From an uncultured Candidatus Saccharibacteria bacterium (lineage in GTDB: Bacteria > Patescibacteriota > Minisyncoccia > Phycocordibacterales > UBA918), in the NCBI GenBank assembly GCA_964402035.1, contig CAYOAM010000001.1, positions 179,558 through 243,557 on the forward strand: DNA of 64,000 nt, given 5' to 3'. Position 1 is the stretch's first letter, and every line of letters starts with the position of its first letter. Shown here piece after piece: positions 1 through 64,000 of the stretch. The notes below the pieces were generated by a model. That model ran no database searches and had not been told where the DNA came from. It was given only the letters and a program-made list of their open reading frames with translations. The position numbers and the translations under genes are program-made.

Positions 1-857
1 AGGAGTGTGACGATGGCAACAATACCTCAAACGATTTTTGTGCAGCAGATTGTACGGTTGAAAATGCGGGCGGTGGCGGTGGTTCATCGAGTGGAGGAGG
101 AGGTGGATCTTCTGGCGGAAGCCCCGATGGACCAATGGGAGACACTCAGGTCAGTATTACCGGTAAGGCGTATCCTAATGCGACCGTAAATGTACTCTTG
201 GACGGTGACGTCATTGGTACGGTGCGCGCCAACAATCAGGCTGACTTTACATTTAGTACAGATATTGAACCTGGTACAAATTCCTTCGGTTTCTGGGCAA
301 AGGATTCAAACAGCATTAGATCTATTACCTTAAATACAACATTTGACGTGACGCAGGGTGCGGTGACCACTATTAGTGGCATTATGCTGCCTCCAACAAT
401 CGTTGCAACTCCAAGTCGTGTTGATAAAGGTAGCCCTATCACATTTTCTGGTAAAACAGTCCCAAACTTTACCGTGAAATCATATATTGACACGAGTGCA
501 TTCGTAGAATCCGCTGTGGCAAACAGTAGTGGGGAATGGCAGCTTGTCTTTGATACATCGCGCCTATCTGAAGCCACACATACGGTAAAACCAAAATTTG
601 AGCAATTGACTGGTGGGAAACTCACGGAGAGCAATTTTGGTCAAACACTTTCATTTTATGTAGGGGCTGGCCCTACCGGTGAGATTTCAAGTTCTGATCT
701 CAATAAAGATGGAAAGATAAACTTGATAGACTTTTCGATTTTGATATTTTGGTGGGGGACCAATGGAGGAAATTCAAGTCCTCGCGCAGACATAAATGCC
801 AATGGCAAAGTGGGCCTCGAAGATTTTTCTATATTGTTGTTTAACTGGACAGGCTAG
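1..857 (+). CDS. Dockerin-repeat protein, 5'-partial (reading frame is open to the window start)
   Basis: Frame 3 is open from nt 3. The C-terminus has two dockerin-type Ca-binding repeats (DLNKDGKINLIDFSILIFWWG and ADINANGKVGLEDFSILLFNW). The upstream part is a Gly/Ser linker. Confidence 0.6.
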   Translation, partial: ECDDGNNTSNDFCAADCTVENAGGGGGSSSGGGGGSSGGSPDGPMGDTQVSITGKAYPNATVNVLLDGDVIGTVRANNQADFTFSTDIEPGTNSFGFWAKDSNSIRSITLNTTFDVTQGAVTTISGIMLPPTIVATPSRVDKGSPITFSGKTVPNFTVKSYIDTSAFVESAVANSSGEWQLVFDTSRLSEATHTVKPKFEQLTGGKLTESNFGQTLSFYVGAGPTGEISSSDLNKDGKINLIDFSILIFWWGTNGGNSSPRADINANGKVGLEDFSILLFNWTG

Positions 858-930
858 ATATTATTTTTTTGTGTATAACTCACGCAATGCTTGTTGCTGT
901 GCGTGTACAATGTAAGTACGTTTGACACAG

Positions 931-972
931 AGCGTTGTCCCCATGAGTATCTATACGAGTGGGGACAACGCT
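931..972. repeat. 12-bp perfect inverted repeat (agcgttgtcccc / ggggacaacgct) with an 18-nt loop; no U-tract follows
   Basis: Seen directly in the sequence. It lies just upstream of the IS481-like HTH fragment and is not a canonical terminator. Confidence 0.4.
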
Positions 973-982
973 TGGCAAGAAC

Positions 983-1201
983 ATGCATCAGCAAACCAAA
1001 TTGACGCCAGTCCTTCGTAAAGAAATTTATGAGAAATGGCGCAAAGGTAAGGGGTCATGGTCATTGCGGGTACTTGCAGCCGAGTATCATGTAGACAAAC
1101 GGGTCATTAGTCGAATACTTGAACGCGGAAGCCGTGGAGACTTCAGTGTTCATAGCAGTGCTAATCTCCGATATCGAAAGAGCACGATATCGAAGCGCTG
1201 A
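983..1201 (+). pseudogene. IS481-family-like transposase N-terminal HTH fragment (remnant lacking the integrase catalytic domain)
   Basis: KLTPVLRKEIYEKW...GSWSLRVLAAEYHVDKRVISRILERGSRGDFSVHSS follows the IS481/IS3 N-terminal HTH pattern (LTP.GR...G.S...A..f.VS..TV.RW..R). The ORF is only about 72-80 aa with no rve domain downstream. Confidence 0.3.
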
Positions 1202-1245
1202 TTTTATAAGCGACTGTGGCAAGAAGATAACACAACAAAGAGCAT

Positions 1246-2361
1246 ATGAGTCACACGGAAGCGTCCGTGCGCATGCTCCGAGTAGTCGCGTGTGTTGTGG
1301 GAATTGCACTATTTTTTTGGAGTGTTAGTTTCCCAACACTCTTTAGGGCGGTAGAAGCAGCTTCAATCACGTCTGCGAGTGATACGCTGTCGGATTCTGA
1401 TCAAAATGTGGCTTCAAACCACGTTATCAGATTTACGACACCAAATGGTATCCTTCCAAACGAGACCATCCTCATCACATTTCCAGCAGGATTTGACCTG
1501 ACAGATAACACGCCGACAGGTCTAAATTTTGATGATTTGGATTTGACAGATGATGGAGTAGAGCAAACGTTAGCTGACTCAAACGGTGTCGCACAGTGGG
1601 GCGTTGCAACAACAACGACCACTATCCAACTTACGGCTCCGTCGGGTTCTACGGTAGGTTCTAGTTCGGTCTTAGTGATTGAAATTGGTAATAATGCAAC
1701 ATCAGGGTCAACGGGTGATACTCAAATCATCAATCCTGGGTTGGGTTCTTACACAATCGACATTGCTGGTAGCATGGAGGACTCAGGTTCACTCATGGTT
1801 GCTATCGTCGACAATGTTGTCGTGACTGCTAGTGTTGATACAAATTTTAGCTTTGCCGTTGCGGGGGTTGGGACGGGGCTTTCCGTAAATGGAACGACCA
1901 CCTCGACTACCTCAACAGCGACCGCTATACCATTTGAGACATTATCAAATGGGGTCATCAAAACGCTAGCTCAGGATCTTACCGTTACTACAAATGCCTC
2001 AAACGGCTTTGCAATAACGGTGTACCAGGATACCAATCTTATTTCATCGACAGGGGCTGACATTGATGGGTTCGCTGATGGGGCGTATACCGATACACCC
2101 TCACCATGGGCACATCCAACCGCTAGTCCTTCGAATGAAAAAACATGGGGTCACTGGGGACTAACGTCCACTGATGCAGATCTTTTTGGAAGCAACTTAT
2201 GGGTTTCTCCTAGTACCACACCGCGAACCGTGTTCTCACACACTTCAGTAGTGAATGCGAGCACAACACGTGTTGGATATCAGGCAGAAATCAGTACCCT
2301 CCAAGAGGCTGGTGATGATTACACGACGACACTAACGTACATCGCAACACCGACATTCTAA
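1246..2361 (+). CDS. Secreted Thr/Ser-rich surface protein with N-terminal signal/TM (possible WxL-like C-terminal region)
   Basis: Hydrophobic N-terminus (LRVVACVVGIALFFWSV), long Thr/Ser/Gly-rich beta-like repeats and a C-terminal W-x-L-like segment (KTWGHWGLTST...LWVSP). A terminator follows. Confidence 0.55.
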   Translation: MSHTEASVRMLRVVACVVGIALFFWSVSFPTLFRAVEAASITSASDTLSDSDQNVASNHVIRFTTPNGILPNETILITFPAGFDLTDNTPTGLNFDDLDLTDDGVEQTLADSNGVAQWGVATTTTTIQLTAPSGSTVGSSSVLVIEIGNNATSGSTGDTQIINPGLGSYTIDIAGSMEDSGSLMVAIVDNVVVTASVDTNFSFAVAGVGTGLSVNGTTTSTTSTATAIPFETLSNGVIKTLAQDLTVTTNASNGFAITVYQDTNLISSTGADIDGFADGAYTDTPSPWAHPTASPSNEKTWGHWGLTSTDADLFGSNLWVSPSTTPRTVFSHTSVVNASTTRVGYQAEISTLQEAGDDYTTTLTYIATPTF

Positions 2362-2395
2362 AGAAGCACGCTTTACTTTGTGGAGCCGAAAAACC

Positions 2396-2424
2396 CTATC
2401 TCCCACCACGAGTGGGGTTTTTTC
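2396..2424 (+). terminator. Rho-independent terminator (cccac-cacga-gtggg followed by TTTTTT)
   Basis: Hairpin plus U-tract located 35 nt after the stop of the 1246-2361 gene. Confidence 0.6.
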
Positions 2425-2479
2425 GTTCTCAACATTTCTCTACATGTTAGAAAAAAAACGAATCAACTTTTGCTATACT

Positions 2480-3523
2480 ATGGTTATGCAAGTACGCACT
2501 AAGCGATTTTTTTTCTCTATTGCGCTCTTTGTTTCTCTATATGCTGCTTTTCCTCATTCGGGTATGGCAGCCACATTGTATGTAAGTCCGTCGACTGCAG
2601 ATGTGCTGATGGGTGACTCAGTGAGTCTAGATGTGCGTATCGATACGGACGAAGGCGAGTGTATCAATACCGTAGATGCAGTCATTACCTATGGAGATGG
2701 TATTCAAGCAGTTGATGTATCGCGAGGGAGCTCAATTCTAACGTTGTGGGTCGAAGAGCCGCATATTGATGATGGTACGCAAACCATCACGTTTGCGGGC
2801 GGTATTCCAAATGGATATTGTGGACGCATACCCGGAGATCCAAGTCTGACTAATGTTATTGCAAAATTGGTATTTCGTGCGCCTGGATTTTCTGTTGGTG
2901 CATCACAAAGCAACACGGCGACCATCGCATTTGATAGTGCAACGCGCGTGCTTTTGAATGATGGATTCGGAACACCGGCGCAATTACAGACATTGGATGC
3001 AACGGTCCAATTGATAAAAAAGGTTGGCACTACGACGAGCGATATTTGGCGTGATGCAATTACTGATGATACACAGTCGCCGCAACCATTTAGTATAGAA
3101 TTAGTACACAACCCTGACGTGTTTAGTGGAAAATATTACATTGTATTTAACACAACAGACAAACAATCTGGTCTTGATCATTTTGAAATATTTGAGGAAT
3201 CAGCAAACGATCTATATTCATTTTCTTGGGGAAGTGCGGAAACACCATGGACAAAAGAAGAGAGCCCATACGTACTACATGATCAAGATCTACGGAGCAC
3301 CATACGGGTAAAAGCCGTCGACAAGGCGGGTAATGAACGTATTGCGACACTTATACCAGATGAAAGTTTACGGAGAATCCCAGTAATTGTGTATAGTATC
3401 GCCGCTTTTGTGAGTGTGGTAGGTATTATATTGTTGGGTCTTGCTGTGTGGTATTTTGTGCGCCGTCGCAAAAAAAAGGGTGCCGCTCTTACGCCGGAGT
3501 CTGATGTCGGAGACACTATCTGA
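2480..3523 (+). CDS. Cohesin-domain protein, signal peptide, C-terminal TM anchor
   Basis: Signal peptide MVMQVRTKRFFFSIALFVSLYAAF. Cohesin-like block (LYVSPSTADVLMGDSVSLDVRIDTDEGECINTVDAVITYGDGIQAVD...SILTLWVEEP). C-terminal TM helix followed by RRRKKKG. Confidence 0.6.
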   Translation: MVMQVRTKRFFFSIALFVSLYAAFPHSGMAATLYVSPSTADVLMGDSVSLDVRIDTDEGECINTVDAVITYGDGIQAVDVSRGSSILTLWVEEPHIDDGTQTITFAGGIPNGYCGRIPGDPSLTNVIAKLVFRAPGFSVGASQSNTATIAFDSATRVLLNDGFGTPAQLQTLDATVQLIKKVGTTTSDIWRDAITDDTQSPQPFSIELVHNPDVFSGKYYIVFNTTDKQSGLDHFEIFEESANDLYSFSWGSAETPWTKEESPYVLHDQDLRSTIRVKAVDKAGNERIATLIPDESLRRIPVIVYSIAAFVSVVGIILLGLAVWYFVRRRKKKGAALTPESDVGDTI

Positions 3524-3526
3524 TAT

Positions 3527-5263
3527 ATGTATAAAAATTTGTTTCCACTGTCAATGCCACTCGTGTACGTGCTTTTTGCTGTGTTACTTTTTTTTACGTA
3601 TGACGTTGCGAGCGTTGCTGCAGCTAATCTTCGGCTGTCACCAGAGACGGGCATATATACGACAGGGAATACATTTTCAGTACGTGTGCTCGTGAATACG
3701 CAAGGGCAACCCATCAACGCTGCTGAGGGAGAAATATCATTCAATCAAAGTGATCTCTCAGTTGTCAGTATTTCAAAAGTCGGGTCACTGTTTACGTTGT
3801 GGACTCGAGAACCAGAATTTTCAAATAGCACGGGAAAGATTTATTTTGGAGGCGGTTCCCCGAGTGGGTATACCGGTGCAGCAGGCACCATCATGACGAT
3901 CACCTTTAAGGCAAAATATGCTGGCAGCTCACAGGTCAGCTATTCTTCTGGCTCAATCCTAGCCGCTGATGGTCGCGGTACAAATATTCTTTCAACGATG
4001 CAGGGCGCAACCTATACACTCCAAGCTGCTTTGAGTGTGCCACCTCCAGAATATGTACCTCCTGCAAATACACCCGGTGCTCCCATGGTGACATCTACGA
4101 CTCATCCTAATCCTGCATCATGGTACAAGAGTACGTCGGCTCAGCTTGCGTGGGAATTACCCAATGGGATCACTGCCGTCCGTACCGCGCTCGATCAGAA
4201 AGAGTTGACCATCCCAACAAAAACCTACGAAGAGCCGATACGTGAAATCACGCTTTCTGATCTCAGTGAAGGTGTTTCCTATTTTCATATTCAGTTTAAA
4301 AACGCTGATGGTTGGGGTCGCGTTACGCATTATCGTATTGCAACTGATAGTGAAAAACCAGTGTCGTTTGCGCTATCGCTTGCAGATGGTAATGATCCAG
4401 GAAATCTTGAGCAGGCTATACGTTTTGACGTGGTGGATCAAGGGTCAGGTGTCTCGCATTATGAAATTCAATTGGATGGCGGAGAGCGCGTTCGTTTTGA
4501 AGATCCTGAGCATACGAAGACATATAAGACGGCACGCCTAACACCGGGGGATCATACGATTGTTGTTGAGGCATTTGATCACGCTTTAAATAGTATTGTT
4601 GGTTCACTGCATTTCAACATACAGACGTTTGATGCGCCTCTATTTACGGAATATCCGCACGAAGTGAGTAGTGACGTCATACCGGTACTTCGTGGTACCA
4701 CTCGAGGAAATGCACAAGTCACCATCGATCTTACAAAGATAGGGGCCCAGACGCAGACCTATGTCGTCACTTCGGACACAAACGGCGTCTTTACCTTTAT
4801 ACCGGAAGGCCGATTTACGGAAGGAGTCTACGAAGTCACCGCAATAGCGACGGATGCATTTGGGGCACAAAGTGAGTCCTCTGAAAAAATTCGCATCGCG
4901 GTCCAAAAACCTGGCTTGATTCGTCTCGGTGGCATTGTGATAAACTTTCTTTCAGTAATAGTACCACTACTTGCACTACTCGGCCTTTTGATACTTACGA
5001 GCTGGTACGGGCTGCATCGTATACAGCGCATGCGACGTCGTATACGTAAAGAAGTTGTCGAAGCGGAGCAGAGTCTCGCACGTGAATTCGCAAGCATTGT
5101 GGCTGCAGTAAAGCGAGATGTGGTGATGCTTCGTGATGTGCGTAAAGGAAAGCTCACCAAGCAAGAGGATGTGCTGATTGATGGATTGACCGAGAATCTT
5201 GCGGTAGCTGAAAAACGTATAAAGAAAGAAATCGAAGACATAGAGAAATTGGTGCGCCGCTAA
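3527..5263 (+). CDS. Cohesin-domain surface protein with Ig/FN3-like repeats, TM helix and coiled-coil cytoplasmic tail
   Basis: Signal peptide. Cohesin-like block (LRLSPETGIYTTGNTFSVRVLVNTQGQPINAAEGEISFNQSDLSVVSISKVGSLFTLWTREP). TM helix (VINFLSVIVPLLALLGLLILT) followed by a basic coiled-coil tail. Confidence 0.6.
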   Translation: MYKNLFPLSMPLVYVLFAVLLFFTYDVASVAAANLRLSPETGIYTTGNTFSVRVLVNTQGQPINAAEGEISFNQSDLSVVSISKVGSLFTLWTREPEFSNSTGKIYFGGGSPSGYTGAAGTIMTITFKAKYAGSSQVSYSSGSILAADGRGTNILSTMQGATYTLQAALSVPPPEYVPPANTPGAPMVTSTTHPNPASWYKSTSAQLAWELPNGITAVRTALDQKELTIPTKTYEEPIREITLSDLSEGVSYFHIQFKNADGWGRVTHYRIATDSEKPVSFALSLADGNDPGNLEQAIRFDVVDQGSGVSHYEIQLDGGERVRFEDPEHTKTYKTARLTPGDHTIVVEAFDHALNSIVGSLHFNIQTFDAPLFTEYPHEVSSDVIPVLRGTTRGNAQVTIDLTKIGAQTQTYVVTSDTNGVFTFIPEGRFTEGVYEVTAIATDAFGAQSESSEKIRIAVQKPGLIRLGGIVINFLSVIVPLLALLGLLILTSWYGLHRIQRMRRRIRKEVVEAEQSLAREFASIVAAVKRDVVMLRDVRKGKLTKQEDVLIDGLTENLAVAEKRIKKEIEDIEKLVRR

Positions 5264-5266
5264 CGT

Positions 5267-5947
5267 ATGTTTGTCACTTCACAAAAATATCTGTTCAGCT
5301 TGCTCTTTTTTCTCTTGCTCGGTGGCATAGTACTCGTCGTCCTCTCTACGGTACATGCACAAAAAAAGCGAGACGTACTGCATACCATAGAAGAACATAT
5401 CGATAGCGTTCGATCGGTGTTGGTTGTTGCGCTGCAAACGACCAGTAGCAATGATGTAGATCCAGATGTCAATGCACTAATAAAGGATTGTCAAAGACGA
5501 GACGCTTTTGACGCAGAACTTGGTAGGCTCAATACCTTGACCACTACAGAGTTGCGGACGCTTACTGGTCTTTTTGATGCGTGTGGCGATTACTTTTCGG
5601 TACGAAAAAAATTGATGGTCTATAAGATTGATTTTTTGATTGATGCAATGCATACCGATGTAGAGTACATCGCTCAGTATGCAGACGGTACGAAGTATAG
5701 TGCACTAGCGAAACTGTGGTCTGACATTGGTGCGCAAGAGCGACATCGTAGTGAACTTCTTGGTGAACAGGTGACATTGCAGGGTACGATCATTGAAAAA
5801 TTGTTAGCACGTGATCAGCCTTCACTCAAAACGCTTGTTGAACGAGCGCAAGATATTGGCCAACAACTACAAGTCTTGCAAGTTGAAATACAAAATTTGG
5901 TTGACCGTGAAGCTTCGCTCTGGAGTACGGTGGTTGAGCAGACATAG
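5267..5947 (+). CDS. Membrane-anchored coiled-coil hypothetical protein
   Basis: N-terminal TM helix (LFSLLFFLLLGGIVLVVL), the rest predicted helical. No recognisable catalytic motif. Confidence 0.45.
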   Translation: MFVTSQKYLFSLLFFLLLGGIVLVVLSTVHAQKKRDVLHTIEEHIDSVRSVLVVALQTTSSNDVDPDVNALIKDCQRRDAFDAELGRLNTLTTTELRTLTGLFDACGDYFSVRKKLMVYKIDFLIDAMHTDVEYIAQYADGTKYSALAKLWSDIGAQERHRSELLGEQVTLQGTIIEKLLARDQPSLKTLVERAQDIGQQLQVLQVEIQNLVDREASLWSTVVEQT

Positions 5948-5950
5948 AAT

Positions 5951-6700
5951 ATGAATACCTTCCGACGATTATATCGGACATGGCGAATGCGGCATCGACG
6001 CGAAAGAAGCATGACCGTCCGCTTTGCATTTCCTGCGGTGGTTGTTTTTTCTGCTTTTATGGGACTTGCGCTCACACTATCCTCAGAATCATCCTATGTG
6101 CGCATCGACACCACCCCAAAAGAAGTAGCTGCTGGTGAGACGTTTACTATCAATATATACGCTTCGGCACATGTGCCGACAAACGCCATTGATATAAAGG
6201 TAACCTATCCCGAACAGCAACTTGATATTTTAGGTGTTGATGTTGGAGAGTCGATTATTACTATTTGGACCGAGGAGCCTACAGCAAAAAATGGCGTCAT
6301 ACAGCTACGGGGCGGTGTGTACCGCAAGGGTTTTTTGGGTGAACATGTTATTGCGCACGTAAATGCACGTGCTGTAGATTCTGGTGTTGCACGAATACTC
6401 GCATCAGAAACAGTCTTTTTGGCAGGCGATGGTAGAGGTTCGCAGGTGCCGGTCACGAAACTGGGTGGAGAAAAAGCAGAGATTTCTATTGGAGAGCGTA
6501 GTCTCGAGGGTACACTTGAGAGCAAGGTTACGATCGGCATCGTTACTGATATCGATGGCGACGGGGATGTAGATCTTACCGATATAGAGCGTTTTCTATC
6601 CGATTGGAATGCGCGTCGATCACGGTACGACTTTAATGGAGACGGAAAGATGAGCTTTGTTGATTTTGCTATATTGCTTGCACAGTCATTTTTTAGATAA
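5951..6700 (+). CDS. Cohesin + dockerin dual-module protein (likely true start at ATG 6011)
   Basis: Cohesin-like block (VRIDTTPKEVAAGETFTINIYASAHVPTNAIDIKVTYPEQQLDILGVDVGESIITIWTEEP). C-terminal dockerin repeats (DIDGDGDVDLTDIERFLSDW and DFNGDGKMSFVDFAILLAQ). Signal peptide MTVRFAFPAVVVFSAFMGLALTLS. Confidence 0.6.
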   Translation: MNTFRRLYRTWRMRHRRERSMTVRFAFPAVVVFSAFMGLALTLSSESSYVRIDTTPKEVAAGETFTINIYASAHVPTNAIDIKVTYPEQQLDILGVDVGESIITIWTEEPTAKNGVIQLRGGVYRKGFLGEHVIAHVNARAVDSGVARILASETVFLAGDGRGSQVPVTKLGGEKAEISIGERSLEGTLESKVTIGIVTDIDGDGDVDLTDIERFLSDWNARRSRYDFNGDGKMSFVDFAILLAQSFFR

Positions 6701-6759
6701 TTTTCCAACATAGACCCCATGTTATACTAGCGACACTACACCCCAGTGATTCTTATACT

Positions 6760-7161
6760 ATGGCAAAAGATATAGAAGCTATTTCATTGCTTACGGAGTC
6801 TGAACAGGAGCACTATCTCTCATTGAAAGAAGCTGCGGAGCTTACGGACTACACGCCAGATTATATTGGTCAATTGATTCGCTCGGGTAAAATTGAAGGC
6901 CGTCAGGTGTATACCAATGTCTCTTGGGTGACCACGGAAAAAGCGGTACGTACGTACATGGAGACACGAGGAAAAGTTTTGACAGAACCATCTCTGTCCG
7001 TGACAAGAGATCCACGCCGTGTATTGCAGTATGCGCTCTATGGGATTATTGGCGCTTTAGGGTTTATACTGGTATTGATCGCATATATATTTTTTGTTGG
7101 TGTTGATCGAGCATTGACCGATGTTTCAACGAAAGCAAGTACTATTGAAGGATATGAATAA
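6760..7161 (+). CDS. HTH (excisionase/MerR-like) domain protein with C-terminal TM helix
   Basis: LSLKEAAELTDYTPDYIGQLIRSGKIEGRQV is an HTH_17-like motif. C-terminal TM helix GIIGALGFILVLIAYIFFV. Confidence 0.45.
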   Translation: MAKDIEAISLLTESEQEHYLSLKEAAELTDYTPDYIGQLIRSGKIEGRQVYTNVSWVTTEKAVRTYMETRGKVLTEPSLSVTRDPRRVLQYALYGIIGALGFILVLIAYIFFVGVDRALTDVSTKASTIEGYE

Positions 7162-8158
7162 CAAAGCAGCAGCACGAATTTTTTCTCTAGCATTGCTCTG
7201 TTGCGTGGGATTCTGTGCGATGCCTACAGCGCATGCTAATACCTATGTTGTTGCACCACGATTTATAGATCTCACCGTTGAACCGCGGGATATTATTGAG
7301 GAAAAAATACTCGTCACCAATGGGGGTGCACCCGTATCACTTTTTACGGTCGTTAATGAAGTGACGGTAGGGATTGAAGGCGGGCTCAAAGAGTTTGTGA
7401 CACCCTCTATGTCTGATCGTTCTTCGACACTGACGAGTTGGATTGAAATTAGTCGTGCCGGTTTTGATCTTGCTCCCGGTGCATCTCGTGAACTACCGCT
7501 CGTTATACGAGTGAATCCGTCTGCCGAACCCGGTGAATACCATGCCATGATTGCCTTTGCTCCGGGCACCACGATCGATGATGCCATGCAACGTGTCAAG
7601 CAGGGGGATGTACCCAGCGTGCTCATAAATGTCACCATAGAAAAGAAATCCAATGATTTTGTAAATCTTGCCCGTTTCAGTATAAAAAAGTTTGTAACAG
7701 CATTTCATGATGGCGACGTGCAGTATCGCGTTGATAATACGGGTGATACAGAACTCATTCCGAGCGGAGATATCATCATCTACAATCAACGTGGAGAAGA
7801 AGTGGCAACCGTACCGGTTAATGCAGATGCAAAATCCGTTCGACCGGGAGATACGGTAACATTTTCGGGAGGTGTACCTATTGAGGGTCTATTGGGGAAA
7901 TACAAAGCATTTCTTACACTAAGATATGGCAGTGAGCAGGCGGCTGTATATGACACCGTATATTTTTATGTATTTCCTTGGAAAAAAATCGGCATCATTT
8001 TTGTGATATTCGCCGTCCTTGCTATCGCATGTGCATTGTGGATACACCGGAGATATAGCCAAGACGAAGATGATGATGGAGCGCACGAATTGCCAGTACG
8101 GGTGCGCGAGTCAGCCTCTGTAGCGCACGAACGAGATGTAATCATGCGACCAAAATAA
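7154..8158 (+). CDS. Secreted Ig-like (DUF916-like) surface protein with C-terminal TM anchor, paralog A
   Basis: Signal peptide MNNKAAARIFSLALLCCVGFCAMPTAHA. Shares architecture and motifs with the next gene. C-terminal TM helix followed by a basic stretch. Confidence 0.5.
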   Translation: MNNKAAARIFSLALLCCVGFCAMPTAHANTYVVAPRFIDLTVEPRDIIEEKILVTNGGAPVSLFTVVNEVTVGIEGGLKEFVTPSMSDRSSTLTSWIEISRAGFDLAPGASRELPLVIRVNPSAEPGEYHAMIAFAPGTTIDDAMQRVKQGDVPSVLINVTIEKKSNDFVNLARFSIKKFVTAFHDGDVQYRVDNTGDTELIPSGDIIIYNQRGEEVATVPVNADAKSVRPGDTVTFSGGVPIEGLLGKYKAFLTLRYGSEQAAVYDTVYFYVFPWKKIGIIFVIFAVLAIACALWIHRRYSQDEDDDGAHELPVRVRESASVAHERDVIMRPK

Positions 8159-9819
8159 TGCGCTTTTTATCTATCCATATCATAGGTGCAGCAAGCTTTA
8201 TTGGGATGCTGTTTTTCTCTGTTCCCGTTCATGCACAAGAGTCGTTGTCCATCAGTATCACGCCTCCACTATTCCAGCTCAATGTCACGCCCGGCGAAAC
8301 CTTCAAGAGTTCGGTAAAGGTGATCAATACTAATCGATATCCACTCACGGTGTATGCGACCGTATTTGATTTTAAGCCAAAAGGAGAAGATGGACAGGGT
8401 GATTTCGCTCCTCGTGTGACGGAGGGGGATATGGTGGGTAAGACACTTGCGGATTGGATTTCCCTAGAGTTGGATACGCTGACCGTGCCGCCGGAACAGA
8501 GTACTGAAATCCCAATTACCGTATCGATACCAAACGATGCCACTCCGGGGGGACATTTTGCGGCGATTTTAGTAGGTACCCGTCCTCCGGATAAAGGAGA
8601 TGTGACAGTCGTGCGTACATCACAGGTCGTCACGTCGCTTTTCTTTTTGCGTGTAGCAGGTGACGTGCAAGAAGAAGGAAAGATTCGAGAGTTTTCGGTT
8701 GCACATTTGTTGCGCGAAAGCCCTGAAGCCGAATTTTCTGTCAGATTTGAAAATGTGGGGAACGTGCACTTGCAACCCCAAGGAGGTATTTCTATATACA
8801 ATATGTGGGGTAAAGAACGCGGATTTATACCGATTAATCAAAAATCACATTTTGGAAACGTTTTGCCACAAAGTATACGAAAATTTGATTTTTCATGGCG
8901 TGGAGAGGGATCTATAGCAGACATTGGTCGGTATATGGCTGAAGTAACGCTCGTATATGGACAAGATGGACGTACCACGGTAAACCGTATCTTATATTTT
9001 TGGGTGTTGCCAATTCGGGCTGCTTTGTTGACACTGTGCGGTATCGCAGCATTTGTCTATTTTGTTGTGTGGATGATTCGACGGTATATTCAGCGCACTA
9101 TATATCTTTCTGGGTATGAAGATGTTAGCGTACCGAAAAAACCAACGGTAGTAGAAAACGATGCTGTGACGTTGCGACCATCCTCAACAAAAACCAAGGT
9201 GCCTCGGACGCTTAGCATGCGCGATTATGCTGCACCTTTGCGCGAAGGAGTACTGGATCTAAGGCGACAGATTAATAGTGATGAGGTGATTGAGAGTACG
9301 TTATACGCGCGAATGTTATTGTATATACGAACCTACAAGGTATTCTTTTTGACTATTGGTATAGTGCTCATATTCGGGACGCTTGGTGGCTTGTACCTTG
9401 TGGATGTGCTGACCAAAAATAAATCCTACGAAGTCACTGTTGAGCGAGGGGATGTTAGTGTTGTGATGTCTTCAGAGGAAATAATTAAGGGCCAACTACC
9501 ACATACAGAGGCCACTGCTGCATTGACGCACGCACAAGATTTTACCCTGAACATTCTAAATGCCACAGCTGTACCAGGCTCAGCTGCTACTGTTGGCCAG
9601 CACTTGGAAACACTTGGATATCGCGTACACTCGGTAACCCAAGTTATAGATCGAGCTGATACGACCGAAATATTATACGACCCTGGTCTCAAGGAAGCTG
9701 CAGAGACACTACGTGCCACATTTAGCGATACGGAGGTTCTGATTCGTGAAAACCCTGACAATCAAATATCTACATCAACGATAACAATTATGGTGGGTAT
9801 GGACAATATAAAAGAGTGA
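8158..9819 (+). CDS. Ig-like surface protein, paralog B, with two TM helices and a C-terminal LytR_C (LytR/CpsA/Psr C-terminal) domain
   Basis: Signal peptide, N-terminal domain paralogous to 7154-8158. C-terminal segment matches LytR_C (TLNILNATAVPGSAATVGQHLETLGYRV...TEILYDPG...IMVGMD). Confidence 0.55.
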   Translation: MRFLSIHIIGAASFIGMLFFSVPVHAQESLSISITPPLFQLNVTPGETFKSSVKVINTNRYPLTVYATVFDFKPKGEDGQGDFAPRVTEGDMVGKTLADWISLELDTLTVPPEQSTEIPITVSIPNDATPGGHFAAILVGTRPPDKGDVTVVRTSQVVTSLFFLRVAGDVQEEGKIREFSVAHLLRESPEAEFSVRFENVGNVHLQPQGGISIYNMWGKERGFIPINQKSHFGNVLPQSIRKFDFSWRGEGSIADIGRYMAEVTLVYGQDGRTTVNRILYFWVLPIRAALLTLCGIAAFVYFVVWMIRRYIQRTIYLSGYEDVSVPKKPTVVENDAVTLRPSSTKTKVPRTLSMRDYAAPLREGVLDLRRQINSDEVIESTLYARMLLYIRTYKVFFLTIGIVLIFGTLGGLYLVDVLTKNKSYEVTVERGDVSVVMSSEEIIKGQLPHTEATAALTHAQDFTLNILNATAVPGSAATVGQHLETLGYRVHSVTQVIDRADTTEILYDPGLKEAAETLRATFSDTEVLIRENPDNQISTSTITIMVGMDNIKE

Positions 9820-9853
9820 TATACTAAGCCTATTATTTGTAGATATATACACT

Positions 9854-10345
9854 ATGGATAGACAAACAGTACTACTCATCGTTGCATTATTTGTCGCTAT
9901 CGTTGCGGGTATGTTTATTTTTTCATATATCAACAGAGCGGACACTGATACGGTCACTCCGCCTGTCACCGTTACACCTGAAGTGCCGGCACCAGTAGAC
10001 AATGGTCTTTTTGCTCGAATCGATGCAAAGCATTTTTACTCAGCATCGCTTGGGCTGCATACGGTAGCGGGAGAGCTCCCGATGCCAACGCCGTGTGATC
10101 TTCTTAATACCAATACGGTGTTGCTCGATGACGGTAAACGAGCAGTGATTTCGTTTGATGTGATCAATAACTCTGAAGGACTTTGTGCGCAAGTCATCAC
10201 TCCACAACGTTTCAAGGCAACATTTAAGGCATCAAAGGATATTAAAATAGAGGCTGTCCATCAAGGGAAACAGATCCCCCTCAATCTGATTGAGGCAGGG
10301 AAGGATGAAGATCCAGCGGATTTTGAATTGTTCCTGAAAGGATAG
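9854..10345 (+). CDS. Membrane-anchored hypothetical protein
   Basis: N-terminal TM helix (VLLIVALFVAIVAGMFIF). Followed by a strong terminator. Confidence 0.45.
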   Translation: MDRQTVLLIVALFVAIVAGMFIFSYINRADTDTVTPPVTVTPEVPAPVDNGLFARIDAKHFYSASLGLHTVAGELPMPTPCDLLNTNTVLLDDGKRAVISFDVINNSEGLCAQVITPQRFKATFKASKDIKIEAVHQGKQIPLNLIEAGKDEDPADFELFLKG

Positions 10346-10359
10346 GGCGCTTGTATAGA

Positions 10360-10404
10360 AACCGCCGCATAAAACCGCATAGCGGTTTTATGCGGCGGTT
10401 TTGT
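10360..10404 (+). terminator. Rho-independent terminator (19-bp perfect stem aaccgccgcataaaaccgc / gcggttttatgcggcggtt plus U-tract)
   Basis: Seen directly: long palindrome followed by TTTTG. Confidence 0.75.
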
Positions 10405-10970
10405 GTATTACAATACTCACTGTGGACACTACTTCAAAAATAACCGCTCTCGTGATCGTTGGTATTGCCCTTGGCATGTTTTCGGTTGCGGCGATTTTTC
10501 ACTATTGGTCACGTACACAAGAGCGCCTTGCGGCATCAGATTTTAGCAAAACATTGCAGGTGGTGGGTCAAAGCTCCTTACAAACGCTCGATGGAAAACC
10601 ATTTGACTTACGGGAGTATGCGGGAAGAGAGGTTGCAATATTTTTTTGGGCAAGCTGGTGTCCGTCATGTGGAGAAGAAATAGCTGCACTTTCACGGATT
10701 GTAGCAGAACATCCACATACGATCCCACTCATTGCTATAAACAGGAAAGAGACGCTCGATCTGGCAAAGGACTACTTACTGCATGTTGGAATTTCTAATG
10801 ACATCACGTACGTAGTAAGTGATAGTGATGACATCTATGCTTCGGTAGGTGGATTTGCGATGCCCGAACTAGTAATTTTTGGTACCGATGGTACGGTACA
10901 AGTACAGCGGCATGGTGTTTCAACCGAAGAGGAGTTACGTAGTCTGCTTGCACCATATCGCACACCATAA
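10401..10970 (+). CDS. TlpA/ResA-like thiol-disulfide oxidoreductase (thioredoxin fold), membrane-anchored; true start probably downstream (GTG 10422 or ATG 10476)
   Basis: WASWCPSCGEEIAAL is a CxxC redoxin motif, preceded by an N-terminal TM helix. The maximal ORF's TTG start overlaps the upstream terminator. Confidence 0.7.
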   Translation: MCITILTVDTTSKITALVIVGIALGMFSVAAIFHYWSRTQERLAASDFSKTLQVVGQSSLQTLDGKPFDLREYAGREVAIFFWASWCPSCGEEIAALSRIVAEHPHTIPLIAINRKETLDLAKDYLLHVGISNDITYVVSDSDDIYASVGGFAMPELVIFGTDGTVQVQRHGVSTEEELRSLLAPYRTP

Positions 10971-10985
10971 GCTAACAATATATAT

Positions 10986-12269
10986 ATGACACCTTTTGAA
11001 CAAATTCGCCTTCACATACAAGGAGCTGCTGAAGCAATTGGTATGTCGAGTGCTGAACGCACCATCTTTGAAACACCAGAACATAGCATTGAAAAAAAAT
11101 TGGTCGTTACGAAAAAAGATGGTACCGAGATGACGCTCGATGCGTATCGCGTGCAGTTTAACAATGCGCGCGGGCCGTACAAGGGGGGCATACGCTTTCA
11201 TCCAAAGGCTGATGTTGAAGAAGTGAAGGCTCTCGCTGCCGCGATGGCGGTGAAATGTGCTGTTGTTGGTATCCCGTTTGGTGGCGCCAAAGGCGGGGTT
11301 ACGTTTGACCCAAAGGCAGAAAATGCTGATACGATCGAGCGTGTAGCGCGCGCATATGCCCGCACATTTGCAGACCATATTGGTGTTGATACCGATATTC
11401 CAGCGCCCGACGTCTATACCAATCCCGAGATCATGGCGTATATGCTTGATGAGTATGAAAAAACCGTGGGGCATAGTGAGCCCGGTATGATTACGGGAAA
11501 ACCGATTATACTTGGAGGAAGTGCGGGGCGCGATATTGCAACAGCACAAGGTGGTGTCTATATTCTGGAAGAATTTTTAAAAACAAATGGTAAGGTTCCG
11601 AAAGATATTAGTATTGCAATCCAAGGGTTCGGCAATGCAGGAGCTACGATGGCGGAGCTTCTCTATGATCTTGGGTATACCATTGTGGCAGTGTCTGATA
11701 GTAAGGGGACATTATATGCTCCAAAAGGCTTAAATCCGCACACGGTACTTGCGGCAAAACATGCAGGCGATTCAGTTGTATCACTGTATTGCAAAGGTTC
11801 GGTATGTGATGATGCTGCACTTCTACGTGACGAGGTGTCGGTACTTGCGCCCGATGCCGTACTATCGTTGGCAGTTGATGTACTTATTCCTGCGGCACTT
11901 GATAATCAAATTCATAAAGATAACGTCGGTGCTGTGCATGCAACATGTATCCTTGAGCTAGCAAATAATCCGGTCACTCCTGAGGCTGACGCGCTACTCA
12001 AAGATAGAGGTGTAGTTGTTATTCCAGACGTGCTCGCAAATGCTGGTGGGGTTACCGTTTCGTATTTGGAATGGGTGCAAAATCGTCAAGGGTATTATTT
12101 TACAAAAGATGATGTACTAGAGCGGATGAAAAACATTATGGTTACTGCGTATCATGCAGTAGAGGGGGAAGTCGCAAAAAGTTCGACGAGTTTTAGAGAA
12201 GCAGCATACCGGATCGGCGTTGCCCGAATACATGAAGCAATGAGAGTACGGGGACGCTATCGGGTCTAG
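10986..12269 (+). CDS. gdhA: NAD(P)-specific glutamate dehydrogenase
   Basis: Glu/Leu/Phe/Val dehydrogenase signature GGIRFHPKADVEEVKALAAAMAVKCAVVGIPFGGAKGG, Rossmann GFGNAG, length 427 aa. Confidence 0.9.
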   Translation: MTPFEQIRLHIQGAAEAIGMSSAERTIFETPEHSIEKKLVVTKKDGTEMTLDAYRVQFNNARGPYKGGIRFHPKADVEEVKALAAAMAVKCAVVGIPFGGAKGGVTFDPKAENADTIERVARAYARTFADHIGVDTDIPAPDVYTNPEIMAYMLDEYEKTVGHSEPGMITGKPIILGGSAGRDIATAQGGVYILEEFLKTNGKVPKDISIAIQGFGNAGATMAELLYDLGYTIVAVSDSKGTLYAPKGLNPHTVLAAKHAGDSVVSLYCKGSVCDDAALLRDEVSVLAPDAVLSLAVDVLIPAALDNQIHKDNVGAVHATCILELANNPVTPEADALLKDRGVVVIPDVLANAGGVTVSYLEWVQNRQGYYFTKDDVLERMKNIMVTAYHAVEGEVAKSSTSFREAAYRIGVARIHEAMRVRGRYRV

Positions 12270-12449
12270 AGGGACTTCAACGGCCTAATAATGGCTCATT
12301 TGAGCCGATATTTGTGGCTTTTTGGCCATGTGGACAACTATCGTTGTATATGGTACAATACAAACAGACTAGTTAAGAAATTTTTGAGAAACCGGAAAAT
12401 ATCCAACTGTATCCTCGTCAGATACAGTCCGTTTCTCAACAATTTCTAT

Positions 12450-12611
12450 ATGCGTATAAATCGCGCAATTGGCTTGATCATTTTCTTGTTGATCGCCAAA
12501 GTACTTTTAGCGGATGTTTTTGTCGCTTTCTCCCGTTCTATCGTCGCTACGATGGGAACCGTTGAGACAGCGTCGCAGACGGCTACCGCTACGATGCTGG
12601 AGCATCGCTAA
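12450..12611 (+). CDS. Possible small hydrophobic protein (53 aa); weak call
   Basis: ATG-initiated ORF with one TM helix (GLIIFLLIAKVLLADVFVAF) in an otherwise unexplained 400-nt gap that ends in a terminator. No clear RBS. Confidence 0.2.
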   Translation: MRINRAIGLIIFLLIAKVLLADVFVAFSRSIVATMGTVETASQTATATMLEHR

Positions 12612-12631
12612 AACTCCACAAAGGGTTCAAG

Positions 12632-12658
12632 GGCCAAGCATTCGCTTGGCCTTTTGTT
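12632..12658 (+). terminator. Rho-independent terminator (ggccaagc-attc-gcttggcc plus TTTTGTTG)
   Basis: Seen directly. Confidence 0.6.
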
Positions 12659-12674
12659 GTAGTATACTAATAGT

Positions 12675-13712
12675 ATGAAAAACAGATATCCTGAATATAT
12701 TTTCTTTTTCGGACTATTTGCAATCGTGAGTTATGTCATGTGGCAGATCTTCACTCCTTTTATCAGCACATTTGCGCTGGCTGTTATCATTGCAACTGTG
12801 TGCTATCCGCTCTATGCGCGCTTACTTAAGATTGTTCCCCGCAACAGTCCAACCGGCGCAGCATTGCTTTCCGTATTGATTATTGCGGTGACTATTTTTG
12901 TACCACTTTTTATTGTGGGGTATATGCTTTTTACCGAAGCAGTTTCGTTTTATGAGACGGTCAATGTGGGTGGTAGTAGTGGTTTTTCAAGCCAGATCTT
13001 AGTGCTTGAAAAAATGCTTGGCACGCTGTTGCCGGGGTATTCTATTGATGTTGCTGATATTGTACGACAAGGTGCAGGTTGGGTTGCCTCTCATATGGGT
13101 TCGATTTTTGCAGGGACTGCGTCAACAATCTTTATGCTGTTTATGGTGTTGGTGTCCCTATTCTATCTTTTGCGCGACGGGGCAGAGTTTGCGCAAAAGC
13201 TGATCCGTCTCAGCCCGCTCCAAGACGTACACGATATCTATATTATTGAAAAGCTTGCCACAGCTATTCGCTCGGTCGTACTTGGTACGCTCGTGGTTGC
13301 GCTGATACAGGGGGTCTTAACATCGATCGGGTTTACTATTTTTGGCATAAACCAAGCGGTCTTGTGGGGTAGTGTTGCGGCGATTGGTGCGCTGATTCCT
13401 GGTGTGGGCACAAGCCTTGTCTTTATCGTTGTAGTCGCGTTTTCAGTCTTTAATGGTGCCTACCTAACTGCAGGTTTGCTTACAGCATGGGGGGTTTTTG
13501 CTGTCGGCCTCATAGACAATTTTCTTGGTCCATACCTTATGAGTCGCGGTGCAGCATTGCATCCGTTTGCTGTCCTAGTATCTGTCTTGGGCGGTATTGG
13601 AGTATTTGGACCAGCAGGATTTCTTATTGGACCCGTGATTTTGAGTTTCTTTATTGTGCTTTTGGAACTCTATACCACGCATATGCGTGATACCGAAAAA
13701 CATGCACGATAG
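12675..13712 (+). CDS. AI-2E family transporter (PerM/UPF0118)
   Basis: About 8 TM helices. Conserved C-terminal region (WGSVAAIGALIPGVGTSLVFIVV...GLIDNFLGPYLMSRGAALHPFAVLVSVLGG). Confidence 0.75.
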   Translation: MKNRYPEYIFFFGLFAIVSYVMWQIFTPFISTFALAVIIATVCYPLYARLLKIVPRNSPTGAALLSVLIIAVTIFVPLFIVGYMLFTEAVSFYETVNVGGSSGFSSQILVLEKMLGTLLPGYSIDVADIVRQGAGWVASHMGSIFAGTASTIFMLFMVLVSLFYLLRDGAEFAQKLIRLSPLQDVHDIYIIEKLATAIRSVVLGTLVVALIQGVLTSIGFTIFGINQAVLWGSVAAIGALIPGVGTSLVFIVVVAFSVFNGAYLTAGLLTAWGVFAVGLIDNFLGPYLMSRGAALHPFAVLVSVLGGIGVFGPAGFLIGPVILSFFIVLLELYTTHMRDTEKHAR

Positions 13713-14124
13713 AAATTCACTTTTAGCTTTTTTTCGAGTCAACGGTATTTCTGCGGATGTACCCAAAGACACTATTACTGAGTCACTCAGAAATATTGGA
13801 TGGAGCGAATCTGAAATAAACAATGCACACCAGGTACTTGGGGGAGCGGACGCACATCCGACCGTATCTACAGCCGATGTAGCTACTGCGTATGATCTAG
13901 GGCTCTCATATTCTTCGACACAAGTCTCGAGCCTCCTTGGTATTCATGTTCAGATTGATCCATCAGTGGTACGCTCCAATGAGGAACACCAGGCTGCTCG
14001 TGGAAATCATATCTATGCGTTCTTGGGTACCTGCGCAATAGTGATACTATCGCTCGCCATCGCTGTTGGTGCTGGTACCGCTGCAGCGTATGTGTTTGAG
14101 GTTGGGCCTTTTTTGGGGAAGTAA
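13702..14124 (+). CDS. Hypothetical protein with C-terminal TM helix
   Basis: ATG at 13702 overlaps the upstream stop by 11 nt. C-terminal TM helix (LGTCAIVILSLAIAVGAGTAAAY). Confidence 0.4.
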   Translation: MHDRNSLLAFFRVNGISADVPKDTITESLRNIGWSESEINNAHQVLGGADAHPTVSTADVATAYDLGLSYSSTQVSSLLGIHVQIDPSVVRSNEEHQAARGNHIYAFLGTCAIVILSLAIAVGAGTAAAYVFEVGPFLGK

Positions 14125-14163
14125 CTTGTTCTTTTTCTTCTCTCTGCGTATGATGCCTACCAC

Positions 14164-15219
14164 ATGATACGTCGTTTTGAATATGCTTTTTTACTATGTC
14201 TCTGTGCGACACTGTCTGCCGTTTTTTTTATGCGTACGATACCGTATGCGCCGCTACAGGTTGCTTCGTTTATTTCTTCGCAGCAAAAAATTGTCGAGTC
14301 AAAACCGATTCTTTTTACCGGTGATGTTATGTTGGCTCGACACGTAGAGGTACATATGGACGAAAAAGGTCGCGCATACCCATTTGCATTGATCCGTGAT
14401 TTTTTGGAAAAGTACCCGTACGTGGTGGGGAATTTTGAGGCTGCCATTGCAAAGGTGCATGTTGCGACACCCGATATGACGATGCGATTTTCAGTGGATG
14501 CTTTTTTGGCATCGATTTTACCTGATGTTGGCTTTACGCACATCACACTAGCAAACAATCATGCATATGATTTTGGCAAAAGTGGTCTTGCGGAAACAAA
14601 GAGGATTCTCTCGGATCTCGGGCTATCTGTCGGTGGTCATCCATCGACCATGAGTATTGACGATGTGCTGTATATAGACGCCGACGGACTCACGGTAGCT
14701 ATTGTGCCGATTCATGCGACTGTGGCAGCACCCGATCATGCCGTACTGGACGATATATTTGTCACCACAGCTTCTTCGTCCGATATGCAGATCGCATATA
14801 TACATTGGGGTGTTGAGTATCAAGAAAAACCGTCACCACACCAAGTAGACTTGGCTCATACACTGGTGGCGCTCGGTGCTGATGCTGTCATAGGACACCA
14901 TCCTCATGTAGTTCAAAGTATTGAGATGCATCACGGCGTTCCGATTTTTTATTCTCTGGGTAACTTTATTTTTGATCAATACTGGAATCGAGATGTACAA
15001 ACGGGACTTTTGATTTCCCTTGCACGAATTGGCGATACTATTCAATTTACATTGTTTCCCATCGAGAGTACCGATAGCGTGCCTTCACTTGCAGTGGATG
15101 AAGTCCGCTTGCGCGCTTTAGAAGATTTGTCTGTGATAAGTGATTCGTCACTAACAGCCTCAATCAAGAGTGGCGTCCTTACAATACCTATGTCTGTTCT
15201 TGCGTCTCGGCCGCAATAA
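14164..15219 (+). CDS. capA: CapA/PGA_cap family protein (poly-gamma-glutamate/capsule biosynthesis metallophosphatase-like)
   Basis: ILFTGDVMLARHV...GNFEAAI...HITLANNHAYDFG...AYIHWGVEYQEKPSPHQVDLAH..GADAVIGHHPHVVQ..YSLGNFIFDQ matches the CapA family pattern. Confidence 0.7.
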   Translation: MIRRFEYAFLLCLCATLSAVFFMRTIPYAPLQVASFISSQQKIVESKPILFTGDVMLARHVEVHMDEKGRAYPFALIRDFLEKYPYVVGNFEAAIAKVHVATPDMTMRFSVDAFLASILPDVGFTHITLANNHAYDFGKSGLAETKRILSDLGLSVGGHPSTMSIDDVLYIDADGLTVAIVPIHATVAAPDHAVLDDIFVTTASSSDMQIAYIHWGVEYQEKPSPHQVDLAHTLVALGADAVIGHHPHVVQSIEMHHGVPIFYSLGNFIFDQYWNRDVQTGLLISLARIGDTIQFTLFPIESTDSVPSLAVDEVRLRALEDLSVISDSSLTASIKSGVLTIPMSVLASRPQ

Positions 15220-15256
15220 TGCTTTTATAAGCTCTATTATTCTGTAGTCTTCACAT

Positions 15257-15790
15257 ATGGATTTCAAGCGGGATGAGTTGGTGGGCATATTTGTGAGCAT
15301 TGTCATAGCAACAGCAATTTTTGCTGTGTTACGGTTTGATATGTTCACAAAGCTTCAAACCTATATGGCCACTCCATCCGAAGTAGAAACAGTGGAGATT
15401 GATGCATCAGACGACCAGAGTGCACTCAAGGAACTTTTAACAGGAAGCTTCACGAAAAATGGAAAGATTACGAAGCTAATTATTCAAGATTCCAAGGTAG
15501 GGGATGGCGCAGTTGTGCACGAAGGGTCACGCGTTACTGTGCACTATATTGGCAAGTTGCAAGATGGAACAAAATTTGACAGTTCATACGATCGCAATGA
15601 GCCATACGTATTTACGGTAGGTGAAGGAAGTGTGATCAAAGGATGGGACACTGGTCTTTTGGGTATGAAGGTCGGAGGAGAACGCATTTTGGTTATTCCC
15701 GACAATCTTGCATATGGAAATCGCGAAGTCGGTACCATACCTCCTCGTTCGACGTTGCTATTTGCTATTGAGCTAATCAAGAGTGAGTAA
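15257..15790 (+). CDS. FKBP-type peptidyl-prolyl cis-trans isomerase, membrane-anchored
   Basis: VTVHYIGKLQDGTKFDSSYDRNEPYVFTVGEGSVIKGWDTGLLGMKVGGERILVIPDNLAYG...LLFAIELI is a classic FKBP domain. N-terminal TM helix. Confidence 0.85.
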   Translation: MDFKRDELVGIFVSIVIATAIFAVLRFDMFTKLQTYMATPSEVETVEIDASDDQSALKELLTGSFTKNGKITKLIIQDSKVGDGAVVHEGSRVTVHYIGKLQDGTKFDSSYDRNEPYVFTVGEGSVIKGWDTGLLGMKVGGERILVIPDNLAYGNREVGTIPPRSTLLFAIELIKSE

Positions 15791-17022
15791 TGTCTACACC
15801 CGTCTCGTTCAGCGTGCAAAAAAAACTCAAAAATACACTAGGACGTGTAGGCACTATTCACACGCCACATGGTGATATTGAAACACCGGCTTTTGTCGTT
15901 GTGGGTACCAAGGCTACTGTGAAGTCGGTGAAGACTGACGATCTTGTGGAATACATAGGTAATCAATCGGTACTCGCCAACACCTATCATCTCTATTTGC
16001 AGCCGGGTCATGAGCTCGTGAAGGAAGCAGGTGGTCTGCATACCTTTATGAATTGGAAAGGACCACTTTGGACGGACTCTGGCGGATTTCAAGTGTTTTC
16101 TCTCGGAGCCGCGTTTGGCAAAGGTGTCAGCAAATTTCAAGCTGCTGAAGTCGTGACTGAGAGCGATCAGCGACCTACCGTGTATAGTCAAGAAAACGCA
16201 ATGGAGCACGGAAAACTTTGTGTAATTGATGAGGAGGGAGTGACCTTCACCTCACATATCGATGGGTCACTTCATCGCTTCACGGCAGAACGTTCAATAG
16301 AAATCCAACATGCACTCGGTGCCGACCTTATCTTTGTTTTTGATGAATGTACGTCTCCAAGTGCCGAGTATGACTATCAAAAAGAGGCACTGGAGCGTAC
16401 GATGCGGTGGAGCAAGCGCTCAATACTTGCGCACAAGCGCAACTATGATGCACTTAAAAAGCAGGGACTATACGGTATCGTCCAAGGGGGACGCTATACA
16501 GATTTGCGACAACAAAGCGCAACAGAACTTTCAAAAATGGATTTTGATGGCTATGGCATCGGGGGATCCTTTTCAAAAGAAGATCTTGGTGAGTCACTGC
16601 GAGTCGTCAATGAGATTTTGCCCGAAGAAAAACCACGGCATCTTTTGGGTATTGGAGAGCCTGAAGATATGTTTGCGGGAGTAGAGCAGGGATGCGATAC
16701 GTTTGATTGTGTGTTGCCAACACGTTTGGGGAGAAATGGTACGCTCTATACGAGCGGTGGCAAGATCGCGATCACAAACGCAGCGTACCAGCGAGACTTT
16801 GGACCCATAGATGCAACATGCGGCTGTATGGTGTGCAAAAATTATTCTCGTGCATACCTTGCGCATTTGTTTAAATCACATGAAATGGTCGGCTCTCATT
16901 TGGGATCACTCCACAACATTTATTTCATCACCACCTTAGTGCGCAATATCCGCAATGCAATACTAGAAGATCGGTACGCCGTGTTCAAAGATACCTTTTT
17001 TGCGAGGTATAGAGTGAAATAA
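15790..17022 (+). CDS. tgt: Queuine tRNA-ribosyltransferase (tRNA-guanine transglycosylase)
   Basis: HTPHGDIETPAFVVVGT, GIGEPED, LPTRLGRNG and Zn-site C..CGC.VC..YSRAYLAHL motifs. 410 aa. Confidence 0.9.
   Translation: MSTPVSFSVQKKLKNTLGRVGTIHTPHGDIETPAFVVVGTKATVKSVKTDDLVEYIGNQSVLANTYHLYLQPGHELVKEAGGLHTFMNWKGPLWTDSGGFQVFSLGAAFGKGVSKFQAAEVVTESDQRPTVYSQENAMEHGKLCVIDEEGVTFTSHIDGSLHRFTAERSIEIQHALGADLIFVFDECTSPSAEYDYQKEALERTMRWSKRSILAHKRNYDALKKQGLYGIVQGGRYTDLRQQSATELSKMDFDGYGIGGSFSKEDLGESLRVVNEILPEEKPRHLLGIGEPEDMFAGVEQGCDTFDCVLPTRLGRNGTLYTSGGKIAITNAAYQRDFGPIDATCGCMVCKNYSRAYLAHLFKSHEMVGSHLGSLHNIYFITTLVRNIRNAILEDRYAVFKDTFFARYRVK
16995..17022. repeat. 28-bp direct repeat copy 1 (cttttttgcgaggtatagagtgaaataa) at the tgt 3' end; left boundary of the Rhs island
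   Basis: An identical 28-mer recurs at 31592-31619. Confidence 0.8.
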
Positions 17023-17039
17023 GTAATACTGTTTTTACT

Positions 17040-17230
17040 GGTGGACGCCAGAATGCCCCGATGCTTGCATCGGGGATGAATGCCGCCCCGATTCCGCGCC
17101 GCTCTAAGCGGCATGCGGATCGGAAGCGCGCCCGGTGGGCGCACACATCCAGCTAAACACCACGGTAGTTTTCCGCTAATACCACGTCAGCTCTGCTGCG
17201 GGGATCGACGGAAAACTTATTTTTACTTAG
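17040..17230 (+). other. GC-rich structured non-coding element (several perfect hairpins) between tgt and the rhs gene; function unknown
   Basis: Local GC is well above the window background. Hairpins ccccgatgc-ttg-catcgggg, gccgct-cta-agcggc and gcgccc-ggt-gggcgc. The overlapping ORFs (16920-17144 minus, 17080-17298 plus) look spurious. Confidence 0.3.
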
Positions 17231-17294
17231 CAGTGGCACAACTTTCTTTACTTCATATAAATAGTATATATACTGATACTATTACCCTCGACAT

Positions 17295-20200
17295 ATGAAT
17301 GGTAGTAGACAATGGTGTGTATCTATCGGACAGAGTTTTAATTCAGTGTATAGAAAAACCGTGAGCATCCTGCTCGCGGTTTTTTTGTTACTCGAACCGC
17401 TCACCCCACTCTTTGCGGCAGAAGAGGTGCCACAAACAACCGACGCTCCCGCAACCACTAGTGCTCCTGTTGATACAACGCCCGTCATCACAGTACCAAG
17501 AGGTACAGAACCACCACCAGAAACCAATACTTCACAGACAGAAGACGGCGTGGAATTTAGTGTTGATGGAAAAACACCAGAGATAAAACCTCCACCAAAA
17601 GTGGAACAACCATCCGAAGATACGAAAAAGCTCGAAGAGGTAGAGCCGGAAACAGAGTCTCTCATGGGGATGGGTGGAGCAACTCAAGGTAGTGATCGTG
17701 GTCAAGTACGCCTTAGCTCAAAGATCAATGAACAGGACGGCGCATTTACGTACGACTACCCCCTTATGGTGCCTCCAGGAAGAAATGGGAGAGAACCCAG
17801 CTTAGTTCTTTCATACAATAGCAGAGGGGGAGGCGATGATGATATCTTTGGATACGGCTGGAGTATCAACATCCCTTTTATCGAGCGGGTCAACAAGGTT
17901 GGCAGCGAACAGATATTCACCCAGAGTGTTTTTTATTCCTCCCTCGGAGGTGAACTCGTACAAATAGGAAGCACGACGCAGTATCGTCCCAAAGTAGAAA
18001 CAGGAGAATTTCTAAAATATGTCTTTGCAAATGACCTCTGGAAGATCACCGATAAAAGCGGTACAGTCTACACCTTTGGGTCCACCACCTCTTCGCGCGA
18101 GGATAATGCTGCAAGTTCAACTCAGATTGCGAAATGGATGCTCGACGAGGTACGTGATACGAATGACAACTATGTAAAGTACACGTACTACAAGGCAGAC
18201 AATCGCGCGTATCCTGCGACAATCGTGTATACAGGCAGTGGGGCGACAGATGGCCCATTTTCTATTTCTTTTGTGCGTAGTACGACTACCAGCAATTCTC
18301 CCCGGTACGAAAGCGGTTTTGCCGCTACAACCACGTACCGTATTTCAGAAATTAACACTGCGGTAAGTGGCAGTTGGGTGAGAAAATATGCGCTCGCGTA
18401 TGGGGTAGGGGACAACAGTGTGCGCACACTTCTTTCAGGTATCACTGAGAGTGCACGCACCGAAGGTAGTACAGCATCAACTACCATGCCGGCAACTACG
18501 TTTACATACGAAAACACGATGAGTCAGACATGGACCGCTTCTTCATGGGCGCTTCCAGAGCCATTTACACAAAATGGCATCGACATGGGTACGCGCGATG
18601 TGGATATAAACGGTGACGGCTTTCCTGACATCATTCGTTTTTATAGAGATGCGACAGGGACTACGATCAAACGAGTGTATCTTAACAACAAGGTTGACGG
18701 CTGGACCTTGCAGAGTTCATGGGACTGGACCTACTTCACCGTACCATTTTCAGAATATTATGCAGTGGGTGACAGCAATGCGCGGAATGACAATGGTGTA
18801 CGTTTTGCGGATGTGAATGGAGACGCCTTAACTGACGTGCTCATTGGTTATGATGGAAATGGCTCGAGTGACACACAAAAAATCTATATCAACTATGGCG
18901 CCGGATGGTCGTACGATTCTTCATGGGTACTGCCTGTGTACTTCACTCGTTACTATAGCTCGCGAGTGTGGGACAACGGTGTGCGCATCGCAGATATAAA
19001 TGGTGACGGTCTTCCCGATTTAGTTTCTGCACAGTGGAATGCGTCAAGTACGCTCTCAACAGTTTTTTTGAATACCGGGAGTGGTTGGAGCACGACCACT
19101 TCATGGGTTATGCCGCGTGCATTTACTGGAGCATATGATGGTGTCCACCAAGGCAAAGACCTTGGTACACAACTAGTCGATGTGAACGGAGATGGACTTA
19201 CTGACGTGGTGCATGGGCTCAAGAGTACAATATTTGGTAACTCAAAAAATACGTATCTCAATACCGGAAGTGGTTGGGCAACAAGTACGCTATGGGACCT
19301 CCCAGACTATCTCATCTGGGCAGACGAAGCGGTGTCCGATATAGGATATCGATTTGAGGACGTCAATGGCGATGGACTTGTAGATCTTTCTATCAATAAC
19401 ACATTCGGGGGTTCGATTCCGGATGATGATATCTATATTAATACGGGTGCTGGTTGGACCAATAGTATCGGTAATTTTCCACCCTACCAGTTTGTCACAA
19501 GTACAGGAGATACAGGGGCACGCTTTATGGATGTGAATGCCGACCGTTTACCAGACGAAGTGTACGGCAACACGTCAAGTTCGACAGGGCCCGTAAGTTC
19601 CGAAGAGACCTATTTGAATCGTCGTGAAGTCGGTGACCTTCTTATCAATGTCACCGAACCGAAAGGCGGGACACTTGCCATTACCTACCAAAGCTCACAT
19701 GAGTACAGGAGTGCTGGGAGCTCGACAAATCCCTCTCTCCCATTTCCGATCACCACTGTAGCCACTACGACAAAAGATGCTGGATTCGGCACCACCGAGA
19801 CACAAGCTTATCTCTATGAAGGTGGTGACTACTGGTTTGACGCCACTCTATTTCGTGATCGTAAGTTTGCTGGATTTAGTACCATGACAAAAACTGGTCC
19901 AACTCAGAAAGAGAGAATCTATTTTCACCAAGGGAATGAGACGAATGTCACATCTGGAGAATACGCCGATGACAGTACAAAAATTGGTTTCCCATACCGC
20001 AGTGAAGTGGCCGACCTTGCTAATCGTCCCTATAAAGTCTCAACAAGTGAGTGGGTGACAAGTGACCTTGGAAGTAGCGCTTCATTTGTGAAGGAGACAC
20101 AGACGATCGATCTTGCATACGATGGAGACAGTGACTACAAAGCGCGGGCGGTGACGTATGTATACGATGACACAAACGGTCTTCTCACTACCAAAACCGA

Positions 20201-23200
20201 ATGGGGTGAAGTGACACCTACTACAACAAACTCACAGGTGGTGAGTACTTCTTCTGCTTCTATCGACCTTGAGAGTGGAAGTAGCCAACTCTTAGGTATC
20301 ACTGATGCCGCACAGTCAACACTCGATATCTTGGGAAGTATGACTATTGAGGCGTGGGTGCGCCCCGAGAGCCAACCGAGTGTTGGTGGTATTAGCGTTA
20401 TCGCCTCAAAGTGGAGTGCAAGTGCTGACCAATCCTATGCTCTGTATTATGAAAATGATGCAGGAACAAAAAAGCTTGTCTTTCGTATGGATGACACAAC
20501 AACGAACCCATCAAAGATATGCTCGCTCTCGACTACCTTGAGTGACGCAACATGGTATCACGTGGCTGTCGCATATGACGCAGCAAATGCAAGTAGCACA
20601 CTCTATGTAAACGGTAGCAGTATTGGATATTGTACAGGTCTCTATACGAGCATACTCAATTCTACGACAGATTTCCGAGTAGGGGCGTGGCAGAATACTG
20701 CAACACATTTCTTTGATGGGCTTATCGACGAACTACGTGTCTGGAGCGGAGTTCGCACACAAGCACAGATCCAAGCATCGAAAGACGCAGAGCTTGCGGG
20801 AAACGAAAGTGGCCTCCAGGCGTATTGGCGCTTGAATAACTCTTCGCTCGATACCACAACAAACGACAATGATCTTACCCTCTATGGTGGGCCAGTCTAC
20901 AGTACTTCAACACCACTTGCGTCTGTGTACACCACAGCAGCGTCACGCTTTACCTTCACTGACGCGGGGGTCGATAAACGCACAACACAGTACACCTATG
21001 CCTCAAATACTGCGGCATACGTCACACTTCTTCAGAAAGAGACTCTGCTCGATAGGGCTTCAAGTACGATACGTGAAAACAGATTCTACTACGACACTCA
21101 GGCACTCGGCACGGTGACTGACGGAAATATGACGAAAGCAGAACGCCTCGTATCTGGTTCGTCTACATACATTGATGAAGAGTGGACGTACAACAGCTAC
21201 GGGCTTGTATCACAGAGCAAAGACCCACGCGATAAAGCAACGACCTATGTCTATGACTCATACAACCTCTATCCGGCGACGACTACCAACCCTGTCTCTC
21301 ACGTACTCCTTAAATCCTACGACTATTCAAGTGGTAAGGTTGCGACGACAACCGATCCAAACAGTCGTGTGTTCGTTACTGTATACGATGCATTTGATCG
21401 ACCTATTGAGGAGCAAATTCCTGATCCTGTATCAGGTTCGCCTGTCACAAAAGCAACATATAGTTATATCGACACAGCAGGGAGTAACCGTATAGCGACA
21501 ACACAAAATCTCAATAATAGTACATCGACAGAATCGTACGACTACTTCGACGGCTTTGGACGCAAGATCCAGTCGCGTGTAGAAAGTGAGGCATCAAACA
21601 CTTTTGCAGTTCGTGACTTTTATTACAACAGCAACGGACTCTTGGATCGTGAGTCGCTCCCATATTTTAACAACGGTTCCAGTCGCACAAGTTCCACAAC
21701 CGATGCAGAGCTGTATAGCATCTACACGTACGACCCTCTCGGCCGTATTGCCACCACGACGACTGCCGTAGGTACAACAGCAACTGTCTTTGACGACTGG
21801 ACGGAACGTGTCGTTGACGCGCTTGGCAACCCGAAAGGATTTGCGTATGACGCGTACGGAAGGCTCGCAACTACAACTGAATACAATGCCTCGACGACCT
21901 ACGCCACAGCCTACCTCTGGGACATGACCGATAAGCTTGCAACTATTACCGATGCCTTGGGCAACATCCGTGCGATCACGTACGACAAACTGGGGAGGAG
22001 GCTCACACTTCAGGATCTCCATGCTTCGGCGGACACCACATTTGGTACTTCAAGTTTTGCATACGATGCATCTGGAAATCTAGGAACGACCACTGATCCC
22101 AAGGGGCAAACGGTGGTACGTACGTACGATGACGTAAACCGCATCCTCACCGAAAACTACACAGGACTTGCGGGGACTGAGATCTCGTATACGTACGACA
22201 CCTGCACTAACGGCAAAGGTAAGCTGTGCCAGGCTATACGTGCAAGTTCTGCAACGACGACCTATGCGTACACACCACCGGGACTTCTGGATATCGCTAC
22301 CACGACCGTCGGTACGTCAACGTACACCGCAAATTACGACTACGATAGACAAGGCAACCAAACGCAGCTCACGTACCCAGACGCTTCGGTGGCAAGTTAT
22401 ACGTACAACACGGGAGGGCAACTCGAAAAGGTGCAGTACAAAGAGAGTGGGGGATCCTACTCTGATGTCGTGAGCGATTTCAACTATGGTCCCCACGGCA
22501 TGATCACCTACGAGCTCTACGGCAATGGTGTCTCGACAACAAAAGTCTACGACGAAGATCAGCTCTATAGACTTAAAACCATTATTACGGTCACCGCTAC
22601 AGGTACCGTGGGGTACGGAGGCGGGGGTGATGAGCTTCGCGAACTAGAAACCTCACTCACTCTTGGTACAGACGGCACACTTCTCTTTGCGGTAGAGGAA
22701 GAAATAGGTGCCATACCTGAAGAGGAGGCGATACTCGAAGAAGAAACTGCTACTCAAGAAGAGGTCCCAGATATAACACCACCACTTGATACGGAAGATG
22801 TGGGGGAGACTCTCGAAGAAGAGAGTCCTATAGGTACAAGTACAGACGACGGTGCAGTGGCAGCAACCTCTTCCACGCCAGAAACTGCGTTTTCTTCAAC
22901 TACAGAAGAAGTCGCTTCAAGCACACCTGAGGACACGTTCCTTGAGAGTACGAGTACCATTGATATGCTTCTCGTCGGGACGACCACAGCAACCACGACT
23001 GACCTTGCAACTTCCACGACACCAATACTCACCGGTATTATGGCACTTATCGAAGGGAAGACATATGAAGAGATTGCCCGTATAAAATCAGAAGAGATTG
23101 CAAAGATTGATATGCGCGGTCTCTATACAAAAGGAGATCTTGATATCGAGATACTCGATGTGGCACAGATAGATGGTGGCATACAAGTCTTTGCGCGCGC

Positions 23201-25586
23201 ATGGGAGAGTGGAGTACCTCTTGGTTTTGGGACGGAAGGTACGGTCGAGATCGAACGGTTTAGAATCTTTAATCCGCCCATTCTTGTGCCGGACAAAGAG
23301 GGGCTCGTGGTACGCACTTCAGTAAATCTTGACGGGGAAACAAAAGTACACACGTACAGAGAAGATCCTTTGGGAGCAGTACGTACGGTGATACAAGATA
23401 GTATAGAACGTGTAGGAAAACGCGGGACTCTTGTTGAAGTTTCCACAGTTGGCAACACCACCTCTATCTTCTATCCTGCTTCTGGTGCCACTTCGCCAGT
23501 TGACGGTCTTGCACGTCACTACCAGGCAACAAGTGACTGGAATACTGCACGTGACGCCACCGACGGTACTGCGGCTTCAGCAACGACTGGGGACGATCTT
23601 GCTGCAGCCTCACGCAAAGACTCTTCTGACCTCTATGGCATCTATCGTGGCTTTTTCCTTTTTGACACGGCGCCGATTACATCCGGTAACGAGGTCACAG
23701 CAGCAACACTTTCTCTCTATACCAACGCTGTTTCAAATGCTGACAATGACGGTGACGACTTTATCTCCATTGTTTCTACATCCACTCCCGCTTCAGATGC
23801 AAACATCACCACGGCTGACTACGACCAATGTGGCGCAACTGAAGCACATGATACGAGTGAGCGCAAAGACCTTACCGGTATGAGTGTGAGCGTATACAAA
23901 GACTGGTCGATGAATGCTACAGGTCGTAGCAGTATCAATGTCACCGGTATCTCAAAGTTCTGTGCGCGTGAAGGTCACGATCTTCTCGATACACCATACG
24001 CAGGGGGTCCCAATACCTCAAACTACTTCAACATCCTCTGGGCAGATACTGCAGGCACAACCCAAGATCCAACATTGACTGTGACCCACACCCCACTCCC
24101 ATCTCCAACAGGAGGCAACACCATCCAATACCGCTCATACACCTATGACGCAGTGGGAAACATCACCCAGATTGTAGAAAGTGGAAACACACTCGCCCGC
24201 GCCACCACCACATACACATACGACCCCCTCTATCGCCTCGTGAGTGCTTCGACCACTCAGGCAAGTAGCACCCCATACTCCGAAACATACGCATACAACG
24301 CCATCGGTAACCTCACCTATAAGTCAAACGTAGGTACGTACTCATATGGAGGGAGTAGTGGCTCTTCATACGCTAACCCACACGCTCCCACAAGCATCAA
24401 TGGCGTCACCTACGCATATGACAAGAATGGCAACCTAGCCTCCACCACCGACTCCAAGACCTATACCTGGGACTATGCCAATAGGTTAAGTAGCACTGTC
24501 ATAGGCAGTCTCACCACCACATACCAGTACAACCACGAAGGTCAACGAGTATACAAAACCAATGCCTCAGGTACGATAGCCTCACCCTATACCTTCTACG
24601 AAACCGACTCAGGAACAACCACCAAGCACATCTATACCCCTAGTGGTGATCTTCTTAGTACCATCGACAAGAGGGGTAGCACCACCACACGCTCCTATGC
24701 CCACACAGATCACTTGGGATCAACGGTCGCTATCACAAGCAATACCGGAGCAGTGTCACAAGTACTTGAATACTATCCGTATGGAGGAACACGTATAGAC
24801 CAGAAGTATGGCGCTACGAACCAACGCAATAGATACATAGGACAAGACAGTGACATAGAGAACTCGCTTATCTACCTCAATGCACGGTATTATGATGGAC
24901 AGAGAGGGCAGTTCTTGAGTCAGGATCCGGTGTTTAATGAGGTCGGACTCACGAAAGACGGGAAAGCAGTGATGAGGAATCCTCAAGCGATGAACAGCTA
25001 CTCGTATGCACAGAATAATCCTGTGGTGTATAAAGATCCGAGTGGGAGGATAGCGTTTGTACCACTTGTTCTTGGAATTGTGATGGCTTATGGTTATGTA
25101 CAAACGGCTGTTGACGTGTATCACTTTACCAATGTTTTAAGATACCCAGAAGCGTTCACAACCTCTGAAATGAATGAAGCTGGAGTCAAAGTGATACACG
25201 ACGCAGCAGGAATAGGTGCAGGACGACTTCTGGGGCCGGATGTTGGCTCAGGGATTGACACATTTGGAGCGATATATGACACAGTTAACTACGGAGTGAA
25301 AAAAATTGATGATTTATTCAAAAAAGTAAAAAATCTTTCAGTAGACGGAGGTCAAAATATACACCAAACTACACCAGCAATAGGAAACATTCCAAAACCA
25401 CAAGATAATAAAACATATATTAGTGCACCACCATCTACTACTCAACCAATACCAACGGCACAAAACTCTTCTAACTACAATTCAGCTACGAGTTATCTAA
25501 ACTCAGCACAGCGAGCACTAAATCGAGGTGATTTAAAATCAGCCGAAAGATTTATTGGCAAAGCAAGGAGATCTTTAGGTAATTAA
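17295..25586 (+). CDS. rhs: Giant Rhs/YD-repeat polymorphic toxin (Tc-toxin BC-like): signal peptide, SpvB domain, FG-GAP/integrin-like repeats, LamG/ConA-like lectin domain, YD repeats, RHS core and variable C-terminal toxin domain
   Basis: SpvB-like block (GAFTYDYPLMVPPGRNGREPSLVLSYNSRGG..GYGWSINIPFIERV). Six DxNGDGxxD propeller repeats (DVDINGDGFPDII, ADVNGDALTDVL, ADINGDGLPDLV, VDVNGDGLTDVV, EDVNGDGLVDLS, MDVNADRLPDEV). LamG block (IEAWVRPESQ...LIDELRVWSGVRTQAQIQ). YD repeats (YTYDAVGNITQI and others). Core end HTDHLGSTVAITS..YYPYGGTR...NARYYDGQRGQFLSQDPVF, then a unique 215-aa C-terminal domain. Confidence 0.9.
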   Translation: MNGSRQWCVSIGQSFNSVYRKTVSILLAVFLLLEPLTPLFAAEEVPQTTDAPATTSAPVDTTPVITVPRGTEPPPETNTSQTEDGVEFSVDGKTPEIKPPPKVEQPSEDTKKLEEVEPETESLMGMGGATQGSDRGQVRLSSKINEQDGAFTYDYPLMVPPGRNGREPSLVLSYNSRGGGDDDIFGYGWSINIPFIERVNKVGSEQIFTQSVFYSSLGGELVQIGSTTQYRPKVETGEFLKYVFANDLWKITDKSGTVYTFGSTTSSREDNAASSTQIAKWMLDEVRDTNDNYVKYTYYKADNRAYPATIVYTGSGATDGPFSISFVRSTTTSNSPRYESGFAATTTYRISEINTAVSGSWVRKYALAYGVGDNSVRTLLSGITESARTEGSTASTTMPATTFTYENTMSQTWTASSWALPEPFTQNGIDMGTRDVDINGDGFPDIIRFYRDATGTTIKRVYLNNKVDGWTLQSSWDWTYFTVPFSEYYAVGDSNARNDNGVRFADVNGDALTDVLIGYDGNGSSDTQKIYINYGAGWSYDSSWVLPVYFTRYYSSRVWDNGVRIADINGDGLPDLVSAQWNASSTLSTVFLNTGSGWSTTTSWVMPRAFTGAYDGVHQGKDLGTQLVDVNGDGLTDVVHGLKSTIFGNSKNTYLNTGSGWATSTLWDLPDYLIWADEAVSDIGYRFEDVNGDGLVDLSINNTFGGSIPDDDIYINTGAGWTNSIGNFPPYQFVTSTGDTGARFMDVNADRLPDEVYGNTSSSTGPVSSEETYLNRREVGDLLINVTEPKGGTLAITYQSSHEYRSAGSSTNPSLPFPITTVATTTKDAGFGTTETQAYLYEGGDYWFDATLFRDRKFAGFSTMTKTGPTQKERIYFHQGNETNVTSGEYADDSTKIGFPYRSEVADLANRPYKVSTSEWVTSDLGSSASFVKETQTIDLAYDGDSDYKARAVTYVYDDTNGLLTTKTEWGEVTPTTTNSQVVSTSSASIDLESGSSQLLGITDAAQSTLDILGSMTIEAWVRPESQPSVGGISVIASKWSASADQSYALYYENDAGTKKLVFRMDDTTTNPSKICSLSTTLSDATWYHVAVAYDAANASSTLYVNGSSIGYCTGLYTSILNSTTDFRVGAWQNTATHFFDGLIDELRVWSGVRTQAQIQASKDAELAGNESGLQAYWRLNNSSLDTTTNDNDLTLYGGPVYSTSTPLASVYTTAASRFTFTDAGVDKRTTQYTYASNTAAYVTLLQKETLLDRASSTIRENRFYYDTQALGTVTDGNMTKAERLVSGSSTYIDEEWTYNSYGLVSQSKDPRDKATTYVYDSYNLYPATTTNPVSHVLLKSYDYSSGKVATTTDPNSRVFVTVYDAFDRPIEEQIPDPVSGSPVTKATYSYIDTAGSNRIATTQNLNNSTSTESYDYFDGFGRKIQSRVESEASNTFAVRDFYYNSNGLLDRESLPYFNNGSSRTSSTTDAELYSIYTYDPLGRIATTTTAVGTTATVFDDWTERVVDALGNPKGFAYDAYGRLATTTEYNASTTYATAYLWDMTDKLATITDALGNIRAITYDKLGRRLTLQDLHASADTTFGTSSFAYDASGNLGTTTDPKGQTVVRTYDDVNRILTENYTGLAGTEISYTYDTCTNGKGKLCQAIRASSATTTYAYTPPGLLDIATTTVGTSTYTANYDYDRQGNQTQLTYPDASVASYTYNTGGQLEKVQYKESGGSYSDVVSDFNYGPHGMITYELYGNGVSTTKVYDEDQLYRLKTIITVTATGTVGYGGGGDELRELETSLTLGTDGTLLFAVEEEIGAIPEEEAILEEETATQEEVPDITPPLDTEDVGETLEEESPIGTSTDDGAVAATSSTPETAFSSTTEEVASSTPEDTFLESTSTIDMLLVGTTTATTTDLATSTTPILTGIMALIEGKTYEEIARIKSEEIAKIDMRGLYTKGDLDIEILDVAQIDGGIQVFARAWESGVPLGFGTEGTVEIERFRIFNPPILVPDKEGLVVRTSVNLDGETKVHTYREDPLGAVRTVIQDSIERVGKRGTLVEVSTVGNTTSIFYPASGATSPVDGLARHYQATSDWNTARDATDGTAASATTGDDLAAASRKDSSDLYGIYRGFFLFDTAPITSGNEVTAATLSLYTNAVSNADNDGDDFISIVSTSTPASDANITTADYDQCGATEAHDTSERKDLTGMSVSVYKDWSMNATGRSSINVTGISKFCAREGHDLLDTPYAGGPNTSNYFNILWADTAGTTQDPTLTVTHTPLPSPTGGNTIQYRSYTYDAVGNITQIVESGNTLARATTTYTYDPLYRLVSASTTQASSTPYSETYAYNAIGNLTYKSNVGTYSYGGSSGSSYANPHAPTSINGVTYAYDKNGNLASTTDSKTYTWDYANRLSSTVIGSLTTTYQYNHEGQRVYKTNASGTIASPYTFYETDSGTTTKHIYTPSGDLLSTIDKRGSTTTRSYAHTDHLGSTVAITSNTGAVSQVLEYYPYGGTRIDQKYGATNQRNRYIGQDSDIENSLIYLNARYYDGQRGQFLSQDPVFNEVGLTKDGKAVMRNPQAMNSYSYAQNNPVVYKDPSGRIAFVPLVLGIVMAYGYVQTAVDVYHFTNVLRYPEAFTTSEMNEAGVKVIHDAAGIGAGRLLGPDVGSGIDTFGAIYDTVNYGVKKIDDLFKKVKNLSVDGGQNIHQTTPAIGNIPKPQDNKTYISAPPSTTQPIPTAQNSSNYNSATSYLNSAQRALNRGDLKSAERFIGKARRSLGN

Positions 25587-25591
25587 GTAGT

Positions 25592-25852
25592 ATGAAATTA
25601 CAAGATTTAATTATTAATAATTATGAAATACTCCTTCTCGTCGCAGGATTGTTACTCACATTTCTTGGAATTATGCCTATAATCTCAAGAAATTACTATG
25701 AAAACAATTTAAGATCAGATTGGAGTAGAAACCTCTGGCTATTTTCAGAGAAAGACAGATATATATATAATAGATATGTTAGACCACTTTATCCATTGTT
25801 GGCTGGTATTACTATGATTGGTGTAGCAATCTATAAGTTTTTATATCCTTAA
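25592..25852 (+). CDS. Candidate immunity protein for the Rhs C-terminal toxin (86 aa, 2 TM helices)
   Basis: Starts 6 nt after the rhs stop. AT-rich, two hydrophobic helices (LLLVAGLLLTFLGIMPII and LLAGITMIGVAIYKFLY). Confidence 0.45.
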   Translation: MKLQDLIINNYEILLLVAGLLLTFLGIMPIISRNYYENNLRSDWSRNLWLFSEKDRYIYNRYVRPLYPLLAGITMIGVAIYKFLYP

Positions 25853-25857
25853 TACGT

Positions 25858-27021
25858 GTGACCATCTCCTCCAAAACATACACCTGGGACTATGCCAACA
25901 GACTCAGTAGCACCGTCATAGGATCCTTAAGTACCTCATACCTCTATAACCACGAAGGTCAACGAGTATACAAAACCAATGCTTCAGGTACGATAGCTTC
26001 ACCGTATACCTTCTATGAGACAGACTCAAGTACCACCACCAAGCACATCTATACCCCCAGTGGTGATCTTCTTAGTACCATCGACAAGAGGGGTAGCACC
26101 ACCACACGCTCCTATGCCCACACAGATCACTTGGGATCAACGGTCGCTATCACAAGCAATACCGGAGCAGTGTCACAAGTACTTGAATACTATCCGTATG
26201 GAGGAACACGTATAGACCAGAAGTATGGCGCTACGAACCAACGCAATAGATACATAGGACAAGACAGTGACATAGAGAACTCGCTTATCTACCTCAATGC
26301 ACGGTATTATGATGGACAGAGAGGGCAGTTCCTTTCACAGGATCCGGTGTTTCTTGGGGATGCAGAAGCTCAGGACTTGAAATATCCTCAGAATCTAAAT
26401 AGTTATTCATACTGGACGAACAATCCTATTATTAATAAAGATCCAAGCGGAAAAGCGACATACGTTGATGTTAACGGGAAAAGAATTATAGGTTCAGACA
26501 CAAATGACCCGAATACCTACTATGAGCAAGATGACATCAATATGCTCAACACAAATGCCAACCAAATGGAAAACAACAAGCTCAATGCTGTGGAGTTCTA
26601 TAATAAAGTTAACTATGGTGGTGAATGGGACTACAAAGAAGGAGGGAGGGAGTATTATTTCTTTGAAGGGGAACTGGTCGATAAGGAAACCTATGGGAAT
26701 CGTCATTATGGCTATACGGGCAGCGCAGGAGCTTTCCCGGGCGTTGTATTGAAGGCGGGTGCAGGGGCCGCTTCAGTACGACATAATAAGGGGTTTGTTA
26801 AAAATTCTTCAATGTATCTTGATGAGCAAAAAGATACCAGAAACATTCAGATGGGTATTGATGCATATCAAAGTAAAAATAGCAAAAACACAGTCAGCCT
26901 TTCTACAAAACTAAAGAATGCTAATACATCGCTCAATTATGCCCTTGAACAAGCCAAAAAAGGGAACACATATGCTGCCACTCGAGCTATAAAGAGAGCT
27001 TTCAATCAATTGAACAATTGA
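25858..27021 (+). CDS. Orphan rhs-CT cassette 2: duplicated Rhs core 3' end (about 160 aa) fused to a distinct C-terminal toxin domain; GTG start only
   Basis: Nt 26041-26333 are more than 99% identical to 24623-24915 of the main rhs gene, with divergence starting exactly after QDPVF. No ATG start is present. Confidence 0.7.
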   Translation: MTISSKTYTWDYANRLSSTVIGSLSTSYLYNHEGQRVYKTNASGTIASPYTFYETDSSTTTKHIYTPSGDLLSTIDKRGSTTTRSYAHTDHLGSTVAITSNTGAVSQVLEYYPYGGTRIDQKYGATNQRNRYIGQDSDIENSLIYLNARYYDGQRGQFLSQDPVFLGDAEAQDLKYPQNLNSYSYWTNNPIINKDPSGKATYVDVNGKRIIGSDTNDPNTYYEQDDINMLNTNANQMENNKLNAVEFYNKVNYGGEWDYKEGGREYYFFEGELVDKETYGNRHYGYTGSAGAFPGVVLKAGAGAASVRHNKGFVKNSSMYLDEQKDTRNIQMGIDAYQSKNSKNTVSLSTKLKNANTSLNYALEQAKKGNTYAATRAIKRAFNQLNN

Positions 27022-27028
27022 ATTTAAG

Positions 27029-27700
27029 ATGAAAATTATACATAAAATTGCAAGCCGTATCCGACATCATTACGTTTTGTCAGCATTGTTGGTTAATTTG
27101 ATTCTCAGTATTCTACTGACTTGTATTTTACTTTTCGGTATACGTCTAACTCATGTGCTTTACCAAGCAGCCCTGTTAAATTTTGTTTTCTTGGAGTGCT
27201 TTATAAATTTTGTATTTATCACTTGGTATTTGTTTGGACGTGTATCAAAAATACTAAAATCAGGGCTTCTTTCGCTCATTATCCAATCCCTTAAATATGC
27301 TCTCTTATTTTTTATTGGGATTTGGAGTTTCTTTTTTATTTTTCTTTCACTCGTAGATTTTCATCGCCTCCTTAAGGATGGATATGACGGAAGTTACCTG
27401 CCCGTCCAAACTGTTACTATTGATGAAAATCAGAATATAGTCGTCTATCGAACAAACGGAGGTGCCACAACAGATTTTGGCGTTGAGATTCGAAGAGAGA
27501 AATACTTATCCCTTGGATTCAAATGGGTTAAAACACTTAGAGAGTATTATCATGTGAGCGATATTAAACTAAGTACTTTAAATACTTCTCAGGTCATGAT
27601 AGAAGAGGTAAAAGGTACCAGCCATGTGTATACCTCAAGCGAGGAAAAATGGTACGGCCCTCTCCCCGTGAGAGGTGAGGTAATTGATATTTTTCGTTGA
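27029..27700 (+). CDS. Candidate immunity protein for orphan CT2 (223 aa, multi-TM N-terminal half)
   Basis: Starts 8 nt after the CT2 stop. 5-6 TM helices in the first 110 aa, then a soluble domain. Confidence 0.45.
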   Translation: MKIIHKIASRIRHHYVLSALLVNLILSILLTCILLFGIRLTHVLYQAALLNFVFLECFINFVFITWYLFGRVSKILKSGLLSLIIQSLKYALLFFIGIWSFFFIFLSLVDFHRLLKDGYDGSYLPVQTVTIDENQNIVVYRTNGGATTDFGVEIRREKYLSLGFKWVKTLREYYHVSDIKLSTLNTSQVMIEEVKGTSHVYTSSEEKWYGPLPVRGEVIDIFR

Positions 27701-27737
27701 AACTAGACTAGAAACGGTAGAATGTAGAGAAATGGTG

Positions 27738-27756
27738 GAAATGGGGACAGGTACTT
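27738..27756. repeat. Degenerate REP-like copy (ggaaatggggacaggtac)
   Basis: Shares the ggaaatggggacagg core with the REP arrays flanking the RAYT gene. Confidence 0.4.
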
Positions 27757-28073
27757 TTTTAAAGAGACACAAGCGAGTGTTTCTTAGCAATAATATTTTT
27801 TGTAAAATCTGCTCAAATAGCCTAGCAAGCTAACCCATCGACAAGAAAGGCAGCACTACCACGAGATCCTATGCCCACACAGATCACTTAGGAAGTACGG
27901 TCGCTATCACCTCAAACACTGGAGCAGTCTCTCAAATACTTGAATACTACCCATATGGAGGTACCCGTATAGACCAGAAGTATGGAGCTACAAACCAACG
28001 CAATAGGTACGTTGGGCAGGACTATGACCAAGAAACGAATCTCAATTACCTGCAACAGAGATATCAAAATTCA

Positions 28074-28754
28074 GTGAATGGGCAGTTTATTTCTCAAGAC
28101 CCGGTGTTCCTAGACATAGGACTTAATACCAACGAGGGGAAGGTAGTGATGAGGAATCCGCAAGCAATGAACTCGTATAGTTATGCACAAAATAGTCCTT
28201 TGGTATTGAAAGATCCGAGTGGAAGGAGCGCTGCAGCCATAGGAGGCTTAGAAGGCCTAGCTGCGTTATCCGCACTTGTTGCTCCGGAAGTTGTTGTTCC
28301 GGTAGTGGCAGCAGTTGCAATTGTTACGACGGGGATTGTATTATATGAAAACGGAAAGCAGATTTGGATGGGACCAGTCCAAACTATCAATTTACCCCCA
28401 CCACCGATAGATCCTCTTGACCCGGGAGGTCCACCAAATTTCAAAGGACCAAAGTGGAAACAAGCAATTATTTGGACGACTATCGGAATTGGTGGTTTAG
28501 AGGGGGTACTTGAAAACTATCCAAAGGGAGGCAATTCGAATTCTACTAAACAATCAAACACTACAAATTCAACCAACTCAACTGCCAAATCTCCAACTTA
28601 TAATCAACCTTCTCCATACCAAAATAATCATCCCACTAATAATGACGCGGCATACAGTTTAATAAAGCAAGCTGAAAAAGCCATTGCTAATAAGGATTAT
28701 GGTGCTGCAAAAAAATACCTAAAGAACGCATCGAAAGCCTTAAATGGGAAGTAA
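28074..28754 (+). CDS. Orphan rhs-CT cassette 3 (start-less): an in-frame Rhs-core remnant begins at 27837 immediately after a TAA stop; third distinct C-terminal toxin domain
   Basis: Frame is open from 27837 (IDKKGSTTTRSYAHTDHLGSTVAITSNTGAVSQILEYYPYGGTRIDQ...QDPVFLD), about 80% nt identity to the main core. Only a GTG at 28074 is available as a start. The C-terminal domain is Gly/Pro/Asn-rich with a hydrophobic helix. Confidence 0.55.
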   Translation: MNGQFISQDPVFLDIGLNTNEGKVVMRNPQAMNSYSYAQNSPLVLKDPSGRSAAAIGGLEGLAALSALVAPEVVVPVVAAVAIVTTGIVLYENGKQIWMGPVQTINLPPPPIDPLDPGGPPNFKGPKWKQAIIWTTIGIGGLEGVLENYPKGGNSNSTKQSNTTNSTNSTAKSPTYNQPSPYQNNHPTNNDAAYSLIKQAEKAIANKDYGAAKKYLKNASKALNGK

Positions 28755-28803
28755 AATGTTTCTAAAAAAGCTCAGTAATAAATTAAACTTTAGGTAATAA
28801 TAT

Positions 28804-29067
28804 ATGGCTATATTCATGTTTTTCTTTTGGATCTCGCTGACCTTAATTTGTCTGTTTCTATCCAGAAAATATAAAGGGGGGCATTATAGAGAAGCATCAT
28901 ATTTTACAAGTGCAGCCTTACTATTTTATGTGTTTAAATATTTTGTTAATAACACAACTATTTTCTCACCCGAAACACTATCTCTTATTGAAAAAATAAA
29001 TTTTATATTTTGGATTATATGGGCGTCTTTATTTTTATATTTTGTGATAAAAAAGAAAATTTGGTAG
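28804..29067 (+). CDS. Small membrane protein (87 aa), immunity candidate
   Basis: Very AT-rich. 2-3 TM helices. Confidence 0.4.
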   Translation: MAIFMFFFWISLTLICLFLSRKYKGGHYREASYFTSAALLFYVFKYFVNNTTIFSPETLSLIEKINFIFWIIWASLFLYFVIKKKIW

Positions 29068-29111
29068 TTATCCATTTTTAATAAAGGACCATACAGGATA
29101 ATCTAAAAAGT

Positions 29112-29387
29112 ATGTCCGTACCCCTTGTATCTTTGCTTGCCTATCCAGTTCTTATCTTATTTGGAATTTATTACTGGAAAAAATATAACGATCCTTCAAT
29201 TCCTTGGTATTTGTTTCCCGTAATAGGACTTTTAGTATTGACCGTATCTCAATGGTTTTTAGGTACGAATTTTAACTTAAGTGAGGATGATCAAGCAATT
29301 GAATTTTTAATATTTACTGCTCTTAGGGTCTTAATGGGAGGGACACTTTTAATTGTATTCTTAATAAATTTTTTCAAGAAGAAATGA
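29112..29387 (+). CDS. Small membrane protein (91 aa), immunity candidate
   Basis: AT-rich. 3 TM helices. Ends in KKK. Confidence 0.4.
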   Translation: MSVPLVSLLAYPVLILFGIYYWKKYNDPSIPWYLFPVIGLLVLTVSQWFLGTNFNLSEDDQAIEFLIFTALRVLMGGTLLIVFLINFFKKK

Positions 29388-29405
29388 TTTTCGAAATCTT
29401 AAACC

Positions 29406-29768
29406 CTAGTTAATTTTAGTTTTAATTTGAAAAGTAATTTTGTCCATCTCTACATTTGATTGAGAATCGTGACTAGCCCTTAATCTTATTGGTACTGAAC
29501 CAGTGAGGATCACCTTGCCGTGGTCATAGCTGATGCTTTCTACAAAATCTATAAGGAACTTCCTTTTTGCTTTAAGGTCGATACTCCTTTCAAATCTTGC
29601 TCGTGTAGTCTCACAAAATATCCTTAAGTTCGCATCGATTATATCCTCATCGTGCAGGGTGGGTATTTGTTTGAGAAGTTCCTTTAAATCAAGGAAATGG
29701 ATCAGAAATGGGGACAGGGACAATACTTTAAACAAAGGAAATGGGGACAGGGACAATACTTTAAACAA
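29406..29768 (-). CDS. Hypothetical ORF whose N-terminal 30 codons are encoded by the REP repeats; probably a disrupted gene remnant
   Basis: The N-terminus MFKVLSLSPFPLFKVLSLSPF is the translation of the tandem REP units. No internal ATG except near the C-terminus. Confidence 0.2.
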   Translation of the reverse strand: MFKVLSLSPFPLFKVLSLSPFLIHFLDLKELLKQIPTLHDEDIIDANLRIFCETTRARFERSIDLKAKRKFLIDFVESISYDHGKVILTGSVPIRLRASHDSQSNVEMDKITFQIKTKIN

Positions 29769-29770
29769 AA
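29691..29770. repeat. Left REP-like array: 2.3 tandem copies of ggaaatggggacagggacaatactttaaacaaa (33-nt period)
   Basis: Seen directly. Inverted relative to the array at 30480-30554. Confidence 0.8.
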
Positions 29771-29788
29771 GTATTGCATAATATTGTC

Positions 29789-30457
29789 ATGCCTCGCCAA
29801 GCACGTGTTGCGGTGAAAGATGTGGTGTACCATGTCATCAATCGTTCCAATGGTCGAGCGAGGATATTCGAGAAAGACAGTGACTATCAGCATTTTGAGT
29901 CACCGCTCACCGAAGCCCGGGAACTAACAGATATGCGTATCCTTGCATACTGTATTATGCCCAACCATTGGCATCTTATACTCCATCCACGTTCAGACAC
30001 CAACCTTGCTGAATTTATGAGTTGGCTCACCACGACTCATGTCCGCCAGTATCGCACTCGCACGCAAAGTATTGGCTATGGTCACCTCTATCAAGATCGA
30101 TACAAATCATTTCCCGTTGAGACCAATGACTATTGCGCAACACTGATCCGCTACATTGAACAGAACCCATTGCGCGCTCGACTCATTCAAAGAGCCGAAG
30201 ACTGGCAATGGTCAAGTCTCTGGAGACGAGAGCAGGGAAGCGATGCACAGAAGAGGCTGCTTGCGGAGTTACCCACTGACCTTCCTGCAAACTATCTGCA
30301 GTCTGTGAATGAGATACTTAAACCTAAAATAATAGAAAATATTCGTTACTCGGTGAACAAAGGAAAACCATATGGCTCAGAAAGGTGGGTGAGTACCATG
30401 GTGGGTGACTTTGCATTAAGGTATACGCTTCGTGGTCCAGGTCGTCCGAAGAAATAG
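29789..30457 (+). CDS. REP-associated tyrosine transposase (RAYT, IS200/Y1 HUH family)
   Basis: HUH motif HWHLILH and catalytic Tyr region (YIEQNPLRARL..EDWQWSS). Aligns by eye with the E. coli RAYT YafM pattern. Maximal ORF from TTG 29774. Confidence 0.85.
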   Translation: MPRQARVAVKDVVYHVINRSNGRARIFEKDSDYQHFESPLTEARELTDMRILAYCIMPNHWHLILHPRSDTNLAEFMSWLTTTHVRQYRTRTQSIGYGHLYQDRYKSFPVETNDYCATLIRYIEQNPLRARLIQRAEDWQWSSLWRREQGSDAQKRLLAELPTDLPANYLQSVNEILKPKIIENIRYSVNKGKPYGSERWVSTMVGDFALRYTLRGPGRPKK

Positions 30458-31010
30458 AAAATATTACACAATGAAAAGTGGAAAAATATTGTCCCTGTCC
30501 CCAATTTCCTGGAAAAATATTGTCCCTGTCCCCAATTTCCTCCCCAATTTCCTGAATCCAGTAGGTTCACTGATTGATTCCGTTACGGCTGCAAAAGATA
30601 AACTGGTGGAATTCCAAAACAGCAGTGACCCAGAGCGAGATGCCATGCTTGCTGATGGAATTATCACTTTTGCAGAGATGGTCGTGTTGCGAAATCGTGG
30701 GAATGTGGGGGATGACGTTATTAGAGAGACTCTTAGCGGAAGTGGGGACATTCGAAGAGTACACAGATTGTCATCAACTGATGCACTCACAACAGGTGAA
30801 CAATTCCTCGGTCCTGGTTATAAACAACTAGGTAAGCCAAATTCAGGTGTGTTTAGAAGCGCTGATGGACTGAGGCAATTTAAGATTGATGGGGGATCAC
30901 TTATCCATCCACAAGGAGCACACGTCAGTTTTGAAGCGTTTAATGTAAGTCAGTCTACTAACCCGTATGCAGAACCGTATGTAAACAATCACGTCTTTTT
31001 AACAAATTAA
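30432..31010 (+). CDS. Putative orphan toxin C-terminal domain (5' part overlaps the RAYT 3' end and REP array; the real module probably starts near 30556)
   Basis: Location in the cassette array with a small gene immediately 3'. No recognisable Rhs core upstream, consistent with displacement by the REPIN-RAYT insertion. Domain family not recognised. Confidence 0.3.
   Translation: MVQVVRRNRKYYTMKSGKILSLSPISWKNIVPVPNFLPNFLNPVGSLIDSVTAAKDKLVEFQNSSDPERDAMLADGIITFAEMVVLRNRGNVGDDVIRETLSGSGDIRRVHRLSSTDALTTGEQFLGPGYKQLGKPNSGVFRSADGLRQFKIDGGSLIHPQGAHVSFEAFNVSQSTNPYAEPYVNNHVFLTN
30480..30554. repeat. Right REP-like array: 2.4 tandem copies of ggaaaaatattgtccctgtccccaatttcc (reverse complement of the left units)
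   Basis: Seen directly. Together with 29691-29770 it forms inverted REP doublets around the RAYT gene (REPIN-like). Confidence 0.8.
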
Positions 31011-31013
31011 AAT

Positions 31014-31331
31014 ATGCAAGAAATTTACTTTAACAGAATAGGCATCCTGCGAAAAAGTATACATCCAAAAGAAATTGGTTGGTATATTACGATTCAAGAT
31101 GATACTCAAATCAGTGGAGGGTGCAAAGTTTTTACTTCAAATAATATTGATTTTGAGTCTGATGCAAGTGACGCAGCAAAAATTGTCTTTGATCATTGGT
31201 ATGAAACAGAACTTCACGTATCTAAAGGCATTGAAGCATGGGGTCGAGAGATTGAGTGGACTAACAATTATATCACCATTGAGTGGGCAGATGATATGAA
31301 ATCATGGAAGTGGAAGAAAATGGATAAATAG
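31014..31331 (+). CDS. Candidate immunity protein (105 aa, soluble, Trp-rich)
   Basis: Starts 4 nt after the preceding stop. No TM helices. Confidence 0.35.
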   Translation: MQEIYFNRIGILRKSIHPKEIGWYITIQDDTQISGGCKVFTSNNIDFESDASDAAKIVFDHWYETELHVSKGIEAWGREIEWTNNYITIEWADDMKSWKWKKMDK

Positions 31332-31359
31332 TAATGTAAATAAGGTATCAACTACCTTT

Positions 31360-31533
31360 ATGCCCAAAACTTCAGTAGCCCCATACTCCAAAACATACAC
31401 CTGGGACTATGCAAATAGACTCACAGGTACCACCATAGGCTCTCTCAGTACCACCTATCAATACAACCACGAAGGTCAGCGTGTATACAAAACCAATGCC
31501 TCAGGCACCACGACGATATACATATTAGTATAA
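31360..31533 (+). pseudogene. Truncated Rhs core remnant (57 codons, MPKTSVAPYSKTYTWDYANRLTGTTIGSLSTTYQYNHEGQRVYKTNASG...)
   Basis: Homologous to main-gene region 24440-24570 (SKTYTWDYANRLSSTVIGSLTTTYQYNHEGQRVYKTNASG). Ends in a stop after 8 unrelated codons. Confidence 0.5.
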
Positions 31534-31591
31534 ATTCTATATGAAACGGTTTCTGGAATGAATCGGAAAATAGTGACTGTCCTCAATTTCA

Positions 31592-31619
31592 CTTTTTTGC
31601 GAGGTATAGAGTGAAATAA
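31592..31619. repeat. 28-bp direct repeat copy 2 (identical to 16995-17022); right boundary of the Rhs island
   Basis: Seen directly. Perfect match to the tgt 3' end. Confidence 0.8.
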
Positions 31620-31652
31620 AAAATACCGATTTTGCCAGTGTGGCAGAATCGG
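31612..31652 (-). terminator. Rho-independent terminator for the minus-strand gene 31679-32023
   Basis: Hairpin ccgattttgcca / tggcagaatcgg followed on the minus strand by a TATTTTTTATTT tract. Confidence 0.5.
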
Positions 31653-31678
31653 CATTTGAGCGATACACCGTCATGTGG

Positions 31679-32023
31679 TCATGGAATCAGTCTTTCGGCA
31701 CATACCTTTGCGGTCGCGCCGCTATATTTGTCGGCGATCGGAAGTCCAACCTTAAGCCATTTCTCCACCTCGGCTGGGCGTTGCCAGTTTGATACTGTTT
31801 TGAGGCTCTGCAACACAATCTCGACATCGGGTCGTTTCTTGAATTGAACAACGCAGATGGCGCCTAAGGCGTCAGCGACTGCTGCGTTCGCTGCTGTCTG
31901 TGCCGAGTCTCTGGCTGTTCCGCTAGTAACCCAGCCGCCCCACCAGAAGCCGACGATAGTTGCAGCAATTACCCCTGCGACCGCACCCTTTACTGCATAC
32001 CAAAACTTGTCAGGAATCTTCAT
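31679..32023 (-). CDS. Small membrane-anchored hypothetical protein (114 aa)
   Basis: TM helix (VAGVIAATIVGFWWGGWV). Terminator downstream. Confidence 0.5.
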   Translation of the reverse strand: MKIPDKFWYAVKGAVAGVIAATIVGFWWGGWVTSGTARDSAQTAANAAVADALGAICVVQFKKRPDVEIVLQSLKTVSNWQRPAEVEKWLKVGLPIADKYSGATAKVCAERLIP

Positions 32024-32110
32024 GATGTATTCCTTTCATTCGTTCGTAGAGAAGGGGATCTGCTCTGCCGTATCTATAAGAACAGTAGCATACAATCGGA
32101 TTCTCAGATA

Positions 32111-32145
32111 CAAAATAAAAATAGCCGATACTCGAAGGTATCGGC
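32111..32145 (-). terminator. Rho-independent terminator on the minus strand (gccgatac-tcgaag-gtatcggc plus TATTTTTATTTTG)
   Basis: Seen directly. Terminates a minus-strand transcript coming from the GC-rich region 32146-32395. Confidence 0.6.
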
Positions 32146-32395
32146 AGAAAATCGTAAGCTGTTGGAGGGGCGACTAGGACAGTGGACGTCACACAGCCTA
32201 ATCTTTATATTTGAGTATGGGGCATTTCGTAGCGCAGGGAGGTGCGGAGCACCCCCGAGGGAGGAGAGCCTTTCAGCTCCCGGCTCAGGTTTATCCGTCC
32301 TGCGTGAACATGTACCGCCACCAACTCCTGGAGTCTTGGCACCCTCACAGGTGACAAGCCTGCCACCTCACTTTCGCAAGGAACAGCTAAAAACA
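32146..32395 (-). ncRNA. Candidate structured ncRNA (about 250-285 nt), possibly a reduced RNase P RNA (rnpB)
   Basis: GC-rich island with no credible ORF. Putative promoter TTGACT-N16-TATGCT at about 32432-32404 on the minus strand. Terminal helix agcuguu / aacagcu (P1-like). Segments GAAAGU, GGGUGCCAAG...CCAGGAG and CUGAAAGGCUC resemble conserved RNase P RNA blocks. Intrinsic terminator at the 3' end. Confidence 0.3.
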
Positions 32396-32456
32396 AGCAT
32401 ATACCATAGAGTTAGAAAGTCAATAAAATAAAATATTTGCTATACTCTGTGAGCAT

Positions 32457-34499
32457 ATGGATAAATTTGTACTCAAAACTGACCACAGGCCGGCCGGGGA
32501 TCAACCCGCGGCCATTAAAAGCCTGATCGCTGGTGTCCATGAGGGCATGAAGCATCAGACTCTTTTGGGTGTGACGGGGTCTGGAAAGACGTTTACGGCA
32601 GCGAATGTGATAGAAGCAATTGGAAAGCCAACGCTAGTGATTGCGCACAACAAGACCCTCGCTGCACAGCTTGCGCAAGAATACCGTGATTTTTTCCCAG
32701 AAAATGCCGTCCACTATTTCGTCTCATACTACGACTATTATCAGCCGGAAGCGTATATGCCGGTCTCGGATACCTATATTGAGAAAGAAGCACAAATCAA
32801 TGAAGAAATCGAACGCCTTCGTCACGCCTCAACACAAGCGCTGCTCACACGTAAAGACGTAATTATTGTTGCATCGGTTTCGTGCATTTATGGATTGGGG
32901 TCACCTATTGAGTATGAGAAGGTGCATAAAAAAATAGCGCGTGGTTTTGCTACATCGCGCACTGAGATGATCCGCTTTCTCATTGGCATGTATTTTGAAC
33001 GTACAAATGCCGACCTCACGCCGGGACATTTTCGGGCGGTAGGAAATCATATTGAAATCATGCCGACCAATGAGCGATCGATATACAGGCTATCGTTTGA
33101 TAAGGATGGAGTATCGATGATCACCAAAATCGATGCCATCACGAGATCTATCATGGTTGAATCTGTCGATACCTTCTTCCTATTTCCTGCAAAACACTTT
33201 GTGACACCGGAGGGGGAGCGTGCACGAGCTATCAAAGATATACAAGAAGAACTCGATGTGCAGCTTAAGAAATTCGCCGATGCGGGGAAATTGCTTGAGG
33301 CGGAGCGTCTAAAGCGACGTACGACATACGACCTCGCGCTTATCCGTGAAGTAGGCTATTGCAATGGGATTGAAAATTATTCACGCCATTTTGATGGTCG
33401 CAACGCTGGAGAAGCTCCGTACACACTCCTCTCCTATTTTCCCCACAAAGAAGATGGGACTCCAGATTTCCTCACTATCATCGACGAATCACATGTCACG
33501 ATTCCGCAGCTTGCGGGTATGTATGCGGGTGATCGATCACGCAAGGTGACGCTGGTCGATTTCGGTTTTCGTCTACCGAGCGCGATTGATAATCGTCCGC
33601 TCAACTTTGACGAGGTAGAGGAGCGTCTTGGGCAACGTATCTACACATCGGCAACACCAGGTACCTACGAATACACGCATTCAGTGCCGAAGGATGGGCA
33701 GATAGTGGAGCAGATTATTCGTCCTACTGGACTCATTGACCCCTTGATCGAGATACGTCCTATTGTTGAGCATGATACGTATCCAGGTCAGGTGCGTGAC
33801 TTTATAGCGCATGCCGAACGTGTGATCGCTGAAGGTGGTCGAGTACTCGTAACAACACTTACCAAAAAAATGGCCGAAGATCTTTCGGAATTTTTAAAAG
33901 AGCGAAACATAAAAGCAGAATATATTCATAGTGATATTAAGACTATCGACCGCATCATCATACTTACTAACTTTAGAAAAGGTGTGTTTGATTGCTTGGT
34001 GGGAGTCAATCTTTTGCGTGAAGGGCTTGATCTCCCCGAAGTCGAGCTCGTGTCTATTTTTGATGCAGATAAAGAAGGTTTTTTGCGTTCTGAAACATCA
34101 CTTATCCAGACAATCGGTCGCGCTGCTCGCAATGTCAAAGGGAAGGTGGTGCTGTATGCAGATCAGATCACCGAGTCAATGCGGAAATCGATACGTGAGA
34201 CGGATCGTCGTCGAGCACTGCAAGTCACGTACAACGAAAAACATGGCATTACTCCGCGAACGATCATCAAAGCGATCCACGATATTACAGAAGCGATGCA
34301 CACTGAGCATGAAAAGACGCTGGGTACACTGATGGCGATCGACGCAGAACTATATACTGCAAATCCTAAAGCATTTATCAAAGAAAAAAAAGAGCAAATG
34401 CAGGAGGCGGTCAAGATACTTGATTTTGAAACGGCAGCAATACTGCGCGATGAGATTGCGCTACTTGAAGACAAGCCAAAGAAAAAGAAACGCTCATAG
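32457..34499 (+). CDS. uvrB: Excinuclease ABC subunit B
   Basis: Walker A GVTGSGKTF. YFVSYYDYYQPEAY. C-terminal UVR domain (ETAAILRDEIALLE). Confidence 0.95.
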   Translation: MDKFVLKTDHRPAGDQPAAIKSLIAGVHEGMKHQTLLGVTGSGKTFTAANVIEAIGKPTLVIAHNKTLAAQLAQEYRDFFPENAVHYFVSYYDYYQPEAYMPVSDTYIEKEAQINEEIERLRHASTQALLTRKDVIIVASVSCIYGLGSPIEYEKVHKKIARGFATSRTEMIRFLIGMYFERTNADLTPGHFRAVGNHIEIMPTNERSIYRLSFDKDGVSMITKIDAITRSIMVESVDTFFLFPAKHFVTPEGERARAIKDIQEELDVQLKKFADAGKLLEAERLKRRTTYDLALIREVGYCNGIENYSRHFDGRNAGEAPYTLLSYFPHKEDGTPDFLTIIDESHVTIPQLAGMYAGDRSRKVTLVDFGFRLPSAIDNRPLNFDEVEERLGQRIYTSATPGTYEYTHSVPKDGQIVEQIIRPTGLIDPLIEIRPIVEHDTYPGQVRDFIAHAERVIAEGGRVLVTTLTKKMAEDLSEFLKERNIKAEYIHSDIKTIDRIIILTNFRKGVFDCLVGVNLLREGLDLPEVELVSIFDADKEGFLRSETSLIQTIGRAARNVKGKVVLYADQITESMRKSIRETDRRRALQVTYNEKHGITPRTIIKAIHDITEAMHTEHEKTLGTLMAIDAELYTANPKAFIKEKKEQMQEAVKILDFETAAILRDEIALLEDKPKKKKRS

Positions 34500-34553
34500 C
34501 TTCTCTACAGTTCCTAGTTTTATAAAGAGCCAACGGGCCATATACTAAGAGAT

Positions 34554-36686
34554 ATGAAGCGCGCACTTATGCGAATACCTATTGCTGATGCTACCAAAGC
34601 GGCTGTTGGTAAAAAAAAGCGGAGGGCACGCCCAATTGCAGAAGCCCCAACCTTTAGCGTTGGTATTGTGGATGGACGCATAAAACCATTGGCAGAACAT
34701 GAAGAAGTGACAAGTGTTGAGTCTGTAGTGGAAAAAAAAGTGGAAGAAAGAAAGAAAAAAACCGTTACGAAAAAAAAAGAAGAGCAGCTTGCAGTTTTGC
34801 CCCCACTCGAAACAACACCCATTGAGCAGGTGGTACCAGAACGCGTGGTCACCGTGCGTGCAGAAGGACGACCTTTTTTGGCTTCGCCAGGAACATTTTG
34901 GTCAGTACGCGTTGCTTGGTATACAGGACTTTTGTATGTACTTATTGGCGTGTCCGCTGCTATCCATGGCCTTGGTGGTATATATGTAGACTCATTATAT
35001 ACCGAGACAATGACCGTGGTGGGGCGTAGCGCTACCGCCTTAGTGCTTGAGCATGACATGGAGCGTCTGACTACACCGACTACGAGTGATCTAAACACGG
35101 AGCTCTCGTACACAACAGCACTTGCGCCTGAGGCAAGCGAACTCACACATCCAGTTACACTACACATAGAGTCGGTCCAAGGTGTGGTAGAGGGGATTGT
35201 ACAAAGCACGGTGAGCGTACTCGATGCACAACGTGTGGATCTATACCTGATACCCACCTCGAGTTTGACGCCATTGTTTTTAGGAACAGCAGAGCGCACG
35301 GCAGATACGCTCTGGTCCATAGATTGGTCTTCATTTGATGTTCCGAATGGTGCCTATACTTTACGCGCACGCATTACCAACGTGTATGGTACGTACGACG
35401 GAGCGACGAAGGAGGTGGTGGTACGCAATCGCTACGACAGTACTCCAACAGATGTAACCGCTGCGCTTGCATCAGAACAAATCGCAGGTATAAAAGAGCA
35501 GATTGCAGTCGTCGATGCTGAATTGCAAAAAGAAAATCCTGCACCAAGTCTCCGTACCGCACTCAGACCTTTTTTGGATACGACACAACCAGTCGTAGTT
35601 GCAGAGGAGGTTGGAACATCGACCGAGGAAATGAATCCACTACAAGAACTTTCGATGATGTATGAAGATACGTCGGCGATTTTTGTTGAGGCGACAACGT
35701 CTTCGTCGTCTATCGACATTGGGCAAGCAGAAGCGTTTGAAAAACTATTTGATACGTTGCTGGTACGATTGGCGGCATTTGTTCGTGCGGATAATAAGAG
35801 GGGTATGGATCGCACAAAGGAGGATATTGATACACTGGTCTTTACTACGCTTGAGAATCCGGCATTTGCAAATGCTACATCAACCGATCTCGAGGGACTC
35901 CGTAACGCGGTGCGTGATACGACGACGGCATTAACAGCACGTGTTATTGCTCGAGAGACGTTGGTCCGTGAACGTGTCGGGCCCGTGGTCTTGAGTGATA
36001 CTGATCGTGATGGTCTTACGGGATATGACGAAGTCACTAATTATGGCACGGATCCCTATATTGCCGACAGTGATCTCGATGGTTTTATCGATGGGTCTGA
36101 AATAGCTCTTGGCTATAATCCAAACAATGCAGAGAGTGAATCGACACTAAAATTTAGTGATCCAAGAACTTTTGCGGGGGCGCGCGATGCTCTTGTTTCG
36201 ATTACGATACCTGAAACAGCAGGTGAGGTCGCGACAACATCATCTACGCTCAAGATTTCTGGTACTGGGCTACCACATAGTTTTGTGACACTGCATATCT
36301 ACAGTGATCAACTCGTGGTCTCTGCGCGCACCAATAGTGATGGTGTCTGGAGTGTTGATAAAGATCTACCGTTGCAATATGGTAGCCATACTATTTATGC
36401 CACATTTTCAGACAATCATGGGGATTTGATTGCGGTTAGTGCACCGCAGAGTGTCACGCGAACCGCCGCAGGGTATTCATTTGCAGGTCGGACAACAAAA
36501 GCATCGGAACTATTTTCTGTGTATGTACCGATGGTACTATCTGCGAATACATTTTTACTCGTCAGTGCGCTTCTGGTGATTATTTGTGGGTTACTCTTAC
36601 TTATGATCAGTGTCTTTATCTCGCGTAAACAACAGGAGAGTGAGTCTGTCCCCGTGACATCGCTCGTCGCCACGCTATCCAGCTGA
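34554..36686 (+). CDS. Surface protein with basic cytoplasmic N-terminus, TM helix, acidic Ca-binding (thrombospondin-type-3/dockerin-like) repeats, Ig-like domain and C-terminal TM anchor
   Basis: KKKRR-rich N-terminus, TM helix (WYTGLLYVLIGVSAAIHGL). DTDRDGLTGYDEVTNYGTDPYIADSDLDGFIDGSE repeats. Big/Ig-like segment. C-terminal TM helix LLVSALLVIICGLLLLMISVFI. Confidence 0.55.
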   Translation: MKRALMRIPIADATKAAVGKKKRRARPIAEAPTFSVGIVDGRIKPLAEHEEVTSVESVVEKKVEERKKKTVTKKKEEQLAVLPPLETTPIEQVVPERVVTVRAEGRPFLASPGTFWSVRVAWYTGLLYVLIGVSAAIHGLGGIYVDSLYTETMTVVGRSATALVLEHDMERLTTPTTSDLNTELSYTTALAPEASELTHPVTLHIESVQGVVEGIVQSTVSVLDAQRVDLYLIPTSSLTPLFLGTAERTADTLWSIDWSSFDVPNGAYTLRARITNVYGTYDGATKEVVVRNRYDSTPTDVTAALASEQIAGIKEQIAVVDAELQKENPAPSLRTALRPFLDTTQPVVVAEEVGTSTEEMNPLQELSMMYEDTSAIFVEATTSSSSIDIGQAEAFEKLFDTLLVRLAAFVRADNKRGMDRTKEDIDTLVFTTLENPAFANATSTDLEGLRNAVRDTTTALTARVIARETLVRERVGPVVLSDTDRDGLTGYDEVTNYGTDPYIADSDLDGFIDGSEIALGYNPNNAESESTLKFSDPRTFAGARDALVSITIPETAGEVATTSSTLKISGTGLPHSFVTLHIYSDQLVVSARTNSDGVWSVDKDLPLQYGSHTIYATFSDNHGDLIAVSAPQSVTRTAAGYSFAGRTTKASELFSVYVPMVLSANTFLLVSALLVIICGLLLLMISVFISRKQQESESVPVTSLVATLSS

Positions 36687-36740
36687 TTTGCGAGTAATCG
36701 TATAACTCGTATACTATGAGGTTCGTGTCAGTCCTTTCTT

Positions 36741-39350
36741 ATGTCAGCCAAAAAACCCATTCATCACGATAAGATCATCATCCGAGGCGCTCGGACACAT
36801 AATCTCAAGAACATCTCGCTTGAAATGCCACGGAATGCCATGGTGGTTTTTACCGGTCTCTCTGGATCGGGCAAATCCTCGCTCGCTTTTGATACCATTT
36901 TTGCAGAAGGTCAGCGACGCTATGTGGAGTCTCTCTCTGCCTATGCGCGACAATTTTTGCGACAAATGCAGAAGCCTGATGTCGATGAGATATTGGGACT
37001 TTCTCCAGCGATATCGATCGACCAAAAGAGTAGGTCAAATAATCCACGATCCACGGTAGCTACGATCACTGAAATCTACGACTATCTTCGTATCCTGTAC
37101 GCGAGAGTCGGTCAGCCGTACTGTATCGATGTTGATATGCCGATCCAAAAATTGTCTCAAGATGAGATACTTTCTATTATTCTTTCTTCTATTGAGTCAC
37201 GCGATCTGGGTACTAAAGATGCGGAAGTGATGGGTGTGCCCATATCCAAGGCGCAGATCCGCGTGTATTCGCCGGTTGTGGTGGGTAGAAAAGGGGAATA
37301 CTACCAGCTTTTGTATGATCTATTGGGCAGGGGGTATGAAGAAGTGAAGATAGACGGCGAGATCAAGAAACTTCGCGAGCGTATAGTACTTCAAAAAACA
37401 AAACGTCACAGTATTGATGTGCTTGTTGATTCTATTTTTGTGAGCGAATTTGAGCACAATAAAAAAGATGCACATGAGAGACTGAGTGAGGCCGTCGAGC
37501 GAGCGCTTGCTGAATCTGGTGGCTTAGTAAAAATTGAAAATCCGTACGGGGAAGAGCGTACGCTTTCGGCAAAATTTATTTGCCCAGCAGATGGAACTTC
37601 TTTTCCTGAAGTTGAACCTCGACTCTTTTCGTTCAACTCTCCGTATGGTGCCTGTCCTGAATGCAACGGTCTTGGTATGGTGGGAATTTTTAATAATGAC
37701 GAATGTCCGGTTTGCCATGGTGCACGGTTGCGTAAAGAAGCCCTGCGCGTGTACCTCAAGAGTAAGAGTGACAAAGGTCTTGGTAAAAATATTGTCGATT
37801 TCACGAATATGACTATCCGTGAGGCGTATGATTTTATTGATGGACTCTCTCTCACCAAACAGCAGCACGATATTGCGTGGCCTGCACTTCGCGAGATTAT
37901 CGACCGCCTCGATTTTATGCTCAACGTAGGTATTGAGTACCTCACGCTCAATCGTCGTGCCAACACTCTTTCGGGTGGAGAAGCGCAGCGCATCCGTCTC
38001 GCCTCCCAGCTCGGTAGCGGGCTAGTGGGAGCACTCTATGTGCTTGATGAACCAACGATTGGACTTCATCAACGTGACAATGACCGCCTGATTAAAACGC
38101 TGACGCATCTCCGTGATCTGGGGAATACTATTCTGGTTGTTGAACACGACGAAGATACAATCTTTGCCTCGGACTATTTGGTTGATATCGGGCCGGGAGC
38201 TGGTATCCATGGAGGAGAAGTGGTGGTGTCTGGATATCTCAAAGATCTTCTGTCTGCGAAGAAAAATACTTCAGGTTCCTTGACTCTTTCGTACTTGCGC
38301 AATGAAAAGCGTATCGAAATACCCGATGAGCGCCGCTCGAGTGAAAAAGGTTCGATTAAAATCCGTGGCGGTAGCGCATTCAATATCAAAAACATGCACG
38401 TTGATATTCCGCTTGGACGCTTGATCGCACTTACGGGAGTATCAGGTTCGGGGAAGTCGACCTTTATGTACGAGATTTTGTACAAAAACCTTCAATCGCG
38501 CCTTGAGAAAAAGCATCGTACACCGCACACCTACAATGCATCCAGCTTTACTGGTTCCGAGTATCTCGGGCGCACGGTGCTCATTGATCAAAGTCCTATT
38601 GGTCGCACACCTCGATCAAACCCGGCAACGTATACGGGTACCTTCACCCATATTCGTGACATGTTTGCGACGTCTATTGAAGCAAAAGCGCGCGGGTGGA
38701 AAGCCGGACGCTTTTCTTTTAATGTGAAGGGCGGACGCTGTGAAGCATGCCAAGGGAATGGGATGATAGCGGTCGAGATGCATTTTCTTCCAACGGTATA
38801 TGTTGAGTGTGATGTCTGCGAGGGCAAGCGATTTACCAAAGAAACTCTTGAGGTGAAATACAAAGGCAAAAATATCAACGAAGTCTTGCATATGACGATC
38901 GAGGAAGCGGCCAATTTTTTTGCGGATATTCCAGCTATTCAAGAGCGCCTGCAATCATTGCAGGAGGTAGGGCTAGGATATTTGCAGCTTGGTCAAAGTG
39001 CAACGACACTCTCTGGTGGTGAGGCGCAACGTGTCAAAATAGCATCGGAGCTGTATCGACCACATACACAGAAAACAATCTACCTTCTCGATGAACCAAC
39101 GATCGGTCTTCATTATGCTGACGTACAAAAATTGATTGATATTTTGCAAGCACTTGTTGATAAAGGAAATACCGTACTCGTCATCGAGCACAACTTGGAC
39201 CTCATCAAGTGTGCGGATCACGTCCTCGACATTGGACCAGAAGGCGGGGTGGGTGGGGGACAGCTCGTGGCTAAAGGCACACCTGAAGAAGTCGCGAAGA
39301 CGAAAGGTTCTCATACCGGACACTACCTAAAAAAGGTCTTACGTGGATAG
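36741..39350 (+). CDS. uvrA: Excinuclease ABC subunit A
   Basis: [35 protein letters not shown]. Two ABC ATPase modules and Zn-finger Cys pairs. 869 aa, a compact form. Confidence 0.95.
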
Positions 39351-39352
39351 AA

Positions 39353-39380
39353 AAAGGAACGGTGTTACCGTCCCCAAGTA
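39353..39380. terminator. Bidirectional hairpin (ggaacgg-tgtta-ccgtccc); the U-tract lies on the minus strand, so it mainly terminates 39365-39619
   Basis: Seen directly. Confidence 0.45.
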
Positions 39381-39619
39381 TCGTATCTTTTTCTCTCTAC
39401 GTCGTGTAGCAAGGTGAGACCGCGTCGCTCATGGAGTAGATCATCCCATAATGGATCCGAATGAGACGCGGGGTATCTTCCATACGTTTCAAAAAACACA
39501 CGCTTCCAAAACGGTGAGCAGTAGGCTTCCGACCCACCATGCGGAGGGAAGCACCGAGGGATCAAAGAGAGAATCACTTCGAGTGGAGTTATAACAGGCG
39601 TGCTTAGTCCCGTGTCCAT
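39365..39619 (-). CDS. Small Cys/His-containing hypothetical protein (84 aa)
   Basis: Strong RBS AAAGGAGG 5 nt upstream of the ATG on the minus strand, with a terminator downstream. Confidence 0.45.
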   Translation of the reverse strand: MDTGLSTPVITPLEVILSLIPRCFPPHGGSEAYCSPFWKRVFFETYGRYPASHSDPLWDDLLHERRGLTLLHDVERKRYDTWGR

Positions 39620-39712
39620 CCTGACCTCCTTTTAGGAGCATTCTAGAAGATCATTATACACCATAGCGAATGTGTGTGGTGATGATAAGGTGTTGGAGGT
39701 ATACGCGTGCAT

Positions 39713-39741
39713 GTTGACATGCTTCATGTATTAATGTATGG
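39713..39741 (+). promoter_or_regulatory. Sigma70-like promoter TTGACA-N17-TATGGT upstream of the sigma4/alpha-CTD gene
   Basis: Seen directly. An AGGAGG RBS follows at about 39768. Confidence 0.4.
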
Positions 39742-39780
39742 TCTCATTCGGAACAAGTGAACCAAGCCAGGAGGCAAACA

Positions 39781-40458
39781 ATGTGTGAAAGACATTTTGA
39801 GCTTACCACAACAATCTTCAGCGATCTTAGTGACTCAGAGGATCCTGAACGGACTCAAGAGAAGTTGCGTAGAATTTTTGAGTCACCACGGACTCAAAGG
39901 ACTGTATTCAGCTGTATTGAGTCCGCACTGGATCAACTCCCCTTGAGAGATTCGCAACTACTTCGATTGAAATACGGACTCGGGTGCGATCCACATTCGT
40001 ACTGTGCGGTGGGCCTTAAGCTGAGTCCACCCATCACGGGTAGTAGAGTGGGGGACGCTGTTAAAGAAGTTTTGTTCAAGCTTGTCAATACGGATCCAGC
40101 CAGTGAACTGTTTCAGTATTTCAGCAGTGAGGGTGCTTTTTCTCATCTGTCTCAAGTTGACACAAAAATCTGGGTAGACCGCATTAGGATGCGTGAACTC
40201 CTCAAGCGGTATAGAGATAATGCTGGGTTGGTTCCTCTTACTGATGATGAACTTGAACAGATTAACGTAGAGACATTGCCTGTTGGTACGAGATCCAGAA
40301 ATGTATTCAAATCTGAACGGGTTTGGACTATTCTGGATCTGATTTCCTTGCCTTATGGCTCCATCAGGGGACAGCTTCTGCGTATGCCAAACTTTGGGAC
40401 AAAGTCTCTTGTCGAACTTGAACTTGTCGTTTCTAGATTCGGTGTGCGCCTCACGTAG
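39781..40458 (+). CDS. Sigma-70 region 4-like HTH fused to an RNA polymerase alpha-subunit C-terminal-domain-like (alpha-CTD) module; no sigma2 or alpha-NTD
   Basis: LDQLPLRDSQLLRLKYGLG...VGLKLSPPITGSRVGDAVKEVLFKL resembles sigma region 4 (LD.L..RE..VL.LRFGL...TLEEVG..F.VTRERIRQIE..AL.KL). LPVGTRSRNVFKSERVWTILDLISLPYGSIRGQLLRMPNFGTKSLVELELVVSRFGV resembles RpoA alpha-CTD (LSVRSANCLK.E.I..IGDL......ELLK.PNLGKKSL.EIK.VL...GL). RBS AGGAGG before ATG 39781. The maximal ORF starts at GTG 39757. Confidence 0.55.
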   Translation: MCERHFELTTTIFSDLSDSEDPERTQEKLRRIFESPRTQRTVFSCIESALDQLPLRDSQLLRLKYGLGCDPHSYCAVGLKLSPPITGSRVGDAVKEVLFKLVNTDPASELFQYFSSEGAFSHLSQVDTKIWVDRIRMRELLKRYRDNAGLVPLTDDELEQINVETLPVGTRSRNVFKSERVWTILDLISLPYGSIRGQLLRMPNFGTKSLVELELVVSRFGVRLT

Positions 40459-40545
40459 CTTTTTGCTCTATGGATAAGTCGTTGTGAGATCACTCGCAAC
40501 GACCCTTTTTGTATAAAAAATAGAAGTATGTTTCTATAGACCTGT

Positions 40546-41781
40546 ATGGACAAATCCTATCTCGATAAAAAACAGATTCCCGATAGTCCTGGGGTGTATT
40601 TTTTTCTGGGGCCTCGTAAGGAGATCCTCTATATCGGCAAAGCGACCACACTTTCGTCTCGTGTGCGTAGTTATTTTGCGTCCGATATTGAAGAGAAGCG
40701 AAGCCCACTCATCAGAGACTTACTCGATGCAGCAAAAACGATTGAGTGGACCGTTACCGACTCGGTGCTCGAGGCCCTTATCCTTGAAGCAAATCTTATA
40801 CGGACGCACAAACCAAAACACAATTCTCGCGCAAAGGATGATAAAAGCTTTAACCATCTATTGATCACCAATGAGGAGTATCCGCGTGTGCTTGTGGTAC
40901 GTGGAAAGGATATTGCGCAAAAGTATACTGCAGAACAGATACGTTCAGTTTTCGGTCCTTTTACAAGCGGAGGTTTACTTCGCGAAGCTCTGAAGATTGT
41001 TCGCAAGATTTTCAAATTCTATGACACCGAAAAGCCAGTTGGTACATCTCATTCCAAGATGGAGAAAGGAAAGATAGATTTCAATCGTCAAATTGGTATA
41101 TATCCAAAGGATGAAGATAAAGCAACATATCAGAAAACGATTTCACAGATTGAGTTACTATTTCAAGGAAAAAAGAAAAAATTGCTGACTGAACTTGAGC
41201 GAGAGATGAAGCAGCTCGCAAAAGCAGAACGATTCGAGGAAGCGAATATAGTCAAAATGAAAATATTTGCCCTAACACACATCCAAGATGTCGCGCTGAT
41301 TAAAGCGCGGGATCTCTCGCACAGAGACGATCGTTCGGTGCGTTTTGAGGCATATGATGTTGCGCATATTAGTGGAAAGGCTATGGTGGGAGTCATGACG
41401 GTTGTTGAGCGAGGTGAGATGCAGAAGGATTCGTATCGCAAATTTAAGTTAAAGACGGTAGATAGTTCAAATGATCCTGCCGCTTTGGCTGAAATATTGG
41501 AACGGAGATTGGCGCACGATGAGTGGCCATTGCCTGCATGTATCGTGGTCGATGGTGGTTTGATTCAAAAGCGCAGGGCAGAGACAGTACTTCGATCACA
41601 CGAAGTACATATTCCGGTTGTAGCTGTGGTAAAGGATGAATACCATCGACCAAAGAAGATACTTGGACCAGACTCTCTGGTAGCGCTCTATGAACGCGAT
41701 ATCTTACTTGCCAATGCTGAAGCGCATCGCTTTTCTGTAGGGTATCACCGCAACCTCCGTGATCGCATAAAGCCTCAGTGA
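40546..41781 (+). CDS. uvrC: Excinuclease ABC subunit C, short form lacking the C-terminal HhH domain
   Basis: GIY-YIG domain (GVYFFLGPRKEILYIGKATTLSSRVRSY). UVR domain (LTELEREMKQLAKAERFEEANIVKMKI). RNase-H-like endonuclease domain (FEAYDVAHISGKAMVGVMTVV..RKFKLKTV). Confidence 0.85.
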   Translation: MDKSYLDKKQIPDSPGVYFFLGPRKEILYIGKATTLSSRVRSYFASDIEEKRSPLIRDLLDAAKTIEWTVTDSVLEALILEANLIRTHKPKHNSRAKDDKSFNHLLITNEEYPRVLVVRGKDIAQKYTAEQIRSVFGPFTSGGLLREALKIVRKIFKFYDTEKPVGTSHSKMEKGKIDFNRQIGIYPKDEDKATYQKTISQIELLFQGKKKKLLTELEREMKQLAKAERFEEANIVKMKIFALTHIQDVALIKARDLSHRDDRSVRFEAYDVAHISGKAMVGVMTVVERGEMQKDSYRKFKLKTVDSSNDPAALAEILERRLAHDEWPLPACIVVDGGLIQKRRAETVLRSHEVHIPVVAVVKDEYHRPKKILGPDSLVALYERDILLANAEAHRFSVGYHRNLRDRIKPQ

Positions 41782-41814
41782 GACATTTTTACTGACTTCT
41801 AAGTTCTATAGAGT

Positions 41815-42630
41815 ATGGAAAAACGTACGATAGCAATCATTGGGCACGGATATGTAGGTCAAGCGATCGAAGCATACTTCAAAGAAAAATTTACTATTGT
41901 AATCTACGATCCAGCCAAAGGTCAGAGTGATTGCGAGGCTGTGCAGAAAGCCCAACTGGCAGTCGTGTGTGTACCCACCAATATGCGCGAGGATGGTTCT
42001 GTAGACTTGAGCCTTATTGAGGAAACATTCGCATGGCTCAAGACTGAGAGCATCGTTATAAAAAGCACTGTACCGCCCGGTACTACGGCACTCCTTGCTC
42101 AAAAATTTGATCTTGAAGATTGTCTGGTTTTTTCACCGGAATATATTGGAGAAGGAGGATACCCAATGCCGTACTGGGAAGATGTACCGCACCCTACCGA
42201 TATGAAGCAGCACACCTATTTTATATTTGGAGGTTCAGCCCGTGCTCGTGAAAAGGTCATTCCTTTCTTTGAGCGTGTCTCAGGCCCGTATGCAAAGTAT
42301 ATCCAGACAGATAGCACGACCGCGGAGCTTGTAAAGTACACAGCGAATACGTGGATTGCGACAAAGGTCACGTTTTGTAATGAACTCTTTGACATAGCAA
42401 AAACATTTGGTGTCGATTATAGAATCTTGCGTGAACTATGGTTGCTCGATGGGCGGTCAACGCCCGCCCACACGCTCGTATACGGTGAGAGTCGTGGCTT
42501 TGGTGGAAAATGTATACCAAAAGATACTGCCGGACTAGTGAAGGCAGCAGAACAAAAAGGATATGATGCACAACTATTGAAGTCAGTCCTTGCTACTAAT
42601 GCAGCTTTTAGAAAACAACCAAAGGACTAA
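41815..42630 (+). CDS. Nucleotide-sugar (UDP-glucose/GDP-mannose) dehydrogenase family protein, short form (271 aa)
   Basis: N-terminal Rossmann fold IAIIGHGYVG. FSPEYIGEGGY and TANTWIATKVTFCNELFDIA blocks match the family's central domain. The C-terminal UDP-binding domain is absent. Confidence 0.5.
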   Translation: MEKRTIAIIGHGYVGQAIEAYFKEKFTIVIYDPAKGQSDCEAVQKAQLAVVCVPTNMREDGSVDLSLIEETFAWLKTESIVIKSTVPPGTTALLAQKFDLEDCLVFSPEYIGEGGYPMPYWEDVPHPTDMKQHTYFIFGGSARAREKVIPFFERVSGPYAKYIQTDSTTAELVKYTANTWIATKVTFCNELFDIAKTFGVDYRILRELWLLDGRSTPAHTLVYGESRGFGGKCIPKDTAGLVKAAEQKGYDAQLLKSVLATNAAFRKQPKD

Positions 42631-42650
42631 TGTGATACCATTTAGCTACT

Positions 42651-43616
42651 ATGCAAAGAACTAAAGTAGCAGTGTTGCGCGGTGGACCAAGTGAGGAGTA
42701 CGAAGTTTCTCTGAAGACAGGAGAGAGCGTTATGCGTGCCATCAATAAAGATCAGTACGATGTTCTCGATATCGTGATAACTAAAAAAGGTGATTGGCTC
42801 TTGCGTGGTGCGGTACGTGATCCGCGCGATATTTTTCATCAAACCGATATTGTTTTTGTGGCGCTGCACGGCGCATATGGTGAAGATGGTTCGGTGCAGC
42901 GACTTATGGATAGTACTGGTGTTCGCTATACCGGTAGTCGTTCGTACCCATCGGCGATTGCTATGAATAAAGCGATTACCAAGGATCATCTCCGCGCTAA
43001 AGACATAAAGATGGCGCGACATATGGTCGTGGGTAAAAGTGCACTCGCAAATATAGCAGGAGCTGCAGCTTCGATCGTCGCGCTTTTTGGACCTCGATAC
43101 ATTATTAAGCCTATTGCGAGTGGTTCTTCGGTGGGTGTCATGTTTGCCGAAAGTCCCCTCATGCTCGAACGCGCACTACAGACATCACTGCAAGTCTACG
43201 ACCAAGTCATTGTCGAAGAGTATATTGCTGGCAAAGAAGCGACGTGTGGGGTCGTCGAGAATTTTCGGGACAAAAAGCACTATGCACTGCCACCGATTGA
43301 GATTGTGCGACCATCTGCCGTGTTTGACTATGTCTCAAAGTATAGCGGCGAGACCGAAGAGATTTGCCCTGGCCGCTTCACGTATGAAGAGAAACAAGAA
43401 ATAGAACGTCTTGCGCTCTTGGTGCACCAGGAATTAGGGCTCTCGCATTACTCACGCTCTGACTTCATTGTGTCGCCGGAGGGTATCTATTTTCTTGAAG
43501 TCAACACGTTGCCGGGACTTACCAGTACTTCACTGTTGCCAAAGGCTCTGGATGCTGTTGGCTGTAACTATGAGCAGTTTATAGAGCATTTGTTGACACT
43601 TGCACACCGCTCATAA
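42651..43616 (+). CDS. ddl: D-alanine--D-alanine ligase
   Basis: KVAVLRGGPSEEYEVSL, VFVALHGAYGEDGSVQRLMDSTGVRYTGS, IIKPIASGSSVGV and EVNTLPGLTSTSLLPKA motifs. Confidence 0.9.
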   Translation: MQRTKVAVLRGGPSEEYEVSLKTGESVMRAINKDQYDVLDIVITKKGDWLLRGAVRDPRDIFHQTDIVFVALHGAYGEDGSVQRLMDSTGVRYTGSRSYPSAIAMNKAITKDHLRAKDIKMARHMVVGKSALANIAGAAASIVALFGPRYIIKPIASGSSVGVMFAESPLMLERALQTSLQVYDQVIVEEYIAGKEATCGVVENFRDKKHYALPPIEIVRPSAVFDYVSKYSGETEEICPGRFTYEEKQEIERLALLVHQELGLSHYSRSDFIVSPEGIYFLEVNTLPGLTSTSLLPKALDAVGCNYEQFIEHLLTLAHRS

Positions 43617-43647
43617 GGTGTAGACTCTGCTATGATAAACCATATAC

Positions 43648-43959
43648 ATGAAAAAAAGGGCGTATAGTCAAAAGGAGGTTGAGAAGCGGCTCAAAGATGT
43701 GCCGGAATGGAAGACGAATACAAAGTGTACGTCACTTGCGCGTTCGTTTAAGACTTCGAATTTTGTTGCAGGGCTTGCGCTCGTTGCAAAGATTACGGTG
43801 CATGCTGAAGTTATGGATCATCACCCTACGGTAGAACTATCATACGGTATGGTAAAAATAACTCTGTCGACGCATGATGTCGATGGGCTCACTAAAAAAG
43901 ACTTTGAGCTTGCAGAGCGTATTGATCGCTTGCAGCATACGAAGAGCCGTACCGCATGA
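43648..43959 (+). CDS. Pterin-4-alpha-carbinolamine dehydratase (PCD/DCoH)
   Basis: FVAGLALVAKITVHAEVMDHHPTVELSYGMVKITLSTHDVDGLTKKDFELAERID follows the PCD pattern. Confidence 0.75.
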   Translation: MKKRAYSQKEVEKRLKDVPEWKTNTKCTSLARSFKTSNFVAGLALVAKITVHAEVMDHHPTVELSYGMVKITLSTHDVDGLTKKDFELAERIDRLQHTKSRTA

Positions 43960-44978
43960 ACAAAAAAGCGCAACAATTGTATACCATTGGGGCGCTGGCC
44001 ATTGCCCTCATACTCTGGATCATGTATGACATTGATCTCTTCATATTAATCCTGATGACGCTTGGACTTTTAGGGCTAATTCCAAAATTAAAAAATTTTA
44101 AAAATAATTCTTCCGCAGATATGGACACAACAACCACCATGGAATCAATTAAAAGTGGAACACGAAAAACAGTACTGTACGGATTGGGGATATTAGTGGT
44201 GGTCATTTTTGTTATGCGTATGGTTGTGGTCATTGGGGCGGGGGAGATTGGTGTACAAGTCTTTTGGGGAAAAGTAGCACCAGAACCACTTTACTCTGGT
44301 ATTCACATCATTAACCCACTTGCGCATGTCATCACGTTTGACGCACGTACACGTCAGTACTATATGGGTATAGCAGCAGACAATGCGAGCCAAAATGATG
44401 TCGATGACCCCATCCGTGTGTTGACGGCAGAAGGTCTCTCTATCGATTTAGATATTTCCACACTGTATCGTGTTCAACCAGAGCGCATAACTGAGATCTA
44501 TAAGAATGTAGGAGTCGGCTATGAAGAACTGATTATTCGCCCCGAGATCCGCAGTATCATCCGCGACACCATCGCGCACTACAGCGCAAAAGATATTTAC
44601 TCAGAAAAACGCCAGGAGATCGTCACGACAATCACGGACAGCCTCCATAAGAAACTCGAGGCACGCGGTATCTTGCTTGAAGATGTCTTGCTCCGCAATG
44701 TGACCTTGCCGCCAGATCTTGTCCTTGCTATTCAGGAAAAACTTCGTACTGAGCAAGAGTCTCAAAAATATGACTTTGTCTTGGAAAAGGAGGTAAAGGA
44801 AGCAGAGCGAAAGAGGATTGAGGCTGAAGGTCAACGTGCGTACCAGCGGATCATCTCAGAAAGTCTCTCAAAGGAGTTTCTGTACTATCAGTACATAAAC
44901 CAACTCAAGGATCGCCAAGGTACGATCTATGTCCCTACAAACCCAGCGACAGGACTGCCACAGTTTAATGGGATTTAG
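43956..44978 (+). CDS. SPFH/band-7 (prohibitin-like) membrane protein
   Basis: Two N-terminal TM helices, SPFH core and a coiled-coil EAERKRIEAEGQRAYQRII. Confidence 0.75.
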   Translation: MNKKAQQLYTIGALAIALILWIMYDIDLFILILMTLGLLGLIPKLKNFKNNSSADMDTTTTMESIKSGTRKTVLYGLGILVVVIFVMRMVVVIGAGEIGVQVFWGKVAPEPLYSGIHIINPLAHVITFDARTRQYYMGIAADNASQNDVDDPIRVLTAEGLSIDLDISTLYRVQPERITEIYKNVGVGYEELIIRPEIRSIIRDTIAHYSAKDIYSEKRQEIVTTITDSLHKKLEARGILLEDVLLRNVTLPPDLVLAIQEKLRTEQESQKYDFVLEKEVKEAERKRIEAEGQRAYQRIISESLSKEFLYYQYINQLKDRQGTIYVPTNPATGLPQFNGI

Positions 44979-44998
44979 TCAGAATTAGAGTGGACGCG

Positions 44999-45027
44999 TT
45001 GACTTTAGGGCTTGAAATACGTATTAT
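44999..45027 (+). promoter_or_regulatory. Near-consensus sigma70 promoter TTGACT-N17-TATTAT upstream of tRNA-Ala
   Basis: Seen directly. Confidence 0.5.
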
Positions 45028-45103
45028 AGTCAAGCCCAAACGTCAATATCCCGGGCCATGAATAGTGTAGAAAAATAGATTTTTCCACGTATTCTCGCTT
45101 TCG

Positions 45104-45176
45104 GGCCCGTAGCTCAGTTGGCTAGAGCGCCTGTTTTGCACTCAGGAGGTCGCAGGTTCAATTCCTGTCGGGTCCA
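45104..45176 (+). tRNA. tRNA-Ala (anticodon UGC), CCA not encoded
   Basis: Cloverleaf by hand: acceptor GGGCCCG/CGGGTCC with a G3:U70 wobble (the Ala identity element), D-arm GCTC-AGTTGGCTA-GAGC, anticodon loop TTTGCAC, T-arm GCAGG-TTCAATT-CCTGT. Confidence 0.85.
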
Positions 45177-45222
45177 CAAAAGACAAAAGATCTGCCCTTC
45201 GGCAGGTCTTTTGCTTTTGTGG
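45174..45222 (+). terminator. Palindromic terminator module copy A (ccacaaaagacaaaagatctgccc-ttc-ggcaggtcttttgcttttgtgg) directly after tRNA-Ala
   Basis: Roughly 22-bp imperfect stem with U-tracts. Confidence 0.6.
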
Positions 45223-45429
45223 AAAGCGCAGGTATAGTTTTGTTTTGCGAAGCAAAGGCAAAAATACCGAGCTGGGATCGCGAAATTTTTCCGTCAGGAA
45301 AAATATTTGTGATCACAAAAGAAATACCGGCCATGTGCCGGTTTTTATGTGTCTGGTTGGGTGACAACGGAATTGAAAAGGTTGCCAGCTATTTTAAAAA
45401 ATAGCGACAACCTCTACCGAACATGTAAT

Positions 45430-45496
45430 GTTCAATTCCTGTCGGGTCCACAAAAGACAAAAGATCTGCCCTGCGGCAGGTCTTTTGCTTTTGTGG
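45430..45496 (+). repeat. Duplicate of the tRNA-Ala 3' end (22 nt, gttcaattcctgtcgggtccac) plus palindromic module copy B
   Basis: Identical to 45155-45222 except for 2 nt in the hairpin loop. Confidence 0.75.
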
Positions 45497-45589
45497 AAGC
45501 CGCAGACATATCGCTTGCGATGTCGAGGCAGGGTCGTGAGCACTTAGTATTTTCTGAATACTTGGAAGAAAATTCTTAGTGACTCCTGA

Positions 45590-45632
45590 CCACACGAAGA
45601 TCTGCCCTGCGGCAGGTCTTTTGCTTTTGTGG
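45590..45632 (+). repeat. Palindromic module copy C (ccacacgaagatctgccctgcggcaggtcttttgcttttgtgg)
   Basis: Copies B and C also share downstream blocks gaagccgcag...gggtcgtgagcayttagta, giving a tandem module of roughly 160 nt. Confidence 0.7.
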
Positions 45633-45861
45633 AAGCCGCAGCGTTGTCGCCTTGCGACCGCGGAGAAACAGTGGATAGCCACTGTTTCTCGGGTCGTGAG
45701 CATTTAGTAATGCGTCCACTCCATAAGCAATCTAGTGAGTATTTGCTAACATAGGAGATATGCCACTCAGCGATATGCCGAGAGGAGTGATAATTGCCAC
45801 CTACAAGCGAGACGGAGAAATCAAGATAGGAACCGTTGAAAATTAAAAGTATCATAGAAGT

Positions 45862-46284
45862 ATGCAGAATAATAAACAAATATATATTAATTTGATTGTA
45901 AAAGATCTAGAAAAGTCCACAAAGTTTTATGAATCTTTGGGTTTTATTAAAAATCCGCAATTTTCCAACTATGATGCCTCTGGTCTATCTTGGTCGGAGA
46001 ATATTATGGTCATGCTTTTGACGGAAGATTTTGCGAGAAATTTTACGGATGGAAAGCACATTGCTGATAGTAAAAAAACCGTCGCAGCTATCTTTGCGAT
46101 TTCTTTTGAGAGTAAAGCTGCAGTAGATGACTTTGCTACAAAAGCAAGAGCCGCAGGAGCAAAAGTGTATCGAAACAAATACAATGATCAGTATGATTTT
46201 ATGTATGGAGTCGAGGTAGAAGATTTGGATGGATATATTTGGGAGCCAACGTATATGGATATGTCCAAATTTCCACAAAATTAA
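45862..46284 (+). CDS. VOC/glyoxalase-bleomycin-resistance family protein
   Basis: 140 aa with the paired beta-alpha-beta-beta-beta pattern (YINLIVKDLEKSTKFYESLGF...YGVEVEDLDGYIWE). Confidence 0.65.
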   Translation: MQNNKQIYINLIVKDLEKSTKFYESLGFIKNPQFSNYDASGLSWSENIMVMLLTEDFARNFTDGKHIADSKKTVAAIFAISFESKAAVDDFATKARAAGAKVYRNKYNDQYDFMYGVEVEDLDGYIWEPTYMDMSKFPQN

Positions 46285-46360
46285 TACAGTACATAGATGT
46301 CAAAGGAATAACTCTTGATTTTGAGCTGATGCTAAATTCCTTTAGGGCTAAGACACAATT

Positions 46361-46398
46361 AAATAAAAAATCCGGCAATTACTACTAGTAACTGCCGG
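46361..46398 (-). terminator. Rho-independent terminator for minus-strand gene 46405-46695
   Basis: Hairpin ccggca...tgccgg followed on the minus strand by TTTTTTATTT. Confidence 0.55.
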
Positions 46399-46404
46399 AT
46401 ACAC

Positions 46405-46695
46405 TCACACACCCACGGTCAGCTTTGAATTAGGCTGAAAGGGGTGTGTGGGGTCAAGAACGTTGGTCAGTAAAAGTAGCTCGAAGGTGGGGCACCGTTC
46501 GCCAAATGCATTCCTTGGAAAGTACTCATTCAGAGCATTTTCTGTGGGATCAATCTGTAGTGCATGCAGTACAATGAGCGCATCTTTTTCATCCTTGAGT
46601 TTGCACTCTTGAATGAGATGCACCCACCGTCCTTGTATGTTGCGACTTATTGCCCAATATGCACCCTCCGTCTTCTTGAAATAATACTGACTCAC
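46405..46695 (-). CDS. Hypothetical protein (96 aa)
   Basis: Strong RBS AAGGAGG 5 nt before a GTG start on the minus strand. Terminator downstream. Confidence 0.5.
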   Translation of the reverse strand: MSQYYFKKTEGAYWAISRNIQGRWVHLIQECKLKDEKDALIVLHALQIDPTENALNEYFPRNAFGERCPTFELLLLTNVLDPTHPFQPNSKLTVGV

Positions 46696-46725
46696 TTTTT
46701 CCTCCTTCTCGATTTAAGAACGAAA

Positions 46726-46762
46726 AGAGCCCGCGGAGGCGGGCTCTGGTCTGGATTTTTTT
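46726..46762. terminator. GC hairpin agagcccgc-gga-ggcgggctct with flanking T-tracts (terminator-like, strand ambiguous)
   Basis: Seen directly. Confidence 0.4.
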
Positions 46763-46936
46763 GCTAGAAACTATCCAAAACACAACCCACCTCTCGGGCT
46801 TGTAAGGAGAATGACGACGGTGTTTTGGCGTATGGACATATATCTATTGTGTATCATATCTCTGTTTTTTTGCAAGGGATAGCATTTTGTGGAAAGCGTG
46901 GGTTTTGCACAAAAATGGTTGTATACTAGTATCATC

Positions 46937-47701
46937 ATGTCAACAATCATCTGGCTTGTCCTTGGGGTTATTGTATTTATTATTCTCGTTGGGTTACGTA
47001 TCGTTGACCAATTTGAACGTGGAGTCGTCCTCACCCTTGGAAAATATTCAGGCATACGTGAGCCAGGACTCACGTGGATATTCATTGGTATCCAGCACAT
47101 GACAAAGGTGGACTTGCGCATCACGACTACTGACATACCACAGCAGGAAGTTATTACCAAAGACAATGTGCCGGTTGGGATCAATGCGGTCGTGTATTTT
47201 CAAGTACAATCTGCAGAGAAAGCGATTCTTAATATCAAAGACTATACTCTAGCGGTCTCACAATACGCACAAGCAGCGCTTCGTGATGTGATTGGAGGCA
47301 TTGAGCTTGATCCGCTCCTCTCTGAACGTGAGCAGATTTCAGAAGAAATCCAAAAGATAGTCGTTCAGGCGACTGAATCATGGGGTATTTCAGTTACTGA
47401 CATCAAAATCCAAGACATTGAGCTTCCTGCGGATATGAAACGAGTCATGGCAAAACAGGCAGAGTCAGAGCGTGAACGTCGTGCGATCGTTATCCGTGCG
47501 CAAGGAGAATTTGAAGCGTCTGAGCGCCTTGCCCAAGCGGCAGGTATCCTCACGAGCACACCCGGAGGTATTTCGATGCGCACACTCCAGACGATTGAGA
47601 AAATCAATCCAGACCCTTCCAAAACCGTTATTTTTGCGTTGCCTGTGGAATTTATGGAGGGGATCAAGAGTCTCTCACAGTTTATGAGTGAAAAGAAATA
47701 G
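46937..47701 (+). CDS. SPFH/stomatin-like protein (maximal ORF from GTG 46889)
   Basis: N-terminal TM helix, then the band-7 core (GINAVVYFQV...AQAALRDVIGGIELDPLLSEREQISEEIQK). Confidence 0.7.
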   Translation: MSTIIWLVLGVIVFIILVGLRIVDQFERGVVLTLGKYSGIREPGLTWIFIGIQHMTKVDLRITTTDIPQQEVITKDNVPVGINAVVYFQVQSAEKAILNIKDYTLAVSQYAQAALRDVIGGIELDPLLSEREQISEEIQKIVVQATESWGISVTDIKIQDIELPADMKRVMAKQAESERERRAIVIRAQGEFEASERLAQAAGILTSTPGGISMRTLQTIEKINPDPSKTVIFALPVEFMEGIKSLSQFMSEKK

Positions 47702-47716
47702 ATGGTACCTAATGTG

Positions 47717-48502
47717 CTATTTAACTTCTTTTAGGAATTTTTCTATGAGAGCGGCAGTCTCTTCTGTCTTTTGAAAAACGGATTTCCACACTACAACGAT
47801 ATCGGCGTCATTGAAAATAGAGCGTTGTACTTCGCGAGGAGTGTCACCTCCTGCAATCGAGATCATGACATTGTTGTAGTTGCCTTTGATGCGACGGATC
47901 TCATGGAGGGGTATCTCTTTTTCGTGGTTGAACTTTTCTTCGTCTACCCCACGATGGATGATGACGACAGCAGGAGCTTTCCTGAGTGCTCGTAGTGTGG
48001 CAAGAGGAAATTCGACGTGCATCATGTCGATCATGGCATCAAGTCCAAACGTGTCACAGCTTGCGATAAATGAATTTAACGTCTCGATGGGTGCCGTGCC
48101 GAGCGCGATAGCGGCACTAGCGCCACCTCTCCAGGCAATCTCTACTTCTGTCTCACCTCTGTCCATAGTCTTTAAATCGGCGACAACATAGGGGTAGATG
48201 GGTGTGCTTATTTTTTGGCCAGTCTCACTGTTTGCAGTCAACGATCGAGTCAGTAACTCTGAAAAAAAAGAATTCGGCGCTGCCGGTATCGTCGGTAGAC
48301 CGGTGAGATGTGCCTCATACCAGTCTCGGATTTGTCGAATGCCGTATTCGCCGTAGCGCTTGATGAGTGGTGTACCTGCTTCAACGATGATCCTATCACT
48401 TTTTGGCAGGCTCATAATGACCGCATACGCATCTTCAAGTGTGTTATTCAATGCCACTTGAAGATATCGCTTCTTAGGATTAAGTCTCATGATGAAATTC
48501 AA
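47717..48502 (-). CDS. 3-hexulose-6-phosphate synthase-like protein (orotidine-5'-phosphate decarboxylase/KGPDC family)
   Basis: YLQVALN...IIVEAGTPLIKRYGEYGI, ADLKTMDRGETE and ISIAGGDTP blocks match the HPS pattern (LQVAID..ELGTPLIK..D.KTMD.G..E...AGG). Confidence 0.55.
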   Translation of the reverse strand: MNFIMRLNPKKRYLQVALNNTLEDAYAVIMSLPKSDRIIVEAGTPLIKRYGEYGIRQIRDWYEAHLTGLPTIPAAPNSFFSELLTRSLTANSETGQKISTPIYPYVVADLKTMDRGETEVEIAWRGGASAAIALGTAPIETLNSFIASCDTFGLDAMIDMMHVEFPLATLRALRKAPAVVIIHRGVDEEKFNHEKEIPLHEIRRIKGNYNNVMISIAGGDTPREVQRSIFNDADIVVVWKSVFQKTEETAALIEKFLKEVK

Positions 48503-48542
48503 TATGATCCTATTGTAGTGGCTTTCAATATATTTTGCTACG

Positions 48543-49598
48543 CTACTTTCCGCGCCCGTAGACTTCTTTAAGTCCCTTCACATGATCAGCGTACGTCACC
48601 GAGCAGTGAAAACCACCTTCAGGATCATGGAAATAGAACATGCAGTCAGTCTTGCGCGGATTAAGGGCCGCAAGTACCGCATCAAGTGATGCATTTGATA
48701 TGGGTCCCGGCGGTAGTCCTTTGTTTTTGTAGGTGTTGTACGGCGAGGCGATATATTTGTCACTTGGCACTACCCGTGGCCACCACGAAGCGCTTTTTGC
48801 CGCTTTTGCATACTGCAGAGTGGCATCAATTTGCAGATTCATGCCAATGAAGAGACGATTCCAAATAATACCGGATATGTCACGCATATCAGTAAAGTCA
48901 TATGCTTCTCGCTCGAGAAGAGAAGCTATTGTCAGTGCGTCCTTGAGCGGTACCACTTTTTCTATTTCGTACCCGTACCGTGCTTTTATTTGGGTATCAA
49001 AACGGTCATGGAGCAGTGTGGTCACATCTTCTGGTTCTGCATCACGTGCAACGACGTAGGTCCATGGGACAAACTTCCCATCTGAAATATTAAGATCTAC
49101 ATCAATCACTTGTGCCAGGAATTTGCTCTTTTGTGCGGCATTCCAGTTTAAGGTTCTTGCAAAGTGATTTGCTATTTCTTCTTTGCGTTCACCGGACTGA
49201 ATGACTAAGACGCGGCCGGTCGGTGATGCTAAGTTTTGATACCAAGCTTGCTGCGCGAGTTTTGCAAACGTATACCCAAACCATCCTGAACGCGAACTTA
49301 ATAATTTTGACTTTGTAGCAATATGTTCTTGAAAATAACTGTCAACGACGGGGTTTTCGGTAATCGTCTTTGAGCTTGGATCAACGCCAATCGGAAACGA
49401 TGCAAGTGGTACCGGTTTCCGCGCAAGCTCGGCGGCACGTTCTGCCTCGTACGCAATTTCTCGCGCTGTCGTTACCATATATGCGAAAACGCTTATGGCA
49501 GGAATCGCTATCAAAAGAAGACTTGCTGCTATAAAAAGCCGCAGTGTGAGATCATATTTCTTTGGTGGTATTATCGGCGGCAGCTTCTGCTTCTTCAT
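48543..49598 (-). CDS. mltG: Endolytic murein transglycosylase MltG (YceG family)
   Basis: N-terminal TM helix. Conserved C-terminal block YNTYKNKGLPPGPISNASLDAVLAALNPRKTDCMFYF..GGFHCSVTYADH. Confidence 0.8.
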   Translation of the reverse strand: MKKQKLPPIIPPKKYDLTLRLFIAASLLLIAIPAISVFAYMVTTAREIAYEAERAAELARKPVPLASFPIGVDPSSKTITENPVVDSYFQEHIATKSKLLSSRSGWFGYTFAKLAQQAWYQNLASPTGRVLVIQSGERKEEIANHFARTLNWNAAQKSKFLAQVIDVDLNISDGKFVPWTYVVARDAEPEDVTTLLHDRFDTQIKARYGYEIEKVVPLKDALTIASLLEREAYDFTDMRDISGIIWNRLFIGMNLQIDATLQYAKAAKSASWWPRVVPSDKYIASPYNTYKNKGLPPGPISNASLDAVLAALNPRKTDCMFYFHDPEGGFHCSVTYADHVKGLKEVYGRGK

Positions 49599-49669
49599 AT
49601 ATTGCTCGATTATCGCACATATGCGCTATTACGCGAACCATTTGGCACTGGTAGCGAGGGTGATACACT

Positions 49670-50908
49670 ATGCTGCGTATGAGTATATTTGTACAAGGCT
49701 ATTGTGCTGAATGTGGAGAAGTACCCATTCCGCATCGTATGGAAATCATTTCCCAGACGGCGGATATGTATTTACGGAAATTCTTCCTCACGCGATTTCT
49801 ATTTAATACGATTGAGCCACTGTTGTTTTCTGCGGGTCGTGGTGTACCTTTGGGTGTGTGGGAGTCCTTGCTTAATACTATGGCAAAGATGCGCATGGTG
49901 CGGACCTATGCAAGTGTGCAGCCTTTTCACGATACGCGCATGCAGGCACTGTACGAAGGTGCGGTAGCGACGGGGGTAACATTGACGCAGTACGCTATCG
50001 GCACGAATCACCTCTGTTTTATTGCGAAAAAAGAAATCGCAGGTACTGTAGAGAGTATTCTATTTCGTATCATCCCACGACCACACGGACACGCCTCTCC
50101 ATCACTGGCGTGGATGGATGATAAGGGTATTTTGAAACAAAAAATGAAAGCTGCTGATTTTCCGCATGCGGATGGGGGAGCCGCGCGCACGCGTTCGGAA
50201 GCACTTGCGATTTTTAGGAGGCTTGGTGTTGCAGTCATTGTGAAGCCGCATCAGGGGAGTCGTGGACGACACACGACACTTGATGTACGAACTGAAGATG
50301 AGCTACTCAAAGCATTTGATATTGCACGAGAGATTAGCACACATGCGGTGATAGAGCGGTATCTTCACGGGTCTGTGCATCGGGTTACTTTGGTCGGAAA
50401 GAAACCGGTTGCAATTGCACGACGTGAATATCCGCATGTTATCGGTGATGGGGTACACACGGTTGATGAACTTATTGATATTGAAAACGCTAAACCGCTC
50501 CGCCATAGTACTCACTTTCGACCCTTGGATAAAGAATATCGTGTTGCCGAAGCATTAAAAAAGCAAAATCTCACGCATGGGAGTGTTCCAAAATTCGGCG
50601 CGATGGTCATCATCAGTGACAAAAACAGCCGTTTTCATGGGACGATCACGGAAGATGTGACTGACACCGTGCATCCGGATAACATTGTGCTTTTTGAGCG
50701 TTTCGGTGCGTTTTTGGGCGACCCAATTGTCGGAGTCGATTTTATGATAGAAGATATGGCGCGTTCATGGAAAGAGCAGCCAGACGCAGGTGTGATTGAG
50801 TGCAACGCCATGCCGTTTATCGATGTCCACCACCAAGTAGCGAGCGGCCGCACCATAAACGTCGCGGCACATTTGTGGGATGTGGTGTTAAATAATTCTA
50901 GCAAATAA
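49670..50908 (+). CDS. ATP-grasp domain protein (cyanophycin-synthetase/RimK-like N-terminal type)
   Basis: ATP-grasp C-terminal signature GVDFMIEDMARSWKEQPDAGVIECNAMPFIDVHH preceded by VIVKPHQGSRGRH. Confidence 0.55.
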   Translation: MLRMSIFVQGYCAECGEVPIPHRMEIISQTADMYLRKFFLTRFLFNTIEPLLFSAGRGVPLGVWESLLNTMAKMRMVRTYASVQPFHDTRMQALYEGAVATGVTLTQYAIGTNHLCFIAKKEIAGTVESILFRIIPRPHGHASPSLAWMDDKGILKQKMKAADFPHADGGAARTRSEALAIFRRLGVAVIVKPHQGSRGRHTTLDVRTEDELLKAFDIAREISTHAVIERYLHGSVHRVTLVGKKPVAIARREYPHVIGDGVHTVDELIDIENAKPLRHSTHFRPLDKEYRVAEALKKQNLTHGSVPKFGAMVIISDKNSRFHGTITEDVTDTVHPDNIVLFERFGAFLGDPIVGVDFMIEDMARSWKEQPDAGVIECNAMPFIDVHHQVASGRTINVAAHLWDVVLNNSSK

Positions 50909-50964
50909 AATAGAAATCCCGCCCTTGTGGAAGGGGCGGGAGTAAGAGTTGCTTATTGTGAGGT

Positions 50965-51921
50965 TCAGCGTGCGGCTGCAGTGACGCCGCGTACCTGCTG
51001 ATCGACGTTCATGAACGGCATGACGTTCGACAGCATACTGGTAGGCAATTTGCCATCCCAACGTTCTGCCTTGCGCAGTTCGATGAGAGACAGATTTGAA
51101 GCCAAGGCTTCGGCTTGGGCACGAATAGCAAGTGCTTGCGCCTCACCTTGTATGCGGATTGCCTCAGCCTCTGCTCTGGCTGCAAGCAGGCGTGCATTGG
51201 CTGCACCGCGTGCTGATTCTTCAGCTGCATTGGCAGCACCAGCAGCATCGATTCGAGCACGGTCGGCTGTGATGACAGCACGACGACGTTCGTTGTCAGC
51301 CTGCTCTACGCCAGCTTTTGCTTTCGAAGCTTCGTTGTTTGCTTCACGAAACGTTTTGTTGAAGTCGACGTTCGTGATTTGGAAATCGACGATTTCCAGC
51401 TGAAACAGTGCGTTCGCATTCTCCTTGAAGACCTTGAATATGCGATCACGCACTTCTCCACGCTTTGAAGCGATTTCGCTCACATTGACGCGTCCGACTT
51501 CCGCCTTGAACCGATCGATTGCGAGAGATATCAGGCGCTGTTCGTAGTCAGGAACACGCTTGAACACATTCTCCACACTGTCGTTCGGAATGCGGTAGTT
51601 GACGGTGAAGAGCGCGTCGAGCTCTTGGTTGTCGACGGTATAGGTATTCACCTTATCAACTTGAAATGCTCGAATGTTTACAGGAAAGTCCACCACACCT
51701 TGGACGAATGGGATCTTGAAGTGGAGCCCTGGTCCTTTGACTGCGACAAATTGCCCGAACTGGGTCAATACCGCCCGCTCCGTCTCACGGACCGTGTAAT
51801 ATGATCCGAAGAAGGCCATGAGAAACGCCACGAACAGAACGCCCATGATAAGCCAGCGTGGCCTCACCGGTCTCATCATAAGACTTGTACGCCCGCTAAC
51901 CCCTTGTCCGTCTATCGTCAT
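50965..51921 (-). CDS. SPFH/band-7 protein, HflC/HflK-like (maximal ORF extends to 51996)
   Basis: RBS GAGG before ATG 51921. TM helix. SPFH core and an Ala-rich coiled coil (AANARLLAARAEAEAIRIQGEAQALAIRAQAEALA). Confidence 0.7.
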   Translation of the reverse strand: MTIDGQGVSGRTSLMMRPVRPRWLIMGVLFVAFLMAFFGSYYTVRETERAVLTQFGQFVAVKGPGLHFKIPFVQGVVDFPVNIRAFQVDKVNTYTVDNQELDALFTVNYRIPNDSVENVFKRVPDYEQRLISLAIDRFKAEVGRVNVSEIASKRGEVRDRIFKVFKENANALFQLEIVDFQITNVDFNKTFREANNEASKAKAGVEQADNERRRAVITADRARIDAAGAANAAEESARGAANARLLAARAEAEAIRIQGEAQALAIRAQAEALASNLSLIELRKAERWDGKLPTSMLSNVMPFMNVDQQVRGVTAAAR

Positions 51922-52122
51922 TTCAGCCTCGCATATATTAAGAACACCACGAAACCCACGTGGCATGGGGTACGTACTCACGGTGTATTCTAACATTAAG
52001 AATATATTGTGTCAAGCTTTCTGTGAAAGTTCATAAGCTAGCGAACTTTTACGTTACCCTTAAACAAGAATTTATTATTTGTTATAGTGAACAAAGATCC
52101 ACTCAACCTCAGGGGTGTCCCT

Positions 52123-52311
52123 ATGCGCAAAGGTATTTGGTTGTTCTTTCTCTCAATCGGATGGATGTTCGTCCCATCTTTCTACGGCACCAATCGAAAA
52201 CGTCGCAGACGTAAAAAACCTCGATCGTGGGCCGCACTCGGAGCCGATGCACGCAAGCAGGAGGAAGATAGAAGGCGTAAAGAACGAGATTTCCTCAATC
52301 TGTTGACCTAA
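52123..52311 (+). CDS. Small secreted/membrane protein with a highly basic C-terminal tail (62 aa; maximal ORF from 52087)
   Basis: RBS AGGGG 9 nt before the ATG. A canonical terminator starts 2 nt after the stop. Confidence 0.35.
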   Translation: MRKGIWLFFLSIGWMFVPSFYGTNRKRRRRKKPRSWAALGADARKQEEDRRRKERDFLNLLT

Positions 52312-52312
52312 A

Positions 52313-52339
52313 GCCCTGTATTCCACAGGGCATTTTTTG
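52313..52339 (+). terminator. Rho-independent terminator (gccctgt-attcc-acagggc plus ATTTTTTG)
   Basis: Seen directly. Confidence 0.7.
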
Positions 52340-52440
52340 TATGATGAGTCAACATTTTACCGGCTCCTATGAGGATAAGATACCTGACGCCCTATTTGAA
52401 CCTTATTCCTGCAGTCTAATCGACTTATTTCACTCCTTCT

Positions 52441-52483
52441 TCGATAAATTGAAAGAGACCCCTTGATGTTATCGCAGGGTCTC
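52441..52483 (-). terminator. Minus-strand terminator (gagaccc...gggtctc hairpin plus T-rich tract) downstream of 52505-52750
   Basis: Seen directly. Confidence 0.4.
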
Positions 52484-52504
52484 GCGTCGATCGTATTTTT
52501 GGTT

Positions 52505-52750
52505 TCAGGATGCTGCAGTAGCGATCTGGGCGGCAACTGCCTGAGGATCAATCGCTGCTATAGCGACGGAATGATTCACCCATCCTTTGTCAACCGGATA
52601 GAGGGAGAGACACAACGTCATACCTTCATAGCTAGCTTCGACAGCCGTGATCGGTCGTGTGTATGTTTTTAGTGTTGCGGAGTGCGTCAGACCCCTACCC
52701 CCGACACGTAGAGCTAGGAGTGAAAATACGTAACCGTGCGAAGTGGACAT
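52505..52750 (-). CDS. Small hypothetical protein (81 aa)
   Basis: RBS AAAGGAG 8 nt before the ATG on the minus strand. Terminator downstream. Composition close to the genome average. Confidence 0.4.
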   Translation of the reverse strand: MSTSHGYVFSLLALRVGGRGLTHSATLKTYTRPITAVEASYEGMTLCLSLYPVDKGWVNHSVAIAAIDPQAVAAQIATAAS

Positions 52751-52996
52751 AGGGCATTCTCCTTTGTTGCTGACTCTTTTCTAATGGTAACATATTAGCG
52801 TGGATATGTCAAGTATAACGCTGAGTTGCATAACGCGTCTAAAATGCGGATAGATATGAGTAAACCAAAAAATGTGCCAGATACTTTTTTTTGACATCTT
52901 TTCTCTTCTTCCTTGGAAGTGACTGCATATGTCCCAAATGCTTGAATATGGTGAACAGTAAGATTGATGGTGGCATGCAAATGGAACCTTACTACA

Positions 52997-53034
52997 AAAC
53001 CCCTTGAACCAATGTAGGTTCAAGGGGTTTTAAG
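52997..53034. terminator. Bidirectional terminator (aaaaccccttgaacc-aatgta-ggttcaaggggtttt)
   Basis: Perfect 15-bp stem flanked by A and T tracts on both sides. Confidence 0.7.
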
Positions 53035-53047
53035 TTTGTAGAATTAA

Positions 53048-53422
53048 CTACAGAGGAATGTGCTTTGCGAAAGCGCCGATGAAGGGGAGCTCTTGCTGCT
53101 TGTTTTGGACTACGTTCACAATTCCGATGATTGAGAATACAAGTGTGGCAATGTTGACGAGTGAAATAACCATGTAACCGAGGCCGTAGTATGCCATTGA
53201 TCCAAGAACCATTGCGGCGATTTCAATCACAAATAGTACTGCTCCTTGGCGTACGTGAAAAAGTACAAAAGGATCATCTTTTCCCATCATATAAGCGACG
53301 ACGACAAGAATACTTAAATACGACATGACACCAAACAATACATTCTTTTGCTTTGGATCAAGGGGTGTACCTTGCGTTGGTGTTGCGGATGTTTGTTCTG
53401 GTCCTTTTGCTTGCTCGTCCAT
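53048..53422 (-). CDS. DUF4870-like small membrane protein
   Basis: NVLFGVMSYLSILVVVAYMMGKDDPFVLFHVRQGAVLFVIEIAAMVL follows the DUF4870 pattern. 3 TM helices. Confidence 0.55.
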   Translation of the reverse strand: MDEQAKGPEQTSATPTQGTPLDPKQKNVLFGVMSYLSILVVVAYMMGKDDPFVLFHVRQGAVLFVIEIAAMVLGSMAYYGLGYMVISLVNIATLVFSIIGIVNVVQNKQQELPFIGAFAKHIPL

Positions 53423-53433
53423 AACGGTTATGA

Positions 53434-53453
53434 ATCATTATCTAGATAATGAT
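53434..53453. promoter_or_regulatory. Perfect 20-bp palindrome ATCATTATCTAGATAATGAT in the divergent promoter region; candidate operator
   Basis: Seen directly. Sits 12 nt from the start of the DUF4870 gene and 135 nt upstream of the copper/redox locus. Confidence 0.4.
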
Positions 53454-53588
53454 TTCAGTATACTATAATTAATTTTGAAACGTTTGGCATGTTGGGATTA
53501 TCTGTTGTACCCAGTTTTGTATTCGGACGGCTCAATGCTGCACGCATCTGGTGTAAAATATAACTACGTATATTTTTAATTTTTTTCT

Positions 53589-53855
53589 ATGCAGACTATT
53601 GTACTTGAAGAACTATCATCACCCGGGTGTCATAATTGCGCTGCATTTAAAGAGTTTTGGGAGACCATAAAAGGGGAGTGGCCCAATGTTGAGTTTAAAG
53701 AGATGAGCATTCTTGATCCACAGGGGCAGGAACTAGTCCAAAAACACCAGATTTTTGCCTCTCCAGGGATTATTCTCAATGGGGAGCTTTTTTCTACGGG
53801 AGGCGTCAACAAAGAAGATTTTGTTAAAAAATTAAAAGAATTATCAGGTTCATAA
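53589..53855 (+). CDS. Small thioredoxin/glutaredoxin-like protein (CxxC)
   Basis: SPGCHNCAAF CxxC motif in an 88-aa thioredoxin-fold-sized protein. Adjacent to a CcdA-like domain. Confidence 0.65.
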   Translation: MQTIVLEELSSPGCHNCAAFKEFWETIKGEWPNVEFKEMSILDPQGQELVQKHQIFASPGIILNGELFSTGGVNKEDFVKKLKELSGS

Positions 53856-53859
53856 ATAT

Positions 53860-56800
53860 ATGGCGGAACATCAACCCGTAGAAGCAACTGCGTCAGTCGA
53901 AATGCCCGCAAACCGCGCTCGCACGCTCCTCATCTTTGGTGCAATTAGTGTGTTTGCAGCCATGGTGTTTGGACTGCTGTACCTCTTTGTTATTGCACCG
54001 GCTGCACCTGGTAGTAGTCTCGGTTGGTTCCTGTTCTCATTTGCAACGGGTATTACGATGATCATCATGCCCTGCACTCTGCCGTTGGCATTTGTGATTG
54101 TGCCGCTATCGATGGGTAAGGGGCTTGTGAAGGGGATCTCGATGGCACTAGCTTTTGGGCTCGGTATCACGATCACGCAGAGTCTCTACGGTGTTGCAGC
54201 TGCTGTTTTGGGAAAGCTCGCTATCGGAGCGTTGGGTGCGGATCTTGAAGTCGTCAAAAACTGGGTGTATTTGGTTGCGGGTATCTTTGCGCTCGTTTTT
54301 GCTTTGAGTGAAATTGGTCTCATGAAGTTCCGCATGCCGACCTATACGGGTGCTGCACCAGCTTTTATTCAGCAACGCCGTGATGCTTTTAAAGCATTTT
54401 TGTTGGGGCTTTTCTTAGGAAACATTGGTATTGGTTGTCCACATCCTGCTACACCGTTATTGCTCATAGAAGCAGCATCAAGTGGCGATGTGCTGTATGG
54501 GTGGCTTTTGTTCCTCGTACATGCAAGTGGCCGTGTCTTGCCGCTCTTGTTGTTGGCATTTCTTGCTATTTTGGGAGTCAACGGTCTTAATTTCTTGGTT
54601 ACAAAAAAAGACGCTGTCGAACGAGCGACTGGTTGGGCGATGGTGTTTGTAGCAGGATTTATCCTTACTTTAGGTCTATTCACGCACGCATGGTGGGTTA
54701 ACTCAGGAATTCACACGATGTTGGAAAAAGTGACGCAGGAAAGTTACTTCAACGCACGATTTAACGACATGCTCAATTCGGCTGTTGCTCATAATCATGG
54801 TCTTGAGACAGGTACAGCAATGTTTGGCTTGCCGTTGTGGCTTGGAAACTGGTTCTTGGTTTCGGTATGGATACTACCTATCTGGTGGTGGTGGTTTAGA
54901 AAGCGTAAGTCATTGATGCAGAGTCCTGTTTTTCGTATCCAGGCACTTGAAGGAAGAATCGATGAACTTGAGAAAGAACGCCGACAGGTGGAGTCTATGG
55001 TAGCGCTTGATGAGGCTGAAGTTTCTTTTGATCTCAAAGTACACGAGGCCGAGATTGATCGATTGGAACAAATTCGACGAGCTGAGGAGGAGAAGGTGCA
55101 CTATTCAGAGAAGGGAGTATTGCAAAGCCCCATTGCTCAAACATATGAGATGAAGATGCTCTATACCGTCCGTAATTATCTCTTTGTTCTTTCAGTATTT
55201 ATTGTACTTGTCTTCGCGTACTTTTTGCCGACCAACTTCTATCTTGCGTCTATTTCTGGTATGGGTGGCCACGCTCATACACCAGTGGCTGTCTCAACAA
55301 GTACTACTCAGGCACTCATCCCGTTTTCGACTGATACTGCAAATCTTCCCGATGCGACATTGACACAAACAATCACCCTACAAGACGGTGGTACCTACAA
55401 GGTCAGTGCGGGGTATGTGAAAAGACAGTTAGGAAATCGTGTGCTGCGTATGATGGCGTACAACGGTTCGGTTCCGGGACCATTTATCCATGCTCCAGAA
55501 GGATCGACCGTGAACATTGAGTTCACCAATAACACCGACATCGATCAGACGATACATTCACACGGTGTGCGTGTTGACAATCTTTCAGATGGAGTCCCTG
55601 GGGTGACACAAGTGGCCGTTAAGCCCGGTGAGACGTACACCTACACTATTAACTTTAAGGATGTTGGAGTCTATTGGTTCCACCCGCATACGCGCGATGA
55701 TTATGGGCAAGAGTTAGGATTGTATGGAAATTATATTGTTGAGCCTTCTGATGAAAAATATTATTCACCTGTCAATCGAGAAATTCCACTCGTCATCGAT
55801 GACATATTGATTGAGAACGAGCGTATTGCTCCTTTCTATAAAGAATATACCGATCACGCGCTCTTGGGACGATTTGGAAATGAATTTTTGGTGAATGGCG
55901 CTGAAAACTTCACGACCAATGTAAAGATGGGTGAGGTAGTGCGCTTTATGGTGACGAACGTATCCAATGCTCGCACCTACAACCTCTCAATTCCTGGTCT
56001 CAAGATCAAACTTGTCGGGTCTGATGCAGGAAAATATGAGCGTGAGACATCTGTAGATTCTTTGCTACTCTCACCGGCAGAACGCGCGATTGTTGAAGTA
56101 TATTTTGAAAAGCCAGGTGTATTCACGCTGACGCACACAGATCCTTCAAACTCCGTAAAGCTTGCAACTTTTGGTGTATCGAGTGAAGAACGGGCAGACG
56201 TATCGTATGCAAAGGAATTTGCAGTCATGCGAACTGATACTTCAGCGACCACAACATATGCAGCAATACGCGCTATGCTTCCTGCTCTCCCACAAAAGAA
56301 TGTATTGATGACGGTGGATCTTGGTATGAATGCGGCAGCAATGAACCATGGTGCGCACGCACACGCCATGCCAGGTATGATGACCAGTGCAAGTACGAGC
56401 AATCCGTCAGGCATTCAGTGGGATGATGTAGGAAACACTGACACCATCAATACGACACAAAATGTGACGTGGAAATTGGTAGATTTGGAAAATAATCTCG
56501 TCAATGATGCCATCAACTGGAAGTTCAAGGTAGGGGAATTCGTGAAAGTGCGCTTCACGAATGACAAAATGGCGATGCATGTGATGCAGCATCCCATACA
56601 CTTCCACGGACAACGCTTTGTCGTACTGGCAAGGAATGGAGTACCCAATGACAACCTTGTCTGGAAAGATACAGCTTTGGTATTACCTGGCGAGACTGTC
56701 GATCTTGTTGTTGATATGAGCAATCCAGGTCTCTGGATGGCGCATTGTCATATCGTAGAGCACCTTCACGGCGGCATGATGCTGAACTTCCGCGTTGAAG

Positions 56801-57591
56801 ATCCAACGGGGTATGCAACAGGAGATGAATTTCGTGCGACCCTACCAAAAGTTGTGCCGATACCAAAATCTACAAACGGAATGTCGGGTATGGCAGGTAT
56901 GCCGGGAATGGGTGGCATGATGGGTACTGGGTTGTCGTTTGGTATGAGCACGTCGAGTATTTCATTTGCCATGGTCCTGCCTGAGAACAATTACACCGCT
57001 ATCCCTGAACGTGTATTTGTTCAAATGGGTAAAAAGCAAAATGTCGCCTTTGAGCTTGTGGATCGCAGCAATACGCCGATTCAATTGAGTAAAGATGTGC
57101 CACGCGCACTCTCAGTAACATTTGTAAAAAGCGATGATAGGGTAAAACTTGAAACGTACATCGGCAACACTGCATTTGATACGGTTGCAGCTCCTGCTGC
57201 TATGCCCATGGTCCCAAATGGTGCGCCGTTTGATGAATCTATGCCACACAGTCACCCAACCTCAATGTTCCCCTCACTCATACCTGTTGCCTCTGCGCAT
57301 GGGACAGTGAATGACGGACATGCGGGAGTCGCACCACTCACATACACCTACGCAGTGCCTGTAGTGTTCCCAGAAAAAGGAGTGTACCGAGCATTCGTCC
57401 AGTTTTTGCCGGTTGGTGGAAGCGAGATTCGTACTGTGTCTTTCAACATGGAAGTGGGCGCATCTGGATGGTCAGTAGACAATTACGGTTGGTCAAAAAC
57501 AAAGAAATGGTGGACATTATTGATCATCTCACTCATTACAATGTTGCCGCTGATTTACGGCGTGCGACGCTATATCGGTAACGAAAAATAA
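53860..57591 (+). CDS. Fusion protein: CcdA/DsbD-like thiol-disulfide transmembrane domain + coiled coil + multicopper oxidase (three cupredoxin motifs, Met-rich segment) + C-terminal TM anchor
   Basis: CcdA-like domain with Cys in two TM helices (IIMPCTLPLAF and GIGCPHPATP). MCO motifs HSHG, WFHPH, HPIHFHGQRF and HCHIVEHLHGGMM. Met-rich MSGMAGMPGMGGMMG segment. C-terminal TM helix WWTLLIISLITMLPLIY. Confidence 0.75.
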   Translation: MAEHQPVEATASVEMPANRARTLLIFGAISVFAAMVFGLLYLFVIAPAAPGSSLGWFLFSFATGITMIIMPCTLPLAFVIVPLSMGKGLVKGISMALAFGLGITITQSLYGVAAAVLGKLAIGALGADLEVVKNWVYLVAGIFALVFALSEIGLMKFRMPTYTGAAPAFIQQRRDAFKAFLLGLFLGNIGIGCPHPATPLLLIEAASSGDVLYGWLLFLVHASGRVLPLLLLAFLAILGVNGLNFLVTKKDAVERATGWAMVFVAGFILTLGLFTHAWWVNSGIHTMLEKVTQESYFNARFNDMLNSAVAHNHGLETGTAMFGLPLWLGNWFLVSVWILPIWWWWFRKRKSLMQSPVFRIQALEGRIDELEKERRQVESMVALDEAEVSFDLKVHEAEIDRLEQIRRAEEEKVHYSEKGVLQSPIAQTYEMKMLYTVRNYLFVLSVFIVLVFAYFLPTNFYLASISGMGGHAHTPVAVSTSTTQALIPFSTDTANLPDATLTQTITLQDGGTYKVSAGYVKRQLGNRVLRMMAYNGSVPGPFIHAPEGSTVNIEFTNNTDIDQTIHSHGVRVDNLSDGVPGVTQVAVKPGETYTYTINFKDVGVYWFHPHTRDDYGQELGLYGNYIVEPSDEKYYSPVNREIPLVIDDILIENERIAPFYKEYTDHALLGRFGNEFLVNGAENFTTNVKMGEVVRFMVTNVSNARTYNLSIPGLKIKLVGSDAGKYERETSVDSLLLSPAERAIVEVYFEKPGVFTLTHTDPSNSVKLATFGVSSEERADVSYAKEFAVMRTDTSATTTYAAIRAMLPALPQKNVLMTVDLGMNAAAMNHGAHAHAMPGMMTSASTSNPSGIQWDDVGNTDTINTTQNVTWKLVDLENNLVNDAINWKFKVGEFVKVRFTNDKMAMHVMQHPIHFHGQRFVVLARNGVPNDNLVWKDTALVLPGETVDLVVDMSNPGLWMAHCHIVEHLHGGMMLNFRVEDPTGYATGDEFRATLPKVVPIPKSTNGMSGMAGMPGMGGMMGTGLSFGMSTSSISFAMVLPENNYTAIPERVFVQMGKKQNVAFELVDRSNTPIQLSKDVPRALSVTFVKSDDRVKLETYIGNTAFDTVAAPAAMPMVPNGAPFDESMPHSHPTSMFPSLIPVASAHGTVNDGHAGVAPLTYTYAVPVVFPEKGVYRAFVQFLPVGGSEIRTVSFNMEVGASGWSVDNYGWSKTKKWWTLLIISLITMLPLIYGVRRYIGNEK

Positions 57592-57592
57592 T

Positions 57593-58075
57593 ATGAACAA
57601 ATATTTAGTCTTAGGTATTGTACTCATCGCGATCGTGGTAGGCGGTATTGTTTGGAAACAGTACGGTGCATCGGATGTAAATAAGGCGATGGACACCGGT
57701 GTCGTGCGTGAGATTACGGTGATATCAAAAAAGCTTGAATGGCGTTTTGATCCTGCAGTCATTGCGGTTGAGCAGGGTGATCGAGTCAAATTGAAAGTAA
57801 TCAATGAAGATGATTTTGATCACGGTGTTGCTATTGATGCGTTTGGTGTATCGCAACGTCTACCGGCGAATGCCACTATCGATATTGAATTCGTAGCGAC
57901 AAAATCAGGTGAGTTTCCATTCTATTGCTCAGTCTCGTGTAGTGACAGTAAATCAACTGGAAATCTTCCCGGAGGAGTTGTGCAAACAGGACCGTTTGCC
58001 GGTACCGTCCAAGGACACTTCGATCAAATCGGCAAATTTGTCGTATCGCTCGCAAAAACGGTGACGGGACAATAA
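57593..58075 (+). CDS. Cupredoxin-like copper-binding protein, membrane-anchored
   Basis: N-terminal TM helix. FDHGVAIDAFGV...GEFPFYCSVSC matches the cupredoxin_1 pattern (GEYEFHC..C). Confidence 0.5.
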   Translation: MNKYLVLGIVLIAIVVGGIVWKQYGASDVNKAMDTGVVREITVISKKLEWRFDPAVIAVEQGDRVKLKVINEDDFDHGVAIDAFGVSQRLPANATIDIEFVATKSGEFPFYCSVSCSDSKSTGNLPGGVVQTGPFAGTVQGHFDQIGKFVVSLAKTVTGQ

Positions 58076-58099
58076 TATCAATATTAATAACGGAGCTAT

Positions 58100-60433
58100 A
58101 TGACAAAAATTGTTTTGAAGGTGAAGGGAATGCATTGCGCATCGTGTGCGATTCTCATAGACAAATTGCTTTCAAAACAGGCGGGTGTTGTGAAATCTTC
58201 AACGAGCTATGGTGCGCAGAAGGTAGCACTGGAATTTGATGAAGCAAAAATCACGCTTCCAAAGATCGATGAGTTCGTAAACAAGCTTGGATACGATGTT
58301 GTTCGTCCCGAAGAAGAAACCGGCTCAATAGAAGATGAAGAAGCGGTTGAACAAAAGCAACTCACGCTTGCGCGTCGCCGTGTGATCGCATCCTTTGCAA
58401 TTGCGGCTCCTATCATCGCCTACTACATGGGTGTGCACATGTTCAATTTGCCGCATGTGCATGCAATCTTTGGTATTGACCTCAACTACATCTACTGGAT
58501 ACTCTCGACTCCGATCCAGTTTGTGATTGCGTGGCCGTTTTATCGCAATGCATATTCAGCGATACGTATTGGGGCGGCGAACATGGATGTACTTGTGGTC
58601 TTGGGTACAACTGCAGCGTACCTCTACAGTATGATCGGTTTTCTTTTCTTCAACATCGATCATCCATTCTGGGAAAGTTCAGCGGCATTGATTTCATTTA
58701 TCCTCATGGGTCGCTATGTTGAGGTTGTTGCAAAAGGCAAGGCTTCAAGTGCCATCAAAGAGCTTTTGAAACTCGAAGCAAAAGAGGCGCATGTTGAGCG
58801 TGATGGAAAAGAAGTCACGATACCACTCCAAGAACTTGTTGAGGGGGACGTCGTAATTGTAAAACCAGGCGAGAAGATCCCCGTTGATGGACAGATTGTG
58901 TTTGGAGAGTCACATATTGATGAGAAAGTGGTGACGGGTGAATCGTTCCCAGTCAAACGCGTCATTGGCGATCAGGTTATTGGTGCAACCGTAAATCTTG
59001 AAGGGCGTTTCAAGTTTAAAGCGCTCAAGGTTGGAAAAGATACCCTCCTCAATCAGATTGTACGCATGGTTGAAGAGGCGCAAGCGACACGTGCTCCTGT
59101 ACAAGACTTAGTTGATAAAGTGAGTGAGTACTTTGTGCCTGCTGTCGTCATACTTTCAGTACTTACCTTTGTTGGTTGGGTTTTTGTGGCAGATCTGCCG
59201 GTTCGAGCAGGACTCATGCGCATGATCGCTGTACTCGTGATCTCATGTCCATGTGCCATGGGTCTTGCAACACCGACGGCACTCGTTGTAGGTATTGGTC
59301 AGGCTGCGCGATACGGCATCATCCTCAAAGGTGGAGAGGCGCTTGAGAAAGCATACAAAGTGACCTGTATCGCATTTGATAAAACGGGAACGCTTACGAT
59401 TGGAAAGCCGATTGTGACCGATATGATCATGATCTCAAAGACGGTGACCGAAAAAGACGCCGCAATCCTCGCTGCTTCAGCTGAGATGGGATCAGAGCAC
59501 CCACTTGCTCGTGCCGTCATTGAGAAGGGAAAATCTATGGGTGAAGTTATTGATCCAAAGAAATTTGATGCAATACAAGGTATGGGTATTCATGCAGTCA
59601 TACCGTACAACAAGAAAGATGTTGACGTTATCATCGGCAATCTTGCATACATGAAGAAGCTTGAGATTGACACGTCGGTGCATCAAAAAGAGCTTGAAAG
59701 ACTGCAAACAGAAGCAAAGACAACCGTATTTTTGCTAATAAACAACGAACCGGTTGCAATTATTGCGATGGCAGATGCACTCAAGCCATTTGCCGTTGAA
59801 GCAATCGCCGAACTCAAGCGCATGGGCAAGGAGATCATCATGATTACTGGCGACAACCAACGTACAGCTGACGCTATTGCAAAACTCGTTGGTATTGACC
59901 GTGCTCTGGCTGAAGTCTTACCACAAGACAAAGCAAATGTGGTGAAGAAACTTCAAGAAGAGGGCAAGGTTGTGGCGATGGTGGGAGATGGTATTAATGA
60001 TTCTCCTGCACTCGCCCAATCAAACCTCGGTATTGCCATAGGATCTGGAACCGATGTTGCTATTGAGACAGGAGAAGTCGTGTTGGTGAAAGACGACCTT
60101 CGAGATGTGGCCGTTGCTATCCAGCTTTCAAGTAAGACTATTAAGAAAGTATGGCAAAATCTTTTCTGGGCGTTTATCTACAATGTTCTTGCAATACCAG
60201 TCGCGGCGGGTGGACATCTGCTCCTCACACAAACATCATTTGGAATTGCTGCAGGATGGGTCGTGGCAATACAACAGAAGTTTGGTGGAGCAGGTCAGAT
60301 ATTCTTCAACCTCTCTCAAGCAACGTTGCGTCCAGAAATCGCCGGTTTTGCTATGGCATTTAGCTCAGTCTCGGTGGTGCTCAACTCTATGCTCTTGCGC
60401 CGCTACGTACCACCCGCAGAACGAAAGAAATAG
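58100..60433 (+). CDS. copA: Copper-translocating P1B-type ATPase
   Basis: HMA domain GMHCASCA. TM CPC motif SCPCAMGLATP. DKTGTLT. GDGINDSPAL. Confidence 0.9.
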   Translation: MTKIVLKVKGMHCASCAILIDKLLSKQAGVVKSSTSYGAQKVALEFDEAKITLPKIDEFVNKLGYDVVRPEEETGSIEDEEAVEQKQLTLARRRVIASFAIAAPIIAYYMGVHMFNLPHVHAIFGIDLNYIYWILSTPIQFVIAWPFYRNAYSAIRIGAANMDVLVVLGTTAAYLYSMIGFLFFNIDHPFWESSAALISFILMGRYVEVVAKGKASSAIKELLKLEAKEAHVERDGKEVTIPLQELVEGDVVIVKPGEKIPVDGQIVFGESHIDEKVVTGESFPVKRVIGDQVIGATVNLEGRFKFKALKVGKDTLLNQIVRMVEEAQATRAPVQDLVDKVSEYFVPAVVILSVLTFVGWVFVADLPVRAGLMRMIAVLVISCPCAMGLATPTALVVGIGQAARYGIILKGGEALEKAYKVTCIAFDKTGTLTIGKPIVTDMIMISKTVTEKDAAILAASAEMGSEHPLARAVIEKGKSMGEVIDPKKFDAIQGMGIHAVIPYNKKDVDVIIGNLAYMKKLEIDTSVHQKELERLQTEAKTTVFLLINNEPVAIIAMADALKPFAVEAIAELKRMGKEIIMITGDNQRTADAIAKLVGIDRALAEVLPQDKANVVKKLQEEGKVVAMVGDGINDSPALAQSNLGIAIGSGTDVAIETGEVVLVKDDLRDVAVAIQLSSKTIKKVWQNLFWAFIYNVLAIPVAAGGHLLLTQTSFGIAAGWVVAIQQKFGGAGQIFFNLSQATLRPEIAGFAMAFSSVSVVLNSMLLRRYVPPAERKK

Positions 60434-60493
60434 ATCCTTGAACTCACGTCAAAGTGGTTTATACTAAGATAGTAACGAAATAATATATACCGT

Positions 60494-60709
60494 ATGAGTA
60501 CACTAAAATTGGACATCGTAGGCATGCACTGTGGTGGATGCGCAACTGGGATTCAAATGTTGACCGAAGGGATGGATGGAGTTTCGTCATCGTTTGTCGA
60601 TTATGACGCAAAAAAGGGAACCATAGAATACGATGAAGCGAAGATTAAGCCAGATGCGATTATCAAAGAGATAGCGACGTTGGGATATACCGCGACCGCA
60701 GGCCAATAG
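60494..60709 (+). CDS. copZ: Copper chaperone (HMA domain)
   Basis: GMHCGGCA metal-binding motif. 71 aa. Confidence 0.8.
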   Translation: MSTLKLDIVGMHCGGCATGIQMLTEGMDGVSSSFVDYDAKKGTIEYDEAKIKPDAIIKEIATLGYTATAGQ

Positions 60710-60719
60710 AGCATACGCT

Positions 60720-61265
60720 ATGGACCTCTATGCACTACTTATAATTGGTCATATCATCGGCACTATTTTGGGTGTCGGTGGGGCCACCTATATTGAAATT
60801 CATCTCAATATGGCTCTTGCAGATGGCAAGATGGATGCGTATGAGAAAGGAGTTATGGCAAAAGATTTTCTCTTAACGCGCATCGGCCTTGTTCTTTGTT
60901 TCCTCACGGGTCTTGGATTTGTATGGATCTACTACTCACACAACCAACTTGGTCGTCTTGCAGACGGTGTGTTTTGGGCAAAGATGGCCATCATTTTGAT
61001 ATTGATCATTAATGCAGTACTTCTTCATAAGCACAAAATAGGCCTCTATTGGGGTAGTGCATTCTCTTTCATATCATGGTGGGGAGCGATGCTCTTGGGC
61101 ACCTTTTTGACACAAAACATAAAGATTTTGCCTGCAAACGACGTCCTTTCGTTTTTTGTCATCCTTGCTGTCTATGGGGTCATCGTCTGCATTGGAGCAT
61201 GGGTACTCCATAAAATACGAGAATTTACTAAACTACCAGTTCCACTCGTACCTCCAATAGCATAA
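60720..61265 (+). CDS. Integral membrane protein (about 6 TM helices) of unknown function, co-located with the copper genes
   Basis: Hydropathy only. Confidence 0.45.
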   Translation: MDLYALLIIGHIIGTILGVGGATYIEIHLNMALADGKMDAYEKGVMAKDFLLTRIGLVLCFLTGLGFVWIYYSHNQLGRLADGVFWAKMAIILILIINAVLLHKHKIGLYWGSAFSFISWWGAMLLGTFLTQNIKILPANDVLSFFVILAVYGVIVCIGAWVLHKIREFTKLPVPLVPPIA

Positions 61266-61313
61266 CAAATTCTAGGTACTTTTTTTGCACAAGTGACTAA
61301 AAAATGCTAGCAT

Positions 61314-62114
61314 TTGAGCGTCTTTTTTATGTTTAATACTGCACTTGCAGCCACCGAAGAAGTGGCAACAAAAGGGCTTTCAATACACCTCGCTCCGGAG
61401 GTTCTCTCAACTATTGGGGGGGTGCCGATAACGAATACCTTACTCACAGCGTGGGTAGTCGTTGTTGCGCTTATTGTGTTGACCTATCTATTTCGTTCGG
61501 CATATGCGCTCATACCTTCAAAAACACAGGTGCTTGTGGAAGCTGTAGTGGGCGGTGCATTTGAGTATGTAGCTGAGACTTTGGAAAGTAAGGAGCTCGC
61601 GCAGAAATTTTTTCCGGTCATCATGACCATGTTTATCTTCATTCTAGCACTCAATTGGGTCGGGTTACTGCCAGGGGTCGATAGTATCGGCTTTTATAAA
61701 GAACATAACGGACATGAAGTTTTTGCACCGTATTTGCATCCCGCAAATACTGATCTCAATGTGACCTTTGCATTTGCCATCATAGCGTTTGTAACTATTG
61801 AGGCTGCGGGTGTTATGCTTCTCGGATTCTTGAAGTATGGAGGTAAGTTTGTTACGTTTAAGTCGCCACTTGCATTCGTGATTGGCATTATTGAGCTCAT
61901 AGGCGAAATCGCCCGATTGATCTCATTTTCATTTCGGCTCTTTGGCAATATTTTTGCGGGAAAGACCTTGTTGTTGGTCGCAATGTTTTTCGTCCCATTT
62001 GTGGTACCGGTGCCTATTTTGGCATTTGAGGTGTTCGTGGGCTTTATACAAGCACTCGTCTTTTCAGTGCTTATATTATTCTTCATTAAGCTTGCGATTA
62101 GTGAGCCGCACTAG
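61314..62114 (+). CDS. atpB: F0F1 ATP synthase subunit a
   Basis: Conserved Arg in LISFSFRLFGNIFAGKTLL, C-terminal helices, position before the c subunit. Confidence 0.85.
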   Translation: MSVFFMFNTALAATEEVATKGLSIHLAPEVLSTIGGVPITNTLLTAWVVVVALIVLTYLFRSAYALIPSKTQVLVEAVVGGAFEYVAETLESKELAQKFFPVIMTMFIFILALNWVGLLPGVDSIGFYKEHNGHEVFAPYLHPANTDLNVTFAFAIIAFVTIEAAGVMLLGFLKYGGKFVTFKSPLAFVIGIIELIGEIARLISFSFRLFGNIFAGKTLLLVAMFFVPFVVPVPILAFEVFVGFIQALVFSVLILFFIKLAISEPH

Positions 62115-62127
62115 TGAATAGAGATGA

Positions 62128-62415
<288 letters not shown>

Positions 62416-62576
62416 ACAATCTCATTTGCATGATAACTTCGTTGCGAAGTGTCGATGATTTGGTCATCGTATACCACATACGCCTCCCAAACCATCTTCT
62501 TCGCGCCTCGTTCTCATGCAAATGATACTTGTTTAGGTAATATTCCTAGATCTAGAGGACACTTTACAAAAACACT

Positions 62577-63026
62577 ATGCAAGAAATAATAACTGCATTT
62601 GGTATCGACTGGCGACTAATCGCCATCCAGATATTTAATTTTGTCGTGCTACTTTTAGCACTTTGGTATTTCTTGTATACTCCGGTGCTTGCAATGATTG
62701 AAAGACGACGTTCTACCATAGAAGGTGGGGTGCGAGACGCAGAACTTGCTGCACAAAAATTGGCAGCAGCTCAATCGGAACATGCACAGGTACTCAAAGC
62801 TGCACATGCTGAAGCCGTAGAGGTTGCGCGCCGCGCAAAGGATCATGCTGATATAAAAGCAGCTGAACTCGTGCATGCTGCGGAAGAAAAGAGTAGACGC
62901 ACTATGGAAGAAGCGAAACGTGAAGGAGAGCTTTTGAAAGAACGACTCTACAACGAGAGTGAAGCACAGATTGCGCAGACGGCGTTGCTTGCAGCAGAAA
63001 AAATCCTAAAGGAACGCGCATCATAA
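62577..63026 (+). CDS. atpF: F0F1 ATP synthase subunit b
   Basis: N-terminal TM helix and a long Ala/Glu/Lys-rich helix. Position in the operon. Confidence 0.7.
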   Translation: MQEIITAFGIDWRLIAIQIFNFVVLLLALWYFLYTPVLAMIERRRSTIEGGVRDAELAAQKLAAAQSEHAQVLKAAHAEAVEVARRAKDHADIKAAELVHAAEEKSRRTMEEAKREGELLKERLYNESEAQIAQTALLAAEKILKERAS

Positions 63027-63033
63027 GATATAT

Positions 63034-63417
63034 ATGAAAGCGGAAGTTTACGGAGAGGCACTTTATCAAGTACTTAGTACTGATGGTGTTTTTGAGAGTA
63101 CGATCCAAAATCTCAAAGCAATCTTAAAAAAAAATGGGCACCGATCCCTCTATGGACAGATACTCCGTGATGTTGAGCGTCGCTTTTTGGAGCAACAAAG
63201 AATGGAGACCGCTTCAGTCATCGTTTCAAAAAAAGAAGACTACCAAGTGCACAAAAAAGAGATTACCGCACTACTAGCAGAATTCGCCGTAACGGAGATG
63301 ATGCTGGAGACAGACGAACAGATAGTAGGAGGGTTCATTGTTCGAGGCAAGGGAAAAGAGTATGATCGGAGTTACAAAAAGTCGCTCCTGTCTATCTATC
63401 GAGCATTAACAGCATAA
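63034..63417 (+). CDS. atpH: F0F1 ATP synthase subunit delta (short form)
   Basis: C-terminal IVGGFIVRGKGKEYDRSYKKSLLSIYRAL matches the delta/OSCP C-terminal motif. Position before atpA. Confidence 0.6.
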   Translation: MKAEVYGEALYQVLSTDGVFESTIQNLKAILKKNGHRSLYGQILRDVERRFLEQQRMETASVIVSKKEDYQVHKKEITALLAEFAVTEMMLETDEQIVGGFIVRGKGKEYDRSYKKSLLSIYRALTA

Positions 63418-63429
63418 TCACCTACATAT

Positions 63430-64000
63430 ATGAGTAACTCAATCATAGAACAAATAAAGAAAGAGATCGCTTCTCTTGACACCACCGCACATACCGAGGA
63501 GATTGGGCGAGTGATATCTGTGGGTGATGGTGTCGCAGAAATTGAAGGGCTCAAGAATGCACAAATGTCAGAGATGGTAATGTTTGATGTTGGCGAAAAG
63601 AAGAGCTTGCAAGAAAGCATGCAGCACGCGTCGGTACTTTTTGGGCTTGTGTTGAATCTCGAGGAGCATATGGTAAAAACGGTGGTGTTGGGTGATACCA
63701 ATCGTATTACCGAGGGGATGACGGTGCGACGCACAGGCACCTTGCTCAATATACCAGTCTCGGATGCGATTATTGGTCGTGTGGTAAATCCTTTGGGTGA
63801 GATGCTCGATGGAAAGGGAGCTATTAAGCCTGATCGACAGATGCCTATTGAGCGCATTGCGTACGGGGTGATGGACCGATCATCGGTAAATACACCAATA
63901 CATACGGGTATTAAAGCTATCGATGCCATGATACCAATCGGCCGCGGACAGCGTGAATTGATCATTGGTGATCGCGCAACCGGAAAGACCACTATAGCAA
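63430..64000 (+). CDS. atpA: F0F1 ATP synthase subunit alpha, 3'-partial (runs off the window)
   Basis: N-terminal beta-barrel (RVISVGDGVAEIEGL) and Walker A start GDRATGKTTIA at the window edge. The overlapping minus ORF 63396-63992 is spurious. Confidence 0.85.
   Translation, partial: MSNSIIEQIKKEIASLDTTAHTEEIGRVISVGDGVAEIEGLKNAQMSEMVMFDVGEKKSLQESMQHASVLFGLVLNLEEHMVKTVVLGDTNRITEGMTVRRTGTLLNIPVSDAIIGRVVNPLGEMLDGKGAIKPDRQMPIERIAYGVMDRSSVNTPIHTGIKAIDAMIPIGRGQRELIIGDRATGKTTIA

What the first reader, a model, noticed from the sequence alone, without database searches (positions are those of the whole stretch)
45104..45720. tRNA-Ala followed by a duplicated tRNA 3' end and three copies of a 45-nt palindromic terminator module
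The last 22 nt of tRNA-Ala plus the downstream palindrome are repeated about 275 nt later (45430-45496). A third palindrome copy with shared downstream blocks (gaagccgcag ... gggtcgtgagcayttagta) follows at 45590-45720. A duplicated tRNA 3' end is the usual attL/attR scar of a tRNA-targeting integrative element, but only about 250 bp lies between the copies. That could mean a collapsed island, a miniature mobile element, or a tandem array of small-RNA-like units, each with its own intrinsic terminator.
Basis: seen in the sequence. Interest (0 to 1): 0.55.

Follow-up and report, generated by a model that had tools for sequence, protein, structure and literature searches.

The report
Stacked miniature hairpin modules behind tRNA-Ala
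Downstream of the only tRNA-Ala gene in this small-genome (Patescibacteria-type) bacterium sit four gene-less units of about 125-155 bases each (tRNA-tail copy, terminator hairpin, conserved folded body); related modules follow tRNA-Ala, tRNA-Pro and one protein gene in other such bacteria, so this looks like a stack of tiny site-specific insertions, not a collapsed island or a chance repeat.

Summary
The last 21-22 nt of tRNA-Ala(UGC) plus a long terminator hairpin recur at 45430, and the hairpin recurs again at 45590. None of these pieces occurs elsewhere in the 64 kb, and independent assemblies show the same layout. A fourth, diverged copy (45311-45349) was missed, so the array has four units (U1-U4).

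Each unit is [tRNA 3' piece][terminator hairpin][structured non-coding body]. The bodies belong to two families, which I call X (about 80 nt, three-way junction) and Y (long hairpin). Homologues lie downstream of tRNA-Ala and tRNA-Pro, and at the 5' end of the tag gene, in other Patescibacteria metagenome contigs, always between an intact target gene and a partial copy of its end.

The X core shows strong covariation (90/90 cells paired; 7/10 pairs change on both sides). Module content differs between orthologous loci. Some arrays carry cargo or a foreign tRNA piece.

No Rfam family, phage, plasmid or adjacent recombinase matches.

Best reading (confidence 0.5): serial site-specific insertion of miniature non-autonomous modules at the tRNA 3' end. 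This resembles att arrays and cis-mobilizable elements but is far smaller and structure-conserved. The enzyme and mechanism are unknown.

The parts
44999..45046 (+). Promoter-like site (TTGACT-17-TATTAT, 44999-45027) embedded in an inverted repeat (TTGAC..GGGCTTGA / TCAAGCCC..GTCAA), upstream of tRNA-Ala
   Evidence: 10/12 match to consensus; inverted repeat read from the sequence. Function not tested.
45103..45177 (+). Intact tRNA-Ala(UGC) with G3:U70 and no encoded CCA. Its last 21 nt (45156-45176) form the '3' piece' that is repeated downstream.
   Evidence: (Rfam tRNA 67.7 bits)
45173..45223 (+). T1: 51-nt palindromic terminator hairpin of unit U1 (loop CTTCGG; CTGCGG in assembly ERZ3430527), followed by a T-rich run
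   Evidence: (I2)
45224..45316 (+). Y1 body of U1. It contains a first hairpin (45231-45268) and a Y-type long hairpin (45274-45316), homologous to the L017 Y body with compensatory changes.
45311..45349 (+). Start of unit U2: decayed tRNA tail (GATCACAAAAG) plus a diverged, bidirectional terminator hairpin (45326-45342, then TTTTTAT)
45359..45432 (+). X module of U2. P1 5' strand 45359-45377 is partly antisense to the tRNA 3' piece. P2 hairpin 45380-45412; junction TCTACCG 45413-45419; P3 hairpin 45420-45432 with a GTA loop.
   Evidence: Fold (z = -2.5); covariance-model hit 45375-45440 at 66.9 bits, the only confident hit in the window (a second, weak minus-strand hit at 45369-45417, E 0.18, overlaps the same module); covariation
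45430..45450 (+). Second, perfect copy of the tRNA 3' piece (start of unit U3). One assembly has T>G at 45437.
45447..45497 (+). T3: second copy of the 51-nt terminator hairpin (loop CTGCGG)
45498..45591 (+). Y3 body of U3: GGAAGCCGCAG, small hairpin 45506-45523, CGAGGC, and long hairpin 45532-45591 that begins with the GGGTCGTGAGCACTTAGTA block
45583..45595 (+). Decayed tRNA 3' piece (CTCCTGA--CCACAC) that starts unit U4
   Evidence: homology with L037/L039 ...GTGACCAATTCCTGTCGGGTCCA
45590..45632 (+). T4: third copy of the terminator hairpin, left arm shortened by 5 nt. 45597-45641 is 45/45 identical to 45461-45505.
45633..45709 (+). Y4 body of U4, apparently 5' part only: GGAAGCCGCAG, hairpin 45643-45661, extra perfect hairpin 45663-45690, and GGGTCGTGAGCATTTAGTA at 45691-45709
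   Evidence: (I8, D2)

Best explanation
The locus is an accretion array of four miniature, gene-less insertion modules at the 3' end of the single tRNA-Ala(UGC) gene.

Proposed mechanism:
- Each module is [copy of the tRNA's last ~21 nt][its own terminator hairpin][a structured non-coding body of type Y or X].
- A module recombines site-specifically with the tRNA's 3' end. This regenerates an intact tRNA that now uses the module's 3' piece and terminator, and it pushes the previous 3' piece and everything behind it downstream.
- Repetition gives tRNA-U1-U2-U3-U4. Displaced 3' pieces that are no longer under selection decay (U2, U4).
- The hairpins stay nearly identical, through gene conversion or selection.
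- The modules encode no protein, so a recombinase must act in trans. It could be host-encoded or carried by an autonomous relative elsewhere. The array may also now be fossil.

Shown: the anatomy; the homology of the X and Y bodies with modules at tRNA-Ala, tRNA-Pro and tag in other genomes; their conserved folds; the differences in module content between related loci.

Inferred: the recombination step, the order of insertion, the circular intermediate, and the identity of the enzyme.
For: 1. Direct repeats of the tRNA 3' end with an intact tRNA at the proximal end. This is the standard signature of integration into a tRNA gene.

2. The design recurs in independent metagenome contigs.
- A second copy of the 3' piece lies 105-260 nt downstream of tRNA-Ala in L022, L025, L033/L040, L037, L038 and L039, and downstream of tRNA-Pro(GGG) in L020 (two copies) and L024.
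- The interval is built from the same X and Y modules as in the window (the covariance model R1 finds them at 64-78 bits).

3. The module adapts to its target.
- The tRNA-Pro version of X carries GGAATCGAA/TTCGATTCC where the tRNA-Ala version has GGAATTGAA/TTCAATTCC.
- An X variant lies between a duplicated 70-nt 5' fragment of tag and the intact tag gene in L020 and L022.

4. Modularity and turnover.
- The [terminator + X] unit that is first in L033 is second in L025, behind another unit (85% over 133 nt).
- L038 and L040 share 79%-identical upstream DNA over 1.6 kb but have different modules downstream.
- L017 and L037 share tRNA + terminator + Y at 96% over 198 nt, while their flanks are unrelated.

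5. Horizontal input at such arrays.
- The L024 tRNA-Pro array contains a 3' half whose 16-nt tail is identical to the L027 tRNA-Pro tail listed, not to the resident gene.
- L039 has an approximately 600-bp cargo (a 129-aa ORF plus terminator) between 3' pieces.
- L029 and L018 have toxin-antitoxin genes next to the arrays.

6. X is site-restricted. There is one copy in the 64-kb window, and every hit with E <= 0.003 in 231 kb lies beside tRNA-Ala, tRNA-Pro or tag.

7. Divergence within the window array is uneven. The hairpin plus the start of Y is 45/45 identical between U3 and U4, but the bodies match at 36 of 65 positions and the 3' piece at 17/31.

8. All 3 substitutions between assemblies of this population fall inside the array (0 elsewhere in 13 kb), and both in ERZ3430527 make U1 look like U3.

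9. A published analogue exists. Tandem islands at Dehalococcoides ssrA are bounded by 20-bp repeats of the ssrA 3' end, have a conserved motif just upstream of each repeat, and some lack integration genes (PMC3146451).
Against: - No integrase, serine recombinase or transposase lies next to any array. The window has none apart from an unrelated RAYT-like gene 15 kb away.
- No empty site, circular junction or presence/absence polymorphism was seen within the window's own population. All assemblies have the same four units.
- No phage or plasmid carries the modules.
- Repeat length varies from 15 to 70 nt between instances. That is unusual for a single recombinase with a fixed crossover site.
- The conserved hairpins with free covariation are not what ordinary double-stranded att arm sites look like.
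- In the window, the 3' piece plus hairpin of U1 and U3 are nearly identical over 66 nt. Local duplication could also produce that.
Confidence: 0.5

Rival explanations
1. Purely local evolution. The region downstream of the tRNA, including part of the tRNA, was duplicated in tandem by unequal crossing-over or hairpin-induced replication slippage. The copies then diverged and are partly homogenised by gene conversion. On this view X and Y are old, vertically inherited spacer structures of this bacterial clade, and nothing is or was mobile.
For: - All four units are co-oriented and adjacent.
- The hairpins are nearly identical while the bodies are diverged, and the strain SNPs look like conversion between copies.
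- There is no recombinase and no donor replicon.
- The window shares the UvrC-UGDH-Ddl-PCD neighbourhood with L020, L027 and L029. These are therefore related genomes in which a shared ancestral spacer is plausible.
Against: - The same X core occurs at three unrelated targets (tRNA-Ala, tRNA-Pro, tag 5' end) and in both orientations.
- A foreign tRNA-Pro 3' half sits in the L024 array.
- Unit order differs between L025 and L033. L017 and L037 share the module but not the flanks.
- Slippage does not explain why each duplication leaves an intact gene plus a conserved structured module exactly at the joint.
Confidence: 0.2
2. The bodies are functional small RNAs or cis-acting RNA structures. Each would be transcribed and would end at the next terminator hairpin, for example as processing or stability elements, or as decoys that carry a tRNA-like 3' end. 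The array would then be a small-RNA gene cluster.
For: - Covariation in the X core is strong: 90/90 cells paired, score 0.80 versus 0.17 in shuffles and at most 0.25 in slid controls.
- The Y closing stem shows compensatory changes.
- Non-Watson-Crick pairs are G:T on the element strand: all five in the ten X-core pairs, and seven G:T against two plain mismatches in five of the six Y closing stems (the L028 stem did not align in this register). This is as expected for a fold of that single strand.
- Each body is followed by a 3' piece plus an intrinsic-terminator-like hairpin.
Against: - No promoter-like site precedes any body. The only internal match is a weak 9/12 site inside X.
- Every body lies behind a terminator, so read-through from the tRNA promoter should be low.
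- X-type modules occur inverted relative to the tRNA (L020, L028).
- No Rfam family matches.
- An RNA function does not explain the duplicated target-gene ends, including a protein gene's 5' end.
- A single-stranded DNA fold explains the G:T bias equally well.
Confidence: 0.15
3. The hairpin modules are REP/BIME-like elements handled as single-stranded DNA by the RAYT-like HUH (Y1) transposase encoded at 29774-30457.
For: - A Y1_Tnp gene is present. Its best NCBIfam match is 'REP-associated tyrosine transposase'.
- That enzyme family acts on single-stranded hairpins and mobilises short non-coding palindromes (established knowledge).
- The folds appear to be single-strand specific.
- GC skew indicates the + strand is the lagging-strand template here (inference).
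Against: - The 24-33-nt repeats flanking the RAYT-like gene are unrelated to X, Y or T and occur nowhere else.
- X and T are not dispersed.
- The NCBIfam score of 70.1 is below the curated cut-off of 80.
- HUH Y1 transposition does not duplicate 15-70 nt of target.
Confidence: 0.07

Closest known systems
Tandem genomic islands and 'cis-mobilizable elements' at tRNA/tmRNA genes (e.g. Dehalococcoides ssrA islands, PMC3146451; the CIME/accretion concept from streptococcal ICEs)
   Same: - Insertion at the 3' end or T-loop region of a single-copy tRNA-like gene that stays intact.
- Arrays of direct repeats of the gene's 3' end.
- A conserved motif just upstream of each repeat.
- Units without their own recombinase.
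- Newest unit presumably next to the gene.
   Different: - Units here are 125-155 nt with no genes, versus kilobases with cargo.
- Each unit brings its own terminator hairpin and a structure-conserved body.
- No cognate integrase was identified anywhere.
- The same module family also targets the 5' end of a protein gene.
Integron attC sites / CTX-phage attP (recombination sites that function as folded single-stranded hairpins)
   Same: - Structure is conserved while sequence is free to vary.
- The fold is strand-specific (G:T but essentially no A:C).
- The module's two ends pair with each other, so that a duplex resembling the target is presented.
- Arrays of sites occur in one orientation.
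   Different: - There is no IntI or Xer link.
- The GTTRRRY core is not met (GTTCAAT).
- X is a three-way junction rather than a single bulged hairpin.
- There are no cassettes (ORFs) between sites in the window.
- The target is a gene end, not attI or dif.
REP/BIME/REPIN elements and MITEs
   Same: Short, non-coding, strongly folding palindromic DNA in intergenic space behind terminators. X has 9-nt terminal inverted complementarity.
   Different: - Not dispersed: one X per 64 kb, and all copies sit at specific gene ends.
- No fixed-length target duplication.
- No relation to the repeats flanking the RAYT-like gene in the window.
tRNA gene fragments left by integrated elements in archaea and bacteria (PMC9897764)
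   Same: Partial, non-canonical tRNA copies next to a canonical tRNA gene, as footprints of integration.
   Different: Here the DNA between the canonical gene and the fragment is only a small conserved structured module, repeated four times.

Membership tests
att-site array of tRNA-targeting integrative / cis-mobilizable elements | Direct repeat of the tRNA 3' end bounding the inserted DNA, with an intact tRNA at one end | tested here: met
   21-nt perfect repeat (81 nt at 94%); tRNA scores 67.7 bits
att-site array of tRNA-targeting integrative / cis-mobilizable elements | A site-specific recombinase, in the element or elsewhere in the genome, that recognises the att sites | tested here: not met
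   No integrase or resolvase among the window ORFs scanned or beside the arrays in other loci. The rest of the genome could not be searched.
att-site array of tRNA-targeting integrative / cis-mobilizable elements | Insert present or absent, or different, at the orthologous site in related genomes | tested here: met
   L038 vs L040 (79% identical upstream over 1.6 kb, different modules); L025 vs L033 unit order. Within the window's own population no variant was seen.
att-site array of tRNA-targeting integrative / cis-mobilizable elements | Excision to a circular form / re-integration | not testable with these tools
   Needs raw reads or experiments
REP/BIME (RAYT-mobilised palindromes) | Many dispersed extragenic copies of the same short palindrome | tested here: not met
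   hairpin, block and X occur only at this locus in 64 kb
REP/BIME (RAYT-mobilised palindromes) | RAYT gene flanked by the same palindromes | tested here: not met
   the RAYT-like gene at 29774-30457 is flanked by unrelated repeats (GGGGACAGGGACAATA...)
Integron attC / CALIN | R''/R' boxes with GTTRRRY core, and an integron integrase or cassette ORFs | tested here: not met
   The junction reads GTTCAAT, or ATGGAAAA in other instances. No IntI-like gene was found and there are no ORFs between sites in the window.
MITE | Terminal inverted repeats plus fixed-length target-site duplication, multi-copy | tested here: not met
   X ends are complementary, but the repeats are 15-70 nt and variable and copies are not dispersed.
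Any Rfam RNA family (tRNA-like, tmRNA, ribozymes, sRNAs) | Covariance-model match | tested here: not met
   (E <= 1): only the tRNAs themselves match; ARAGORN finds no tmRNA
Intrinsic (Rho-independent) terminator | G+C-rich stem-loop followed by a T-run on the transcribed strand | tested here: met
   45184-45213, 45458-45487, 45596-45621 and 45326-45342 (pattern match only; termination not measured)

The most novel reading that the evidence does not exclude
X and Y would be a previously undescribed class of very small (about 80-200 nt) non-coding mobile modules of Patescibacteria. They would insert at the ends of essential or conserved genes (tRNA-Ala, tRNA-Pro, tag) and bring a replacement gene end. 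Their insertion site would be defined by a folded single strand that carries a segment complementary to the target. Instances: the 19-nt GGACCCGACAGGAATTGAA in L017/L037/L039; GGAATYGAA in X; CTGGTACAC opposite GTG|TACCAG in tag. This would be an attC/CTX-like or guide-like mode of site recognition that uses an enzyme supplied in trans.
Probability: 0.25. Interest if true: 0.8.

Novelty: new variant of a known kind. Interest (0 to 1): 0.58.

Why it matters
Patescibacteria have tiny genomes with very little non-coding DNA and few recognised mobile elements. Yet here 600 bp behind a single-copy tRNA is filled with stacked, structure-conserved, gene-less modules that recur at specific gene ends across lineages.

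If these are mobile, they would be among the smallest site-specific insertion units known. They would also mark a recombination system in an uncultured phylum that has not been described, possibly one that reads folded single strands or target-complementary segments.

Practical consequences:
- The modules break short-read assemblies (the Logan contigs end inside them).
- They generate spurious ORF calls.
- They create tRNA fragments that confuse annotation.

The covariance model for X built here is a direct handle for a phylum-wide survey.

Tried and rejected
- **Synteny in species-representative genomes.** A scan with the flanking SPFH protein found six relatives (best 69% identity), none with a tRNA beside the gene. 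The big protein database has nothing closer than 68% apart from the same population.
- **Phage or plasmid donors.** The only phage hits are complete tRNA genes in tRNA arrays (L016, L041). The hairpin, the X junction and the whole array give no hit in viral contigs, phages or plasmids. The scan was uninformative, because it only matched the complementary strand of tRNA genes.
- **Metagenome scan for the hairpin.** Nothing found.
- **Known RNA families.** None match.
- **tmRNA / aminoacylatable minihelix idea.** Rejected. ARAGORN finds no tmRNA, the L037-type closing stem has A:U at the 3:70 position, and covariation favours the long Y hairpin over an acceptor-like pairing.
- **Protein-coding reading of X.** Spurious ORFs give similar peptides such as GIEKV..FDQRKK..PCNGKFLSGP. 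Rejected because P2 length varies by non-multiples of 3, the arms covary as a hairpin, and Pfam finds nothing.
- **My early guess that GGAAGCCGCAG is a decayed antisense copy of the tRNA end.** Withdrawn. It aligns with the sequence that follows the antisense piece in L037/L039, so the window's Y modules lack that piece.
- **Link to the RAYT-like gene.** No shared sequence.
- **The 13-nt inverted repeat 44988-45000 / 45709-45721 that brackets the whole cassette.** About 0.5 such pairs are expected by chance in 1.3 kb (my estimate), so I treat it as chance.
- **dif/Xer-like or IS91-like (GTTC) readings of the X-3' piece junction.** Not sustained, because the P3 arms and the junction differ freely between instances.
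- **Literature searches.** Searches for a described equivalent found only general analogues.
Full report
**1. Observation**

The window has a single tRNA gene, tRNA-Ala(UGC), at 45103-45177.
- Its last 21-22 nt plus a long palindrome are repeated 274 nt downstream: 45156-45236 versus 45430-45510, 94% over 81 nt.
- The palindrome alone recurs at 45590-45632.
- A 19-nt block, GGGTCGTGAGCAYTTAGTA, follows the second and third copies.
- None of these pieces occurs elsewhere in the 64 kb, and shuffles give essentially zero expected matches.
- The palindromes fit the intrinsic-terminator pattern.
- Two independent ENA assemblies of the same population span the whole region and reproduce the arrangement. 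A third covers it from 45275 onward. Short-k-mer Logan contigs simply stop inside the repeats.

**2. Anatomy**

Aligning the unit starts shows a fourth, diverged copy of 'tRNA tail + terminator' at 45311-45349, with the terminator stem at 45326-45342. The array is therefore tRNA-U1-U2-U3-U4. Each unit is [tRNA 3' piece][terminator hairpin][structured body].

| Unit | Span | 3' piece | Hairpin | Body |
|---|---|---|---|---|
| U1 | 45156-45316 | the tRNA's own end | T1 | Y-type |
| U2 | 45311-45432 | decayed tail | diverged terminator | X module |
| U3 | 45430-45591 | perfect copy | T3 | Y-type |
| U4 | 45583-45709 | decayed (CTCCTGA--CCACAC) | T4 | 5' part of a Y-type body |

Divergence is very uneven. 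The hairpin plus the first 11 nt of Y are 45/45 identical between U3 and U4, but their bodies match at only 36 of 65 positions and the 3' piece at 17/31.

**3. Context**

- The neighbours are UvrC, a UDP-glucose dehydrogenase-like gene, Ddl, pterin-4a-carbinolamine dehydratase and an SPFH protein upstream. A VOC/glyoxalase gene, a second SPFH gene, an OMP-decarboxylase-like gene and YceG lie downstream.
- The nearest homologues of the SPFH protein are from Patescibacteria MAGs (Moranii-, Magasanik-, Parcu- and Saccharibacteria labels). Nothing is closer than 68-69% identity.
- No integrase, resolvase or DDE transposase was found in the window.
- One RAYT-like HUH (Y1) transposase gene lies 15 kb away. 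It has its own unrelated flanking repeats, which occur nowhere else.

**4. Strain level**

Across 13 kb the ERZ3430527 assembly differs from the window at only two positions, 45199 and 45237. Both lie in U1 and both change U1 to the state of U3. The ERZ3430528 contig differs at one position in 1.9 kb, 45437, in the 3' piece of U3. The array is thus the only variable spot. This is consistent with gene conversion between copies, though consensus mixing between repeats during assembly cannot be excluded. No copy-number variant was seen.

**5. Comparative evidence**

A metagenome scan with the 3' portion of this tRNA returned 24 loci.

*Recurrence of the design.*
- In L022, L025, L033/L040, L037, L038 and L039 an intact tRNA-Ala(UGC) is followed within 105-260 nt by a second copy of its 3' end. 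L039 has a third copy at 880 nt.
- tRNA-Pro(GGG) in L020 and L024 shows the same design with its own 3' end.

*Module X*:
- a 5' strand GGAAT(T/C)GAA that pairs with the T-loop/T-stem part of the following 3' piece;
- a long hairpin P2 with a conserved base (GGTTG...CAACC) and a freely varying distal part;
- a junction RWACHG;
- a 5-bp hairpin P3 with a GTA loop, running directly into the 3' piece.

*Module Y*: it follows the terminator, contains one or two small hairpins and CGAGRC, then a long hairpin starting GGG(G)TCG whose 3' strand leads into ...GTGACCAATTCCTGTCGGGTCCA. The window's 'GGGTCGTGAGCAYTTAGTA' block is the start of that hairpin.

*Window-to-locus homology.*
- The window's U2 X is homologous to X in L039, L025, L024, L020 and L033.
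- Y1 matches the L017 form.
- Y3 and Y4 match the L028/L037/L039 form.

*Structure is under selection.*
- Nine X cores from three target types fold identically (z = -2.8 to -5.5).
- On the ten homologous basal pairs, 90/90 cells are paired and 7 pairs change on both sides. The covariation score is 0.80, versus 0.17 +/- 0.05 in shuffles (0/500 reach it) and at most 0.25 when partners are slid.
- The Y closing stem shows G:C<->A:U and G:C<->C:G exchanges.
- Non-Watson-Crick pairs are G:T on the element's own strand: all five in the ten X-core pairs, and seven G:T against two plain mismatches in five of the six Y closing stems (the L028 stem did not align in this register). This indicates a fold of that single strand, as RNA or as single-stranded DNA.

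**6. Signs of mobility in the family**

- **Several targets.** X occurs at three kinds of target. In L020 and L022 a variant with an extra hairpin lies between a duplicated ~70-nt 5' fragment of tag (identical copies in L020, diverged in L022) and the intact tag gene. Its 3' end, CTGGTACAC, is the reverse complement of the tag sequence across the joint.
- **Both orientations.** X occurs in both orientations between tRNA 3' pieces (L020, L028).
- **Units shuffle.** L025 unit 2 matches L033 unit 1. L038 and L040 have homologous upstream DNA but different modules. L017 and L037 share tRNA + terminator + Y at 96% with unrelated flanks.
- **Foreign piece.** The L024 tRNA-Pro array contains a 3' half whose 16-nt tail is identical to the L027 tRNA-Pro tail listed, not to the resident gene.
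- **Cargo.** A 129-aa ORF in L039, Gp49/HTH and ParE toxin-antitoxin pairs in L029 and L018, and VOC genes in L022 and in the window.
- **Site restriction.** The covariance model finds one X in the window, and every hit with E <= 0.003 elsewhere is beside tRNA-Ala, tRNA-Pro or tag.

**7. What it is not**

- No Rfam family matches.
- No phage or plasmid matches.
- It is not coding.
- It is not a dispersed REP or MITE.
- The 103-aa minus-strand 'gene' called over U4 in public annotation has no family match and is most likely spurious.

**8. Mechanism**

The best-supported reading (0.5) is serial site-specific insertion of tiny non-autonomous modules at the tRNA's 3' end. Each module brings a replacement 3' piece and its own terminator and displaces the previous one. 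This is the logic of tRNA-integrating elements and of accretion arrays such as the Dehalococcoides ssrA islands (PMC3146451), shrunk to 125-155 nt.

- Shown: the anatomy, the homology, the covariation and the turnover.
- Inferred: the crossover, the circular form and the enzyme.
- Main weaknesses: no recombinase was found, and no polymorphism was seen in this population.

Rivals:
- local duplication plus gene conversion of an inherited structured spacer (0.2);
- small-RNA units (0.15), disfavoured by the lack of promoters, the terminators upstream of each body, and the inverted copies;
- handling by the RAYT-like enzyme (0.07), for which no sequence link exists.

The conserved single-strand folds, together with the target-complementary segments, leave room for a more unusual mechanism in which the insertion site is a folded single strand or carries a guide-like segment (0.25).

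**9. Verdict**

'Collapsed island' is not supported. The locus is a new variant of a known kind, and the module families X and Y appear to be undescribed. Interest is moderate to high, mainly because of what the comparative data reveal beyond the window.

Noticed in passing
window 29703-30540: A RAYT-like HUH/Y1 transposase gene (29774-30457, 227 aa; Pfam Y1_Tnp 1.6e-19; NCBIfam REP-associated tyrosine transposase 70.1 bits, below the cut-off of 80). It is flanked by two tandem copies of a 24-33-nt repeat (GGAAATGGGGACAGGGACAATACTTTAAACAAA) upstream and two inverted copies downstream. It sits in a low-GC stretch (0.37-0.40). The repeats occur nowhere else in the window or the loci.
   Followed up: partly
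window 17295-27021: A giant 2763-aa ORF (17295-25586) is followed by a 387-aa ORF (25858-27021) that has an Ntox44 toxin domain. RHS-repeat and SpvB domains are also present somewhere among the window's ORFs. This suggests a polymorphic-toxin locus, but I did not check which ORF carries the RHS/SpvB domains. It lies next to the low-GC region and the RAYT-like gene.
   Followed up: no
L020 (minus strand, about 7440-7290) and L022 (minus strand, about 880-745): An X-type module sits between a duplicated ~70-nt 5' fragment (including the ATG) of the DNA-3-methyladenine glycosylase I (tag) gene and the intact gene. The copies are identical in L020 and diverged in L022. The module's 3' end is complementary to the tag sequence across the joint.
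   Followed up: partly
L038, L022, L029/L034 (downstream of tRNA-Ala): A second, nearly full-length tRNA-Ala copy carries a conserved 17-22-nt hairpin (ACAGTCTCCCAGACTGT) inserted in the D-stem. In L022 it also carries an X module in the T-loop, and in L029 one in the variable region. Decayed versions of the same hairpin are in L020, L027 and L028.
   Followed up: partly
L024 (minus strand, downstream of tRNA-Pro 4423-4352): A tandem array of tRNA-Pro 3' halves that start at the anticodon stem. One of them has a 16-nt tail identical to the L027 tRNA-Pro tail, not to the resident gene.
   Followed up: partly
L018 1-2445: An AT-rich contig has three copies of a tRNA-Ala 3' half. Two are in a 79-nt tandem repeat, and the third lies 2.3 kb away beyond a 538-aa secreted-protein gene. 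An antitoxin/ParE pair follows. No intact tRNA is on the contig.
   Followed up: no
window 44999-45046: The promoter-like site of tRNA-Ala (TTGACT-17-TATTAT) lies inside a 48-nt inverted repeat (TTGACTTTAGGGCTTGA...TCAAGCCCAAACGTCAA).
   Followed up: no
window 44988-45000 and 45709-45721: A 13-nt inverted repeat (GAGTGGACGCGTT / AATGCGTCCACTC, 1 mismatch) brackets the whole tRNA + array cassette. It is about as likely as not by chance in 1.3 kb. Separately, the tRNA's orientation relative to the Ddl-PCD operon is opposite in L020, L027 and L029.
   Followed up: partly
window 45544-45879 (minus strand): Public gene calls place a 103-aa 'protein' over unit U4 and the spacer. It has no Pfam match and overlaps the repeats, so it is probably a spurious ORF. 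Spurious ORFs across X modules in other loci give misleadingly similar peptides.
   Followed up: partly
window 43956-44978, 46889-47701, 50965-51996: Three SPFH/Band-7 paralogues lie within 8 kb around the tRNA locus.
   Followed up: no
window 45199, 45237, 45437: These are the only substitutions between the window and independent assemblies of the same population over 13 kb, and all lie inside the array. The two in ERZ3430527 convert U1 to the U3 state.
   Followed up: yes

Follow-up and report, generated by a model that had tools for sequence, protein, structure and literature searches.

One locus in the window (the whole stretch of DNA analysed, 64,000 nucleotides) carries an open reading frame that joins a membrane thiol-disulfide module to a multicopper oxidase (MCO). 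This raises the question of whether such a protein is real and, if it is, what a module of this kind does for copper enzymes. All six reading frames of the locus were found where the sequence-only reading had placed them, on the + strand and with intergenic gaps of 1-60 nt (Table 1).

Reality and architecture of the fusion protein

An assembly error or a frameshift could have united separate ccdA and MCO genes, and module and copper domain are indeed two adjoining genes at some loci (L036, L045, L046, L060, L075, L083, L084). Against this, an identical 1243-aa protein is present on five independently assembled contigs (NCBI, ENA, Logan). Moreover, more than 70 diverged orthologous clusters (database, 90% identity) share the fusion architecture in a single ORF, being 45-68% identical over 98-100% coverage, and the TM7-linker-TM8 junction itself is conserved among them. 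The five contigs also support contiguity of the gene, a point on which the sequence-only reading had made the fusion depend. Together with the clusters they refute an artefactual origin, to which we assign practically no probability. What the ORF encodes is a true envelope protein of several domains, from a Patescibacterium (Paceibacteria/Parcubacteria-like). It had been thought undescribed, and literature searches found no published account of it; however, JGI machine annotation already carries the architecture ('FtsP/CotA-like multicopper oxidase.../cytochrome c biogenesis protein CcdA'), so it is unstudied rather than unseen.

The CcdA/DsbD-like assignment of the module stands for its relatives, 28 of 30 of which matched Pfam DsbD_TM when scanned (best 5.9e-11; divergent relatives up to 48 bits, 1.1e-12). 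It is weaker for the query itself, whose module fell below the Pfam threshold and matched in NCBIfam only, to TsoB (1.7e-9, the best) and DsbD (8.4e-7). The family is small: of 1.84 billion, 534 representatives matched at E<=1e-3. The fusion has only three cysteines: C963, a T1 ligand, and two in membrane helices, Cys72 within MPCTLP (nt 54073-54075) and Cys193 within GCPHP (nt 54436-54438). The membrane pair is kept in 119 of 119 intact matches, at a spacing of 120-123 residues (mostly 121), and in most members of the wider family; PC[TVSA]LP occurs in all 119 and GCPHP in 118. Members of the wider family have Asn at the position of H195 and share the YtkA-like partners. Four His residues of the outer face (H276, H285, H311, H313) lie close to the two Cys, with which they mostly co-vary, and the invariant Cys, Pro and His motifs persist across all partner types. 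In the AF2 model of the module (pLDDT 80.8) TM1 and TM4 are broken at the Cys; a Foldseek search found no solved homolog (best E 0.1).

Topology was also derived from hydropathy and charge. The predicted arrangement is N-in: TM0 precedes the CcdA core, which is followed by TM7, by a linker on the cytoplasmic side and by TM8. The oxidase is placed outside, as proposed, and is tethered to the membrane at both ends, but the N-terminus is predicted to be inside and not outside. The 100-aa loop between TM7 and TM8 contains 17 K/R and 19 D/E, and a homolog of the linker is present in standalone 'module+coil' proteins.

The claim of a full MCO with a C-terminal TM anchor was confirmed. Pfam identified Cu-oxidase_3 (7e-27), Cu-oxidase (6e-13) and Cu-oxidase_2 (7e-31) within aa 529-981, and all four copper motifs are present (HSHG at 566, WFHPH at 606, HPIHFHG at 911 and HCHIVEHLHGGM at 962), and across 87 fusion sequences none of the 12 ligand positions varies. 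Met-rich stretches occur at aa ~820-840 and 1007-1030, the latter in a Met/Gly-rich linker (aa ~1007-1035) before the Ig-like domain. PDB matches were laccase and CueO; the NCBIfam CueO model gave 1.7e-44 and 152.6 bits, under its cut-off of 525 bits. The fused MCO is probably a tethered oxidase of the CueO/laccase type, with Cu(I) as its presumed substrate. The core of the Ig-like domain is modelled with pLDDT >90. It had no Pfam YtkA match, and its other matches were generic Ig and filamin only; it aligns to the terminal domain of fusions with two YtkA-like domains (type b), and phmmer gave cross-matches between CTD and YTKA2.

Table 1. Features of the locus, with positions in the window
Feature	Position	Strand	Remarks
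Cytoplasmic mini-thioredoxin, 88 aa	53589-53855	+	SPGCHNC, cis-Pro ASPG; Pfam Thioredoxin_3 E 9.8e-8
Fusion protein, 1243 aa	53860-57591	+	ORF without internal stop
Membrane module, aa 1-342	53860-54885	+	TM0, six-helix DsbD/CcdA-like core, TM7
Charged helical linker, aa 343-437	54886-55170	+	Begins RKRK; predicted cytoplasmic, putative coiled coil
TM8, aa 438-460	55171-55239	+	Hydropathy 2.31; returns chain to outside
Three-domain MCO, aa ~503-982	55366-56805	+	Pfam; extracytoplasmic; domains 2 and 3 separated by a Met/His-rich insert
Ig-like beta-sandwich domain, aa ~1045-1200	56992-57459	+	Disordered Met/His-rich loop
C-terminal TM anchor, aa 1213-1239	57496-57576	+	Followed by RRYIGNEK tail, inside
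Membrane-anchored CuA-type cupredoxin, 160 aa	57593-58075	+	H77-x34-C112-x3-C116-x25-H142-x2-Q145; Pfam Cupredoxin_1
CopA, Cu(I)-exporting P1B-type ATPase	58100-60433	+	N-terminal HMA, CPC; TIGR01511 564 bits (cut-off 397), TIGR01525 606 bits
CopZ-type HMA copper chaperone	60494-60709	+	MHCGGC; Pfam HMA 1.9e-13
Polytopic membrane protein, 181 aa	60720-61265	+	Accessory cassette member

Composition of the cassette

Gene content was counted in the best 80 of 202 matching stretches from species-representative genomes, nearly all labelled Patescibacteria. Despite contig ends, a thioredoxin was found in 71 of these 80 loci, the cupredoxin in 71, CopA in 64 and CopZ in 54; all 71 linked thioredoxins have CxxC, and neither a signal nor a TM segment occurs in any of them. 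The partner of the module varies: it may be a three-domain MCO, a two-domain MCO, NirK or two YtkA-like domains, and the module may also be unfused or split off as a separate adjoining gene, with 4-nt overlaps. Among the same best 80 loci the query type accounts for six and YtkA-like fusions for 40, while nine have no partner. The view that the locus is centred on the MCO was therefore abandoned: the module has at least four partners that can replace one another, of which the MCO is one, and is itself better conserved (55-82% identity) than they are. Three components form the constant core of the cassette: a mini-thioredoxin of the cytoplasm, the module, and a CuA-type cupredoxin anchored in the membrane. 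CopA and CopZ usually accompany them; at L093 the triad stands without either. The 181-aa membrane protein, which had no Pfam or NCBIfam match, keeps its position in L002 and L004 and is present in nine of the best 80. A rhodanese fusion (P0222) occurs among distant family members, and DsbA/DsbB-like oxidants are encoded in the same genomes as relatives of the cassette.

The protein earlier called cupredoxin-like is a cupredoxin, but that term is too general, since a CuA-type ligand set was found. The pattern H-x34/35-C-x3-C...H-x2-(M/Q/H) is present in 72 of 73 homologs. The query protein matched the NCBIfam NosZ C-terminus at 1.2e-11, and the cupredoxin profile matched the CuA domain of NosZ (E 2.8e-12, all ligands matched) and that of COX2 (1.9e-10); its match to Streptococcus pneumoniae CupA was marginal (E 0.029). 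The CuA cupredoxin is a free protein whose host has neither cytochrome oxidase nor NosZ, and we counted this against the role proposed below.

Proposed role of the module

A link to thiol-disulfide exchange, suggested from the sequence alone, is plausible given the universal Cys pair of the intact matches and the adjoining CxxC thioredoxin. In the reading we favour, with about even confidence, reducing power derived from thioredoxin passes through the module and keeps Cys-liganded copper sites metallatable without a thioredoxin-fold acceptor. The mini-thioredoxin, the presumed electron donor, would pass reducing equivalents to the C72/C193 pair, which would present them at the outer face beside the His cluster. 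Cys ligands of extracytoplasmic copper sites would then stay reduced and hence metallatable. The cupredoxin is the only conserved extracytoplasmic protein with a Cys pair and so a better candidate client than the MCO; the main client would be its C-x3-C, followed by the fused enzyme's T1 Cys. Cu(I) exported by CopA may be caught by the Met/His-rich and YtkA-like segments, and the module may additionally hold copper as Cu(I). Such a role would be that of TlpA, downstream of DsbD/CcdA in classical CuA assembly, here with no thioredoxin-fold intermediary; TlpA keeps the CuA Cys reduced, and CcdA relays thioredoxin electrons outward (PMC9145763).

Cys pair and cupredoxin are lost together: at three loci whose module lacks both Cys, the cupredoxin is absent in every frame. 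As these loci are syntenic, a single loss event may explain all three. Several points count against the thiol-supply reading. At L090 a Cys-less module is still adjoined by a CxxC thioredoxin. The cassette encodes no extracytoplasmic thioredoxin-fold acceptor, the fused domains being without CxxC, and we know of no CcdA-type module that reduces a client directly. Finally, charges flanking the cupredoxin favour an outward orientation weakly; S. pneumoniae CupA faces the cytoplasm.

The triad could instead conduct electrons from NAD(P)H via thioredoxin reductase, the mini-thioredoxin, the two Cys of the module and the CuA cupredoxin to the T1 copper of a fused or neighbouring MCO or NirK, with reduction of oxygen or nitrite. 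Three T1-copper oxidoreductases that need an external donor (both MCO types and NirK) are fused to one module, NirK and MCO genes also adjoin some unfused modules (L036, L047), and the conserved outer-face His beside the Cys pair fit this scheme. So do the conservation of the triad as a core and the full CuA ligand set, CuA being the site of electron entry in COX and NosZ. Danczak et al. (2017) described Parcubacteria with NirK and a cupredoxin that electrons reach 'by an unknown means' (PMC5581439). However, the YtkA-like domains fused at half of the best 80 loci are non-catalytic and nine loci have no partner at all, and transfer from a two-electron dithiol to a one-electron copper centre has no known precedent in this family. 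Co-conservation of CopA and CopZ points to copper trafficking, and the Met/His-rich inserts of the MCO suit a Cu(I) substrate, for which no protein donor is needed. We consider the chain rather unlikely; if real, it would give fermentative Patescibacteria an extracytoplasmic electron sink without quinones or cytochromes, or a means of oxygen or nitrite detoxification.

The inserts, and the resemblance of CopA, CopZ and MCO to E. coli CopA and CueO, would also suit an ordinary copper-detoxification operon with a CueO-like oxidase. In that case the cell, having no periplasm, would use the module mainly to anchor or scaffold its exposed copper proteins, and the thiol chemistry would be incidental or general-purpose; the existence of Cys-less modules shows that the fold can do without redox Cys. 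Yet the Cys-less modules lie outside copper contexts, and no part of the protein is better conserved than the module, its motifs invariant whatever the partner. In addition, a dedicated thioredoxin is linked at most of the 80 loci, and one TM helix would suffice for anchoring, TM8 and TM9 being already there. This explanation appears improbable.

Conduction of copper itself, through the two membrane Cys (and H195) to the outer His cluster and the fused copper domain, seems to us highly improbable. The wider LysE/DsbD superfamily includes metal transporters, copper-binding domains invariably accompany the module, by fusion or by linkage, a CPH-like motif (GCPHP) is present in the close clade and four invariant His largely co-vary with the Cys. 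But the Asn in place of H195 leaves the YtkA-like partners unchanged, exported Cu(I) is already provided by CopA, and the conserved cytoplasmic partner is a CxxC thioredoxin and not a metallochaperone, CopZ occurring in only 54 of the best 80 loci. Overall, a recurrent gene of tiny uncultured Patescibacteria, accompanied by a thioredoxin and a CuA-type protein, suggests that copper enzymes outside the cell are serviced or powered in a manner not yet described.

Comparison with known systems

TsoB-type rhodanese/DsbD fusions also combine a DsbD-like core with a non-thioredoxin domain, but their partner and chemistry concern sulfur or selenium and their motif is (G/C)CPDP, with no copper context. 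CupA of S. pneumoniae is likewise a small cupredoxin that is anchored by its N-terminus, has a Cys-based site of binuclear type and is encoded next to CopA; its ligands, however, are Cys and Met without the H...C-x3-C...H-x2-M pattern of CuA, and the query locus has a classical CopZ as well. Bacillus subtilis YcnJ (CopC-CopD-YtkA) shares the plan of a polytopic membrane module with extracytoplasmic copper-binding domains, including one of YtkA type that is implicated in CuA assembly (PMC13344008). In contrast to the module described here, its membrane part is a CopD copper importer, not DsbD-like, with no thiol relay and with copper flow in the opposite direction.

With E. coli CueO/CopA/CopZ and bacterial laccase-like MCOs the locus shares three cupredoxin domains with full T1/T2/T3 ligands, a Met/His-rich insert ahead of domain 3 and genetic linkage to CopA and CopZ. 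The query differs from CueO in scoring far under the equivalog cut-off, in having no Tat or Sec signal, in carrying TM anchors at either end, and in its fusion with both a DsbD-like module and an Ig-like domain. CuA assembly (TlpA fed by DsbD/CcdA, Sco, PCuAC or CtaK(YtkA), P1B-ATPase) resembles the cassette in its thiol reductant for the CuA Cys pair, Cu(I) exporter and CuA-type acceptor, in chaperone-like YtkA-like domains with His-rich tails as in CtaK, and in opposing DsbA/DsbB-like oxidants, found here in related genomes. The cassette, however, has no TlpA, Sco or PCuAC, its components are fused and operonic, its acceptor is a free cupredoxin of 130-160 aa and not cytochrome oxidase subunit II or NosZ, and its host lineage is generally without a respiratory chain.

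Closest are E. coli DsbD, CcdA of B. subtilis and Rhodobacter capsulatus, and ScsB of Salmonella and Caulobacter. They have a homologous DsbD_TM core with Cys in Pro-rich motifs of TM1 and TM4 (spacing 121 here and 122 in E. coli DsbD, C163/C285; PMC3322552), and here as there the donor is probably a cytoplasmic thioredoxin; ScsB ('suppressor of copper sensitivity') also shares the copper connection. Unlike them, the system described here has cuproenzymes or copper-binding domains fused in place of an outer thioredoxin-fold acceptor domain or partner, and its module adds TM0, TM7, TM8, a cytoplasmic linker, a GCP(H/N)P motif and an outer-face His cluster, with a dedicated mini-thioredoxin encoded beside it.

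The copper locus and the fused gene

The sequence-only reading had placed six ORFs on the forward strand between 53589 and 61265, and all six were found at exactly those positions, spaced by 1-60 nt. CopA scored 564 against TIGR01511 (cut-off 397) and 606 against TIGR01525 (cut-off 346) in NCBIfam. The metal motifs SCPCAMG and MHCASC are present in CopA and MHCGGC in CopZ.

Features of the copper locus and its surroundings in the window
Feature	Coordinates	Strand	Assignment or description
Low-GC stretch	24000-30000		GC from ~0.46-0.50 to 0.37-0.40
ORF-poor stretch just upstream of the locus	51996-53048		~1 kb without a long ORF; short overlapping ORFs only
Terminator-like element	53000-53027		strong 11-bp GC-rich hairpin with T-tail
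Mini-thioredoxin	53589-53855	+	Pfam Thioredoxin_3
Fusion ORF, 1243 aa	53860-57591	+	three multicopper oxidase domains (Pfam/NCBIfam)
Cupredoxin, 160 aa	57593-58075	+	Pfam Cupredoxin_1
CopA	58100-60433	+	copper P1B-ATPase models above curated cut-offs
CopZ	60494-60709	+	HMA chaperone
Polytopic membrane protein, 181 aa	60720-61265	+	no family match (Pfam, NCBIfam)
F-type ATP synthase operon	61314-64000	+	atpB, atpE, atpF, atpH, then atpA

A single ORF in which a CcdA-like part is followed by a multicopper oxidase (MCO) could be explained by a frameshift or an assembly error. This was ruled out. The ORF is uninterrupted, and independently assembled contigs, five in number and up to 453 kb long, encode the identical 1243-aa protein. 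In addition, among 5.8 billion proteins searched, more than 70 orthologous clusters had 45-68% identity, 98-100% coverage, a length of ~1200-1300 aa and the same architecture. These clusters stem from MAGs of Paceibacteria, Parcubacteria and Patescibacteria, and most have a precomputed DsbD_TM match. A tblastn search found no paralog of any domain elsewhere in the window.

The conserved neighbourhood was analyzed in species-representative genomes (loci denoted L, individual module-family proteins P). The six genes keep their order in genomes that have different flanks and share only 53-56% identity in the fusion protein. Of the 80 best loci, almost every one is labelled as belonging to a Patescibacteria group. 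The 181-aa membrane protein directly follows CopZ in L002 and L004, and a homolog is present at 9 of the 80 loci; its conserved motifs are LGVGGAT.IE and YWGSAFSF.SW. No convincing alignment was obtained between this protein and the DoxX/MauE-like neighbours at other loci. Such small membrane proteins recur: they are encoded next to modules (L007:10283-10708 and a locus in JGI 3300071358), and in P0142 and P0144 one forms the N-terminal part of a fusion with the module (Pfam DoxX, 1.5e-4).

The ATP synthase operon begins ~50 nt past the copper cassette. The same adjacency, with one intervening gene, was seen in L004 and is absent in L002. With Rfam, the window and the ORF-poor stretch at 52-53 kb gave tRNA-Ala only, plus sub-threshold matches at the terminator-like hairpin; nothing in 51996-53048 reached the gathering score. 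A scan of the operon for promoters and terminators was uninformative, as promoter-like sites were fewer than in shuffled sequences and terminator-like sites about as frequent. The low-GC stretch, near a change in the sign of GC skew at ~20-26 kb, may be a foreign island or mark a strand switch.

The membrane module and its thioredoxin

The N-terminal membrane module of the fusion protein (aa 1-342) had no Pfam match, and its NCBIfam matches were TsoB (1.7e-9) and DsbD (8.4e-7). PF02683 (DsbD_TM) was matched by 28 of the 30 relatives scanned, with a best E-value of 5.9e-11, and divergent members scored 44-48 bits, above the cut-off of 27.1. On this sequence evidence the module is placed in the DsbD/CcdA family at superfamily level, through intermediates. 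A fold search of solved structures returned no match confirming the CcdA fold. The family is small: HMMER, run in full against 1.84 billion representatives, yielded only 534 relatives at E<=1e-3. One distant relative, P0222, has a DsbD-like core with (G/C)CPDP fused to two rhodanese domains and resembles the TsoB family, the top NCBIfam match of the query module. Another distant member, the 351-aa P0173, has GCPNP and the His-rich tail GGGHQHH. At its locus (L091:5700-9623) it is flanked by a gene for a CsoR-type metal-sensing repressor, two small thioredoxin/glutaredoxin-like genes and a CzcB-like gene, indicating that the metal-linked context reaches beyond the core clade.

The two cysteines of the module are C72, in PCTLP (MPCTLP), and C193, in GCPHP. 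Both were found in 119/119 intact hits, as was PC[TVSA]LP, and GCPHP was found in 118/119. The cysteines are separated by 120-123 residues, mostly 121, compared with 122 for C163 and C285 of E. coli DsbD (PMC3322552). The whole fusion protein contains only one further cysteine, the T1 copper ligand C963.

To predict the topology, hydropathy and flanking charges were combined with a model of aa 1-350 made by AlphaFold2 (pLDDT 80.8). In the model TM1 is broken at residues 70-73, around Cys72, and TM4 at 187-196, around Cys193. The module has a six-helix core, and the invariant H276, H285, H311 and H313 lie on an outer-face segment. TM7 is followed by RKRK and a highly charged helical linker of ~95 aa, which is probably cytoplasmic and coiled-coil-like. 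TM8 leads to an outside part of ~755 residues, after which the protein ends with one more TM helix and a basic tail. Ten TM helices are predicted in all, made up of TM0, the core, TM7, TM8 and TM9. Both termini of the CcdA domain had been expected outside with the MCO periplasmic; the predicted topology instead has the N-terminus inside and the extra TM0, with the MCO outside as expected.

All 71 homologs of the mini-thioredoxin have CxxC and the cis-Pro motif, and none has a signal or TM segment. These thioredoxins are therefore cytoplasmic, which in a relay of the DsbD type is the donor's position, and from there they would pass electrons to the module. The possibility that it is an exported acceptor was rejected: 71/71 start with M..(I/V).LE.L.SPGCxxC, none contains a hydrophobic segment, and longer ORFs reflect upstream starts. 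No exported thioredoxin-fold protein was found in the cassette. The fused domains, for their part, are free of CxxC and of any Cys beyond the T1 ligand. In contrast, the DsbD/CcdA family has an extracytoplasmic thioredoxin-like acceptor, and CcdA has a minimal six-TM architecture that is not matched here owing to TM0, TM7, the linker, TM8 and TM9. Hence, judged on its cassette, the module lacks two class-defining features of CcdA, the thioredoxin-like acceptor and the minimal six-TM form.

Two other roles for the module were considered. It could be purely a membrane anchor, which we judge improbable, or a conduit for copper, which appears more improbable still. Both roles are made less likely by the extreme conservation of the Cys motifs, by the dedicated thioredoxin and by the replacement of H195 with Asn in the wider family. 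The same replacement weakens the proposal of a family-wide intramembrane Cys2-His Cu(I) site.

Copper partners of the module

The claim of a full MCO with all four copper-ligand motifs was borne out: three Pfam domains lie within the MCO part (aa ~503-982), and 87 fusion sequences show no variation at the 12 ligand positions, which comprise ten His, one Cys and the axial Met (H566, H568, H608, H610, H911, H914, H916, H962, C963, H964, H968 and M973). The top PDB matches are laccases and CueO. The description of this part as CueO-like is correct in that it is a true three-domain MCO, but its NF008205 score of 152.6 bits falls short of the 525 required of a CueO ortholog, so that it does not qualify as one. 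Between domains 2 and 3 lies a Met/His-rich insert that averages 5.3 M and 5.5 H per ~79 aa in the 87 sequences. Met-rich inserts near the T1 site are typical of cuprous oxidases.

The MCO is followed by a Met/Gly-rich linker and, in the structure model, by an Ig-like beta-sandwich that is predicted with confidence apart from a disordered Met/His loop. In a fold search this C-terminal domain matched generic Ig, filamin and Rib domains only. It had no match to PF13115 (YtkA), so that Pfam does not support its identification as YtkA. Of 30 family members, 8 matched PF13115 at E<=1, the best at 4.8e-5, and these are the fusions with two such domains. The resemblance to YtkA holds for these relatives and may extend to the C-terminal domain of the query.

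The locus had been described as centred on the CcdA-MCO fusion. The comparison of loci relegates the MCO to an optional partner: the module occurs with a three-domain MCO (in some proteins lacking the Ig-like domain), a two-domain MCO, NirK, or two tandem His-rich domains. It is also found with the cytoplasmic linker and no further partner, and in other genomes as a separate gene immediately upstream of a copper-domain gene, in several cases with a 4-nt overlap. Across partner types the module is 55-82% identical and is better conserved than its partners, which add essentially no Cys. The tandem domains often end in His-rich tails similar to that of B. subtilis CtaK (PMC9145763). The NirK-type fusion is represented by P0130 (TIGR02376, 2.6e-68) and by L088:7114-9396. 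NirK-type nitrite reductases also adjoin unfused modules in L036 and L047. With nirK fused to or beside modules, the nirK genes of Parcubacteria (PMC5581439) may belong to the thioredoxin-module-cupredoxin system.

Gene content and module architecture at the 80 best of 202 matching stretches from 185,579 species-representative genomes; many of these loci end at a contig edge
Feature	Loci
Small thioredoxin homolog	71/80
Cupredoxin homolog	71/80
CopA homolog	64/80
CopZ homolog	54/80
Module with two YtkA-like domains	40/80
Module with three-domain MCO	12/80 (6 of the query type, with Ig-like domain)
Module with two-domain MCO	5/80
Module with NirK	1/80
Module and linker only	9/80
Module only or split	13/80

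The analysis of the cupredoxin homologs revealed the pattern DH[GA]-x34/35-C-x3-C in 72 of 73 sequences, the lone exception being cut by a contig end, with a distal H-x2-(M/Q/H) after 3, 11 or ~26 residues; the CuA reference pattern is H-x(34)-C-x3-C-x3-H-x2-M. Most have exactly two Cys. The shortest have the exact CuA spacing (CSVPCGEGHYQQ), the L093 protein has the textbook CSELCG...H..M, and the query cupredoxin has a 22-residue loop insertion and Q in place of M. For a profile of 17 cupredoxins (A4), P. stutzeri NosZ gave an alignment over the full CuA domain (542-636; E 2.8e-12) in which the ligand positions H, C, C, H and M all coincide; E-values against COX2 CuA domains were 1.9e-10 to 3e-7. 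The protein has the sequence signature that defines CuA. Its short basic N-tail and neutral C-flank weakly favour an outside location of the domain. Database labels across 1,255 clusters are 'cupredoxin domain-containing', 'plastocyanin' or hypothetical; more than 1,200 clusters labelled as cupredoxin or plastocyanin are flagged here as probable CuA-type proteins. In Lloydbacteria-type loci (L022, L028, L029, L047, L054, L061) the module is unfused and the cupredoxin is longer (180-245 aa); it has an additional Cys pair, likewise conserved (ICVHKTPGDRVC), and its long tail is rich in Pro, Ser and Thr.

Possible function and comparison with known systems

Taken together, these data are best explained if the cassette is a compact extracytoplasmic service system for copper proteins, a reading in which most steps are inferred and to which we give an even chance. 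CopZ and CopA would export Cu(I), as their family membership suggests, and the Met/His-rich and YtkA-like segments would capture it. The mini-thioredoxin would reduce the C72/C193 pair, which would present reducing power at the outer His-lined face. The Cys pair of CuA, and possibly the T1 Cys or copper itself, would thereby be kept reduced for metallation. A comparable reducing job in CuA assembly is done by TlpA (PMC9145763). The fused MCO would be a tethered oxidase, plausibly a cuprous oxidase because of its Met/His insert.

Modules that have lost their cysteines bear on any thiol relay. The divergent P0149 (L093, L094) has both Cys and lies in a bare triad of thioredoxin, module and CuA cupredoxin, with no CopA or CopZ nearby. 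Three other modules, P0143, P0147 and P0187, are Cys-less, the first two being 39-43% identical to P0149. Their loci are syntenic, with a NUDIX neighbour 46-53% identical and GTPase, response-regulator and DsbB flanks common to all. No cupredoxin was found at these three loci in any reading frame, and CopA and CopZ are also absent. Loss of the cysteines and loss of the cupredoxin may be linked; the three syntenic loci may represent one event. The genomes of P0149 and its Cys-less relatives also encode DsbA/DsbB-like oxidants, so that a reducing route would be required to counteract them at exposed Cys pairs. At L090, one of the three Cys-less loci, both Cys of the module are replaced by Ser, all four outer His are lost, and the cupredoxin and copper genes are gone. 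An intact CxxC (CVSC) mini-thioredoxin still adjoins this module (3837-4121 and 4138-5505, respectively), and its retention is not explained by the thiol-relay model. Overall, all four outer-face His are present in 144 of 168 members with both Cys, and at most two are kept in each of the nine without Cys, a correlation counted without correction for phylogeny.

The same parts could alternatively form a thiol-based transmembrane electron chain lacking quinones and cytochromes. Electrons would pass from NAD(P)H through the mini-thioredoxin, the module cysteines and the CuA cupredoxin to the T1 copper of a fused or neighbouring MCO or NirK, with O2 or nitrite reduced outside. The three-domain MCO, the two-domain MCO and NirK all require electron donors, and CuA is an electron-entry centre. 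Moreover, Danczak et al. left the electron route to the CPR cupredoxin and NirK unexplained, electrons reaching the Parcubacteria proteins 'by an unknown means' (PMC5581439). However, the partners are non-catalytic at half of the loci, and two-electron thiol chemistry is mismatched with one-electron transfer. We regard this chain as unlikely, although it is the main rival to the service reading. If it did operate, it would answer how NirK and oxidases of Patescibacteria obtain electrons (PMC5581439), and CPR bacteria without respiratory chains would power copper oxidoreductases and gain an external electron sink, quinone-free and respiratory-like.

The system, so far unstudied, has a wide distribution within one phylum. 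In the literature searched, in which subscription journals were thinly covered, neither the fusion nor the triad was found described. The view that the architecture had not been described stands to that extent, but machine annotations do exist, as the JGI pipeline already labels some homologs as MCO/CcdA proteins. The triad offers a testable system of three small parts, a thioredoxin of 88 aa, a module of ~350 aa and a cupredoxin of ~145 aa, with clear Cys and His targets.

If the copper-protein service reading is true, the cassette would be a compact alternative to TlpA/Sco/PCuAC for the assembly of copper sites in cells without a periplasm. To our knowledge, proteins of the DsbD family are understood as always passing electrons to a thioredoxin-fold protein. 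The module described here is a lineage-wide variant of that family without such an acceptor in its cassette, tied by fusion and operon to a CuA cupredoxin, MCOs, NirK and YtkA-like domains.
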